DNA from: Podarcis gaigeae
Taxonomy: Eukaryota
Reading direction: 5' to 3' (one strand)
DNA length: 64,000 nt
Assembly: GCA_964106915.2 (NCBI GenBank)
Contig: OZ066918.1
The position numbers were made by a program, and so were the translations under genes. Below the pieces are notes generated by a model. The model did not search any database and was not told the origin of the DNA. It was given only the letters and a program-made list of their open reading frames with translations. Below, in pieces: positions 1 through 64,000 of this stretch (position 1 is its first letter; the number at the start of each line of letters is the position of its first letter).

Positions 1-1027
1 TCTTCATAAAAGGAACTAGCTGGAACATATACCATGCCATTGATACTGGAGGAGCACCTGAAAGACCTTTGTGACATACTGCTGTACTACAATGTTAGCT
101 CTCTTTGTGGAGACTTAATAAAAGCTGCCAACTCAGCCATTAACAGAGCATGAATGATGAATCCAGGCACAGTCTTGGGAAATATCACAACAGAGTGTGG
201 CAAGGAAATTGAAAGATGTAAAGTTATTTTATGGTACGTTCTGATCATTTGAAGTCTCATAATCTCTGAAGGTCAGAGTTATTGCTGAAAGGAAACAAAT
301 GGGATTTAATTAATTCTTCTTGAAATATACCAAATGAATGAAAGCCTCCACACTGAACTATCATATCTTGTCCTGCTCTTAAGATGTTCTTTACCTGGGA
401 CTTACTACAAAAGGTTGGCTATAAATACCTGAGCACACAAACGATATAGAATTTAAAGTGTAACCCAATAAAATACAATATAAGAAATAAAATAAGCAAT
501 AAAAATAGAATTACAAATCTATACTATTATTTAATGTGGACATGCTGCAGGCCACTGCAAACAGTTTGGAGCCCCCTCTATGATAGAAAAGTATGGTGAA
601 TTAGTTCACATGGCTGCTGTTTACATGGTGAATTCAATGCAAGCTGATAGTGAAAGGCAGTATGCCCTAGTGATCAGAGTGCCAGAGCAGGACTGGGGAG
701 CCCTCAGTTCATAAATCCCACCCAAGAGAAATATATGCAACCAAAGAGAACATTTTCAGAATTAAAGCTCAGTGGAAAGCACTGCAGATTCTTTAGGGAC
801 ATTTGTCAAGTAGGTTAAGCTAAAAGAAATCATAATTAAAATGACCCACATATAGAAGAAAAGAAAAATTGTCCCAAGGCTACATTGAAGGAGATAGAGC
901 TGGTAAGCCTGGCTCACTAAAACTGATGTGTGGCAAATTTCTCAAAGAATATGTAATTTAGGTCGTCATTTAGAAAGAATACATTAACATCGGGTGCTTT
1001 TGTAAAGCAGAAGGAGCCTCTCAAGGA

Positions 1028-1410
1028 GGGATGGGGGGGTGGTGGAAATTCAGTTCAGTTCACATTTAAAACTGAATCTATCAAATTCACACTGAAACAC
1101 CGAACCACCCTCCAAACTTCACACTTATCCGAATATAGCAAAACAGTTTTCCAACCAGCCAACGTTTACAAAATGTGCATATATATTAGTGAAAATAATG
1201 TACAAAAGTGCATTATATCCAGGGAAATTGCTTGCAAAGATCAGTCACAAATGCATACAAAAATGTGTTTATCTGGATAAATTTGCACTAAAATGTCAAT
1301 GCAGTTTCATGAAGTTTTTTTTTTTAAATCCACAAATTGCTGCAGAAATATGGAGAGCTGAATTCAAGATTGCCGGAGGGCAAGGGAGTAAAAGAAACAC
1401 AGAGAACAAA
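1028..1410. repeat. Old interspersed repeat, probably a non-autonomous DNA transposon remnant; related pieces near 32350-32585 and 47330-47500
   Basis: Shared motifs between copies (aattcagttcagtt / aaactgaa, tatattagggaaaat, aatgtggagaa). Confidence 0.4.
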
Positions 1411-1521
1411 AATGGAAAAAATCCCCCACCCCAGCTCTCAAGGTTGTTTTTCATGCAACCATCTTAAACACTTGCTAGGTCAGGTTTTACAAGTCATATC
1501 TGACAGCTAGAACTTCCTCAC

Positions 1522-1635
1522 CTGGAAATCTCCCCTGTAGGGTGATGACATCACCATAGATCCATACAGTGTATCGCTTCTGCGTTTTGTTCTTTTAGAA
1601 ACCGTGACTGAATCTGAAATGTTTTCAGCTTTGGT
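1522..1635 (-). other. Candidate internal exon (114 nt, phase 0-0; TKAENISDSVTVSKRTKRRSDTLYGSMVMSSPYRGDFQ), gene not identified
   Basis: Minus strand reads ttattacagttgacag|ACC...TTCCAG|gtgagg and is open in one frame for 38 codons. A competing AG lies 7 nt upstream. No homology recognised. Confidence 0.3.
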
Positions 1636-2797
1636 CTGTCAACTGTAATAATAAATTGAGCTGAGCTGAATGTAATTCTGAATGTAAATGGAGAATACAC
1701 ACAACAATCTCCTATGGAAGACCTGTGAACTGCACAGCCGCTCTGGAGTCTGGCTGTACATAGACTCTCTCTTTGTGTCAAATATTTTGAGGCTCTGAAA
1801 GTATTGTAAGCTTCATAACTCAATGCCAGCAGAAAATGGGATATTTTGCACACCAGTGTTTTAATATTCAAGTATATCCTGTTTTAAATACTCATTTAAA
1901 ATTATAACTTAACAAATCGAACCTAATTATATCTTAAAATCGAGCCCGTGACTGTCTCCTTCCTCACTACACTGGAACGTTTCCATGATTTTGCATGATG
2001 AAGGCACACATTTTCTTCTTCCACATGAAGAATCCCACTATCCCAGCAAATGCCTGCATAGGGCCAATGCTGGGTTAAATTCACCTCAGTATAACACAAC
2101 TTCATATACTTATGTGTTTTCAGTAGCCTAAATATACCCTCCAAAATGCTAAGAAGAGCTGTGCTCTGTAAACTTCTGTATAGTCCAACCATTACATTTT
2201 GGTTTTCTTGCCTCGGAAACGGCCTGTAAAAGAAAGACCCTGGTGAACTCACAGCCCTAATCCTAGGTCTGTGACAGCTCCCAAGCGGCTTATGAAAACA
2301 GAAAAAAGTAAAACAAAGAAAATCCGTGTTGGCTCTTTGTTCTATAGGGGGAAAAAACAGAGCAAGTGAAGGGGAAAAACTGCTGAACGAGAGAAGAGAC
2401 AAGAAAGGCACCAAAATTTTATAACATGGCTTCAAAGGGATCACCAAACTGGGTTGTTGTTGCTTTTTTAAAAAATGTAAACACTTTTAAAAGGAAGGTC
2501 TACAGGCTGTGTTGGTGTATTGCAATTACTGTTCAACTGAGCCGTTCACACTGGCACAAAAACATGTGACTGTCATAATCTAGGCCATTCTCTAGTGTTT
2601 CTCTGGAGAGGTCTTTCCTTGCTTCACTTACCGACTAATGTCTGAAAACAAAGGGCCATCTAAATCTTTTAAATGGAAAATGGCCCAGGAGGAATCATCA
2701 GCACAAGTGAGCTCCCAGAGTAAATGCCTGCTCTCCCAGTACTTTATACTTGGCATATACTGCATGCTACCCATGCACAGGGCAGCAGCAGGCTTCA

Positions 2798-3326
2798 TAA
2801 TAATAATAATAAATAATAATAATAATTTATTATTTGTACCCTGCCCATCTGACTGGGTTTCCCCAGCCACTCTGGGCGGCTTCCAACAAAGATTAGAAAT
2901 ACATTAAAATGTCACACATTAAAAACATCCCTGAACAGGGCTGCCTTCAGATGTCTTCTAAATGTCAGGTAGTTGTTTATCTCTTTGACATCTAATGGGA
3001 GGGCATTCCACAGGGCAGACGCCACTACCGAGAAGGCCCTCTGCTTGGTTCCCTGTAGCTTTGCTTCTCGCAATGAGGGAACCGCCAGAAGGCCCTTGGT
3101 GCTGGACCTCAGTGTCCGGGCAGAACGATGGGGGTGGAGACGCTCCTTCAGGTATACTGGGCCGAGGCTGTTTAGGGCTTTAAAGGTCAACACTAACACT
3201 TTGAATTGTGCTCAGAAACATACTGGGAGCCAATGTAGGTCTTTCAAGACCGGTGTTATGTGGTCTTGGTGTCTGCCCCCAGTCACCAGTCTAGCTGCTG
3301 CATTCTGGATTAGTTGTAGTTTCCGA
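2798..3326 (-). mobile_element. L2 LINE 3' fragment
   Basis: ORF 2912-3199 (VLTFKALN..GP.YL...RAFSVVA..LWNALP...FRRHLKAALF) matches the L2 ORF2 C-terminus. It is followed by a 3' UTR and a (tta)n tail. Confidence 0.85.
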
Positions 3327-3344
3327 GTATTAATAAGGGGTTAA

Positions 3345-3641
3345 AGCTTTGCATGCAGAAGGTCTCTGGGGTTAAATTCCTGACATTTCCAGGAGCAGGT
3401 GATACAAAAGACCATGTCCCTGAGACCATGGAAAGCAACTTCAAGTCATTGGTTGGGTAGCCAGTGCAGTGCCCTCCAGATGTTTATGGACTACAACCCC
3501 CATCACTCCCCATCATTGGCTGTGCTAGTTGGAGCTGATAGGAACTGGTGTCCAACAAGATCTGGAGGGTACCATGCTGGCTAATGCTGGGTTAAACAAG
3601 CATATGATCTGAACTGGTATAAGGTAGCTTGCTATGTTCCT
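3345..3641 (+). mobile_element. Degenerate tRNA-derived SINE interrupted by a small hAT-like MITE (~3455-3590)
   Basis: SINE head cttgcatgcagaaggtc and tail ctatgttcct. The inner piece carries the inverted pair ccctccagatg...atctggaggg; similar pieces occur near 45330-45445 and 63050-63140. Confidence 0.5.
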
Positions 3642-4146
3642 GCCTAAATAGATGGGAGGAGGAGGAGGAAATTAACCCAGAGATAAATGGGGCAAATTAA
3701 TCCTAATATAAATGTGAGCCCTTCAGGTTTGGATGGTTCTGTTCCATTGGTACCTGCACCCAGTGCTGTAGTGGTGAATTTTGAAGGGCCGGAGTTCGTC
3801 ATTACATTTCCTAGGGCCACACACCAAAAAGAGAGTCGGTACCCACACATACAGGGAGAGTGATGATGAAGAAGAAGAAGCATGGGATGGTAAAGGATGG
3901 TGCAGTGGTTGGGGTGTTGTGGCTGGGGAGATCTGGCTTCACATCTCTGATCAGTCATGAAGTTGTGGAACTCCCTTCCCACAGAGGTGCCTCTGGCACT
4001 GACGTCATACAGCTTTTGACTTATACTGAAGATAATCCTAGCTTTTGACACTAGAGATTGGCTTAACCCATTTGGGATGATCATAGTCCATCACAGAGAA
4101 GTTCATGACATTGTTAAGATATCTATAGCCACAATAAACCATCAAG

Positions 4147-4320
4147 AGCCAATGTAGTATAGTTGCTTAAGCAGTCGACTAGGATGAAGGAGACCCAGAA
4201 TCAAATCCCCACTTGGCCACCCTAGCCTACCTCACAGGACTGTTGTGAGGATAAAACTGGGTGACAAGAACCATGTATACTTTTCTGAGATGCTTGGACG
4301 AAGGTGGGCTTCACGTATAA
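4147..4320 (+). mobile_element. Degenerate tRNA-derived CORE/MIR-like (Squam3-type) SINE
   Basis: tRNA-like A/B boxes (tgtagtatagttg...tcaaatcccc) and the core cctacctcacagg.ttgttgtgaggataaa. Confidence 0.55.
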
Positions 4321-4331
4321 TGATTAGTGGA

Positions 4332-4510
4332 CAAGGGTGCCAACTTGAATAAAACATTGGGGGGAGGGCAGATAAGCCCTTCCCCTGAAAAACTGACCAC
4401 AAGACCACACACACACCATTTGAATGGCAATGCCCACCAACCTGGGGGCGCACCCCCTCAATTATTTTATTGGAGCCAAAGGGACCTTCACCCCTAGGAC
4501 TTAGCTCCTC
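4332..4510. repeat. Unclassified short repeat, probably a DNA transposon remnant; copies at 24167-24304 and 35665-35825 in the opposite orientation
   Basis: Shared terminus (c)agggtgccaacttgaataaaa and internal tggcaatgccca(t/c)caac. Confidence 0.55.
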
Positions 4511-5217
4511 TGTTAGTAATAGTAGCATTCAAAGCACAAAGGCTGATAGCACTAATACCTGTGCAGGTATGAGGTCCTATTCTTGGTGCTGCTACAGGTG
4601 CTTTCTCTCCCTGCTTGCCAAGATTTACAGTGGAGGTCTGCACAATGCTCCAGTAAATGAAGGAAGGCAGGACTAGTCAGTTCAGCTGCCAGGGATCATC
4701 AGCACAGGCACTGCCATCATGGGTTGCGTCAAATCAGCATGCCTGACACCTAAAATTCTTCTGTCAGTAAGAATCCTATCAAAATGTTCTCAGGATGAGC
4801 TGCATTCTTCTGGTACTGCAGCTAAATGTCAATAGCTGGAGACATGAAACTTTCTAGTCTGGTTAAAGCACTATATAGCTTATGGCTGTCAGGTTGTCAG
4901 GTTGCTTCTGAATGAACTGAATCAGTACTCTCCCACCCGACTGCCCCCATCCCGTTTCCACCTGGCCCTTCCCCCTCCACTTCCTCAGCTGACATAGCAA
5001 TCAGGACTCCAGGTGTGCTGCAGAGCAGGTGGACTGAGAAACCAGTGGAGAAAACAAGTGGGAGAAGTCACAGCTGCCTCTCCTCCCGGTTTTAAGCTCC
5101 ATGAAGGATCCCTAGGTGAGTTGCAGACTCTAAAATTAGGCTAAATGAAGAATGCATTTGCTTACTTTGACACCTGTACTATTTTATCCATCCAGTCTGC
5201 CTGCTAGTAAGCTACAT

Positions 5218-6377
5218 GTTGTTGTTGTTGTTGTTTAGTCGTTTAGTCGTGTCCGACTCTTCGTGACCCCATGGACCAGAGAACGCCAGGCACCTCTGTC
5301 CTCCACTGCCTCCCGCAGTTTGCTCAAACTCATGCTGGTAACCTCGAAAACACTATCCAACCATCTCGTCCTCTGCCGTCCCCTTCTCCTTGTGCCCTCC
5401 ATCTTTCCCAACATCAGGGTCTTCTCCAGGGAGTCTTCTCTTCTCATGAGGTGGCCAAAGTACTGGAGCCTCAGCTTCACAATCTGTCCTTCCAGTGAGC
5501 ACTCAGGGTTGATTTCCTTCAGTATGGAGAGGTTTGATCTTCTTGCAGTCCATGGGACTCTCAAGAGTCTCCTCCAGCACCATAATTCAAAAGCATCAAT
5601 TCTTCGGCGATCAGCCTTCTTTATGGTCCAGCTCTCACTTCCATACATCACTACTGGGAAAACCATAGCTTTAACTATACGAACCTTTGTTGGCAAGGTG
5701 ATGTCTCTACTTCTCAAGATGCTGTCTAGGCCTGTCATTGCCCTTCTCCCAAGAAGCAGGCGTCTTTTAATTTCGTGGCTGCTGTCACCATCTGCAGTGA
5801 TCATTGAGCCCAAGAAAGTAAAATCTTTCACTACCTCCATTTCTTCCCCTTCTATTTGCCAGGAGGTGATGGGACCAGTGGCCATGATCTTCGTTTTTTT
5901 GATGTTGAGCTTCAGGCCATATTTTGCGCTCTCCTCTTTCACCCTCATTAAAAGGTTCTTTAATTCCTCCTCACTTTCTGCCATCAAGGTTGTGTCATCT
6001 GCATATCTGAGGTTGTTGATATTTCTTCCGGCAATCTTAATTCCGGCTAGGGATTCATCCAGCCCAGCCTTTCGCATGATGAATTCTGCATATAAGTTAA
6101 ATAAGCAGGGAGACAAAATACAGCCTTGTCGTACTCCTTTCCCAATTTTGAACCAATCAGTTGTTCCATATCCAGTTTTAACTGTAGCTTCTTGTCCCAC
6201 ATAGAGATTTCTCAGGAGACAGATGAGGTGATCTGGCACTCCCATTTCTTTAAGAACTTGCCATAGTTTGCCGTGGTCGACACAGTCAAAAGCTTTTGCA
6301 TAGTCAATGAAGCAGAAGTAGATGTCTTTCTGGAACTCTCTAGCTTTCTCCATAATCCAGTGCATGTTTGCAATTTG
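5218..6377 (-). mobile_element. BovB (RTE clade) LINE, 5'-truncated, with an uninterrupted RT C-terminal ORF (5235-6365)
   Basis: FIDYAKAFD, GVRQGCILSP, LRYADD and the C-terminus VHGVTKSRTRLND; (caa)n tail; 12-bp TSD agtaagctacat at 5206-5217 and 6378-6389. Confidence 0.95.
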
Positions 6378-8136
6378 AGTAAGCTACATACTTTATAACA
6401 TTTTAAAAGCATGAGCGAAGGGAGGCTGTTACTAATCAAACTTGCAAATGGTCTGTCCAGCTTGTCATTGCCTTCTGGGAGTGGCAGTGATTCTGCTGCA
6501 GGGTTGGGGAACCTGTTGCAACCAAGATGTTGTAGACTACAGCTGCATACACACCAAACCTTTAAAGTACAGTCAAAGCACATTTCCCCCCTCAAACAAT
6601 TCTGAGTCACTGGGAATGACAGCTCTACGTGGGGTGGACTACAGTGCCCAAAGTTCTTTGAGGCCGAAAGCATGCTTCAAATGTGTGTTAAAGCTATAGT
6701 ATGGCTGCAGCCTTAATTCTCATCAGCCCTGACTGCTGGCCACAAGCTGGAGTCCAATGACATCTAGAGAGGCACTAGTTTCTTATTTCCTACACTCAAG
6801 GGTCTCAGAGGTTTTCCAGTCACCCTTTTTCACTAGAGATGATAGCAATTGAAACTGAGCCTTTCTGCATACAGAGCATGTGCTCCAAATATGAGGCGCA
6901 GTCACTCCCCAAATCCTGAAATTCACAAAAATAGTGATAATTGAAGGAGCTAGAATTGTGGCTTTAGATATCTTACTCATAATAAGTATCTTTATTGAGA
7001 GAGATTTTACTGCAAACTTGTTTCTAACTGAGGGGGTTTATTGAATAGTCTTTTGATTCTATAGTGAAGCTGGACTTTCATTTCAAAACGGAGGCCTAGA
7101 TTAGTTGCATGTTTGAGATATCACAAGGTTTGGATTATAAGCTTCCCTGCAGGACAGAGTAAGAAAAAGATGGCTAATGATTAACATTCTTAAGTGAAAA
7201 GCTCCAGCACATTAAAAATAAAATAAAATACAGTAAGAGAGTCAGTGTCTATTATTCAAAGTGACAGGGTAATGGATTTAGTTTTAAATAACTGGTCTTT
7301 CCTAGCATCGTAGCCTTTGTTTGGAGAAGTTGGAATTTAGTGAAATCCTTCCCCCAGGCAGCCTCCCTGCCTATAATGGTTACATGATTGGAAGAAAATC
7401 CACAGATGCATTTTTTTGCTTTTCAATTTGGCTTTGGAACAATATGGACAACTTTCATAGTGGGAGATAACTATGAAGCCACTGAGGTCTGAGAATAAAA
7501 GTTAACCAAGTGGGAAGGCTAAGGAAGTATCTGCAGAAGAACAGATGGACTGAAAATTAATAACCAGAGAGATTTGAGTTAGCTCATTCAAGAACTATGC
7601 ATTCTTCCGGCCTCATTCACTTCTGTAAAAATTATGGGTCAAATTGCGCTCTTTCAGTCATTTTGCCTGCACAGGCATTTTAGCTTGCCAGGTGGAACAA
7701 TCCCCCTCCCCTCCCTGACATGTGTTCTGGGAATTCTCCTGGACCACCCCCCCCCCCCGGCCAATTTGGGGTGTGCATGCAGGGGACATGGGAGGGAAGC
7801 CCTGCTGTGCAAGAGGAATTCCTTGTTCAGGGCTTTTGCATCAATTCCACCCTATTGTTATGATTTGAGCTGTGGGGGAGGGGCATTAGGGTATGCCTGG
7901 TTCCCCTTCTAATTCCTATGAATAGCTAGGCTAGCTTCCTGATGAAAGGAAGCAAAGGAAGTGGCTTTATGCTATACTGCAAATGGGTGGACCCTGCTCC
8001 CTCAACAGGCTGGTAGGCAGAAAGACAATGCCGAGAACCCCTAGAACCCCTGGAATCTCGCACCGCTCAGAGATTGGGGTGGTATGCAGCACTATATATC
8101 TTAATATACAGTTAAAACGTAATGCTGTCATCATGC

Positions 8137-8169
8137 TGCAGTTCACTTGGCCTCCAACAGGTGGCGCTG
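8137..8169 (+). promoter_or_regulatory. Probable CTCF binding site (core plus upstream module)
   Basis: Core cctccaacaggtggcgctg (8151-8169) closely matches the CCACCAGGGGGCGC consensus; tgcagttca lies 5 bp upstream. Confidence 0.55.
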
Positions 8170-8726
8170 TGATTACAGACTTTTGAGAGCTGCAAGGCAA
8201 TCACAGAAGCACTGGAGGGTGGGAAGGGAAGCAGACAAAAGAGATGGAGGCAAGCGGACAGCCCAGGCAAAATGAGGAGGAGCTGTCAGGACAGACTGGG
8301 GCAACTCCCTAGCAACCATCCTGTTCTGCCACCGCCATTGCCCACCTCACACTGATGCTGCTGCTTCAGCCTCAGCAGTGCTTGAGGGCTGGCACAATGG
8401 AAGCGGAGGAGAGAGATGGAAGCAGGTGGGCAGTCCAGGTGAGCTGTGGATGAACAATTTTAGGACAGGTTGGGGCAACTCCCCTGAAACCATCCTGCTC
8501 TGCATCAGCCTGTCAGTTCCCTCCTCCTTGCCTCACCCCGAGGCTGAAACATTTTTGGTGTGAGGCAGGCAGTATGATGGTGCTGATGCTGAGGTATAAG
8601 GGGAGTTGAAGTGTTTGATGAATCTTAATGTGGGGGGTTGGTTGGTGAGGTCTAAGGAGGATGGCATTGGGTGGGGGTAGTTGGGGGTACCCCTGAAAGA
8701 GTGTCTCCAGCTCCATTGTTCAGCTC

Positions 8727-9032
8727 AGACACTGAGGTCCAGCGCTGAGGGCCTTCTGGCGGTTCCTTCACTGTGAGAAGTGAGGTTACAGGGAACCAAG
8801 CAGGTCCTTCTCGGTAGTGGCGCCCGCCCTGTAGAATGCCCTCCCATCAGATGTCAAGGACATAAACAACTATTGGACTTTTAGAAGACATCTGAAGGCA
8901 GCCCTGTTCAGGGAGGTTTTTAATGTTTGATGCTTTATCATGCTTTTAATTTGTTGGGAGCTGCCCAGAGTGGCTGGGAAAACCCAGCCAGATGGAAAGG
9001 GTGGAAAAATAAATAAATTATTATTATAAATT
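8727..9032 (+). mobile_element. L2 LINE 3' fragment, same subfamily as 2798-3326
   Basis: Near reverse complement of 2826-3115 (ttagaagacatctgaaggcagccctgttcaggga...gcccagagtggctggg), ending in aataaat and a (tta)n tail. Confidence 0.85.
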
Positions 9033-10214
9033 ATTATAGCAAGACAAATGAGCAAGGATGCAGCCCCTAGTATTACACACAGTGTCTATCTCCCTGCTTG
9101 CCAACCATCCAAGTGGCACTTCCTGTAAATTCAGATTTTCCGATCTGTGGGCTATCTGATAAGGGAAGAAAATCCAGTATAAAATTGTATGTTACCTGAC
9201 TGTGGAGACACTGAAGCTCATTGTGGTCAGGGGGATTACTTTTTTATGTGTGTGTTGATGTTTCTAGGGCTGCCATCTATCACCACACCCCTTACTTCCA
9301 TTTCATAGCAGCATTAGAGGTCTTCTGCTGAAGGGAAAGCAAACTATGGCTGAAACTGCCAATGATGTGCCAAGGAAGTTTTTTCCCCCACCTATGTGCC
9401 CCCTGAGTATCTTACACTGATTTCCTCAGAGCTGGGACTCACCAATGCTGAGTCACGGACCCTGGTTTGAATGCCAGGCCTCAGTCCTGAAACAAAAAAG
9501 AATGCCTGTTTTGCTTTCAGCAACATTACTCTTTCAACAATACACCCTTCCAGAATGAGGGAACATGGCCTAGTCTAGTTGTGAGCCATAGCATACTTTT
9601 CTTTGGAAATTAGCTGTTGGATTCCTGCAATACTTACTTCTAACCATGAAGAAAGCACAGCATAAACACTGAAAAAGCCACACAGATAACTGGTAAAACT
9701 GCACCGAAGAAACAGTCATTTCTAACACTTTAATCACAAGACCCTCCTTCCTCCCTCAGAGGAATTTGAATTCCTAACACACCACCACCAGTGTGACTCA
9801 CAGCTTTCACGCCTCAGTTTGTAGACCTATTGCATTAAGTAGTCACATGCTCCCATTTAAGTGCCAAGCCAATTTTTCAAGCATTGTGATTATTCACTGG
9901 GAAGAGGAATGTTGACTTATGGGAGGTGGAATTACTCAGTTGTCATAATGAGTTGATTCAAGCTAGATAACCACGCTGGGATGGCAAAAGAATTTGCATG
10001 TATCCAAAACTTTGTACACGTCTCAGATAGGCAATGTAACATTCTTTGGAGGCTCTCATTTACACAAGGACCTGGCAGGCTACAAACTTGTCCAAGTCCA
10101 GGACAAATATTTGACTTCAGTTAAACTAAGTCTTCGTTAGTACAATAGTCTTAACTTGGTAAAGGACTTGGGTGAGCATGCACACAAAACCATCAAACCG
10201 CAAAGGAGATTGTA

Positions 10215-10558
10215 GAGGTGAACGTTGGAAGGTTCCTGAGAGACAAAAGAAAGTGCTCTTTCTCTTTCTCTCAGTGCAGATTTTAAACTATGGAACTCAC
10301 TCCTACAAGATGTAGTGGCAGCCACCAACTTGAATGGCTTTAAAAGTGGATTAGAAAAATGTATGGATAAGGCTCTCAGTGGCTACTAGGGAGTATGCCT
10401 TTGGAGACCATTTATTTGATGGGAATCCCAAGTAGACAGAGCATTGTTGCACTCAGGTTCTACCCCTGGTCTTTCCATTAGCATCTGATTGGCCATTGTG
10501 AGAATAGGATGATGGACCAGATGGGTTTGGGTCTTAGCAGGACTCTTCTTATTCTTTA
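10215..10558 (+). mobile_element. Old CR1 LINE 3' fragment
   Basis: Degenerate WNSL.QDVV.ATNL.GFK..L.K coding remnant, CR1-like 3' UTR and ttcttattctt tail. Confidence 0.65.
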
Positions 10559-13468
10559 ATATGAATAAATACAAGTCCATTGTCATCACACACAAACACC
10601 CCTTCCAGATTTCAGCAAATGAGAATGTTTATTATTTGACCAGCCACCAGTATTTTATCTATACAACTAATGTTTACTCTTAAACACCCTCATTAGCTCC
10701 TTGCTTATTCTGTTAAGCTCACCTGGCTATATTTTCCTGCAGCTCTCATTCATTATAAGCAATGATGTTTACCATGTCTGTTAGTAGGTGGAAATAGAAT
10801 ATTTTAGTCCTTAACTAAGAAAGTATTAAATTAATTCGTTTCCTAAAACAATGTAGCAGGCTTTTAAAGCTCACCATTGGAAGAGACAAAGATTTCATCA
10901 CCTGTCAGTGTTCTATGGCAGAAGGCCACAGTGTTTTATCTCTGTGGATGCAACGTTGCTGACTTGGACTGTGCCGCTGCAGTGGACTAACAGAAACCAG
11001 CAAATGGATTTGCAGGTTCCTGTGTGGCTTTTGCATGTTCATGTTTAGCAGTCCACTGTGCATTGAAGTTTCAACACCATAGATGGAATTCACTGCTGCA
11101 CTATTACAAAGGTTAGTTCCATCTGCAAGCGTTTCAGCTTGCCAGGCAGAACAATCACCCTTTCCTCCCCATTTTAAAGCAAAGCAGGTTGCACTGCACA
11201 ACATTGAATTGTTATGTTGTAGTGGGCCACGTTTGAGTGTCTTGTTGATGCCACCCGCCTCTTAGGATCATAGAAGCTTACTTATGCAGCATCATAGTTT
11301 GGTATTGTGTTCTCCAGGATCTCAGGCAGCAGTCCTTCCTCAACCAGCTGAAGATGCCAGGGCTTCACCTTTGACTCTCTACATGCATGTGCCCTTCCGC
11401 TGAGCTACAGCCCTGATCCAGTGTGCAGAGTTATATTCATACATAGAAAAGCTTTGTATATTTAAGAGCTGTGAAGAGTAAAACTGGGGACATATATGTA
11501 AACCTAGCCAAAATGCTAGGAGCAATATGGTAACCAGGGTTATAATTACAGGGCACAGAGGAAAAAAATAACCGAACTGTCAAAAAATAAATAAATCACA
11601 TCTTAACAACGTGCATTTTGCTAAATGGATATTGGTCTTTCGATTCACTGCTGTTGTGCAAGCTTTCAGCCTCACAGGAGGGATAAATCATTGCACCCAT
11701 TTCTTTTGTATTAATAAACATGCACTTGCGCTTACCCAATATAATGTGCCATCTGAAAATAACATAATATGCTTACAGGAGGAAATATGTAAAGAGAGAA
11801 AAGAGAGCACTTTGTACCAATTTTGCTTATTGAACTTGAATTGTTTGAAATTTGTTTCTGCACTATGAAAACATTTCCCCCCGTCATCTGATTTTGGAGG
11901 TCCTCTCTAGTGAATTGTGTCCTTTCACTTACTAGTACTTACATGTTATTTCAGAACAAAATGCTTTCTGACTTTAATTTTTATAGCATTACAGCAATTG
12001 GGCTGGGACTGAGGGGTTCATTTTTGTGTCAAATGGATATGGATATGTTTGGTGTTTTTTTTTAATTCTGTAAATGGGAAGAAAAATATGTGAAAAGGAA
12101 AAGAGGAAAGTTTTCTCACCACTGGGAATACAGGTTATTTTTAAAAATAAAACAATACTGTAAACAGTAGACTTCCAGGCACGAAATGTGCTAGTTCCTT
12201 GTTCTTTGTCATATTGGGCTGACTTTTGCCATTTAATCCTGCCATTCCCCCCCACAAAGAAACCTACAATCGTATCAGCAATTTGCAGAGGATATGTTGC
12301 CCTCCTCTGTCTTTCCATTCACTAGAAAATGCTGTCTGGTTAGAAAATATTATTACAGTCAGAATGAGAAAAAGCATCACTGCAAATGTAATGTTTCCTT
12401 ATGTACTAATGAGTTATTACAGCAGGTTTTCACCTGGGCAGATAACAGGTCTCCAGAGGAGCATTCTCCTTTGAGCAGTTGATAGAGGTCATATATTATA
12501 TGAATATGAGATTGTGGAAACAAAATGTTGCTTTAAAGGATGTTTTGCTTTTGACCTGTGCTTTTGTTTAGAAGGGAACTTACGATTTTCTCAGCAAAAA
12601 GCAAATACCCATTGAGTACAAATGATCATGGTTCAGGGAGGATGAGGAATTCTGATCTAGACCAAGGGTTAATGCCCTCTCCAATGTCTCACACAATGGT
12701 CCAAATCCAGCTCATGCCCCTCACTCCTTCACTGCATGTCAGCTATTTGCTACAGAAAAAAAAAGCAACTATGCAATGGCAACCTACAGAACAAATATGT
12801 CTTGTTTGGCCGTCAGGTACACTGATACTTGAATTTTTTCCAAGCATCGAAAGCCAGTTTCTAAACATAAGGGCATTAATTGCACACGGAGACTTAGAAA
12901 AACGGGTGAATAGGGAAATCGCTGAAGAGCTGAAGCAAAATGCAAATTCAATTCAAATTCAACAATTGAAGCAATGTGCACATTCTGCAGGGCTGATGCT
13001 TCCACTTGCTTCATATGCTCCTCCTTTTCCTGGCCACTGTCTTCCCTTCATGACTGGAAGCGTTGACATACCTCCTTCCACCTTCCCCACGTACAGTTGG
13101 TTTTGCACAAATGCCTATTCACCATAGAAATCTTGCTGATTTCATGTGTTAGTGTATTGGGGTGGGCTCTGACTACTTTATCATCCTGTCTTATCCTGGT
13201 TACTCTCTCTCACCCGTGATTTTGTCAGACTGTATCAAAGAGATTAGTATGCATATGGGTGCACAAACCCAGTTTGCATGAATCCAGAAATGCGTTGGCA
13301 CCCATTGCATTTTTAACAAGATATGAGTATTGGCACCTCACTGCAGATGAAAGGTGTGAAAACTAATACGTACTGGGACAATGAGGGGTAAACTGAACTA
13401 TAGCAAGGGACTTCTAGTGCATTTGAATTCAACATTTGGATTCCATGGGAGAGTTCTAACCATGCCAT

Positions 13469-13764
13469 TGTTGTTGTTTAGTCGTTTAGTCGTGTCCGAC
13501 TCTTCGTGACCCCATGGACCAGAGCACGCCAGGCACTCCTGTCTTCCACTGCCTCCCGCAGTTTGGTCAAACCCATGCTGGTAGCTTCAATAACACTGTC
13601 CAACCATCTCATCTTCTGTCGTCCCCTTCTCCTTGTGCCCTCAATCTTTCCCAACATCAGGGTCTTTTCTCTTCTCATGAGGTGGCCAAAGTATTGGAGC
13701 CTCAGCTTCAGGATCTGTCCTTTCAGTGAGCACTCAGGGCTGATTTCCTTAAGAATCAATAGGT
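13469..13764 (-). mobile_element. Short 5'-truncated BovB insertion
   Basis: Same 3' end as 5218-6377 with a 12-nt internal deletion; 12-bp TSD taaccatgccat at 13457-13468 and 13765-13776. Confidence 0.92.
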
Positions 13765-15714
13765 TAACCATGCCATAGCAAAGTCAATTAAAAAGACCCA
13801 TAACAATACGATACAATTTAATGGTGTGTAGATGCTTCTATTTTTCCAAACAGAACCATATCTATCCATCTACCAACCGATTGTGCAGTTGTCCTTTGCT
13901 TTTATTTTTATGTGTCACAAATCATGCTGAAAATTCACGTTAGGCTCATTTTACCATTCTTAGCTTATTTCATCAAAAGAAAAAGCACAAGACCACTTCA
14001 AGGGCACAGCTGCCACCAACAAAACCTATTAGGCAATAATACAATATTTAGGCACAGAAATAAAGTCTTCTACGGGGACTCAACAGCTGTAACTTCACAG
14101 CAGAAATGTTGACCAATATTTTTCTTCCAAAAAGCAAAGACTGATACAGATAATTTTCAGTTGCTTAAAAAAAGAAAGAAGGAAAGTGAAACAATGTTGT
14201 AATATTAGAAAATTAGAGAGGACATTTGTGACATCATTACTTTCTAGTAGAGTCCTGTAGTTCCTATATGCATCATGTCATTTGAAACGTACAGCCTCAA
14301 GTGCTAAAATGATCAAAACCATATTGTGATATTTTATGAAAAATGGAGGTAAATTAATCACCACTCCCACATTCCAGTTCCTAGAAGCAGATGCTCTGCA
14401 TAGCCCAATTGCACATTATCCAGTTATGCAAGTGACGTCATAGCTTTAAACTCAAACTAACGCTGGAGAGAGATGGCAGTTGAAGGTGGTATTACAGAGC
14501 CATTGTTATCTCTGGTGGTCATATTTATCCGATGGTCATCTCTGTTCATAGGTTGCAAAACTTATGGTCTTCTTTGGAGACCCACAAGACCTTTTTTGAC
14601 CAGAGTTGAGAACAGACAAAAGAATGGGTATGTGTACACACACACACACACACACACCACAATTATTGCTCTATCATTCCACCTTCAGCTCTCATAAAAT
14701 AATTGTCCATCTCCAGCCTAAGCCACACAAGACTGCTTCCAGGATAATCAGCACTAGGCTACAAATAGTTTTTGAAAGAAAACATCAGGCAACTCTGAAT
14801 AGGAGAATTACATGGGTGGGTTTGTACCATTTCACTCATGGATTCACAAAGAGGATTCTGGATTTCTGTTAGATGCTGTTCACTGGTTCAGCTCTGGAAA
14901 AATTGCATGGGTGCCTAATCCCCCATGTAATCTTTCCATATAGAGCCACTCACATAATTACTCCATATAGTTGTTCTGTGCTCTCAGGATACCTCATGCT
15001 GGAAATGGGATATTTAAAAAGGGAGCACCTGGGACTGTAATAATTCCAGAGGCATCACTGGGCTCAGGTGTGTTGGGTGGCAGGCTGAGACAGATGAGGA
15101 GGAGCAAGGTAATGACAGTGAGGTCAGGAGCTGAAACCGGGGAACAGAGCTGGAGGAAGCAGGTACTTCTATTTCCCAGGATATAACTGCCCTGAGTGGG
15201 GAAACAGGACTACCACCACCCTTCTTCCCACCTCAGTGGAGGAGCACAGCAGTGGAATCCAGGGAGGGCACCAACCAATGGCTAGGGTGGAGGAACCAGA
15301 GTAAGAAGGGGAGGGCACAGCCTGGTTGCCCAAGACTGGGCAGTGGTCCCATTACTGACAATACACCCATGTTCTGACAAAGTGAGCATCTCCATATCTC
15401 ACAAGGCACAAGGATTTCTCAAGTAAACTTGGCTTGCCCATCTTTAGAAGCTTTGCAGGTGGGTGACAGTTCTATTGCTTCCATGATGTTCTGAGCTCCT
15501 TGCCCTGATCTTGGACTATGTAGCTGCTTCTAGCCCAGCTAGTCTAATCTATCCTGTCACCTAGTCTGAGTGTGAAGGCTTCTGTGTCTCACGACCTATT
15601 GCTGAGTCTGTACTTTGCCTTAACAAGGATCTCTTACTAACACTCAAGTAACAGCCACTGCCACTGTGGTCTAAATGGGAGTCAGGAGAGGAGCAATAAT
15701 ATAGGGGAAGATTT

Positions 15715-16005
15715 TAAGAACTGTGCTGGATCAGGCCAGAGGCCCATCTATTTTAGCATTCTGTTGTCACAGGGGCCAGCAGATGCCCATGGGGAACCCA
15801 CAAACAGGACGTGAATGCAAACAATACTCTCCCCACCTGTGATTCCTAGGCATACTGTCTCTGACAGTGGAAGCAGAGCATAACCATTGTGGATAGTAGC
15901 CACAGTTTTCATCCATGAATTTGTCTAATTCCCTTTTAAAACCATCCAAATTGGTGGCTATCACTACATCTTGTGGGGACGAATTCCGTAGTTTATGCCT
16001 TGTGT
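15715..16005 (-). mobile_element. Old CR1 LINE 3' fragment
   Basis: Translation NSSPQDVVIATNLDGFKRELDKFM in ORF 15767-16105; similar to 10215-10558. Confidence 0.7.
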
Positions 16006-17944
16006 GAATTATGGGAGAAATGCAGTGCGGTAATTCCATTTTGTCAGATGGAATGATGCCCCCTCCCCTTGCACACTGTTCTGGGTGTTCTCCTGACTCC
16101 CTCAAGCCAATTTTGGGGGTGTAGGCGGCTCAAGGTGGAAGGAGGGGGGGATCCCCATTGCAGTAGCACAGGCTTCCACTAGCAAGACTTGTTGGTTGAA
16201 GCCTGCCCTCTGTTTGTTATTAATAATGCTTAGATGGAAATTTGCCTTATGATCTAGTGGACTCCTAGGATGGCTTACAATAGCAACACAAAAACCCATT
16301 AAACTCCTTGAATAATCTATGAATGATTATAAAAATAAAGCTATACTTCATTCAGTGCAATGCATACCCATACAATCAGTATATAGGATAATATAAACCC
16401 CTAGGATATCCCTAGTTCAAATCTCAGTTAAGGTATTAACTCACTGGATGTCTTTAGACAAGAGAGCTGTTTTTCAGCCACAGTCTTCACATCTGCAAGA
16501 TAGGGGTCAATATTTCACTTGTCAATATTTCAGAACTTTTGTAAGGGTTGCAGAGGTAAAGCACCTGAAGGACCTGAAGCAGTTGGAAAGACTAAAATTT
16601 CTTATTAAAATACTTTCACTATGCTGTTTATCCTAGCCACAGCATTACAGCATACTTGTTATTTAAAGGCTGCAAATCTCCAGTTGATTCAGCAAGTAGG
16701 TAGCCTTCAGGAATATATTGTGCCACCTGTATATAGTCACATTGTCTACTTTGGTAATGCCAGCTACATTTGTTGGTTGTGCAATGTCTTTAACTCACCT
16801 AGAAATTGCTCATGACAGTCTATGAACATGTGGTAGGTTAACGTAAAAAAAATGGGTGATGGATTGTAGAGCCCTTAACAAGGAGGTGGTTTACTTCTGC
16901 TCCTCATAGCAGCAAGATGACAGTGGATGTTCTCATGTGGCATGCATTAGCACAAAGAGAAAAGCCAGAGCACTGGAGGATCAAAATTCTCAGACTGCAA
17001 TGTCAAATCTGTCCAGTCTCAATTTTAAATACCAACAGGGCTATAATGTTATTACACTGAATGGATGGTGGGAGCAAATACCACTCAGTACTATTACTCG
17101 GTTTTAATAACTGCATCAATGCCATTATCTGCAATGTTCCTGAATTAATGCTTATTAATCATGGTTTCGTTCAACTGAACATTGGCTAACTTGGTGTGAA
17201 AGAAACAGGACCAGACTGGAGTGCTTTCCTTTGTTGCCTAAAACCAGAGGCCTAAATCTGATGACTGCAAATGTTTGCACAGGAATCATTCCTCTTTGCT
17301 TCTGCCCTGCTAGTTTTCTGTTAAGCTCACCTGAGACTCATTTCTCAACCCTGGCCAAAATGGCTCCAGCCGGTCAATCAGACCGTTTAAAAGAAAACAA
17401 GAAGAGATTGCTGTCTGACAAGTCAACAACTCATAACTGGACCTGCTTTCTTTGCTGTGCTTTCCTGTGTTCTGTGTCCCTGTCTGTTTTCTTCCTTCAT
17501 TTCTCCTACTCCATGCACTGCCTTGTCTTTTACATTAGGCTGAATCCCTTCACAGGTTTAACAGACATAGTGAATGCTTCATTTGACAGACATGCTGCAT
17601 CCTGTATCCCATTAATTTCCTGAGTCTGAATCATGCCCAGACCTGCTCTGAGTCATGCGTACTTTCATCAGTCCACCCTGATTTTCTGAAGGCCCCTCCA
17701 GATTGGTGTTTATGGCAGGAATATTCTGTAACATGTTATTGACACAATAATAGTGTGATACTGGTGGATTTATTCTGCTGTATTAGTTGCTCTGTGATAC
17801 ATCCTCAATACTACCATAGGCTAATAGCCATTGATAGGATTACCCCTATGAATTTGTCCAATTCTCTTTTAAAGGTATCCAGGTGGTTGGCCATCATGAC
17901 CTCCTATGGGGAAACAAATTCCATAGTTCAGGTATGTATTGTGT

Positions 17945-18706
17945 TGTCAGGGACGCAGCGGGAGCGCAGGGAGGGGAGGAGATGGAGAGCGAGGGGGAGC
18001 AGTCCGAGGGCAGCGTGGGAGAAGAGGACAGTAGCCCGAGAGATTCCATGAGCCTCTCCAGCGAATCGGAAGATTCACAGAAGGGGGCGCCGATGGCCAG
18101 GGCAAGGGGGGCCCCAAGGGGGACACCCCAGAAGCAAGGGGCCAGCGGGGACTCCCAGAGCAGCAGTTGAAAATCAGGACCAGCTTCCCCACCAGAGCAT
18201 AGTGGGGGGGGGGAGGAGTCCCAGGTATCAGGGCCAGCGTATTCACCACCAGTGAGAGAAGATGAGTCAGGGTTGACCACGCCTCCATCGGAGAGCGGGG
18301 GAACGGTCGAGAGGAAGGTTACCGGCTGGGCGCGCGCGCCAAGTTCAAATGTACAGGCGAGCGGCACAGCAGGTAGCCCGGATAGGGAACCAGGTCCTAA
18401 AGCCCGCCGGAAGGAGGGGCAAGAATCAGGGGGGTCAGCGTCAGAAGAGTCCAGAAAGGATGAAACCCCAGCGGGCAGGAGGGCCCAGAGGAGGAAGGAG
18501 CTAAGGAAGAGGTGGAGCAAGGCTAGAGTCTTAAACTGGTGTCGGGGGGAGGAGACTCAGACGGGACTTCGCCGGTCTAGACCTTAAGACGTAGAGCAGC
18601 ACGCTCCGGCTTTGAAATGGAAACTAAAATTCAATAAAGACTTTTGTACATAACTACAGCCGGGCGTCGGTCCTTTGTGAGATGGGACCTAGGGGCGGCT
18701 CTGACA
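17945..18706 (+). mobile_element. Solo LTR (762 bp), Gypsy- or BEL-like
   Basis: Termini tgtcag...ctgaca, 5-bp TSD tgtgt at 17940-17944 and 18707-18711, AATAAA at 18633-18638, high CpG content. Confidence 0.85.
17982..18587 (+). pseudogene. LTR-internal ORF (~200 codons) with one in-frame TGA at 18168-18170; acidic/Ser-rich N-terminus, Arg/Lys-rich C-terminus
   Basis: Track ORFs 17883-18170 and 18252-18587 are in the same frame and the interval between them has no further stop. ATG context gagATGg. Confidence 0.45.
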
Positions 18707-18897
18707 TGTGTGAAGACGTACTTTCTTTTGTCTGACCCAAACCCTCCAGCATTCAGTTTCATTGGGTGGCCCTGCCAGGTTCTAGTATTTTGAGAGAACA
18801 ACATGAGCAGAACAACTTTGCATTCAGGATGACTTTCAAATAAGTTTTGGACTTTGAGATCCAAAACATTTTTTATCTGTCCAGTATGTCTGTAAAT

Positions 18898-19254
18898 AGG
18901 GACACAGGTGGTGCTGTGGGTTAAACCACAGAGCCTAGGACTTGCCGATCAGAAGGTTGGCGGTTTGAATCTCCGCGACAGGGTGAGTTCCCATTGCTCG
19001 GTCCCTGTTCCTGCCAACCTAGCAGTTTGAAAGCACGTCAAAGTGCAAGTAGATAAATAGGTGCCACTCCGGCGGGAAGGTAAACAGCGTTTCCGTGCGC
19101 TGCTCTGGTTCGCCAGAAGCAGCTTAGTCATGCTGGCTACATGACCCGGAAGCTGTACGCCGGCTCCCTCGGCCAATAAAGCGAGATGAGCGCCGCAACT
19201 CCAGAGTCGGTCACGACTGGACCTAATGGTCAGGGGTCCCTTTACCTTTACCTC
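18898..19254 (+). mobile_element. Sauria SINE, full length
   Basis: Head gggacacaggtggtgctgtgggttaaaccac, central gtgcaagtagataaatagg, (accttt)n tail; 11-bp TSD tgtctgtaaat at 18887-18897 and 19255-19265. Confidence 0.92.
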
Positions 19255-21505
19255 TGTCTGTAAATGCAGCTAATTTATGTGCATTTTGAAGAGAAAACTG
19301 GTTATATTAAAAATGCAGGAGGGCAATGGACTAATGCTTCAAAAGTAGGAGTGACCAAAAGCGCCACTAATTTTTCCAGCCATTGGTATAAGCATCTCAA
19401 GTAGGACTGATAACATCAATATTGGAAGTATTGCTAGTATTACCTCATCTATCCATACATCCCACATGCTGAGCTGACTTAGAGGAAGGTTCTTGTACCC
19501 TATTGTTCTCACTTATCTGTATAGGAAAACAGAACTGGCATTAACACCTGGAATCCCTGGGCAGCTACCAGGGCCCTAGCACCTTAGCAGGGTCCATTAT
19601 TGATTCCTGACCTGCCACCCTTAAATTTCACAGCACTGGAAACAGGGCCAAACAGTTGGATCTAGACACTCTTTAAATTTCCCACAATGCCTCTGATTTA
19701 GCAACACTCTTGGGTACTGTGGCAAATTAAAAGTGTAATTACACCCAGCTGCTCAGCACCTCTCATAGTTAAGCCACCACGGCCAAGTAAACCTACCGGG
19801 GCCCATGGGCAGAGGAGATGACTCCCCAGAGAATACTTATGCTAAGGACTTCCTAAAACCTGGAGCTGATCCCAGCCATGATCCCAGCCTAGCAAATAAG
19901 TTCACTTTCCCCATGTCAGGAACTCAAGCAGGAAAGAATCTCAGTTCCCTGAGGGCAGCACAGAACAGCTATGATACCTGAGAATAACGGCATCTCAAAA
20001 TGGCTGTTAAAATAAATTGTTTGAAGTTCAGCTTTTATGTGTGAATCAATCAGCAGCAAAGTATTCAAAACAGGAATTTTAAAAAACCTGATGTTGTTAC
20101 CCAGAGTATATTTGCTCTCTCCTTGCTCTCTCTCTCTCTTCCTGATTCATTGGTCATGTTTCCAAATGTATTTGCTTTAAAAGCAACTGGATTGCATCAT
20201 GAAGCAGCTGCTAATTGATGCCTTTTGATAGTGTGCTTCTTTGAAAGGGCAAGTGCAAGAATTCTTTTCTGTAGCCAGTAAATCCTGTGTTTTGTTTTGT
20301 TTTTTGTTTAAAGCTGATTTGGAGACCTGCGTTTCTCTTGTTTCCAAACAGAACCACCACAACACACCTGAGGTCGCAAATTAGGCTTATTAGCATAGCT
20401 GAGTAATTAAAGCAAAGCTGAGTCTGCTGCCCCGAGATAAAGAACTCCTGGTTTATGGCCTGGTTTGACTTATGCCAGAGATGAATCGGCTGACAGCTTG
20501 GCATAGTGACATTATGTCTCCTGTGCCTGGCTGGTCACAAGAATGATGTTTCAGACTTTTTCACAGGCTAGCTGAGGGTATTAATGCTACCTAATTATAA
20601 GGAGAAAGCCAGTGATGGTGATTTTCTAAGAGTGGGAACTTCATCAGCTCAAAACAGCCGGCCAGGTGTTTCTGTCCTCTTAAACAATAGTCCTGCTGGA
20701 GTATTGCTTCCCATCTGGCAAAGGCTTCTCGTTAAGCTCAGATATACAAATGAAATCTGCCTTGTTTATATTAGATTTGCTGGAAATCTAATGGAAAGGG
20801 AAAGAAGTTGAATAGTTGTAATCACACACTGATGGATAGATTTACATAACTGTGCAGGTTGTTCTATCTGCTGTGAGACAACAAGATGGAAGGATGCAGC
20901 GATATACATGGAGCTCAGAAATAAAATCAGCAATGGCAGGGAAAGAGAAACAAGAAGTGTGGAGGAGGAAACTGGAGGAGAGTAAAGGAGAGAACAGAAT
21001 GCCCCGAGACTGCTCTGTATGAATATATCTTAATAAATACATGGGCTATATTAATATGGGTCTACAGGGAAGACACCTCATAAGTTAGTACTACCCCCCC
21101 CCCCATCATAGTAGCAAAATTCAGGATTAGTGTCCTTGGAAGAGATTTAGCAGCCAAGAACCCCAGATAGGCTTAGCAATGATAACTTACAAATTTGTGT
21201 ACCATTTGGGGCATGGTTGTCTGAACCCTTGGCACAAATCAGTACTGTTCACGAAAAACAAGGTTTTCAACAAGTGCAGATTTTTTAAAAAATCTTATCA
21301 GTGTTTTGGTGTATTCAGAGGGACTAATTTGTGATCTGACTCTGGCTACTCACCAGCAGTCACTGTGTGTTTTGGAACATGTATTCCATGTCATGTATCA
21401 CTTCACAACTTCATGACCACATCTGTATTTGCTGTAAGAATATATTTGCTTATCTCTCTCTCTGTGAATACCCACTTCATTGGCCCTACCCACACGATCA
21501 GATTA

Positions 21506-21765
21506 CCGTATTTTTCGCTCTATAAGATGCAAGTGACCACAAGACGCACCTAGTTTTTGGAGGAGGAAAACAAGAAAAAAAAATATTCTGAATCTCAGAA
21601 GCCAGAACAGCAAGAGGGATCGTTGCACAGTGAAAGCAGCAATCCCCCTTGCTGTTCTGGCTTCTGGGATAGCTGCGCAGCCTGCATTCGCTCCATAAGA
21701 CGCACACACATTTCCCCTTACTTTTTAGGAGGGAAAATGTGAGTCTTATAGAGCAAAAAATACAG
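21506..21765. mobile_element. Tc1/mariner-pogo MITE
   Basis: TIRs ccgtatttttcgctctataaga / tcttatagagcaaaaaatacag, with TA on both sides. Confidence 0.8.
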
Positions 21766-23280
21766 TAGTTCACGTATAATGATGGAAGCATGGGAGCAAC
21801 CACATCACAACACCACAGATGAACAGGCCCTTAGAGCAAGCATAAAAGTGTGGGGAAAGTATGGGCAGGATTTTTTGTGCACTTAGAATCACAGAATTTT
21901 AGAGTTGAAAGGGACCATGAGGATTATGTAGTCCAACTTCTTGCAATGCAGGAATATGCAGCTGCCCCATACAGATATGTTGAAGTAGTAATATTTTTGT
22001 GGCCCCATTGCCTTGCCTTTGCTTATTTTTTGCAAGGGAGAAACTGATTGGAGCCATTACATCAACAGGTTGTACTTGTGGTGTTAAAAAACTTTGGAAA
22101 CTGCAGTTTTTCATGGCAAAAATTTAGACTTTAATGAGCTGGCTGGCAGCTTGGTCATTATTTCTCGTATTCATTAGGCAGACTCTACCAGGCCAGAAAT
22201 CAAACATTTGAACTTTTCTAATGCTGTTTAGAGTGTGTGTCAGGAATATAAATGCATTCTGCTTAGATGAAAGCAGGGCCCATTATCTGTCTATAAACCT
22301 GTACTGTCCCATTCACCCGTTGCCTTCTTATTTTCCCATTTTTTGTTTTGGAAAAATTCAGACGCCTTTCATGTTGTTTACCAAAGGAAACATTTTGAGC
22401 ATTCAGTAATAAAACTAAGGGGGAAATCCTTTACTTCCTCTATGCCTCCTAGCTAGTAACCACATCAATGTGAAGCAAGTATGTTTTTGGTACTGACCCA
22501 GCAAAACATTGCCGCAAATATTTTCAAGATGTCTTTCGAGTCATATTGGTACTCCAGGCTGAGGCAAAGCACACACACACATCTTCCTTGGAAGCAAACC
22601 CTTTCTTTCTTCACAGATGCATTTTCTAAATTGCACTGGTTTCCTCATAATTAAAATGCAGAGGCAGCAATCCTTAGGCAACTTATTCTGGGGATGTACC
22701 ACAGATTTGTATCTGGAGCACATGAAATGTGTGCTGGAGCAGCAGGCATTTCCACACGATCTTTTCACATGTCAATAGAAACATTCCTTTGCCTTTCAGT
22801 GCAATGTTTAATAAGCCTCACTTCCTCTGGCAGGGATGGGGGAAGATTCTGCGTTGTTTGTATTACAGAAATTACCTGGAAGAAACTGCATCTTATTATG
22901 GTTATTAAATTAAGAGCATTTATATAAACATCTCCTCATCCTTTAAAGCCAGTTTTGGTAAAGAGCATATTAGCTACACTGAGTAAAATGTTTGTTTTCT
23001 AATAATATGCTATTCCCATGAGGCATTATTGAGGGGGGAAATATTTCTGTCTCCACTGTCTCCGTTTCAGCCTTTCATTAGGCATCCAACCAGTCTGGTG
23101 TAATTTTGTCCAGGTGGAAATCCTGCATTCTGCCTCTTCTCTTCCTTTCTCCACCTTTTCTGTGAAGTTTTTCTTTACTCAGCCTCTAGTTTCCTATCCA
23201 CTTCTGCCACATTATACCCATAGTCAAACCTAAGCATGTGCAAATGGAAAAATGACAATTTCTGTTTACCAACGCCTCTA

Positions 23281-23511
23281 CAGTGGTACCTTTGGTTACG
23301 AACTTAATTCATTCTGGAGGTCCGTTCTTAACCTGAAACTGTTCTTAACCTGAGGTACCACTTTAGCTAATGGGGCCTCCCGCTGCCACTGCTTGATTTC
23401 TGTTCTTTTCCTGAGGCAAAGTTCTTAACCCGAGGTACTGCTTCTGGGTTAGTGGAGTTTGTAACCCGAAGTGTTTGTAACCCAAGGTGTTTGTAACCCA
23501 AGGTACCACTG
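23281..23511 (+). mobile_element. pogo/Tigger-like MITE (CAGTGGTACC family)
   Basis: TA|cagtggtacct...aggtaccactg|TA. Confidence 0.88.
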
Positions 23512-23513
23512 TA

Positions 23514-23747
23514 TAGTGGTACCTCGGGTTACATATGTTTCAGGTTACATATGCTTCAGGTTACAGACTCCACTAGCCCAAAAATAGTATCTTGGGTTAA
23601 GAACTTTGCTTCAGGATGAGAACAGAAATCACGTGGCAGCAGCAGGAGGAGGCCCCATTAGCTAAAGTGGTGCTTCAGGTCAAGAACAGTTTCAGGTTAA
23701 GAACGGACCTCCAGAACGAATTAAGTACATAACCAGAGATACCACTG
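23514..23747 (-). mobile_element. pogo/Tigger-like MITE, inverted and abutting the previous copy
   Basis: Shares the TA at 23512-23513; the body is the reverse complement of the family; ends accactg|TA. Confidence 0.88.
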
Positions 23748-24304
23748 TACTTCTTTCCCCTCACTTCCTATGTTGGATTTTAGGTTGCAAGATCTATGGA
23801 GCAGGAGCGTGCCCTTTGCAAAGCTCCATGTACACAAATGGTGCTATATACTGTCAAAGAGGTTGCTGGCAGTAAATCACACCATTCGGAATTGCAGTTA
23901 ACTCTTTATTAGCAAAAACATGATCTTCAAAGGCTTGGCTGAGTGTTAGGCCTAATGAGCACAACAGCTGATCCCCAGTAGGTCTGGCCCCATGAATCAT
24001 TTGCCAAGTCCCCCCTCCCCAGTGGCGTAGCGTGGGTTGTCAGCACCCGGGGCAAGGCAAGTAATTTGCGCCCCCTAACCCGTGGGTTTTAGCACTCGAG
24101 TGCGAGCGCGCCCCTCCCCCCAAGATGTTGCGCCCGGCCTCCCTGCACCCCCACGCTACGCCACTGCTTCAGGCCCCCCAATAAAACATTTGAGGGGGCC
24201 AGTCCCCCAGTTGATGGGCATTGCCAATGTGGTAAACAATGTAGGGCGGGGCTTACCTGCCTCCCCCCCCCAAATATCATACTGTATTCACGTTGGCACC
24301 CCTG

Positions 24305-24512
24305 ATGAACTCAGCGGGGCTAACTTCTGCCCCGCAAGCCTTTGCACCTCCGCGTCTCCTTTCCGCTCTATATGTAAGAGAGTGAAGGTCAGGCTGGCAG
24401 CGCGAATAAGGGCCCCGCTGCTGAAGGCCTCGCCCGCCATGACCTCCTGGTCCACAGGCAGGGCAAGAAAGTGCCTTTTCCTTGGGGGGGGGGGGAGTCT
24501 TAAATTTCAAAC

Positions 24513-24551
<39 letters not shown>

Positions 24552-25330
24552 GAATATCAAATGTGTGTGGTTTCTCCACCGACGACTCGCCATGTGCGAG
24601 GAGGAAGGTGGGCTCCCTTCACCTCCCCGTCTCCTTAAGGGAAAGGGAAAACGATGTGAGGAAAAGCGACGCGGGACAGCGAGCGAGGTTTTCCTCAGAG
24701 CCTTTTCCCGCTGCCCCCTCGCAAGACAGCCCTGAAACCGAGCGCAGAGTGAGGGGCGGGGCCCCCGGCGGAGTCTCGCTGCCCCCCAACGCCTCTCGAG
24801 GGGGCATGAGGGGCGCCATGTCAAGGGCGCCCGCGGGCGCAACGGCGGCTCCTGTCAGGGCACGAGGCGGGCGGGTGTCCCTCGCGCAGCGGCAGCCGCC
24901 GCCGGCTGGCCCCGCCTCACCCGGCGCCTCTCCCCCACTCACCCCGTCCGCCCACCCATATCCCGCTCAGGAGGGGCCGGTGGGCTGCCGAGCGCCTCAT
25001 TGCAGCAGCACCAGAGAGGGAAAGAAGTCCGCCTCCTGCCGCCGCCGCCTCTTCATCCCCAGCAGCAACTTCCTTGCCCAGCTCCCCGCCGCCGCTTCCT
25101 TCTTTCCCTGCTTTGCAGTAGCAGCAGCCGCCGCCGCTCCTCCTCTCCTCCCGGGGACGATGCTCTGGCTCCTCAGCGGCAGCTCCCGAGCCGTGTCCCC
25201 GCGGCACCTCCGCTCCCCCGGGCTCCCCTTCGCCGCCTGGCTCCTGCTGCACCACCTGGGGGCAGCGCCCATGGCTGGGGCTTCCTCCTTCCCGAGACAT
25301 GCGGCTCTGCTACAGCCTGCGCTGTAGCGA
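24305..25330 (-). other. CpG-island cargo resembling exon 1 plus the start of intron 1 of an unidentified gene
   Basis: Very high GC/CpG, GGC/GCG runs, GC boxes, donors GG|gtgagt (exon end 24943) and CGG|gtgagg (24921), and gccgcATG at 25300 open through the first donor. Confidence 0.55.
24514..24550. repeat. (ATT)n microsatellite inside the hAT cargo
   Basis: About 12 perfect ATT units. Confidence 0.95.
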
Positions 25331-25757
25331 CTCCGGAGGCGGCGACTCCGGAGGCTGCGAGTGCGCCCCCCCAGATGTTGCGCCCGGTGCGGCCGGCACC
25401 CCCTGCACCCCCCACGCTACGCCACTGCCCCTCCCTACAGCTGTCTAAGTCCCCTCCTCTCCAGGGCTTTCCCCAAGCAATCATGGACTGTGCCTTTGTG
25501 CAGCCTGCTGCAGCTCTGCCCGTTTCAGCTCTCTTCTCAATCAAAAGGACTTTTTTTTTTAATGCCAAAGTTGTGTCATCAATGAGGCTGTAGACTGAAG
25601 GGCCATAAGATGTGGCATAAGTGTGTTCCTCCTCTCCTGTTCCACCCATGATACTGCCCCATTATCACCAGCATATCTGAGGTGTACCACTGGGATATCT
25701 GTTATGCAGCATATCTGGTGCTTTGCCAGTGTAGCAGAGCTTCTACCATACCCTATA

Positions 25758-25969
25758 CAGTGGTACCTTGGGTTACAGATGCTTCAGGTTACAGACTCCG
25801 CTAACCCAGAAATAGTACCTCGGGTTAAGAACTGTGCTTCAGGATGAGAACAGAAATCACGCGGCAGTGGGAGGCCCCATTAGCTAAAGTGGTACCTCAG
25901 GTTAAGAACAGTTTCAGGTTAAGAACGGACCTCCAGAACGAATTAAGTTCTTAACCCGAGGTAGCACTG
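25758..25969 (-). mobile_element. pogo/Tigger-like MITE
   Basis: TA|cagtggtacct...aggtagcactg|TA; same family as 23514-23747. Confidence 0.88.
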
Positions 25970-26964
25970 TAGTTCCTCAGCTGGTATATCTTGTGTATAG
26001 GGTTGTATCCCCCCAAAATCCCATCTCCATTATAGTATTATACTATTATAGATTACCAAATATTTCAGAGAAAGGTTTCTATCAGAGAAACATATCTTGA
26101 AGAAACTGCAAAGCGTGTTAGGAAACCTATTTGCATAATGGGATATCAAGATATATGTTTGTATTAGCGTCATGAAAAGGATTTTTAATGGAATAACTGC
26201 CTTTTTGTAGCTAAGTAATTAAGTGAACAAGAGAGATTTTTATATAAAAAATCAATAGTGCAGTATTTCAGTGAGTGATATTTTGGGAAGTTCTGGCATA
26301 AGTAACAGTTTTTCATCCTCACTAGATCACATAGAATGCACTATTATTTGGAAATTTAAATTACTGCATGCTTTTATAAAAAATATGTAAATGGGTTTTA
26401 AATGCAAAGAGTAAAGTACATATTCACAGAGACTGGATTTTTTTAAAAAAACCCCACGTTTTGAAGATCACATGGATTACAGATAACACTTAGTTTAAAA
26501 AGAAGCAAAAAAAAATTATGAGGATATGACTGTATTTTCTAAACCCATTAAGAGAGTTAACACAGTAGGAGAGCTCAGCATATGCTTAAATATGAAAAAT
26601 GTGAACATCTTGTGATCTGCCTATTCATAATTCTAAAATCGGTGTCCATAAGATTAATATCAATTAGTGGTATCAAATCCTGAAGTAGCACCCCCAAAAC
26701 ATTTACGGGAACTAAAGAATACCATTTATTTCTGCACAGGGTAGGATACATTTCTACTCAGGGGGGTAGCATGCTGGGGAGGCCTAGGGCCCCACATACA
26801 GGTCACATTCACACCATACGTTCAAAGCATGTGGCTTTCCCCAAAGAACCATGGGAATCTGCTTATCTCCCAGACATGGGAACCACCCAACCCAAAGCGC
26901 TTCCATCTTTCCAGGAGTCAAATACAGGTTTCAAACACCCATACCGGCCTCCAGCCTTACCCAC

Positions 26965-27130
26965 TGTTATGTACTGAAGTTCTCACCCTGGGCCAGCAGG
27001 GGGATACTGTAGATAGTTATGCAAATAAGGGATCAAAAGTGACGTTCAGTGATTGGATAGTTTTAGAAAGTTGTTACAGTAACGTTGTACTGGAGCTCTA
27101 TATAAGCAGGCTGACTGAACCCTTCAGTTC
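26965..27130 (+). promoter_or_regulatory. Compact Pol II promoter-like cassette, probably a truncated LTR U3
   Basis: TG start, CTCF-like ggccagcaggggga (26991), octamer atgcaaat (27019), tgacgt (27040), attgg (27052) and tatataa (27099). Confidence 0.5.
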
Positions 27131-28303
27131 ATACATGGGCATACATGGTGAAGACATTGGGGAATCCTATGTCTACAGTTGCACACCAAGTTACATCCAT
27201 GTCCCAGTATACAGATCTCTTTGCCGTTTGCTATTTTTTAAAACCCCCCTGCAAAGATGAATTTAACATTATGGCTAGTGGGATCTTCAGATTAACTAAT
27301 CTATACAAAAACACCAGGCTTATGGTTTATGCAGATGACTTCAGGGCATACGGCACAAGGCTTTCTTGAGCCCACCCTGTTTAGGATTTTCAGAAACACT
27401 TCTGCCTCAATATTATCAATAAACCTCTCAATAATAATGAAAGCCTTTTCACTCTAATGTGATTGCTTGTGTGTATCCTCTCCCTGTGTTGCATATCTTT
27501 AGTGCTCGTTTTAATCCTAACTACTTGTGTTCAGTCAATAAAGCAGTCTGTTGAGCAGACTACATACAGCGCATTGAAAAATAGGCTATAATCTTAACTG
27601 TAAACAGAATGATGTTTTCCCCAATATTCTGCTGATTCAAGCCTGGTGAACCAAACATTCAGTCAGAGAAGCATGGTTCTGTTTTGCAGGAATTTCTGTT
27701 CTTTGTGCTGTTTCTTTTTTCAAACAGCAGTCTATCACAGCCAGGTGCAAGACATTAATGGAACTGCTAACAAAAATCTCTTTCCCCCCACCCCTTACAT
27801 CCACACTCAGGCAGTAAATGAAAGGTAATCCATTTCAAGCATCAATAAATCTAGTTCCAAGTGAGCTGTCCTGCAGTTACCAGTACACAATGTGAATGCC
27901 TTCCATTTACAAGTTATTTAATGTGTAATCTGTTTTTATACATAGCCTTTCAAAAAGAAAAGAAAAGAAAGGATTTGATTCAGTGGGCAAATTCAACTAA
28001 GACCTTTTGCTTTGAGTTTTGCCCTGTACTCAACTAAATGGAAGCAGATTAAACAACAATCTTTATTTTTGCTATCTTGTGGAGTCCAAATTAGGGCTGA
28101 CCTTGAAGGTACTTCGAAGGTTGTAGGTGGTTCAGAATGTTTTCTTGCAATCTCAGGGATGTCATAGGAGCTCACAACCACCCATGTTTGAATTGGGCTA
28201 CTTTTCATCCATATAGCCTAAGTGATATGAGAGCCCATCTAAAACTTCTTCACAAAACTCGGTGTGGTTTCTGAAGGTGTTTTCAAAGCATCTTTCATAA
28301 ATC

Positions 28304-28458
28304 NNNNNNNNNNNNNNNNNNNNNNNNNNNNNNNNNNNNNNNNNNNNNNNNNNNNNNNNNNNNNNNNNNNNNNNNNNNNNNNNNNNNNNNNNNNNNNNNN
28401 NNNNNNNNNNNNNNNNNNNNNNNNNNNNNNNNNNNNNNNNNNNNNNNNNNNNNNNNNN
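28304..28458. other. Assembly gap (N run)
   Basis: N bases. Confidence 1.
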
Positions 28459-28527
28459 CTCTGGAGTGTCTCTGGTCTATGGGGTCACAAAGAGTCGGAC
28501 ACCACTAAACAAGTAAACAACAACAAA
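28459..28527 (+). mobile_element. BovB 3' end adjoining the gap
   Basis: ctggtctatggggtcacaaagagtcggacac followed by aacaacaacaa. Confidence 0.75.
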
Positions 28528-30717
28528 GTGCAAGAAAAAAAGTGAATTTACATTGCATGTGCCACAATGAGCAGCATGAAGTTTAAGGTGCAGACGTGCA
28601 CCTCTGGACATGCACAAGGAAGCCAGCTAATTGGCTTTACATTTTGCAGCAATTGCCTGGAGACTCATGGTGCAACCCTGTCTGCTGGTAAAGTGTGAAA
28701 CAGCCCTAAATCACATGCTTCCTTCAGAAATAAATAAATTTATATATTAATATTTCTGAAGTGGCGAAGACCATATCTTTTGCTTATGGTTAAACAACAA
28801 AGTGTCATATATGGGAAGTACTTAAATCTAAATGCTTGTCTCTTTCTCCAGTAACAGGGAGAATAAAATGGTTGGTGGTTACTTGCCACTGCCAGTCTCG
28901 CTACAGGCTTCATCTCTCCAGAAATACTGTTGCAGTTACTGTTATGTGCTGTTTGTGTGTGGGAGGGAAAGTGAAGGACAAAGGCAAAGGGTCATATCCT
29001 GACATTCTTTACCCCCATAGTATAGCAGTTGCATGAATGCCATGCTATTTCAACAATTGCCTCCATTCATACAAGGAAGCAAAACAGAGTTGTTTTTCAA
29101 AAGCTTTCAGATTTTGAATTCATCATAGGTTGTGAAATATAAAATTAACTCCCCAAATGTACTCCACATTTTTTTTTTTTTTTTGACAGCTAGATGCTTT
29201 TAAATACTTGTCCTTCTCAACTTCACAACCTTGGAAGTTAAATCACAGTAAATACAATTTTGTACTCTGTTGCATGGAGCATAAGGATCAGGTCTAACAC
29301 TCTAGTGCTGAGATTTGCTTGCTCACACTGCACCAAAACAGCAGCCATCAACATTTTTGCTTCAGTATGGTGGGAGCCCATAGATAATTGAAGGGCCATC
29401 AGTTCCCAGCAGTCCATCTTAAGGTCTGTTGAGTAGTCTTAATGTTATCACACAGTGGCTTGTGTGCCATTTGGGGATTATTTTGGGTGGAAGAAAAGAG
29501 ACGTAGGGGGGCACAGTTCTACCACCACCACCACCACCATTTTGGGACTCTTAATCAAGGTCCTCACACTGGGTGTCCTTAACTTGAAAAAATGATGTAG
29601 AATGCTGATAATTGTCCCAAAAGCTACACTGTGCACAAAAAGAATAGCTGCAATATTTGGGTGATATGTGCTTTGAAGATCTTGTGGTAAATGCCCAATT
29701 ACACCACCCTCTGGAACCAGGGGAGGTAGTGGCGGGAAACAACAAATTTTGAAGGCCTGCAGCGAAGGATGTGATGTGGATATATTTTTTAATATCACTG
29801 TGATGGCATGGGCTGCAGCCTTCACTGTGGGCCAGCCAACCCTCTATACTGAGTGGAGCGGTAATACAGGAATGGGGTGAATAATAAGACCCCAGACATA
29901 CTTTAAACCCATTCATACTCAGTTTATATTTAAGGGTTTTCTGTGTTAACGAGTTGACAGTTCTCAAAAAGAAGTTTTAAACTTACTTTTAAAAAAGTTT
30001 CAACAGCTTCCCCCATTAGAGCAAAATAAAAATAACAGAAGAAAATGCATCTAGTTAGACCAGACTTTTTCTGTAACCAAAGCAACACTTAACAATTCCC
30101 AACCCTCAGGTTCCACTTGCAGCCTTTTCTCTAGGATTCTTTCTTCTACAGTGCTTCTAGTGTGCTTTCTGACATCCAGAGTGTTCCAGCTCCTTTTACA
30201 ATGTTTCAGCTCCTTCTCTTGCTTTTACATTAACTTTCCCCTTATGTATGATATTCCAACTCACTAATTGAAAGGAGAATCCTTAAAAAGTTTCCAGTTT
30301 CCCTATTTTGTTACATTTTTTTCTCCCCCCACCTTTTTTTTTTTTGCCTAAAGGTTTCATTTGCCCCTTAACAAACTAACTGAAAATGTCACTTTTAACC
30401 TTTTCTGGTTAGAACAGGCTTTCTGCCCCATTTAAAAACACGGAATAGAACTGGGGCTGGCCCAAGACATTTTGCTGCCTGAGGCGAAGGACAAGATGGC
30501 ACCCTCATTCCACATAGAGAAACTGGCAGTTGTTGGCAGAACAACATATTCCACTGCATGGAAGGTCAGCAAGCTAGCTTCAAGCTTGTAGGACAGACAG
30601 TATACATTGCCTGAGACGGCTGCCACACTTTGCCTAATAGCAGAGCCGGCCTTGAACAGAACATAAAATGGTGCAATGGTTTAATTCCTTCACATTCTCA
30701 TAGGTGCTTCTGAAGAA

Positions 30718-30851
30718 NNNNNNNNNNNNNNNNNNNNNNNNNNNNNNNNNNNNNNNNNNNNNNNNNNNNNNNNNNNNNNNNNNNNNNNNNNNNNNNNNNN
30801 NNNNNNNNNNNNNNNNNNNNNNNNNNNNNNNNNNNNNNNNNNNNNNNNNNN
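30718..30851. other. Assembly gap (N run)
   Basis: N bases. Confidence 1.
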
Positions 30852-33800
30852 TAGCCCTCTGCCTCACTAAATAGTGCCCCTACTACCTGGTACTATGAGC
30901 TGCAGCAAAATACATTCATTTTGCTTTTGAAGGTGTGGAGTGGAAGTTGTTCCAGTGCAAGTCTAAATCACACTTGTATTTGTATTAAGATCTGAGGTGG
31001 CAGCTTCTCTGTGCATCCTGACAATGAGGGAATCTAGATCTCTTGGGGCCTGTGAGAAAACCTTCTTTGTTGCACTCCCTTCCTGAGGCTTTCTTTCTGC
31101 TTTTCCTCCAGTCACCTGGTTTCAGCTTGACAAGGTTTAGGATTGACAGGTTAGGATTTTGAAATGGCATGTCCTACTATTTTCATGAGTTTTCATGTCC
31201 CACAGTCATCTATTTTACTGCTACTGACTTTTGTTTTGGATGGTGTACTGCTATTTGTTTTTAGATGACGTTAGCTGCCCTGAATACTGCTTTTACTGTG
31301 GAATGGTGGGTTTATTTTCTAGACAAAATAACTCCATAAAGATTCAGGCCGATAGTTTTGAGGGTCCAGTTTGGCAGAGGCAATGACTTTGCTCAAAGCC
31401 ATCCAGTGAAACTGTGGCCAAGGTGAGATTTGAGCAGTTGTTCATGAGGCACATCGTCCCATGCTTGCTCCTGGGATAATGTTTCTTCTGGGCACCTTGA
31501 CGAGCCTAAAATGAGAAGTGCTGCACTCCTGTGGCAAAGCCCAGGCAGATGTAAATGGCACTGGTGGTTTCCATGGGAACAAGAGGAACTGTAGCAAAGA
31601 CTTACAGCTGTTTCATTAGAATGCATATGTTAGAGTGAAGTGGTGATGAAATGATAGTGGTGCTGGATAGACATAAGATTTCTTACAATGGTTGACAGTA
31701 CCATGGAGGAAAGAAGCATACACAGAGAATCATACACTCAAGTACCATTGGCAGCGAAGGAATGGATTTGTAGGAGATTTTGAAAAATCCCAAGAGCAAC
31801 TAGAATCTGTTGCTTTGGCCTGCGTTCACCACCAGTTTTTAAACAGTGTGTTTTATTCCATTTTCTATGCTGAGGGCATGAGAGTGTCTTGTCAATTTGC
31901 TCTAAAACAAAAACAAAAAACCCAACCCCAGAAACACAAGCCATTACCGGTACTTTACGGCACACCTTCTCATTCAATTTAAATTTATACGAGTGTAAAA
32001 TGGCTTATTATTGCCAACTTAGAATGAATTTAATGTGCAGCTGGCAACAAAGTCAGCCATGCTGATTTGAGCAAGTGTCCTGTTTGTGGGTTCCCAGAGA
32101 TTTTGGATGGCCTGTTCTGGAAAAAGAATGTTGAACTAGAAGGACGTTTGATTTGATCCATCAAGGACATGGAAGAGCTTTCCCTTTGTCACTTGGGATG
32201 CTTGAGCAATTCTATCTTTGTGAGATGCAGTGGGAGCTGACCTGACCCACCTCCCAGGCCAATGTGCAGATCAAAATGCAAATATACCTTCAGATCTCTC
32301 AGTTCGCTGAATGTTGTGATGCAGTTCTTGAGCCGGGTTAGGTGGGGTATATGTACCAAAACACGATAAAATATATTTAGAAATGCAAACTTTGAATTAA
32401 AAAGACATTTAGAAATGTATACTTTTTGAGGAAAATTTGTTCACAAATGCATACTTTAATATGATTTTTTGTGCATTTTAAAACAAAGTTTCACAGCTTA
32501 ATGTGGAAATGGTACAGAATGAACTTATGAATGAATCCTTACAAAATTAACATGGGCTGGAAATAAACTGTTCACCCATACCTAGTTGCCACTGCTAACT
32601 GTCACTGGTTATGAAAATATCCCTAATACCAATTATGGGGGTTGTGTGTGTGTTAAAAGAAAATGGCACCACACCCACACCGAATATGAAGTACTTGTGA
32701 AATAATTACTATTTCTTCTGTTCATTGACAACCCTGGCTCAAACCATGACTATTCTGCTTGGGCTGATCTTTTCCATGTCTCCAAGGAGGCCACTAGATA
32801 ATGGGCGATCAGGTCATGTCATTCATTTGCCAGGAGTAGACATAAAAGAGGTAATTACATACCACTTCCTCAGTGTGCAGTGTTGCCTGGTGGCATGCAA
32901 TAGTATAGTTTCTGCTAATGGTAAACAGCTCAAACGACTTGCTCATCAAGTATCCACTGTGGGCAGTCACAGAAGAAAGGCAGCCTCTGGAAAAAAAGAA
33001 CAGAATAGTTCTTTCTTTCAATTCCTCAGCAAATTTCATAGATGTGTACTTGGGAGTTAAACTGCATTATTATGCTCAAGTATAATAGGATGATGAACTA
33101 TTTTCGACAGAAAGTCTATTATTCCAGACCAGGGTGTTATTACAGAATCTACATGAAGGATTTTGGGGTTTGATTTCCTCTGTTTCTTTCCACTCAAAAG
33201 CTGTAAACGGTTTAACGCTTTTGAATTATTGCTCAGGCCTTCTCATTCGGTTTCATTGCGACCTTGAGCAATTCATTTGCAAGAGTTTTGCTAATGGCCC
33301 TAAAAAAAAAAAAAAAGAGAGGAGGGGGAAAGATAGCAATGAGTTTCACTTTGATAAGAATACTAGAGGTATGCTGTGTATTATTTTAATGTTGTTTTTT
33401 ATGAAATCTCTGTTATGTTATCATTATAATTCTTCATACTTTGGGGCTTTGCCTTTTGTCATTTCTACGCTATTTCTCCCATTTCTATAAAATACATTTC
33501 TCAGCCAGAGGTAATGTAATGACCAGGCTTTGACCTCCCTTTTTATGTTCCTCCTACTGTGAAGAGAAATTGAAGATGAAATGTATAGAGAGCTAATAGC
33601 TGCACAGCCTTCGTCAATCTAGGAAGTATAAAGATCCCAGCCATGGGACACAGTTAAATATTAAAACTGTATTATGTGCTCTAAACAATTTCTGATGCAA
33701 CTCCCCAGCATGTTTTAATGATCTAAGAAGTTATTGCATTATGAGGGTTTAATTTGAAAGTCTCCCCCTTTCTCTTTTTTATTATGATTATTGAATCAAA

Positions 33801-36800
33801 ACTTTTCCCTGATGGCATTTCAGGGAAGTTAGGTAATCATAAAGAAATACAGCACACAGTGCCTTTTTCTTATTATACATTCCTTCAGCCATTCCTTAGC
33901 ACAGCTTATCTAATTATTTGTTATTGATCAATTATATGTTTTCATGATATCCAATAAATGAATAAGAAAATAAACACAGTACTTCCAGGAATAGCTGAAT
34001 GAATTTATCCAATTTTAGGGAGCATTCCCATTTTATTTTTCCTTTTAGCAGCTATGTTGGAGCATTTGAACAAAATGTGAGAATATTTTTTTTGATCAGT
34101 TGAACTGCTGGCATGCTGAACTTTTGCTTGTCAGAAGTACTGTGCTAATCAGATTGTTTTAATGCATCGTGGATCATTATATCTTATTACGTTCTTCCTT
34201 TCCCCACATTATTGTCATGTTCTGTTGTGAAGAAATAACACAAACTTGAATTACTGAGGGCCAAACTGCCCACTTTTATTTTGGAGGAACTCCTGCCACA
34301 TAATCTGATCTGGAACATCTTCCCCATTAGGATTGGGTTCCTATCTTGATTTTCTGCTGAAAATCACCCTGTATCTGGCTGTTACTTTCCTCTGAATGAT
34401 GACAAAGGTGCTGTTTTCAAGCAATACTTTCTGGTGCAAAAAGCGGTCAAGAGAGTTATGTTTGGCAGAAAACTGATGTGGGATACCAATTCAGATGTAG
34501 GAGATGTAGAAAAGCATGGGAAAAGTATGTCATGTAATGGAAAAGTGGCTTTCTATCACTATTATTCCAGACTGACACTCCAGGAATAATCAGGCCAGAA
34601 CCATGGACAGTAGTGCCATCTTGGTCCATCCCTGCCAGGAGGCCTAATGATGCTAAGAGGTCCAGGAGAGTTGCACACCCTCTCTGTTCACATTTCCATG
34701 CGGATTATCCAGCAGGGAAACCAAGACAGTTTCATTTCCAAATCCAGGCACAAGCCAAAACTGGGATTAATCTAACTAATTATTTCAACCTAGGAAACTC
34801 TAGTGCCAAAGCACAACCGCAAATATTATAAACACAAGCTGAAATACATAAGCACAGACGCAAAATCCATGCCTAATACAACTTCACTGGACTTTCTCAT
34901 TGGTGGCATAACTACTGCCAAATCAAGCCTAATATATGAAGTCTGTGGTGCACAGCTGAAACTACCCAGGGAAGCACTGGAGACTGTTTTATACATGGAG
35001 AGAACAGACAATATGCTGAGCATGGGAGCAGGAATTGCCTCCAAGTATCTTCTGTGCTGTTCCAGGGAATCCTGGGGAACTTGCATGCTACATGGATTAT
35101 CTGCTACAGCTGCTTTCCTTCTTTAAAACATTTCTCTGTTTTTCAGAGGGAAAGAGCTTCCTTGCCACCACAAGGGCTCACAGAATCCACTTCTGTTGTC
35201 CATTTCTTAGTCCCCACAACACAGGAATATAGTTTAAGAGCATGTGAACATCCACAGATAACAAGGACTCCTCCAAAACAAAGTTGATGTGAACAATCAT
35301 TTCTGACCAGCAAGAAAACACCATAGGATGCCCACATCATATGCTTCAAGGTTTTTATGACCATTTTGTGGGGGAGTGGAATGTGTTCATAGTGTACTGA
35401 TGTAACAAGGTGCAGGAAAATGCAGATCCATATACTTTATTAGGTATAATGCAATCAATTATTTTCTTTGAACCAGTTATATAGAGGTTTAGTATAGAAT
35501 GCGAAAGGAAAATATGCATTATAATTATTCCGCTCCTTTATTATTGTTCATTGATTCACCTTTTCCTTTCTTCCTCATTGTATATAATATATATTTATAT
35601 TATATGAAATAATAAAATAATGAAAAAAGAGAAAAAAGAACAAAGAAGGAAAGTGCCAACTCCTAGGGACTGAGGTCCCTTCGGCCCCTGTAATAAAACA
35701 TTTGAGGAAGCCCCCCTCCAAAGTTGATGGGCATTGCCATTAAAATGGTGTGCATGTGCCACTTTTTGTGATTATGTGGGGCAAGACTTGCCTCCTGCCA
35801 TATTTTATTCAAATTGGCACCCCTGATTGCCAGCATCCACCTCAAATAGCCAACATACTGTGTGCTGCCCTCTTGTTGTTTAATGGTTCAATGTTTATGA
35901 ATTTTGTATTGAATTGGTTTCTCTTTAACGCTATAGATTTATTGGAGCATTTTTAAAATTGTTCACTTTGCCTTGTTGTTTTGCCAATATTTTGATGTCA
36001 CTGGAATCATTTTCAGTAGTTTGTTAGCCACTTTGGGTTTCCCTTTGAAGGAAAAGCAGAATTCAAATAAAGACTAATATAAACAGAAAGTTACAAACTA
36101 TGTCAGATCTCCTCCCAAAGATATTCACAAACTCTGGAATTCTATTGAAAACATTCTTGGCTCAGGAAACACCTCATGAGAAGCAAAAGGCTGCAGATTT
36201 TTTACTTAAAGAAAAGAGCTTTGTTGACTTGAGGTAGATGATAAGCATTGTGGGGAAATGTATAATGTACAGCTTTCTCTGTGTTGGCTGTGCCTCAACA
36301 GAGAATAAGAAACACTGCTTTATTTCCTCTGATCATAAAAAACCACCCACAACCTCCAGAAATTATATATATATCTATATGAAAACTGTTTCTTTCCATG
36401 GGCATAAACTCCAAAACATACTTATGACAAATTTACTCTTTATCAGCAGAATAGTTTGGTCTATTTTAGACCTAAGACACATTCTTTTAGTTGAGAAAAT
36501 GTCAGGCAAACTAATCTCTCCCACTTTGCTTGAATAGACAACTGACCTTCCTAACACAAGTCAAATGATCGTTGTCATTATGACTCTTTTATGATCTTAC
36601 TAATGAAGTCCACAGTTTATGCTTCTAGTCTGATTAATAATGCTGGAGAATTAACCAAGCAGAGATAATTCATTAGGCTGATCACAGTTCTTGGCAAGTG
36701 TATTTATTTTGTTTTTAATTAGTTACAGAAAAATAATATGGGAAATTGTCCTATCTCTGCATGTCTGTATGACTCCAGTGGAAAGTCTTGAGATGCATGA

Positions 36801-38763
36801 AGAGGTTTTTATTTATTTATTGGTATGAGAGATACAGAACCAAACAATGTAAACTAAAAATCCTGGCTCAGAGGAAGGGTAGATAGAAAAGAGTGAACAA
36901 TAGGACCTTCAGCACATGATTGAAATATTAATATGTAAGTCTTCATTACTAGGTTTTGCATGCAAATAGAACTCCCCCCCCCCCTATGGATTAAAATCTA
37001 TTTTTCTTTACATTGTGTTCATTAAAATGCACACCCAAAAATTCATTTTGAACAACTTAAACATTGTGCACCTACTCCTTTACACAGAATTAATTGAGGC
37101 CAGCTCTTTTGTCCAGTGTAATGTACAGTCTATATTAGATTGATAAGACAGGAGGGGAGAGGAGCGGTCATGGGCTAAAAAAAGAGCAATGAGAATGGGT
37201 AGAGTCTACTTAAGGCTAAGTTGATTACATCTGTCATGCTACAGTGAGATGAGAGAGAGAGAGAGGGAAGGAGAGAGAGAATCGGTTATGAACTTGTCGC
37301 CATGCAGCCAAATGTGAGCCTAAAGATTTATTTATTTTTTGGAGAAATTATTACTAATGAAGTAAATTTTCATTTCAGTAATTTCTTCCCAGAGATAGAA
37401 CACAAATTAACAGCAACACTCCCCTTGATACCAATGCAGTAATTTTGAACACTATGTATGCCAATAATTGGCTATATGATTGCTCATTTCATTGCTGTGC
37501 TTTTCACTATGGATCAGCTTGTAAAGTGACTTTTAATGTCATTTGTGTCTAAAGTTGAACTGCTTTAGACTGGATTTTAGCGTGTAGGAAATGAGTCAAC
37601 ATTTACTACCACAAATGGCACCAATTAACACTTTAAAATATATATCCCATTGCTCATGCATGTCTCATAAATGGGGCCTGCATGCGTGTTTTAACTATAC
37701 TACAACCAGGATTAAACCAAGGCACAAGCCCTTAGCAACCCTTTACATCAATTTCAATTACAACAAGAATGAATTTGTTCACAGCAGGAAAGGAAAATAT
37801 TTTGGGGGGTAGCTGCTTCTTGTTCTGCTTCCCACTCTCCCATTCACTCTTCCTTCCAATGGCTGCAGTTCTTTTCTATTATCATGGTTTTATTATCCAG
37901 AGTTGTCTAAGGTGTATGATATAGATGGGGAGGGGAAATGCTTATGCCCCTCCATGGCTTTTGGAGAATACAGCCTCTTCTCCCTGGGCGAGAAATTTGT
38001 TGACCAATTTGCATATAGGGGGTGGTAGAAAAATAGCTGAAATTCTTAGAGAAGGTTGGGGTGGAGAAAATGCCACTTCCACAGCAGGAGCCCCGCTACC
38101 CCAATGTTTCTGCCTCCCTCGTATTTTGGGGAATACAATGAAGATCTCTTTATTGACTTGCGCAGGGAGAGGCACAGGTCAATGAAAAACACACACAGTT
38201 GTTAATGCCTCTCCCAAATCACTGTGATTGGTGTGCCCTGCTGAAATAATTCACTATGATTAACAGCTAGATCTGTCAGTCAAAATGAAAGACGTTGTGT
38301 ACCATCTCCCATCTTCAGGTCTGAGTATTCCCCAGTCAAATTTTGTTTTTCAAGCAAAAAAATCTGATTGTGTGCTTTTAGAGAGCTGGAGCCACTCAGA
38401 ATCTTAGGGAGTTTTTGATCAGCCTCAAGATGCCCTTTAATGGTGCAACATAAATAAGAGAACCTTTCCTGAATCACTCCAAATTGCGTCATATTTTAGG
38501 GTACACACAGAGCTGCTGCACATCCTTGGAAATTGTGCACCCATCGGAGGGATCAGATTTTGCTCAAAGACAGCCAGGTTTGGATGCTTACAGTAGAACT
38601 GCAGCTAAGCCTTGATGATCTGTCCTGCCTAGTTATCCTGTTTCTGCATCTGCCTTCCTGTGATATCAACCGGGCATTTCTCAACTACATTTTTTAAAAA
38701 CTTTACGCAATTTGTTTAATGGATTTTTTTGCCATCTCTAATCATTTACCTTCCCTATTGCAG

Positions 38764-38878
38764 GGAGCCAGGGCACAATGCTGAACTCACTGTCAACTCG
38801 TGTGACTTCTAGGATGTCTTGCCTGACTAGTTAAATCTACACAAACTCTTCTGTAGCAGTGTGCCGGTCGGTCTGTAG
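38764..38878 (+). other. Candidate non-coding exon (115 nt)
   Basis: ctctaat branch point, ccttccctattgcag acceptor and TAG|gtgagt donor; stops in all three frames. Confidence 0.35.
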
Positions 38879-39559
38879 GTGAGTAACACTAATGTTAAGT
38901 CAAATATCTAATTATGTGCATTTGCTCTTTTGACCATTCAGATAAACTACAGAGTCATGAGATTTGGAAGGAACTAAAAAAGTCATCTACAGCTACAGCA
39001 TTCCTGATAGGTGGCCATCGAGCTTCCTCTGCTTAGTATTTCGCTATGGTTGTTCCCACAAATAATAGAAGAGACTTCTAATTATTTAAATAATCCCAGG
39101 TTGTTCGACTACAAAATGGGCTGTCTGAATCCATACACACTGCTGTCTTGATTCTGAAGACCTGTACTAACAGGGCTTCATTAGCAAAGGCTTCATGTCA
39201 GAAAGAATCACCAACACATTGTTGAAGCAACCAAGACATCTTGTGAACTTCCTGACCCTGGTAGTCAATAAGATTCTTTTATGTGGAGTTCTAATATGCA
39301 AACCATTAGAGCTAATGAAAGAGTTCTTGACCTGGCTGATGTTGAGGGTCAGCAGAAGTTTACAGACACCTTTGCCTGACATTCTTATCATGCCAGGCAG
39401 CTTGGGAGTGTTTCGTTTGCTTTTCACAGGCTGGGTAGTAATAAAATTGAGTGGAGTGCTCCTAAATCTATACAGGAATAAGATTTCAGTCTTCTTGGAG
39501 TCTGGTCCATCTTCTGCTGCACTCACTGGGTTGAGTAGATACATGCATTCTGCTGGAAA

Positions 39560-39690
39560 CTGCAGGAGGGGAGGCTGTTGTTCTCAGGTCCCACTTGTAG
39601 GCATCCCATAGGAATCTGGTCAGCCACTGTGAGAAGAGGATGCTGCACCTGATGAGCCATGGGTCTGATCCCACTAGTTTTTCTTCTTTC
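39560..39690 (+). mobile_element. Old CR1 3' UTR remnant; further remnants near 32070-32170 and 49175-49370
   Basis: ctggtcagccactgtgagaagaggatgctg..., similar to 10480-10558. Confidence 0.5.
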
Positions 39691-40146
39691 ACTATCTTGT
39701 GATTTATGAATAGTCAGAGGAATGTGTTTGGTTGAACTCTCTGCATTCAAAATACCTGTAACCAAAAGGACACTTGTGTTTCCATTTCTTATACAAGGAT
39801 CATGCCCTTGTGAGTAAAATCTGAAGCACAAAGCAAGTCTTAGGGTTTAAGATGAACAGCTGAGATGGTAACCAATGTGTGGTAAAGATACCATAGGAGG
39901 GTTTATGTGTTTGTGTGTATGGTGAATGACTGCTTGATTGCTTTGATAAATCCACAGATAACAAAAATATAAATGTTCCTCCGGCTTCTGTCCAGATCCT
40001 TCCCTGCATTACCCACCTCCTTGCTCAATATAAAACCAAGGGCCAGAGACATGTTACAGTTGTCATGGAAATGTTGCCAAAAATGTTTTCTCCATGGTAA
40101 GTCATACCCACAAGATTGTGGGGATCAGCCATTGATTTGATATGAT

Positions 40147-40487
40147 ATGATAGCCATGTTCAAATATATAAAAGGATGTCACATAGAGGAGGGAGAAAGG
40201 TTGTTTTCTGCTGCTCCAGAGAAGCGGACACAGCGCAATGGATCCAAACTACAAGAAAGAAGATTCCACCTAAACATTAGGAAGAACTTCCTGACAGTAA
40301 GAGCTGTTCGACAGTGGAATTTGCTGCCAAGGCGTGTGGTGGAGTCTCCTTCTTTGGAGGTCTTTAAGCAGAGGCTTGACAACCATATGTCAGGAGTGCT
40401 CTGATGGTGTTTCCTGCTTGGCAGGGGGTTGGACTCGATGGCCCTTGTGGTCTCTTCCAACTCTATGATTCTATGATTCTATGATTT
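40147..40487 (+). mobile_element. Young CR1 LINE 3' fragment
   Basis: MIAMFKYIKGCH...RKNFLTVRAVRQWN.LP..VVESPSLEVFKQRLD and an (attctatg)n tail. Confidence 0.93.
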
Positions 40488-42129
40488 TCCATGCTTCCGC
40501 TTCATCCATGAGCCCTGCCAGAAAGAGCTTGACTATCAAAACTGGACAGCCAAGCTCCATGTGGCAATTGTCTTTAAACACTTGTAGACTGACATGGAAT
40601 CACCTGCATGGCTGCCATACAACTGTATTGTGTGCTCCAAACCTTATGCCAGCATTGCTGGCCACATCAGTACAGGGACCGGTAAACAGATTTGCACAGC
40701 CAACCTATGTGTGGAACCTGGGGTTGTTTTAGGGAATGTGACTGTCTCTTCACAGACCCTTTGTTCATGAGTAGCCTTGCTATGTGATAATCTGTGAAAA
40801 CACTCAGAAGGGGAATAACTCTTCTGAGAAAGGCATGGGAAGAATGCAACTGTGTAGTGAAAATTGTGATTATCTTGGGGACTCCTTGTCATGAGCCATT
40901 GTGGCAGTCTCTGTAATAGCTAGACAAGCCTCCAGCTTCTGTGGTATCACTGATTGTTTAGATTAGTCCTGTGATTAGCTTGTCAGTCTTACAGAAAGCC
41001 TGAGTTGTGTGTAGGCAGTGTTAAATAGGTCTTGATCGTTCAAGGTAAAAACAGATTTCAATTTCTGGCAACTAAATCTTGTCTTAACTTTCTGATATTT
41101 ATAAAACTAGTTACATCTCTAAGAATAAACACACAGCAAATTAAGTGAGCACTTGTCTAGAGTCAAAGACATTTTTTCAACCAAAGGAAGATCAGCTGCC
41201 TGACTTCCTGAAGGTATTGTGTAAAAAAAAAGGGGGGGTCATTGTTCTTGTGAATTTGAACTCTCGACACTTTAGTTTACTGGAAGGAGAAAAACTTGCT
41301 TAACTAGGCTTCTAGGTTAGGTTTCTAGGTATAACCTTGCTGAATTTTCCTATTGTCCTGGTCTTTCTGGTGAGACAGCAAAAATGCATTCACATGGTAA
41401 TGAGACAATCAGGTGTAGAAAGAAAATGTTATCACTATCGTTCAATAAGACCTGTTGCAAGGTTAATAAATTCCACAGGCTAAAGGGACCATCAAAGTCA
41501 GAACAAAGTATAAGGGCAGTGAAGCAGTTTCTACAGATGATGCTTCATTTGTGGATGGCAGGACCTAGATAGAAAGCAGCAAGTTGAGGATGAACATGAA
41601 CAATTCATGGATTGCACACTTTTGTGCTACAAATGGGTTAGCGTGTACACAGCCTATGACCAGAACATGATGTTGGTTTCCAAATGCTTTAGCCATTCTC
41701 CCGAAGCTGTGTTTTAATTTGGCATTGCATGAGCCCACATCCTCTAGGCAGTTACACTGATGGAATTAAAATGAAAACAAAATGCAGATGACATCTCATT
41801 AGGTGCCACAAATGTTTCCAGTTGTTGTTTTATGAATGCTGAAGGAATGAAATTAAAGGTATGCCACAGAGTTAGGAAAATCAAAACACTTCAGCGCTTT
41901 GTTATCCCCTTAAGGCAATGTAGCTCTTATTAGTGTAATAGAAACCTTCATGTGTGTGCCAGCTTTTCAGTGTATTAACATTCTGAAAAAACACTGCAGA
42001 CACAACTCTGAGTGCTAATGTATCTGCTAATGTATTTACCTGATGAAATTTGCAACTGTGACAGGTGCTGTGTAGTTTAACAGCATACTATCTTCTGATT
42101 AAGAGACAAGGGAAGAAGAGTTGCTTATA

Positions 42130-42344
42130 CTGTGGTACCTCTGGTTACGAACTTAATTCGTTCATGAGGTCCGTTCTTAACCTGAAACCGTTCTTAACCT
42201 GAGGTACCACTTTAGCTAATGGGGCCTCCTGCTGCCGCCGCACGATTTCTGTTCTCATCCTGGGGCAAAGTTCTTAACCCGAGGTACTACTTCCGAGTTA
42301 GTGGAGTCTGTAACCCGAAGTGTTTGTAACCTGAACTACCACTG
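42130..42344 (+). mobile_element. pogo/Tigger-like MITE
   Basis: TA-flanked, with the same body as 23281-23511. Confidence 0.85.
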
Positions 42345-44501
42345 TACGGGACAGAGAACTTCTTTAGGTCTGTGAAAGGGCTTCTGTTGGAATTAGTACT
42401 GTCAGAGAGCCACTCTGTGCATGAATAGTGGGGCTGGTGATGGACCAAAGCACTTTCTGACCTTCTAAAAATGGGACATTTCCACAACTGTTTTCTTTGC
42501 TTGCCCAAGGCTACTATGTTGCCCCTTCTCCACTGTGCCATAAACTTCAGTACGTTTTTCTAGCTCTCCACTTCTGATCTCAGCTGGCAACCCTGGGACT
42601 AGGTGAAACCTTATTGAGAGAGCAGATTTGACTCAAGGGGTTATTTCTGATGATATTTTTTTACAAAAAATCACATGGGCTAAGAAAGGCTATGGAGTGC
42701 TCCACCTAGGAGTGTATGACAATGAGAAACAGCAATGGTAAAAAGATGGCAAGCATTTTAATGGTGGATGCATTCCGGAACTTAGCTTTGTGGCATGTAG
42801 TTCGTGGCGACATTTCAGATTGTGAATACCTCTGAAATTTTCATTCCACAAACCCTTGGTAGTGCCATCTTAAAATCTCCACTTTGTCAGCAGTGAGTTG
42901 ATTCAGAAAGGGACTTCTGAAATAAATCACTCAAACACCATTACGGATTTGATGGATGAAGCTGACACAATAACAATGCAAATTCTCATCTTACTGAAGC
43001 AAGCATATTTCAAGTGATGGCACTTGACAAAAAGAAACCCTGCACTTCCTCTAACCATCAGAGATATAAACATAAGAAGTTTTCACAGTTTATTCTTCTT
43101 TATCTTAACCATCATCATAATCATCATCCTCATCCAAAATAGCTATATTTCCGCATCTATTTTTATTCCCCTGTTGAAAGAAACAATGGAAGGTGGAAGT
43201 GCAAGAGCCACAAGTGCTTCTTAAAGTCTATTTTGCAAAATTACATTACTACCAAGATTTGAAAATGGTACTGAAATTGATTTTTTTTAGAGTTTTATGT
43301 TCAGATGAACAGGTTGCTGAAGATTTGTATTGCAGGTAATGATTAAAGCACGTTATTTTACAACTTTTTTTATCAGCCACATTATGTTAATCATGCTGTA
43401 TTCCATTTTTCAATAAAAGGTCAACAGTGCACTGTTTGTTCAGAATATGCAATTTAAACTTCATGTCTGTCATTAGAGATAATCTAGGCTTGCTGTATCA
43501 AGTGGGGTTGTCATAGTAACTAGACCCGAGATCTCTGTTTACAGCCTTTGGAGAATAAACATTTTGCCTTTTTTTTCTTGGGGGAAAAAAAAGTCAAACA
43601 ATTAAATAAGGTTTGGAAACAAAACCATAATAGCCCAGAAAGAGAGACGTCATTCGTCAAAAATCAATATATGTGATGCAGTTGGTACAAGTCGAAGCAT
43701 TCATGCAATTGACTGACAGCTATAGTGAAATATTTCCCCTGGGATGAAGGAAGTAACTGATAATGTATCACAATGCCTGGAAGCAGAATTCATTTAGCTT
43801 GGCTAATGGGTTTTGTTCCAGCTATTATAACACTGAAGAATATTTGCTTAAATTTCATTTAATGCTAGATAAAGGGTTTAAAAATGTTAAAAACATTGGT
43901 CGTTCATAAAAGCACAAAGAGATTTTACTCTTGTTTTCTGTGAGACTCTTTGCCTTCCTGCTGAAGATCATTCAGAGAGCATTCATATTTAACACTGGCT
44001 TTGCATTTTTAAAATTCTTTTCTGCTGGGCTTTTGTGTGTGTGTTTGCATGCTCCCACTTGCCCACAAATGTAGGAATAATCTTTGGCCATTTCTGGTAA
44101 CATGCACTAACACATTGTGGCACCGCGGCCGAGTTGTCTGACATCTGATTTCAAATACTCAAATTGGCCAGAGTGCCTGTACTCAAGGGTAGAATTCATT
44201 TTGCTAGAGATGTATCAAAACATTACCTCTCCAGTCCAAACAAGGACAAAGAGCAGTCACACTGCCACTGAGCATGTCCAGAGTGTATCCCTTGCTGATT
44301 CATCTGAATCCAGAACAATGAGAGTTGGCAATTAATCTAGATTCTGACTAGGAGACAAAGTTGGCTAATGGTGGGCATTGGATACTAGCCTCATTTGGTA
44401 GTTAAGCTGCCAAGATTCTTTGAGTTAACCTACTAACCATTGTAGTCCTTCCTTAGCTCCAGTAACATGCAAAAACCTTCCGCTCATATGGTTTGGTTGT
44501 A

Positions 44502-44743
44502 CAGTGGTACCTCGGGTTAAGTACTTAATTCGTTCCGGAGGTCCGTTCTTAACCTGAAACTGTTCTTAACCTGAAGCACCACTTTAGCTAATGGGGCCTC
44601 CCACTGCCACTGCGCCGCCGGAGCACGATTTCTGTTCTCATCCTGAAGCAAAGTTCTTAACCTGAGGTACTATTTCTGGGTTAGCGGAGTCTGTAACCTG
44701 AAGCGTATGTAACCTGAAGCATATGTAACCCGAGGTACCACTG
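44502..44743 (+). mobile_element. pogo/Tigger-like MITE, least diverged copy in the window
   Basis: TA|cagtggtacctcgggtta...taacccgaggtaccactg|TA with perfect 18-bp TIRs. Confidence 0.92.
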
Positions 44744-47089
44744 TATTGTGTTGTTACAATCCACCATTAAGAGTCAATAGGCACTTACACAATTAGTCAC
44801 CACAGCAAAAGTGGGGTGAGAAGGCAGATTATTGTCTATAATCCTATGCATACCTACTCAAATCATATAAGTCCCACTGAGATCAATTACACTTACTCCC
44901 AGGTAAGTGCATATATGTTTACAGCAGCGTCAGATTTAGGGTGGTTCAAGCAGCTCCCCTGCACAGGACGCCGAGCTGAGGGAGTGCAAAATAATTAAAA
45001 TAATTTTAAAAACCTAAAATGAACAAACAAAACAAAACAAAAAACAATTTATACGGGTACCTACTGAGAAGTTCCATTAAGAATGCAACTGTACCAAAAG
45101 GAATTCTTGTGAAAACAAGTAAGAAAGAAAACTGGGGGGTGCACTGAATTTTGTCCTTGCTCAGAGCGTTATATTACTGAAGTCCACCCCTGTTTGAAGC
45201 CTTCGAGGACACTCAGAAGCAAGCCTGATTGAGTTCAGTTGGGATTTCTGCTAGGGAAGGGGGCATAGGGTTACACTCTGAGGCTATCCCAGACCTGCTT
45301 GTCAGCTTCTGAGTATACACGCATAGTAGGAATGGGGAATCTGAGTAACTTTGGCTCCCATCACCCCTGGCTGCTGGCAGTGCTGGCAGAGGCTGATGGG
45401 AGTTGGAGGCAACAAGACCAGGAGGGCCACAGGTTCACCATCAGGGCTGCACTGCTAGTCATTTTCTTCAACTCCTGCTGCCATTGCAACATACCAAGTG
45501 GTTTGCCAGCAGCCACACTGCTTTGAGATACATGATAAGCTGTAGAGGGAAGAGCACTGGTCCCTCACAAACCTGTCAGAGACACTAGCATCCATTCTGG
45601 TGCAGCAATGTGGCCGGGATATCTGAGAATCTAATGGGGGTGTAAATGCAGCTTCCTTATAGCTTAGCAGAAGATGTTGGGAGAGGGCAAGTGGTATCAT
45701 GGTAAAATTTACATCAAAATGAAGTTCCTGAAGAAATCCTAGCTCTCTGCTGGTAAGGCTGGGGGGCAGGAAGGGGGCACAGAAGGCTGTGTACACTAAT
45801 GTTGCCATTCAAGTTTGTAAAGCACTCCTCACTCACATCTGTGCTTCCTCAATGAATAATTAAGAGGAACAGTTGCTGCCAAAACCACAAATGTGCGCTG
45901 CTAATGTGCTTGCACCGCACTGCCTCAGCTGGGAGTTTCCTGAGCTTTGGAAGGTGTGCATATACAATCCAATAAAGATGACTGGTTGATTTTCTACATG
46001 CAATTTAGCTTCTTTCCCTAAAGGAGAATATCTTCCATGCTCTGATCTGTTTGCGCAAGAGCACAAAGTTGCCCCCTAATTATCTGCTCTATTTGTAGTG
46101 CTTGACCTTGACTGTATTTATAATGCAGGGTGTGTGTGGGGTGTGTGTGTGTGTTGAATCTGGAAATCAGGTACAGGCTTGTGAAGCTGTTGGTCTGTAT
46201 TTTTATGAAAATGGGTAAAGCAAACTGAGGGTCTTTACCTTCACACTAGTTTTATTTTGCTTTGGTTATTAGATTGCCCTGCATTGCTTTGACATTGTAT
46301 TTTATAAATATGTTGATAATAAATGCCACAGGTCAACTAATTTTTTTTAACCCTCACAACATGAATTCATTTAGTTATGAGTTATGTCTGTCGTCTTATT
46401 TTTCTGCAATGGAAAATAAATTATTCAGCCTCACAACAGCCTTGTGAGGTTGGTGATGGCTGATAATGATGTCTACTGGCTATCTGATGGGTTTTATAAT
46501 GAGTTGGGGGGTTAAACGTGCAGTTCTCACTTGCAAGTCCCAAAACCTCTGAGGGACACAAACAGCTGCCTTGCACCATCATAAGATCCCAGCTTTCCAG
46601 GTAGCATGAAAGAAATTCCCTGGAACTTCCTGGGCTTTTCTGAGAAACACAACTCTGTAATGATTCTACAATCCAAATCACTTTTTAGGAATTGGGAGAA
46701 AGGAAGCTGTCTACAAATTTATCTAGGCTGTATCTGAAGTGAACCAGGCAGCACATTCAGCTCTGAAGACTGGCTCAGAGACAAGCTGAATTTCAACCAC
46801 AGATCTCCAAAGCTCAGACCCTGAACCCGCCTTGAACAGAGGACTCACCCTGGAACACACAAATGGATGATAAAGAAAAGAGGTATCCAAGTGTGTGTGA
46901 AGCATTACTCCTTCACAGCAGCGTAACCACCTTTGGTTCCTACCAGGTATGGGGGAGAAAGTCAGTTCAGGTTGCATTTAAAGGAAAACTTACCTAGTTC
47001 ACACTTTCTGAAACAATACGTGAACCAAAACACAGACAACCTTCAAAATTTGTACTTACCTGAATTTTGCAATGCAGCTCCTGGTCAAG

Positions 47090-47296
47090 TGTTGTGTACA
47101 AAACTGCATACACTACAGAATTCCCACTAGAGAGAGACCCCATAAATGTGAATGATGTGGGAGAAGCTTCAACTGGAAGCCAAACCTTATTGCACATCAA
47201 AGATTCCACACAGGCATGAAACCATATAAATACCCCAGGGGTGAAAAGAGCTTCTGTCAGACCTCCAAAGTTGCCAGAAGTCAAAGTATGCAATAA
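47090..47296 (+). pseudogene. Decayed C2H2 (Kruppel-type) zinc-finger gene remnant
   Basis: From 47111 it reads [51 protein letters not shown]: one nearly complete finger with HTGEKPY-like linkers and an in-frame stop. Confidence 0.8.
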
Positions 47297-48679
47297 TTAA
47301 TTAATTATATCACCCTGTATCAAGAGATCTCAGTGTGCATATATTCATGAAAATAATATACAAAAAGCATTATATTAGGGAAAATCGCCTTGGAAAAATC
47401 TGTAAATCTGTCTGTCTCTCAAAATGACATGGAAATGTGGAGAATAGAAACATGAGAAACTGGAATAAACTGAAATTGACATATTTCCCCATTCCTAGTT
47501 CCAACACATTTGAAATAAAAGGCCTTTGGATTCACCTTGTTGGGTTTTTTTTTGAAATTAACCATTGGTGACAAGGCTCTTTCTTTTTCAATAAAAGCCT
47601 GGACCTGAGCTGAGCTACTGGCCAAGATGAACACGTGAAGCCAAAAAAAAGGAGCAACCAGAAAGGCTGAGAGTATATAAGTGTGTTTAGCTAGTTGTAG
47701 AAATCAGGTCATAACTAGGAACAAAAGGGTGGTAAAGGCTCAGCATTGATCAAAGTTATTAAATGCCTCAGGCGTTGTTTTAATATGGCATGCTCTCCGC
47801 AAAGAACTGCAGGGGGTGGCTAGGGATGCAGCTAGCATGCTTTAACTTCTCATTTACTTTCCTAAGTATCTGGCAGCATTATAAGGAGCTGTATTGCTGA
47901 AAGACTGGAATGTGCAGGAGGAGAGGGCAAATGTAGGTGGCTTCCCCAGGGTTTCTCATCAGAGAGGACAAGGAAAGTTGAATCTCTGCAGGTAGCTTGA
48001 GCTTTGCCAGAGAAGAAGCTCTTATGATAACAGTGGTGTTAAACGGTGAGGTTTTTTCTTTCTTTTGGGGGTGGAATGGAAAATGTGAATAGAGTAAGTG
48101 CAGTTGACTTTCTTCTAATGGAATTGTAAGATGCTGTTCATTTTTACAGCACCCGAAGGCACTCTTAATCTGTTGCACAATTTAATGTAATGTTTTGTTG
48201 TTTGGGCTTTTAAAAAGTAGACCCTTCTCACTGAAGGATGCTCATCCACCCAGAGCATCTCAGCCAAAGCTTAAAGAGCACAATAAAGAAGCATCACACA
48301 ATCCTGTCACCTTTCAAATCCATCAGCAGCACTTAGCAGGCATATGTGTCAAGTGTTGTCTAGCTGGCTAGGCTTGGAGATCAGAGTTGTTGCTTTTATT
48401 CAGCAACTCCCATCATTGATGGATGTGTAGACAAAGGAATCAGAAATGTGAAAAGAGTGCTGCTGGAGCAATGTTGTGTTTTAGTACATTCAACAGCAGG
48501 AAACATCAGCTTGTTAGAAAACCACTAAAATTTGGATGTCCTCTATATCGTTGTTGGGCAGCAGTACCTGAGGATCTTTCCAGCTTCGTTGTCTTCAAAC
48601 CAGTAGCATTCCTTAAGCGGCTAGGCACTTACTGAGTCTGCAGAACTAGAGCAGTATCCTCCCTGCCAACATATGTATA

Positions 48680-48931
48680 CAGTCGTACCTTGGTTGTCGA
48701 ACCCCCTGGAACTCAGACGTTTTGGCTCCCGAATGCTGTAAACCCGGAAGTGATTGTTCCAGTTTGCGAATGTTCTTTTGGAAGTCGCACGTCCGATGGA
48801 AACTTCTACGGTTTCTGATTGGAAGCAGGAGCTTTCTGCAGCCAATCAGAAGCTGTGATTTGGTTTTTGAATGTTTCAGAAGTCAAACAGACTTCTGGAA
48901 CAGATTCCATTCAACTTCCAAGGTACGACTG
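48680..48931. mobile_element. pogo/Tigger-like MITE, second subfamily
   Basis: TA|cagtcgtaccttgg...ccaaggtacgactg|TA. Confidence 0.85.
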
Positions 48932-49740
48932 TATTTAAATTACTATTGAATTATTAAGCTTGATTCACCCACCAGTAACTGTGTTGTAAGAGTAAAAACA
49001 ATCCAGACACATTTTTAGAGTGACTAATTTAAAGCAATTTTGTTTTAAGATAAAAAATAAATGAAACAAATGGTAATGCTAGCTTTAAGGGTTACTTTAC
49101 ATAAAACCTATTTGGCTAATGTTGCTTTAAATAAAAATAGTTACTATACCAGGTAGCTGTTGCTTTAAAAGGGCACAGGAAGAGCATTTGGCCAGCAGCC
49201 TGTTTCCCCAGAGACCAACCAGATGCCTATGGGAAGCTTGCAAGAAGGACCCTGGAGTGCAATAGCACTCTTCCCTCCTGTGGTGTCCAGCATGTGGCAT
49301 TAAAGAGGATACCACCTCTGACAGTGGGGGTAGAACATGGTCATCAGGGTTTAATAGCCACTGATAAGGTTCAGTTCTCCCCCCTATCCAGAACCAATTG
49401 CCCATTACCCAGCTTGTGCCATTCCACCCCAGTTAACTACCACCAATCCAAGCAATGAGGACTATACCCAAAGTCTTCTAGTTGGCCACTTGCCTCTGGA
49501 GCAGAGGTTGCCACCTTTGTTCTGGAAAAATACAGGGCAGGGCAGGGTGGTTGGGGGAGATTTATTGCCATCTGGTGCTGAAGTGCCCCTCTGGAATTTG
49601 TCACACACATACGCATGTGTGCACACGCATACACATACACATGAATTTGTAAATCTGTTTGTGCTTGGATACCCAAAACTTAAATACATGACCTTTCACA
49701 CAGCCTTTCAAAGACATGCATTTGGTGAGCATCCCTAATA

Positions 49741-49778
<38 letters not shown>
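49741..49778. repeat. (TG)n(AG)n compound microsatellite
   Basis: Seen directly in the sequence. Confidence 0.9.
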
Positions 49779-50861
49779 GGGGGGGGACCTGAAATACAGG
49801 AAAAATTTGTACTATACAGGACAGGTGGAACCCTAAGAGACAACCCAGATTCCGGAGACTTCCGGAGGCGGCGCGAAGGGTAATGGCAGCCCTTTCCTAA
49901 CCGGGAAGGGAGCTCCGCTCGAAAACGGGTCGTCCGCTACGGCAAAGCGGAGACCCACAACGGAAAACCGCAGGCGGCAGAAGCCTGCGGTCCTGGGACC
50001 CGGCGGGCACCAGGAGCGGCCCCCAAAACGTTGAAGGAACCCCGTAAGGGGCTCCGGATCGTGGAGGAGGCTGCGGCGCTGAGGGTCGTTCCGCAATCGG
50101 CGGAGTGAAGCCGCGTAGCTGTTGCCGGTGAGCGCTGACCTTTCTTCCTTGATTTGGCACTTTGGAAAGCAGCAACCCGTGAGTAATAAGGACTTTTAAA
50201 CAATTTAAATATTAAAAGCTGCAGAATTTGGCTGAAAGCGGAGGACGGAAAAAAAGGAAGTCCGTCTTCCGCTGTCACTAAACTTCAAAGCAAAGAGCTG
50301 GAGGAGTGGAGGCAGTAAGTGAACTTTTAACAAATTGGATCTGAGCATTCATTGAACTTTCTTTTTAATGCAGAAAAGGACTGTAAGCATTGGATTTATG
50401 TTTTGATTTGGATTGTGGAATCTTCCTCTGTTGAATTTACAATTTAAAGAAGAAACCCAGGTGCTGGAACTGCCTGGCAACAGTAGCAGTCAGCTTGCAG
50501 ACTTAAATACTTTGAAACATAAATTGGGGAAAAATCTGAGGGGTTTGGACTTTGTTACTTTGAAACACCATTTGAAGCACCAGCAAGCACTGCTTGAGAC
50601 ATTGTGTTTTTGTAATACCAACTCTGCTGAAAACCTAACATTTGAAGGTTTTTGGACATTAACTTTATTTTCTCTGTGAATTGCACTAATTGATTCCTTC
50701 CTGAAAGACATTTTAAGTTCCCCCTAGAGGCTTTTGGACTTTACAGCAGTGACATTGTTTTACTTTCTATTTCCCGACCTCCTGGCTGACTGTTACCATC
50801 TGGGCCGTCTTTTTCTCATGGGAACAACTCAGCTTGACCTTGACTTTTAGATAAACTTGGA

Positions 50862-51929
50862 ATGAGTGGCGCAAAGAAAAAGGAGTCTAAAGAAAAAGAA
50901 CAAAGACCAAGAACCAGACAAACAACCTTAGCCTCAACTTTACACCAACGCAGATCGTCTGTGCCTATTTTGCCTTCTGAGGAAGAAACTGCTTCACTGC
51001 CACGTGCAGGGGAAGGAGAAACAGAGGAATTACAACTGGAAGATATGGCTTCAGGAGCAGCTGCTTCTATCTTAGAAAAAATCTATGAAAAATTGGAATC
51101 TTTGGACAAGAAAGTGGAATCTTTGGACAAAAAGGCCGATGAACAAACATTTAAAATAGATCAAAACACAGAATGTTTAAAGAGACTAACTGGACAAGTG
51201 GCACAGAACGTTCAAACAATTGCAGAATTGAAGGAGGCTACAGGGGAGAACAAGAAATTGGCTGAAGACACTAGCCAAAGACTTGGAAAGCTAGAAAAAG
51301 AGGTGAGACCACTCAACAAACAAGTAGGTGAACATCAGACCTACCTCTCGATGATTGAATTGAAAAACAGGGAGACTAATTTAAGGATAAGGCTGGTACC
51401 GGAAGTGGAAGAAGATAACTTGGCTGAGTTTCTGACCAAAATATTCTCCAAGCATTGGAGCTTAGAGGAGAAAGACTTCAAGATTACATCAGCTTTCAGA
51501 CTTGGAAGATTGACAAAAAAAGACAAACCCAGAGACTGCTTGATAACACTGAGATCAGAGGAGGAGAGGGACAAGATTTTGGGCCTACACTACGGGAAGT
51601 CACTGGACATTTTGGACAAAAGGATCGAAATTTACAAGGACATTCCTAAACAGCTTTTGGATTTGAGATCTGAATATTTGGAACTAGCAAGACTGCTGAG
51701 GAGTAACTCCATTATCTTTAGGTGGGACTTTCCGCAAGGACTATCTTTCACTTTTAGAGGGAGGAAGATTAAAATTAGAACATTGGAAGACAGAGATAAG
51801 TTTCTGAACCACCACGGAGAAGACCTTCATAAAGGACTTGGATTACCTTCGGGGCCTGGAGCACCAGAGGCACCTGCACCCTTGGATTCTGAAGATCCAG
51901 TGAATAAGGTACCACCCCCAGAAAAATAA
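50862..51929 (+). CDS. L1 ORF1p (coiled coil, RRM, CTD), intact, 355 aa
   Basis: Heptad-rich region followed by RETNLRIRLVPE, AFRLG...KPRDCLI, IEIYKDIP and FRWDFP, typical of L1 ORF1. Confidence 0.9.
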   Translation: MSGAKKKESKEKEQRPRTRQTTLASTLHQRRSSVPILPSEEETASLPRAGEGETEELQLEDMASGAAASILEKIYEKLESLDKKVESLDKKADEQTFKIDQNTECLKRLTGQVAQNVQTIAELKEATGENKKLAEDTSQRLGKLEKEVRPLNKQVGEHQTYLSMIELKNRETNLRIRLVPEVEEDNLAEFLTKIFSKHWSLEEKDFKITSAFRLGRLTKKDKPRDCLITLRSEEERDKILGLHYGKSLDILDKRIEIYKDIPKQLLDLRSEYLELARLLRSNSIIFRWDFPQGLSFTFRGRKIKIRTLEDRDKFLNHHGEDLHKGLGLPSGPGAPEAPAPLDSEDPVNKVPPPEK

Positions 51930-51944
51930 CCAGATTTATTCAGG

Positions 51945-54900
51945 ATGTCTCTGCAACTTTTGAGCTGGAATATAAATGGCTGTAACATTCCGGAAAAAAG
52001 GGGGAAAATTTTTCATATATTAAAAAAGGAACAATTGGACATTATCTGTTTGCAAGAAACACATGTGACTAGGCTCCACAGAAAAGTGTTGATAAACAAA
52101 AGGCTTGTCCAGGAATTTATATCTTCAGACATAGTGAAGAAGAGAGGGGTGGTGATATATGCAAAAGAGAGCCTTTCACCTAAATTTCTATTCAAAGATG
52201 AACATGGCAGAACTTTGGCAATTGAAATACAACATCAAGGAGAAAAAATTTTGTTATTAGGAATTTATGCACCAAATGATGGGAAATCGGAATTTTATAA
52301 GAAGTTGCATGAGAGCATGCTGGAATATCTGGATTATGATAACATCATTATGATGGGAGATATGAATGGGATCGTATCAACTAACATGGATAAGTCACAA
52401 AGTCAAAAAGTCACTAAAGATGGCAGACTACCAAAGACTTTTTTCGAAATGACAGACAATATGGACTGGATTGACATATGGAGAACTAAGAACCCCTTGG
52501 GAAAAGAAGGAACATTCTTCTCTGAGGCCCAGCTGACTTGGACAAGAATCGACCAAATATGGATTACTAGAGGTCTGGCACCTAAGGTCAGGAAAGTGGA
52601 AATCTGCCCAAAGACATGCTCCGACCATAACGCTTTGAAAATGGATATGACACTACTACCAACCGGCTCCTTTAGATGGAAGATGAATGACAACCTGTTC
52701 AGAGATCAGGAGATCATTAAGAAGGCCCAAAAAGTTTTAAAGGACTATTTTGAGATAAATTTGAACACTTCGGTGGAAAAGAGAATAATTTGGGACGCAA
52801 GCAAAGCCGTGATGAGAGGGTTCTTGATACAACAGAATGTTATAAAGAAAAGAACACAAAATGAAAAGAAAGAAAAGATTTTGGAGAAAATTAAAGAATT
52901 AGAGAAGAAGTTAAGAACAAACCCGAAATCACAGCTGATTTTGAGAGAAATTAAACTTCATCAGGCACAATATTCTAAACTGATAAACCAGGAAATAGAA
53001 TGGAAGATTAAATCAATGAAACAAAAAACGTTTGAATCGGCAAATAAATGCGGGAAACTGCTGGCCTGGCAGTTGAAGAAGAGACAAAAGTTGAATATAG
53101 TAACAAATTTGGAAATTGAAGGAAGAAATATTCAGAACCCTGTGGAGATTAGAAAGTGTTTCCAGAAATATTTTAAAAAACTATATACTCAAGGGCCGCA
53201 AAATGAGGCCGAGATTCTACAATTTTTGGAAAAAAATGGACTTAAAAAACTGTCGCAAGAAAACAGACTACTCCTGAACAGCAAAATAACACGACAAGAG
53301 ATCGAACGTGCCATTCAGAACATGAAATTGGGCAAATCTCCAGGGCCAGATGGCTTGACCTCCAAGTACTATAAGATATTAAGTGACTATTTGATTCAAC
53401 CATTGTTGGAGGTTAGCAATGAAATTATGGAGGGAAAGAAGGCGCCGGAATCGTGGAAGGAAGCTTTTATCACATTGATACCAAAATCAGAAATTGAAAA
53501 GACCCAACTCAAGAACTATCGTCCCATCTCCCTTTTAAATGTGGATTATAAAATATTTGCTGATGTTTTGGCAGGCAGACTTAAAAGAGTTCTAAATGAA
53601 GTAATACATAAAGATCAGGCTGGCTTTCTCCCAGGTAGACATATGTTTGCTAATACAAGGAACATTATCGACATTTTGGAACTTTTGCAAACAGAGATAA
53701 ATACTAAAGCAGTGTTAATTTTTATAGACGCGGAGAAGGCCTTCGACAACATCTCCTGGAAATTCATGAAGGGAAATTTAAAAGAAATGGGAGTGGGGCG
53801 GGGTTTTGAAAATGGGATTGATGCGATATATTCAGAACAAAAGGCAAAACTGATAGTTAACAATGTGGTAACAGAAGAGTTTAAAATTGAAAAAGGAACG
53901 TGACAAGGCTGCCCGATCTCTCCTCTGTTATTTATCTCAGTTTTGGAGGTGCTCTTGAACTTGATTAGAGGGGACCGGTTGGTGCAAGGGATTCAGGTCG
54001 GAGCGAAACAATATAAACTTAAAGCCTTTGCAGATGACCTAGTTTTGACACTGCAGGAGCCAGAATCTAGTACGAAAAGAGTATTACAATTGATTTATGA
54101 GTTTGGTCGGGTGGCGGGATTTAAGCTAAATAAACAGAAAACAAAGGTGTTGGGAAAAAATTTGACAGATACAGAGTCAGAACGGTTTCAGAGAGAAACA
54201 GAATTATCATTGGTCAAAAAGGTAAAGTACCTAGGGGTAAATATAACAGCAAAAAATCTGAGTCTATTCAAGGATAATTATGAAAAATGCTGGTCTGAAA
54301 TCAAGAGGGACTTGGACAGTTGGACAAAATTGAAGCTTTCTTTGTTAGGCTGAATTGCTCTATCAAGATGAATGTATTGCCAAAGATGTTATTTTTGTTT
54401 CAAACGTTGCAAATTGTGGACAAAACGGAGTGCTTCCGGAAGTGGCAGAGAGATATTTCCAAATTTGTCTGGCAGGGCAAAAAGCCCAGAATTAAGTTTA
54501 AGATATTAACCGATGCGAAAGAAAGAGGGGGCTTTGCCCTGCCAGACTTAAGGTTGTACTATGAAGCCGCAGCTTTCTGCTGGCTAAAAGATTGGCTACT
54601 TCTCGAAGACACTGACGTGCTGGATTTGGAAGGTTTTAACAACGCTTTTGGTTGGCATGCATACTTATGGTATGACAAAGTCAAGATCAATAAGGCCTTT
54701 AAGAACCATATTGTCAGGAAAGCAGTATTTAATGTCTGGACAAAATACAAAGACTTATTGGAAAATAAAACTCCAAGGTGGCTTTCACCTCTGGAAGCTA
54801 AGGCCCGAAAAAGACCCAATATGGAAGCCGATTGGCCAAAATATTGGGAAATATTAGAAAAAGATGGAAATAATTGGAAATTGCAGAGTTTGGAGAAAAT

Positions 54901-55684
54901 GAAGGATAAAGTGCGAGACTGGTTACATTACGCTCAGATTAAAGAAGTGTTTAAAAATGACAAAAAGTTAGGGTTCCAGGTGGAGAAATCGAAGTTGGAA
55001 ACAGAGCTGTTAGAACCTAAGGCTAAGGTACTTTCAAGAATGTATAACTTGCTGCTGAAATGGAACACACAAGACGAAATGGTTAAATCGGCTATGATAA
55101 AATGGGCACAGGACATTGGGCATAACATTATGTTTGAGGACTGGGAAAGGTTGTGGACCACTGGGCTGAACTTTACTGCATGTAATGCTTTGAAGGAAAA
55201 TGTAATGAAAATGATATACAGATGGTACATGACCCCAGTTAAACTTGCCAAAATATACCATTTGTCTGATAATAAATGTTGGAAATGTAAAGAAAATGAA
55301 GGAACATTCTTTCACCTCTGGTGGACCTGCCCTAAAGTGAAGGTCTTCTGGGAAATGATATATAATGAGCTGAAAAAGGTATTTAAGTATACCTTTACTA
55401 AGAAACCAGAGGCCTTCCTTCTGGGTATTGTCGGCCAGAAGGTGTTAAAGAAGGATAGAACATTCTTTATGTATGCAACAACGGCAGCAAGGATACTTAT
55501 CGCTAAGAACTGGAAAACTCAAGATCTACCCACACTGGAAGAATGGCAGATGCAGCTGATGGACTATATGCAACTGGCGGAGATGACTGGCAGAATTCGA
55601 GACTTGGGAGAAGAAAGGATTGAAGAAGATTGGAAGAAATTTAAGATTTATCTACAAAAATATTGTGATTTAGTGGAATGTTAA
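51945..55684 (+). pseudogene. L1 ORF2 (APE endonuclease, reverse transcriptase, CCHC), inactivated
   Basis: SWNING, LQETH, GDMN, SDHNA, KSPGPDG, NYRPISLLN, DAEKAFD, FADD and CWKC-x8-H-x4-C; stops at 53901-53903 and 54351-54353 plus a -1 frameshift near 54360. Confidence 0.95.
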
Positions 55685-56369
55685 TGAGGATGCTTGGTTA
55701 TAAATAATTGGCCACCACTAAATTGGATTGAAAATTGACGATAAATAAGATTAAGAGAAACAAAATTTGTTGGAGAATTGTTATACTATATCGAATTGAG
55801 TGGTTATAAATTTGCAAATAAGATGAGAATTTGCTTGAAAAAAACTTATTAACGATGTAAGTGGGAGCGGGAGACGTGAGGAAGTCCAAAGAAGTTATGA
55901 AATTTTGTCAAAACAAAGTAATGTTGTTTATTATTTTTGTATTTCTTTTATAAAAAACCCTAATAAATATCTTATTAAAAAAAAAAGAGACAACCCAGAT
56001 TCCGAACGCCTGCCGAAGTTCCCTCTCTGGTCCAGCAATTCTCTGCTGCCTTGGGAACTCAGGACTCTATGCTGGCTTCTGGCTGCTGAGCTCTCCCCAA
56101 AGCCTCTTATGAGAATTCTCCTCTTTCCCATTGTTCTGCTGCTCTAACCAGTGATGTCATATCTTTGACTTTTCATCAGGCTATGACGCCCCTCACCTGG
56201 CTTCAGCTTCCAGGTTTGCATTCAGCTGAATCTTCTGCCCTCTTCTTTGCCCACCTTCAGGCACTCGCAGACTCCCTCTCCTGCAGGTAGAGATTTGCTT
56301 TTAATGCTCCATAAGGGTCTCCTCTCCTGCCAACCGTTTTAAATCGGAATAGAATTTTCTGCCCTCATT

Positions 56370-56733
56370 AAAGGTAAAGGTAAAGGTACCCCTGCCCGTA
56401 CGGGCCAGTCTTGACAGACTCTGGGGTTGTGCGCCCATCTCACTTAAGAGGCCAGGGGCCAGCGCTGTCCGGAGACACTTCCGGGTCACGTGGCCAGCGT
56501 GACATCGCTGCTCTGGCGAGCCAGAGCCGCACACGGAAACGCCGTTTACCTTCCCGCTGGTAAGCGGTCCCTATTTATCTACTTGCACCCAGGGGTGCTT
56601 TCGAACTGCTAGGTTGGCAGGCGCTGGGACCGAGCAGCAGGAGCGCACCCCGCCGCAGGGATTCGAACCGCCGACCTTTCGATCGGCAAGTCCTAGGCGC
56701 TGAGGCTTTAACCCACAGCACCACCTGCGTCCC
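56370..56733 (-). mobile_element. Sauria SINE, different subfamily
   Basis: (aaaggt)n tail, ctatttatctacttgcac core and head ...cacagcaccacctgcgtccc. Confidence 0.9.
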
Positions 56734-56863
56734 ATTAGACCATAATAATTAGGCCATGTGTGGGTGAGGCAGAATGTCCACTTGCTTAACCAATAAAAGC
56801 TAACAAATTTCAATTCTCTATCTCTGTATAAATGACCAGGACCTCATTTCTCAAAGTTCCCGT

Positions 56864-57010
56864 CAGTGGCGTAGCGTGGGGGGTGCAGGGGGGGCCGGCC
56901 GCACCGGGCACAACATCTGGGGGTTAGGGTTAGGGGGCGCAAATCCACGGGTTAGGGGGCACAAATTACTTGTCTTGCCCCGGGTGCTGACAACCCACGC
57001 TACGCCACTG
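56864..57010. mobile_element. Minimal hAT MITE (147 bp), same family as 24020-25427, opposite orientation
   Basis: Identical 17-bp TIRs; 8-bp TSD gttcccgt at 56856-56863 and 57011-57018. Confidence 0.92.
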
Positions 57011-57121
57011 GTTCCCGTTAACATGTAGCCCACAGTTGCACTGACCACCAACCATTTGCTGTCCCCTTGATACCTTGTACACACTGTCAAGGCAATTTAA
57101 ATGCAGCTAACCCTTTTCATT

Positions 57122-57658
57122 CTGGGATGCGGGTGGCACAGTAGGTTAAACCACAGAGCCTAGGACTTGCCGATCAGAAGGTCAGCGGTTTGAATCCCCG
57201 TGACAGGGTGAGCTCCCGTTGCTCGGTTCCTGCTCCTGCCAACCTAGCAGTTCGAAAGCATGTCAAAGTGCAAGTAGATAAATAGGTACCACTCCGGCGG
57301 GAAGGTAAATGGTGTTTCCGTGTACTGCTCTGGTTCGCCAGACGCAGCTTAGTCATGCTGGCCACATCACCCGGAAGCTGTACGCCAGCTCTCTCGGCCA
57401 GTAAAGCAAGATGAGCACTGCAACCCCAGAGTTGGCCACGACTGGACCTAATGGTCAGTGTTTGGATTTGATATCCCACTTTATCACTACCCTAAGGAGT
57501 CTCAAAGCGGCTAACATTCTCCTTTTCCTTCCTCCCCCACAACAAACACTCTGTGAGTTGAGTGAGGCTGAGAGACTTCAGAGAACTGTGACTGGCCCAA
57601 GGTCACCCAGCAGCTGCATGTGGAGGAGCGGAGATGTGGGTCCCTTTACCTTTACCTT
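57122..57658 (+). mobile_element. Sauria SINE containing a ~180-bp antisense SINE fragment (57459-57637)
   Basis: Colinear with 18898-19254 up to ggtcag, resumes at gggtccctttacc; 14-bp TSD taacccttttcatt at 57108-57121 and 57659-57672. Confidence 0.88.
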
Positions 57659-57682
57659 TAACCCTTTTCATTACACATAGTG

Positions 57683-57683
<1 letters not shown>

Positions 57684-57726
<43 letters not shown>

Positions 57727-58650
57727 ATTTTATTTATATCCTGCCCTCCCCAGCCGAAGCCGGGCTCAGAGCGGCTAACAACACTAAAACAGTGCAACAT
57801 TATAAAAACATTATAAAAATTAATTAAAATCAAAATTGATGGCAACCATAAACTAAAGTTTTGTAAAGATTGCCAAAGGAGGGAGTCAGGCTGCACCCTG
57901 ACCAAAGGCCTGGTGGAACAGCTCTGTCTTGCAGGCCCTGCGGAAAGATGTCAAGTCCTGCAGGGCCCTTGTCTCTTGTGACAGAGCATTCCACCAGGTT
58001 GGAGCTGCAGCCAAAAAAGCCCTGGCTCTAGTTGAGGCCAGCCTAACCTCTCTGTGGCCTGGGACCTTCAAGATGTTTTTATTTGAAGACCGTAAGTTCC
58101 TCTGTGGGGCATACCAGGTCCCATAGGTACGAGGGTCCTAGGCCATATAGGGCTTTGAAGGTTAGAACCAGCACCTTAAACCTGATCCTGTACTCCACCG
58201 GGAGCCAGTGCAGCTGGTATAGCACCGGATGAATGTGATCTCGCAGCGAAGACCCCGTAAGGAGTCTCGCTGCGGCATTCTGCACCTGCTGGAGTTTTTG
58301 GGTCAGTCTCAAGGGCAGCCCCACGTAGAGCGAGTTACAATAATCCAGTCTGGAGGTGACCGTCGTGTGGATCACAGTGGCTAGGTCAGGGCGAGAGAGG
58401 TAAGGAGCCAACTGCTTAACTTGGCGGAGATGAAAAAATGCCGTCTTTGTTATAGCTGCAATCTGCGCCTCCATGGAGAGGGAGGTATTGAAGATTACAC
58501 CCAAACTCTTAACAGACGGTGCTGGCACTAATTGCACCCCCGCAAGAGATGGGAGTTGCCCCCTCAATCCCATATCGTCCCGTCCCAGCCAGAGGACCTC
58601 TGTCTTCAAAGGATTTAACTTCAACCGGCTCCCATGTAACCAACCATCCC
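57684..58650 (-). mobile_element. L2 LINE 3' fragment with a (ttg)n tail
   Basis: LKLNPLKTE, SRLDYCNSLY.GLP, LQ.VQNAAARLL, LHWLPV..RI.FKVL; internal deletion/frameshift near 58118. Confidence 0.92.
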
Positions 58651-60057
58651 TTAGACATTCCTAATATACAAAACTTTACCTCAGAAAATATGATGAATGA
58701 AGTCCCCACAAGTCGACTGGGAACAGTCTCCACATCAATGCAACGTAGACTTAAAATGCAACCAGGATGTTCTTCTTGATGGAAGGTAGTTTTTTTTGGA
58801 GGGGTGGGGAACACACATCAAAATGCATTTAAAAACCCCAAGAAGGTAGATACAGGATAGATATGGATTGTGCCTAACATTGTGTGTACATAACATTGTT
58901 TGTACATAGGCTGAATGTAGAGTAAATGGGAGTGTAAAGACAACCATATGTGTAAGTGGAAACAATTGTCAAGGAGGTCCAGCCACCACCTGATTTGACT
59001 GAAAAAGATTGAACAACTTCTGAGTGAACAGGCAACTTGGATTGTGCTGGAAACCAGTACAGTTTGAAGCAGCCCACCAGTTTATTTGCTGGGGATGATC
59101 TGATCTGATATAGTGCACTTGATTCCCTAAATTAGAGTGGCCTGAATGTGCCCTAAATTTTCTCACAAAGAGCTGAATAATAATGAACCACATCTCAGTA
59201 CATACTGCCTTTAGAGAAAGGTGGTTACTGAAATTAACAAGCCAAAAAGAGCTAAGTTGTATGGGGGGAAGTGAGGGAGGGTCAGAGCACTGCATTAGAC
59301 AATTTAAATAAGAAGCAGGCAGAGAGACCAGAAGCCATTAACCAATTATAGAATGTGGATGATGAAAGAAAGAGATGAAATCTAACACCTGATAGAGATC
59401 AAAAGTGTCACAATTAATGTTGCAGCATTTGCTTGAAGCCTTCCTGTAATTATCATCAAGCTGCCATCTTGGTACATGGATGCCAAGCATTGAAATACAT
59501 CATGCCACTGGGGAAATATTTTATTTTGGAGTTGATTTCGGGTTGTCATAAAGTCCACTTCTGAACAGTAGTAGAATGTAACCCATCATGAGTGCAAATA
59601 GCTTATTTCTTCAGCGAGAAACAGTCCCTGGCTCTCCATCAAATTCCCAGCATGTGACCAACGAGCATTCACAGTGTGGGCATGTGCTTCTCAAAGCTGC
59701 TGTAAGAAAAACCTCTGTTTTTAATAAAAGTAAGAGGTGCTAACCAATGGCTGTGTAAATCACCCATTTAAACAAAGATATAAAATGAGGCTCATCAATT
59801 GAGGTGAATTGTACTGGAATCTGAGAGGGGAACAAACCCAATCAAGCTCCACACTTTTGTTTGTCCCATGATTTCTAGGCATGGGGGTCCGAGATGATTT
59901 TCTTTTGTTATGCTGCTTTCCCCAGGAAAACCAGTGATTTGATGCTGAATCGGAACAAACATCTGTTGGGACAATCATGGGACAAATGGGAGAAACAGTG
60001 GGACAAAGGGAAGTCTGGATGAGCACCAAATTTTGTGTAGGCCAGTTGCATTTCTGT

Positions 60058-60270
60058 GTGTGTAGTGTAGTGGATAGATTGTTGGACTTGGAGGCCAGGG
60101 TTCAAATCTTGACCTAGCTAGGAAGCGAACTGGATGACTTTTGACCAGTCGCTTTCTCACAGAGTTTTTGGTGAGGATAAAAATGAGATGGCGAGAACCG
60201 CATATGCCACTTTGAGCACATTAAAAGAAAGCTGGGATAGAAATGTAATAATACAATAAATAAATAAAAC
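60058..60270 (+). mobile_element. tRNA-derived (Squam3/MIR-like) SINE
   Basis: A box tgtagtggatag, B box ggttcaaatc, gtgaggataaa core and aataaataaa tail. Confidence 0.65.
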
Positions 60271-60965
60271 TGAGAGGCCAATTGCTTGGGGCTTTTCTAC
60301 TTCATAGGTTGCTAGCCTGCTTGTCACGGTAGTGGTGCTAATTGCATGTGATAGATGCACCTGATAGGCCTCTACCCACCCAGTTGTGATATTTTCCTGG
60401 CTCCAGCCTGACACCAGCAGAGGTTCTTACTTGGAAGTAGGAAATATATCTTTATTCAGGCAAATAAAAGTACAAGCTTGACAGCAGACTCTGTGCTCAA
60501 GAGTCATAATTCAGGAGTTCCACAGCAGGCCAAGAAAATCCCTAATGGGACAGAAATATTTCCCACCTCACCCACTAAGCTTTTACAGACAAGGAGTGAT
60601 GCACTCACTTGTAAGACTCTTTTGCCTTGTGGGAATTTTGGGATTGCTAATTGGGATGGGTGGGTCTGCTCCCATCTCTGGTGGAGGCCCTTGCTTTGAG
60701 GCAACAAGACTGTACCCCCCTGTTCAGGTTCCTGCTCAGTTTCTGCCACCCTTCTCAGCTGATCAAAGCTCCCTCAAGCCTCCCCTGAGCCTCTCCACTT
60801 CACAGGAAGGTCAGAGGGCAGAGTTGACATCCCTGCTCACCCTTTCAAAATGATTGAAGTTGGGGTGCACAGGTGGAAATTTCCCTTTTCCAATCCAGGT
60901 TCCCCCAGTTCAGTCCACCCGGTCCTTCCTTGCCACCTTGGCATATGAGGCACCAGCACACAATA

Positions 60966-61593
60966 TAGTGGTACCTTGGTTCTCAAACTCTTTGGTTCCC
61001 AAACGTGTTCTGGTTTTTGAACGTTTTTTGGATGCCGAATGTCCGATGCGGCTGTCGGCTATTGTTTCCTGGGCGCCTGCACCAATCAGAAGCTGCACCT
61101 TGGTTTTTGAACATTTCAGAAGTCAAACAGACTTCCAGAATGGATTAAGTTTGGTGCTTTTGTTTTTGCTATTTATTTTGCTTTTTTGCGGCTTTTTCGG
61201 TTAATTTGTTTTTGTGACTGTGTGGAACCAAGTTCAGCTACTGATTGATTGATTGTGTGACTGCAGAAATGGATAAAAGCCTCCCATCCAAACAATGACT
61301 ATCATCAATACAGGTAAGAAAAAAATTAATTTTAATTTTCATCATCTACAGTACTGATTTATTTATTTTATAGTACAGTACATTGATTATTGCTTTCATT
61401 TTATGGATCAATGGTCTTGTTAGATAGTAAAATTCATGATAAATTGCTGTTTTAGGGGTTGTTTTTAAAAGTCTGGAATGGATTAATCCATTTTGCATTA
61501 CTTTCTATGGAAAAGCGCACCTTGGTTTTGAAATGCTTTGGTTTTGGAACGGACTTCTGGAACGGATTAAGTTTGAGAAGCAAGGTATCGCTG
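60966..61593. mobile_element. Longer (628 bp) pogo/Tigger-like non-autonomous element
   Basis: TA-flanked tagtggtaccttggttctcaaact...agtttgagaagcaaggtatcgctg; shares ccaatcagaagctg...ttcagaagtcaaacagacttc with 48680-48931. Confidence 0.8.
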
Positions 61594-63719
61594 TACAGGT
61601 AAACAAGTCTGAAGCAAACTGTTTTGCTTGAGATTGTCAATCTGCAAGTAGCTGCCTTTATAACCACACCTGATTGTGTAAACAAACCTTTCTGTCATGT
61701 ATAACTGTATAGAGGGAGATCTGAATGTTCTTTTCATACCAGGTAATAATAAACAAGGTAGTTATTCCATCAATCCTGATGGTGGAAAAAACCTGCGACG
61801 TTTAGGTATACTTTGCACAGGTCTAACCTTGAAGGTTTTTTTCTGTTGACCCTAGCCTAGCTGTCACAAGAACATAAATTGGATGAGAACTAATTAACTG
61901 TCAAAACTCAGGGCAAGGGAGTATAAACTCTTGCTTCACCTCCTAGTGGGCTCCAGTCCTTTCTTTGATGTGACAAGTTGTCCTTTGTTCCTTTTGCAAA
62001 CAACTTAGCACGGCAGAGGAAATGCAATATACCATCAGGCAATCACTTATCGACGACAGCAGATCAACATGAAAAATGGGCTTTGGAACTCTAAAGGACA
62101 ATGATCAGAGAGGCTTCTTCTTTCATCCTAAATCATTATGTTTAGTAGTCGACTGGAGCACCATAAGTTATTTATAAATGTCTCTGCTTGTTAGGAGATG
62201 GATGTTTTTCTAGTGAGATAAATAAATGTTTTTAATCAGATGATAAATGTATGCCGTCTATAGGAAAACAGAAGTCCCTCCCACTCCCCATGCTGTAACC
62301 ATCTACGGCGGTTGAGAGGTGAAAACATTACCAGCTGAAATGCACTTGGGTGCTGCAGTTTGTGGGTTGTTTTGGCTGTGCTGCTGTTTGCATAGCTGGG
62401 CTGATGAAGTTCTGAAGGGAATCACAATGAATGGAAATCATCAAGTTTTCAAAAGCACTTTAAAGATCTGCTCTCCTTCTGCTCAACTTCAGATGCAAAT
62501 GAAGAGTTGCGATCACTTTCAATGTAGCATCTTTTCTTTCATATGATTGCTTTGGAAGAATATGCAAGAGAGAAAGAGAATTAGTTTGGTTTATTGGGTT
62601 TTTGCTATATAATTTTCAAAACAATTACAAAATTAAATACAGAGATCAATAAGGCTGCAAAATTCAGGTGTACATTCACATTTCACATTTCACTGAAAGC
62701 AACAAAAATAGTGAGGAGAAGGAGTTCTAACCTCCTGATGCCTTGTCTTCTCCCTCTGAGGTGGTGCAGCTTGGGCTCAGAGACAAGCAAATGGGCAGTG
62801 GCAAGGAGAAGGAGGAGGTTAGTGGCTCACTTAAGGAAAAGACCCTACCAGAAGCATCTGGTCCAAAGATGCGCAAAAACCTGGAACCAGCTCTGAAACT
62901 TGTGTTTATGTTTAAGACACCTGCACTATCCATGAAGGAATGGCTGCTGGTATAACTGTTGCCTGCAATATCAACTTGCCCATCTCCTTTATAGACAAGG
63001 AAATGAGATTTTTGTGTTTCTGGGTCTTATTTGTGCGAGAAAGTCAACTCCCATGATCCCTAGTTGCAGGACCTGTGGCCAGGGATGATGGGAATTGTAG
63101 TCTCAAAACATCTGGAGGGCCGAGGTTGAGGAAGACTGGTTAGGCCATTTCCATCTCTCTTTCACAGTGCTTATTTCTGTCTCCTCTCTCACAACGAAGA
63201 GAGGAAATAAAGAGCAGGTAGCACGAGATGGGTTTGTTTGGATAACATTTTGAAGGGATGCAAATGCATAACCAGCAACTCCTTCTTACTCTGGCCTTGG
63301 CCAGGGTGGGCTAAGAGTTCCACATGACAGGAGTGATACAAAGAGCCTGCTTACATTTTTGTTTAAATTTTATTTGAACTTGGGTTTCCATTCTGGGCAC
63401 ATATGATAATTGTCTGGAACATCACTTCTTAAAATCTATTATCTTTTACGAGGTTTACACCTAAATCAGCAATCATAAATGAAAAATTTAATCATAAATG
63501 AAAAATAACAATCATACATATTGTACCTGCAAAATAATAATAATAATGTACTGATTGCTTCCGTACAGGGTGCCAGCCAGCCAGCCAGCCAGCCATACCC
63601 AATTCCAAACTCCATTCCATTCTCCTTGGCCCACTTGCTGTGGTCCCACTCCTTCCTCTTGAGTTGCTGTACACAGGAGTAAATAATGCTCAAATGTGGC
63701 TACAGTTGATTGTAACTGT

Positions 63720-64000
63720 AGGAAAAGTAGTAGACTGGAACTGTACGAAGTTGAAAGGGAAAGTCAAGAGGGTCAAATCTCTCCAGAATGCTCGGAGGCT
63801 ATTCAAAATCACAATAATAGAAGCTCAGCTAGAATGGAGGCTGCCGATCAGGCCAAGAGGATGTCAGCTTGGTTAATGAGCGACTCAAGGAAGAAGCTAT
63901 TAGATGCAAGAAGATGTCTTTAAGAAAATGGAAGTCTTGTCCAAAAGAGGAGAATAAAAAGGAACTCTGGCAAAAGAAATGGAAACAGGCAATAAGGGAT
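63720..64000 (+). mobile_element. CR1 LINE ORF2 fragment (EN-RT linker), running off the window
   Basis: KLKGKVKRVKSLQNARRLFK.TIIEAQ...AWL...RKWKSCPKEENKKE.WQKK, with frameshifts. Confidence 0.75.

Follow-up and report, generated by a model that had tools for sequence, protein, structure and literature searches.

A probable multicopy composite hAT-type element enclosing a CpG-island-like segment in lizard DNA

The capture of host DNA by transposons with terminal inverted repeats (TIRs) has been surveyed across 100 animal genomes, where 208 Pack-hATs were found among 370 Pack-TIRs (Tan et al., 2021, Nat Commun, PMC8277862). Only four Pack-TIRs of any superfamily were multicopy, and these were restricted to frog and alligator (PMC8277862). 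Multicopy, transposition-competent DNA transposons of the Pack type are therefore very rare in vertebrates (4 of 370 Pack-TIRs; PMC8277862), and the remark in an earlier note on the present DNA, that gene capture is rarely described in this group, was a fair one given four multicopy cases in 100 animal genomes. One described vertebrate Pack-hAT is Pack-hAT-N8_XT of Xenopus tropicalis, which carries 291 bp of the 5'UTR of CAPSL (PMC8277862). A second system of relevance is provided by the Ac/Ds macrotransposons of maize, in which alternative transposition proceeds via the ends of two linked elements (cited in PMC3260210 and PMC3744419). The lizard element described below adds to a kind of capture that is rare but has already been described in vertebrates.

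The window, by which we mean the whole 64-kb stretch of lizard DNA that was analysed, contains two runs of N (28304-28458 and 30718-30851).

With a probability of roughly 0.75, the segment 24020-25427 belongs to a recently amplified composite family of the hAT type, non-autonomous and low in copy number, of which it is one copy. On this reading the element is a multicopy Pack-hAT with a macrotransposon-like architecture. It is about 1.4 kb in length and consists, from left to right, of a complete MITE (A1), about 1.18 kb of cargo and a right-end fragment (A2) of a second MITE of the same family, family A. A1 (24020-24166, plus strand) is 147 bp long, carries perfect 17-bp TIRs at both ends (24020-24036 and 24150-24166) and is internally 10 bp shorter, by a deletion, than other family-A copies. 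A2 (25347-25427, plus strand) retains about 60-80 bp of the right end, including a TIR at 25411-25427. The second right end had previously been placed at about 25355; its presence is confirmed, and the start of its homology to family A is corrected to about 25347-25366.

The TIR, CAGTGGCGTAGCGTGGG, is a perfect 17-mer with five exact occurrences in 64 kb against 0.04 expected, namely 24020-24036 (plus), 24150-24166 (minus), 25411-25427 (minus), 56864-56880 (plus) and 56994-57010 (minus). The last two delimit a solo family-A MITE without cargo (56864-57010, minus strand), which lies in the opposite orientation, is likewise 147 bp in length, contains GGGTTAGGGTTAGGG and is flanked on each side by its own exact 8-bp target-site duplication (TSD), GTTCCCGT. 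For the composite, the sequence reads CCCCTCCC at 24012-24019 and again at 25428-25435, so that the duplication belongs to the outer ends only (24020 on the left, 25427 on the right). The inner right end of A1 is followed instead by CTTCAGGC, which differs from the left flank. On each of these points the earlier note, which had reported perfect TIRs (ending at 24020, 24166 and 25427), an exact outer 8-bp TSD, an unlike flank at the inner right end and an empty family member with a TSD of its own, read the sequence correctly. The frequency of the CCCCTCCC 8-mer is about 5e-5, with only three further occurrences on the plus strand of the window, one of them within the MITE itself, and random pairs of sites match at all eight flanking positions at a rate of 2.4e-5. 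Low complexity therefore fails to explain the flank match.

Over 25368-25427, A2 shares 96.7% identity with the solo copy and only 77.8% with the right end of A1, and a 10-bp indel separates the right ends of A1 and A2; two different source copies thus contributed to the composite. Ordinary family-A members are represented in contigs from the sequencing runs by the joint 24081 to 25368. At the junction of the cargo with A2 there is a tandem pair of the 14-nt GCGACTCCGGAGGC with one base between the two units (25327-25355, plus strand), which may be a repair scar. Family A is present at about one copy per 25 kb of the window, and its summed depth in sequencing reads is about 4.3e5 against 13 for single-copy DNA; such abundance makes closely linked copies plausible. 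The composite has three termini, with ends of the same family in direct orientation, the TSD outermost and, next to the inner end, the retained flank of an earlier insertion. The second element of this two-element composite is a 'fractured' partner, reduced to its right-end fragment.

hAT elements have short TIRs, of about 10-25 bp, that begin YARNG, and the TIR of the composite, at 17 bp and starting CAGTG, fits both features. The TSD is 8 bp and exact at both the composite and the solo copy. Eukaryote-like contigs from metagenomes contain 24 short pairs of this TIR, and in 15 of them the 8-bp flanks agree with one mismatch or none; over all 32 pairs, three have exact 8-bp flanks, one of them bounding a 942-bp element. 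Both TSDs in the window depart from the nTnnnnAn target preference of hAT elements, a preference in which hAT subgroups differ. In some 12 non-redundant metagenome TSDs, a small sample scored by eye, T occupies position 2 in five and A occupies position 7 in seven. A search of ORFs and Pfam identified no transposase within the 64-kb window, and no autonomous partner was found among 120 metagenome loci sharing the TIR; the sole hAT dimerisation ORF in those loci (L025, 3911-4669) is not enclosed by the TIR of the composite. The 23-mer across the inner junction had no match in JGI metagenome contigs, and a literature search with the TIR string returned no paper. The TIRs and TSD of one family enclose non-TE DNA, without a transposase, and 138 bp of the enclosed DNA is another MITE. 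The agent of movement would be a hAT transposase, a protein with a BED finger, a DDE core and an hATC dimerisation region.

That second MITE is informative. It is a 5'-truncated remnant of family B (24167-24304, plus strand), which starts directly after the last base of A1 and ends ...TTGGCACCCCTG. Other family-B copies, at 35662-35815 (plus) and about 4335-4495 (minus), reach at least 22 nt further left than the cargo remnant, and the missing 5' part, which reads ...TCCTAGGG..GA.GGTCC, is absent from the locus, the left flank included. Since B is cut exactly at the A1 terminus and its 5' part is not present here, the inner junction was made at another, earlier locus. It is the fossil of an earlier insertion of A1 into a B element elsewhere.

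Contig depth was used to assess the copy number of the segment in one independent individual and in two related species. Contigs of the cargo, and those over both internal junctions, reach 4-10 times the single-copy depth while the flanks are single-copy, and the depth corresponds to about 6-10 near-identical copies of the composite per genome. The earlier note had proposed a search for multiple cargo-bearing copies, and these figures supply them for the cargo and for both junctions. In the independent individual (X3) the contigs that match the window, with 0-3 differences, have depths of 82-130 compared with 12.9-14.4 for flank contigs; one of them (24141-24268) spans the A1/cargo junction and another (25246-25371) the cargo/A2 junction. 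The contigs at 24629-24980, 24951-25275 and 25246-25371 have depths of 100-130 against about 13 for single-copy DNA. The corresponding values are 474-733 (interior) versus 77-103 in organism B, and 38-51 (interior) versus 8-12 in organism C, where the flank contigs 23722-24004 and 25444-25778 are single-copy. The cargo is also present in a fourth relative (organism H), at a copy number that is uncertain. About six differences in about 1060 bp set the window copy apart from the multicopy contigs of X3, in which the copies are collapsed, and are private to it. Multicopy genes of the rDNA, snRNA or histone type were considered as a source of the depth excess and rejected, there being no Rfam or Pfam matches and an excess of only about eightfold.

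The contigs were assembled with k=31 and break within the MITE, so the depths describe the interior and the flanks rather than the TSDs of other copies. Among the joints listed, no contig in any run bridges the outer junctions (24019/24020 and 25427/25428) or an empty site, the MITE being too repetitive. The flank contigs of organisms B and C stop short of the element, by 15 nt on its left and by 9-17 nt on its right. The exact outer TSD, the multicopy interior and junctions and the truncation of B together support the idea that the composite moves as one mobile unit via its outer ends, and the other copies would then lie at different target sites. In principle, the additional copies might instead have arisen elsewhere by duplication without transposition. 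The earlier note had proposed both a move in one piece by the outer ends and the relocation of 5' gene sequence; the former is supported by the TSD, the depth and the B truncation, and the latter found no gene match.

To the right of the B remnant, the cargo comprises non-repeated DNA (24305-24599) with an (ATT)12 microsatellite at 24514-24549, overlapped by a multicopy contig at 24292-24506, and a CpG-island-like core (24600-25346) with a GC content of 0.69-0.81 and 7-14 CpG per 100 bp. The core contains GC boxes, GGGGCGGGG near 24754 and CCCCGCCTC near 24912, together with GCC/CAG runs. The interval 24401-25500 passes thresholds of GC above 0.55, CpG observed/expected (o/e) above 0.6 and length above 400 bp. 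The CpG o/e is 0.73 in the cargo against 0.23 in the flanks and reaches 0.7-1.0 in the island. Two further regions of the window, 18.2-18.7 kb and 56.3-57.0 kb, pass the CpG thresholds and lie within or adjoining a repeat family (copies at 18899-19253, 56372-56733 and 57123-57458), with clear overlap only for the latter region; 49.7-50.3 kb also passes, and the rest of the window contains no long match to it. The cargo is promoter-like in its composition. Being in part MITE remnant and microsatellite, it is generic genomic DNA including a CpG island, and it is carried passively. Inside the 64-kb window there is no paralogue or donor of the cargo other than the B-family pieces. Candidate parents, in the form of diverged contigs at single-copy depth, were observed for 24246-24504 in X3 (depth 8.6, 92% identity) and for 25038-25293 in X4, the latter diverging to the right of 25293.

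The suggestion that the cargo represents the first exon of a gene gained no support from the coding and splice-site searches. A candidate ATG-initiated ORF of 55 codons on the plus strand (25160-25324, with a TAG stop at 25325-25327) lacks coding support: it had no match among proteins of 141-450 amino acids or in the PDB and was absent from the protein collection by exact look-up, as were four minus-strand or junction ORFs. Pfam returned nothing for four cargo frames, and the sole Rfam match at E<=1 over 23000-26500 was a sub-threshold mir-624 in the flanking SINE. On the plus strand after the ATG there is no donor-like site scoring at least 7/9. The best donor motifs, GTGAGT at 24942 and GTGAGG at 24920, are on the minus strand, which the GC skew likewise favours. 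On the minus strand, a candidate mini-exon of 19 codons, with its ATG at 25000 and a GTGAGT donor, was dropped because the T that creates its ATG is private to the window copy, position 25000 being C in all other copies and species. A run guessed to be RNA (X15) has depths of 2-3 on some unique bins and 38-46 on the cargo, values equally compatible with DNA sequenced at low coverage from a species that has more than ten copies.

These results bear on the alternative that survives best, namely a mobile unit with cargo that is not derived from a gene but is anonymous GC-rich intergenic or repeat filler, the ORF being a by-product of GC richness. We regard this as a real possibility that falls somewhat short of an even chance. 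Open stretches of 100-285 codons occur in all frames of the cargo, which is what a GC content of 70-80% would predict, and the absence of Pfam, Rfam and PDB matches, of a homologue among proteins of 141-450 amino acids and of a good donor site after the ATG all fit, as does the origin of the first 138 bp of cargo in a MITE. Filler of unknown origin is moreover usual in Ds-l4 (PMC3260210) and hobo (PMC3014272) elements. Set against this, a CpG o/e of 0.7-1.0, a GC content of 0.7-0.8 and the GC boxes give the cargo the look of a vertebrate promoter island, and a search range of 141-450 amino acids is blind to proteins longer than 450. Were the cargo anonymous filler, the locus would be an ordinary composite MITE.

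In our preferred reading, a recently amplified composite that travels by its outer ends, A1 would have inserted at an earlier locus into a family-B MITE, with the microsatellite and the CpG-island-like, GC-box-rich segment to its right. A transposase acting in trans would recognise the left end of A1 and the right end of A2, skipping the right end of A1, and the whole piece would be excised and pasted into CCCCTCCC, which was thereby duplicated. As to the first origin, two linked elements could have moved as a macrotransposon, or repair synthesis could have switched into an ectopic family-A copy and run out into its flank.

A variant of the latter would make 24020-25427 the birthplace of the composite rather than a landing site, as it could be. 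A family-A MITE resident at CCCCTCCC would have undergone repair synthesis after a break or excision; the repair would copy the left part, switch by homology into A1 elsewhere, run about 1.2 kb into its flank and be joined back, through microhomology, to the right end still in place. The TSD would be that of the original MITE and this copy the founder, the others having been derived from it by transposition. Such a course yields the layout seen, in which the right terminus of A1 is complete and runs into foreign flank, A2 is truncated and the TSD is intact; the short tandem duplication at the cargo/A2 junction, as a possible repair scar, fits it too. In addition, most animal Pack-TIRs are documented to have arisen by gap filling and template switching (PMC8277862). 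Nevertheless, we consider it unlikely. With about 6-10 copies, any one is a priori likelier to be a descendant than the founder, and about six private differences in about 1060 bp do not make the window copy an obvious master. Furthermore, the breakpoints reported by Tan et al. are biased to TE interiors (PMC8277862), whereas here one breakpoint is an exact TE terminus.

A native CpG island of a local gene, bracketed by two independent MITEs (one complete, the other later truncated) with a TSD match by chance in C-rich DNA, is scarcely credible: family-A copies are extremely numerous (about one every 25 kb of the window) and the flanks are somewhat C-rich, but the cargo and junctions are multicopy and the flanks single-copy in three species, which contradicts the single-copy syntenic island that the earlier note had offered as its refuting case, there is no matching 8-mer at the right side of A1 itself, the chance of the flank match is about 5e-5, and B is cut exactly at the A1 end with its other half absent from the left flank.

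If several related lizard species share a young family with about 6-10 near-identical members, this would show recent hAT activity in an amniote, and that a hAT family can move a whole CpG-island-like segment. The same island at several unrelated sites would offer a natural experiment on two points, whether the sequence of a CpG island suffices to impose an unmethylated, promoter-like state, and whether 5' gene ends, once transposed, give rise to new first exons. The layout with three termini is also a record of the capture, in that the element's own flank was carried along; the mechanism of capture can usually not be reconstructed. We may speculate, at long odds, that a hAT MITE family of the lizard clade, very abundant and still active, repeatedly builds and amplifies Pack-type composites with CpG-island promoters or first exons, the islands staying CpG-rich (unmethylated) and seeding new transcription starts and chimeric first exons. 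Plant Pack-MULEs prefer GC-rich gene 5' ends. If CpG-island capture were recurrent in the lizard clade, it would be a vertebrate counterpart of this bias.

In plant Pack-MULEs and other Pack-TYPE elements (PMC8903248), as in the composite, TIR transposons have captured host DNA and multiplied it. Pack-MULEs, however, belong to the Mutator superfamily and to another kingdom, have long TIRs and a TSD of 9-11 bp, and occur in hundreds to thousands, with parental genes that have been identified (PMC8903248). Also comparable are Ds2/Ds-l4 and the hobo elements of Anolis (PMC3260210, PMC3014272). They are likewise non-autonomous hAT elements that have only their termini in common with the autonomous element, and like the lizard composite they carry captured filler, which often includes other TEs and occasionally gene fragments. 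This filler lies between one left and one right end, and none is described as a CpG island; the lizard TIR, CAGTGGCGTAGCGTGGG, is not among the Anolis families that a text search for CAGTGG finds in PMC3014272.

The likeness to the Ac/Ds macrotransposons (PMC3260210, PMC3744419) lies in the use of the outer ends of two hAT elements of the same family, in direct orientation, to mobilise the intervening DNA, with the TSD outermost only and one partner that may be fractured. The maize cases are single events seen experimentally under Ac, mostly involving retrotransposon-rich DNA, and are not known as amplified families. The lizard composite is, by contrast, a natural family in a vertebrate, small and multicopy, and its two-element origin is one that we infer. 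It resembles the vertebrate Pack-hATs (PMC8277862) in being non-autonomous, in having TIRs and an 8-bp TSD, in carrying non-TE DNA with the look of a gene 5' end and in existing in several copies without a transposase. It differs from them in that its filler is not nested in one element but is arranged with three termini, and in its higher copy number, about 6-10, in at least three related species.

Five copies of the 17-mer CAGTGGCGTAGCGTGGG are present in the window, against 0.04 predicted by shuffles. They mark the left end, from 24020, and the right ends, closing at 24166 and 25427, of the composite, a candidate hAT-type mobile unit at 24020–25427, and both ends of a solo, cargo-free 147-bp element at 56864–57010. 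The 8 bp preceding 24020 and the 8 bp following 25427 are both CCCCTCCC, the 8 bases next to the inner right end (24166) are CTTCAGGC, and GTTCCCGT lies on each side of the solo element. A chance match of the outer flanks can be dismissed, since CCCCTCCC is too infrequent in the window: beyond the two copies in the flanks, the plus strand of the 64 kb has three others, and random pairs of 8-mers within the window match at a rate of 2.4e-5. The arrangement of terminal inverted repeats (TIRs) and target-site duplications (TSDs) described in the earlier note, together with its solo member, is thus confirmed as an observation.

Of the two family-A components, A1 (24020–24166) is a complete MITE and A2, ending at 25427, is a right-end fragment only. 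The last 60 bp of A2 share 96.7% identity with the solo copy and only 77.8% with the right end of A1, which has a 10-bp deletion. Two different source copies therefore gave the two right ends. Two 14-nt copies of GCGACTCCGGAGGC are found at the junction of A2 with the cargo, the DNA between A1 and A2. The 8-bp TSDs and CAGTG... termini fit an assignment of family A to hAT; no transposase bounded by CAGTGGCGTAGCGTGGG TIRs was found in the window or in 120 JGI metagenome loci sharing the TIR.

Public sequencing runs carry either the species label of the window sequence (organism A) or one of at least six related labels. Four were compared with 22300–27300 at 90% likeness as k = 31 contigs with mean word depth: X3 (an independent sample of organism A), X4 (organism B), X6 (organism C) and X15 (organism H, type guessed as RNA). 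Contigs of the single-copy flanks had depths of 12.9–14.4 in X3, 77–103 in X4 and 8–12 in X6; the corresponding cargo contigs had depths of 82–130, 474–733 and 38–51. Those counted in X3 had 0–3 differences from the window, and they include 24141–24268 (depth 82.2, across the A1/cargo junction), 24292–24506 (100.9, across the end of a remnant of B, a second MITE family), 24629–24980 (99.8), 24951–25275 (127.5) and 25246–25371 (129.8, across the cargo/A2 junction). Unitig word depth is near-uniform, and therefore the composite interior and its internal junctions are present in about 6–10 near-identical copies in organism A. Depth gives about 4–9 copies of the interior in organisms B and C, and in organism C the immediate flanks (23722–24004 and 25444–25778) are single-copy. 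In X15 the depth is 2–3 on a few unique bins and 38–46 on the cargo, which low-coverage DNA fits as well as RNA. Among the matches listed no contig bridges the outer junctions of the composite, k = 31 contigs breaking in the MITE. We consider the proposal that the unit moved as one piece to be well supported, with a probability of roughly three in four.

Position 24365 is an example: one letter is found in all copies of organisms B, C and H, and another in about eight copies of organism A. Such species-specific letters suggest that each species had its own recent bursts, or that turnover continues in each, and are consistent with ongoing activity. The window copy differs from the collapsed X3 contigs at about six positions in ~1060 bp. 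A diverged X3 contig of single-copy depth (24246–24504; depth 8.6, 92% identity) has letters as in the other species, and an X4 contig (25038–25293) at about 1.5 times single-copy depth continues to the right of 25293 with 96 letters unlike the window. Both are candidates for parental or older copies, and the latter is a hint of a true capture breakpoint near 25293.

The first 138 bp of the cargo (24167–24304, plus strand) are the B remnant. In a three-way alignment the other B copies, at 35662–35815 (plus) and ~4335–4495 (minus), extend to the left of the start of this remnant by 22 nt or more (..TCCTAGGG..GA.GGTCC). The cargo B starts at the base directly following the terminal G of A1, and the left flank of A1 is here unique DNA, not the absent part of B. 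On this alignment, the simplest reading would be that A1 had earlier inserted into a B element at another place and that only A1 and its right-hand DNA came here. That one breakpoint coincides exactly with a transposon terminus favours a genuine insertion junction that was carried along. Family B is MITE-like, with termini resembling YAGGGGTG...CACCCCTG and copies about 78–82% alike; no matching TSDs were found for the two full copies.

In the best-supported account, formation of the composite would be the first of two steps, in which the left end of A1 and a downstream family-A right end came to bracket the former flank of A1. Two closely linked family-A copies could have been used jointly, for which maize Ac/Ds macrotransposition is a precedent (PMC3260210). 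Alternatively, repair synthesis could have jumped, guided by homology, to an ectopic A copy and exited through its end, a route covered by the gap-filling/FoSTeST class of models put forward for animal Pack-TIRs (PMC8277862). At the other breakpoint, the shortened A2 and the short tandem duplication resemble the results of repair. In the second step, hAT transposase acting in trans would have mobilized the composite repeatedly to give the present copies. The window copy, whose TSD is exact, is most probably a descendant, though it could be the founder.

The enclosed DNA has a GC content of 0.64 and a CpG o/e of 0.73, with an o/e of 0.23 in the flanks. Beyond B there follow unique DNA, an (ATT)12 run and a CpG-rich core with GC boxes, in which GC reaches 0.7–0.8. 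CpG-rich stretches at 18.2–18.7 kb and 56.3–57.0 kb lie in or beside a repeat family (18899–19253, 56372–56733 and 57123–57458), with clear overlap for 56.3–57.0 kb only; a fourth stretch lies at 49.7–50.3 kb. The solo MITE sits between the last two of these repeats, which are inverted copies.

By its composition, the cargo segment looks like a CpG-island promoter. The earlier note also proposed captured first-exon-like sequence, relocated from the 5' part of a gene. An ATG ORF is present at 25160–25324 (plus strand); in its correct frame it had no match among proteins of 141–450 aa, it was absent from a 15-billion protein collection and it had no PDB relative. Four cargo frames gave no Pfam domain and the cargo region no Rfam match. 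All six frames are open for 100–285 codons, as expected from GC content. A simple consensus scan found no donor-like site of at least 7/9 downstream of the ATG on the plus strand. The best donor motifs, GTGAGT at 24942 and GTGAGG at 24920, are on the minus strand, and the plus-strand GC skew of −0.26 to −0.39 across 24867–25266 points to the minus strand. A minus-strand ATG at 25000 was rejected as a start, being a private mutation of the window copy. The first exon is unproven: composition is its sole support.

The summed depth of family A, about 4.3e5 against 13, gives a copy number of the order of 10^4. Two to three telomere-like repeats (GGGTTAGGGTTAGGG / CCCTAACCCTAA; 56918–56935 in the window, joints 24081->25368) lie within the canonical family-A MITE, and ~10^4 copies would spread many interstitial telomere-like sites across the genome. 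A SINE-like repeat of ~210–250 bp lies on both sides of the insertion site in direct and inverted copies (23278–23753, 25765–25975, 42128–42346 and 44499–44745); its copy number is very high, because its summed depth is ~1–2 million against 13 for single-copy DNA. A LINE at 50844–55681 (plus) has Exo_endo_phos endonuclease and reverse-transcriptase domains split over several frames, and a separate reverse-transcriptase fragment lies at 5238–6383 (minus).

JGI metagenome contigs hold more than 120 exact matches to CAGTGGCGTAGCGTGGG. Most of these contigs are AT-rich, non-coding and eukaryote-like and come from few projects (Ga0056123/131/132, Ga0209681/788, Ga0210059 and JGI24158/24159/24022); example loci among L001–L120 are L091 628–773, L083 1240–1418, L035 546–1487 and L020 967–4224. 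The MITEs sharing the TIR are 113–200 bp long, with terminal similarity over ~34 nt and with 8-bp duplications. They support an 8-bp TSD for the TIR family and show that it is not restricted to lizards; its distribution may be wide or may reflect horizontal transfer. Chance 17-mer matches are the probable explanation for some GC-rich, bacterial-looking loci, and no cargo was found in the JGI loci sharing the TIR. On contig L025, an ORF fragment at 3911–4669 (plus) encodes a C-terminal hAT dimerisation domain (E 4.5e-07); the contig has a single family-A right end at 143–159, and the ORF is not enclosed by CAGTGGCGTAGCGTGGG TIRs.

No paper on elements of this kind in squamates came up in literature text searches, nor did any with the TIR string CAGTGGCGTAGCGTGGG. 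In 100 animal genomes Tan et al. (2021; PMC8277862) identified 370 young Pack-TIRs, 208 of them hAT-borne, and nearly all were single-copy; the elements were ascribed to gap filling independent of transposition. Multicopy elements numbered just four, of which alligator had one and Xenopus tropicalis three, and one of the frog elements carries a 5'UTR fragment (PMC8277862). The composite belongs to the same rare multicopy class, but differs in its three termini, its larger CpG-island-like cargo and its presence in several related species. It is a further case of an already known, rare kind of element.
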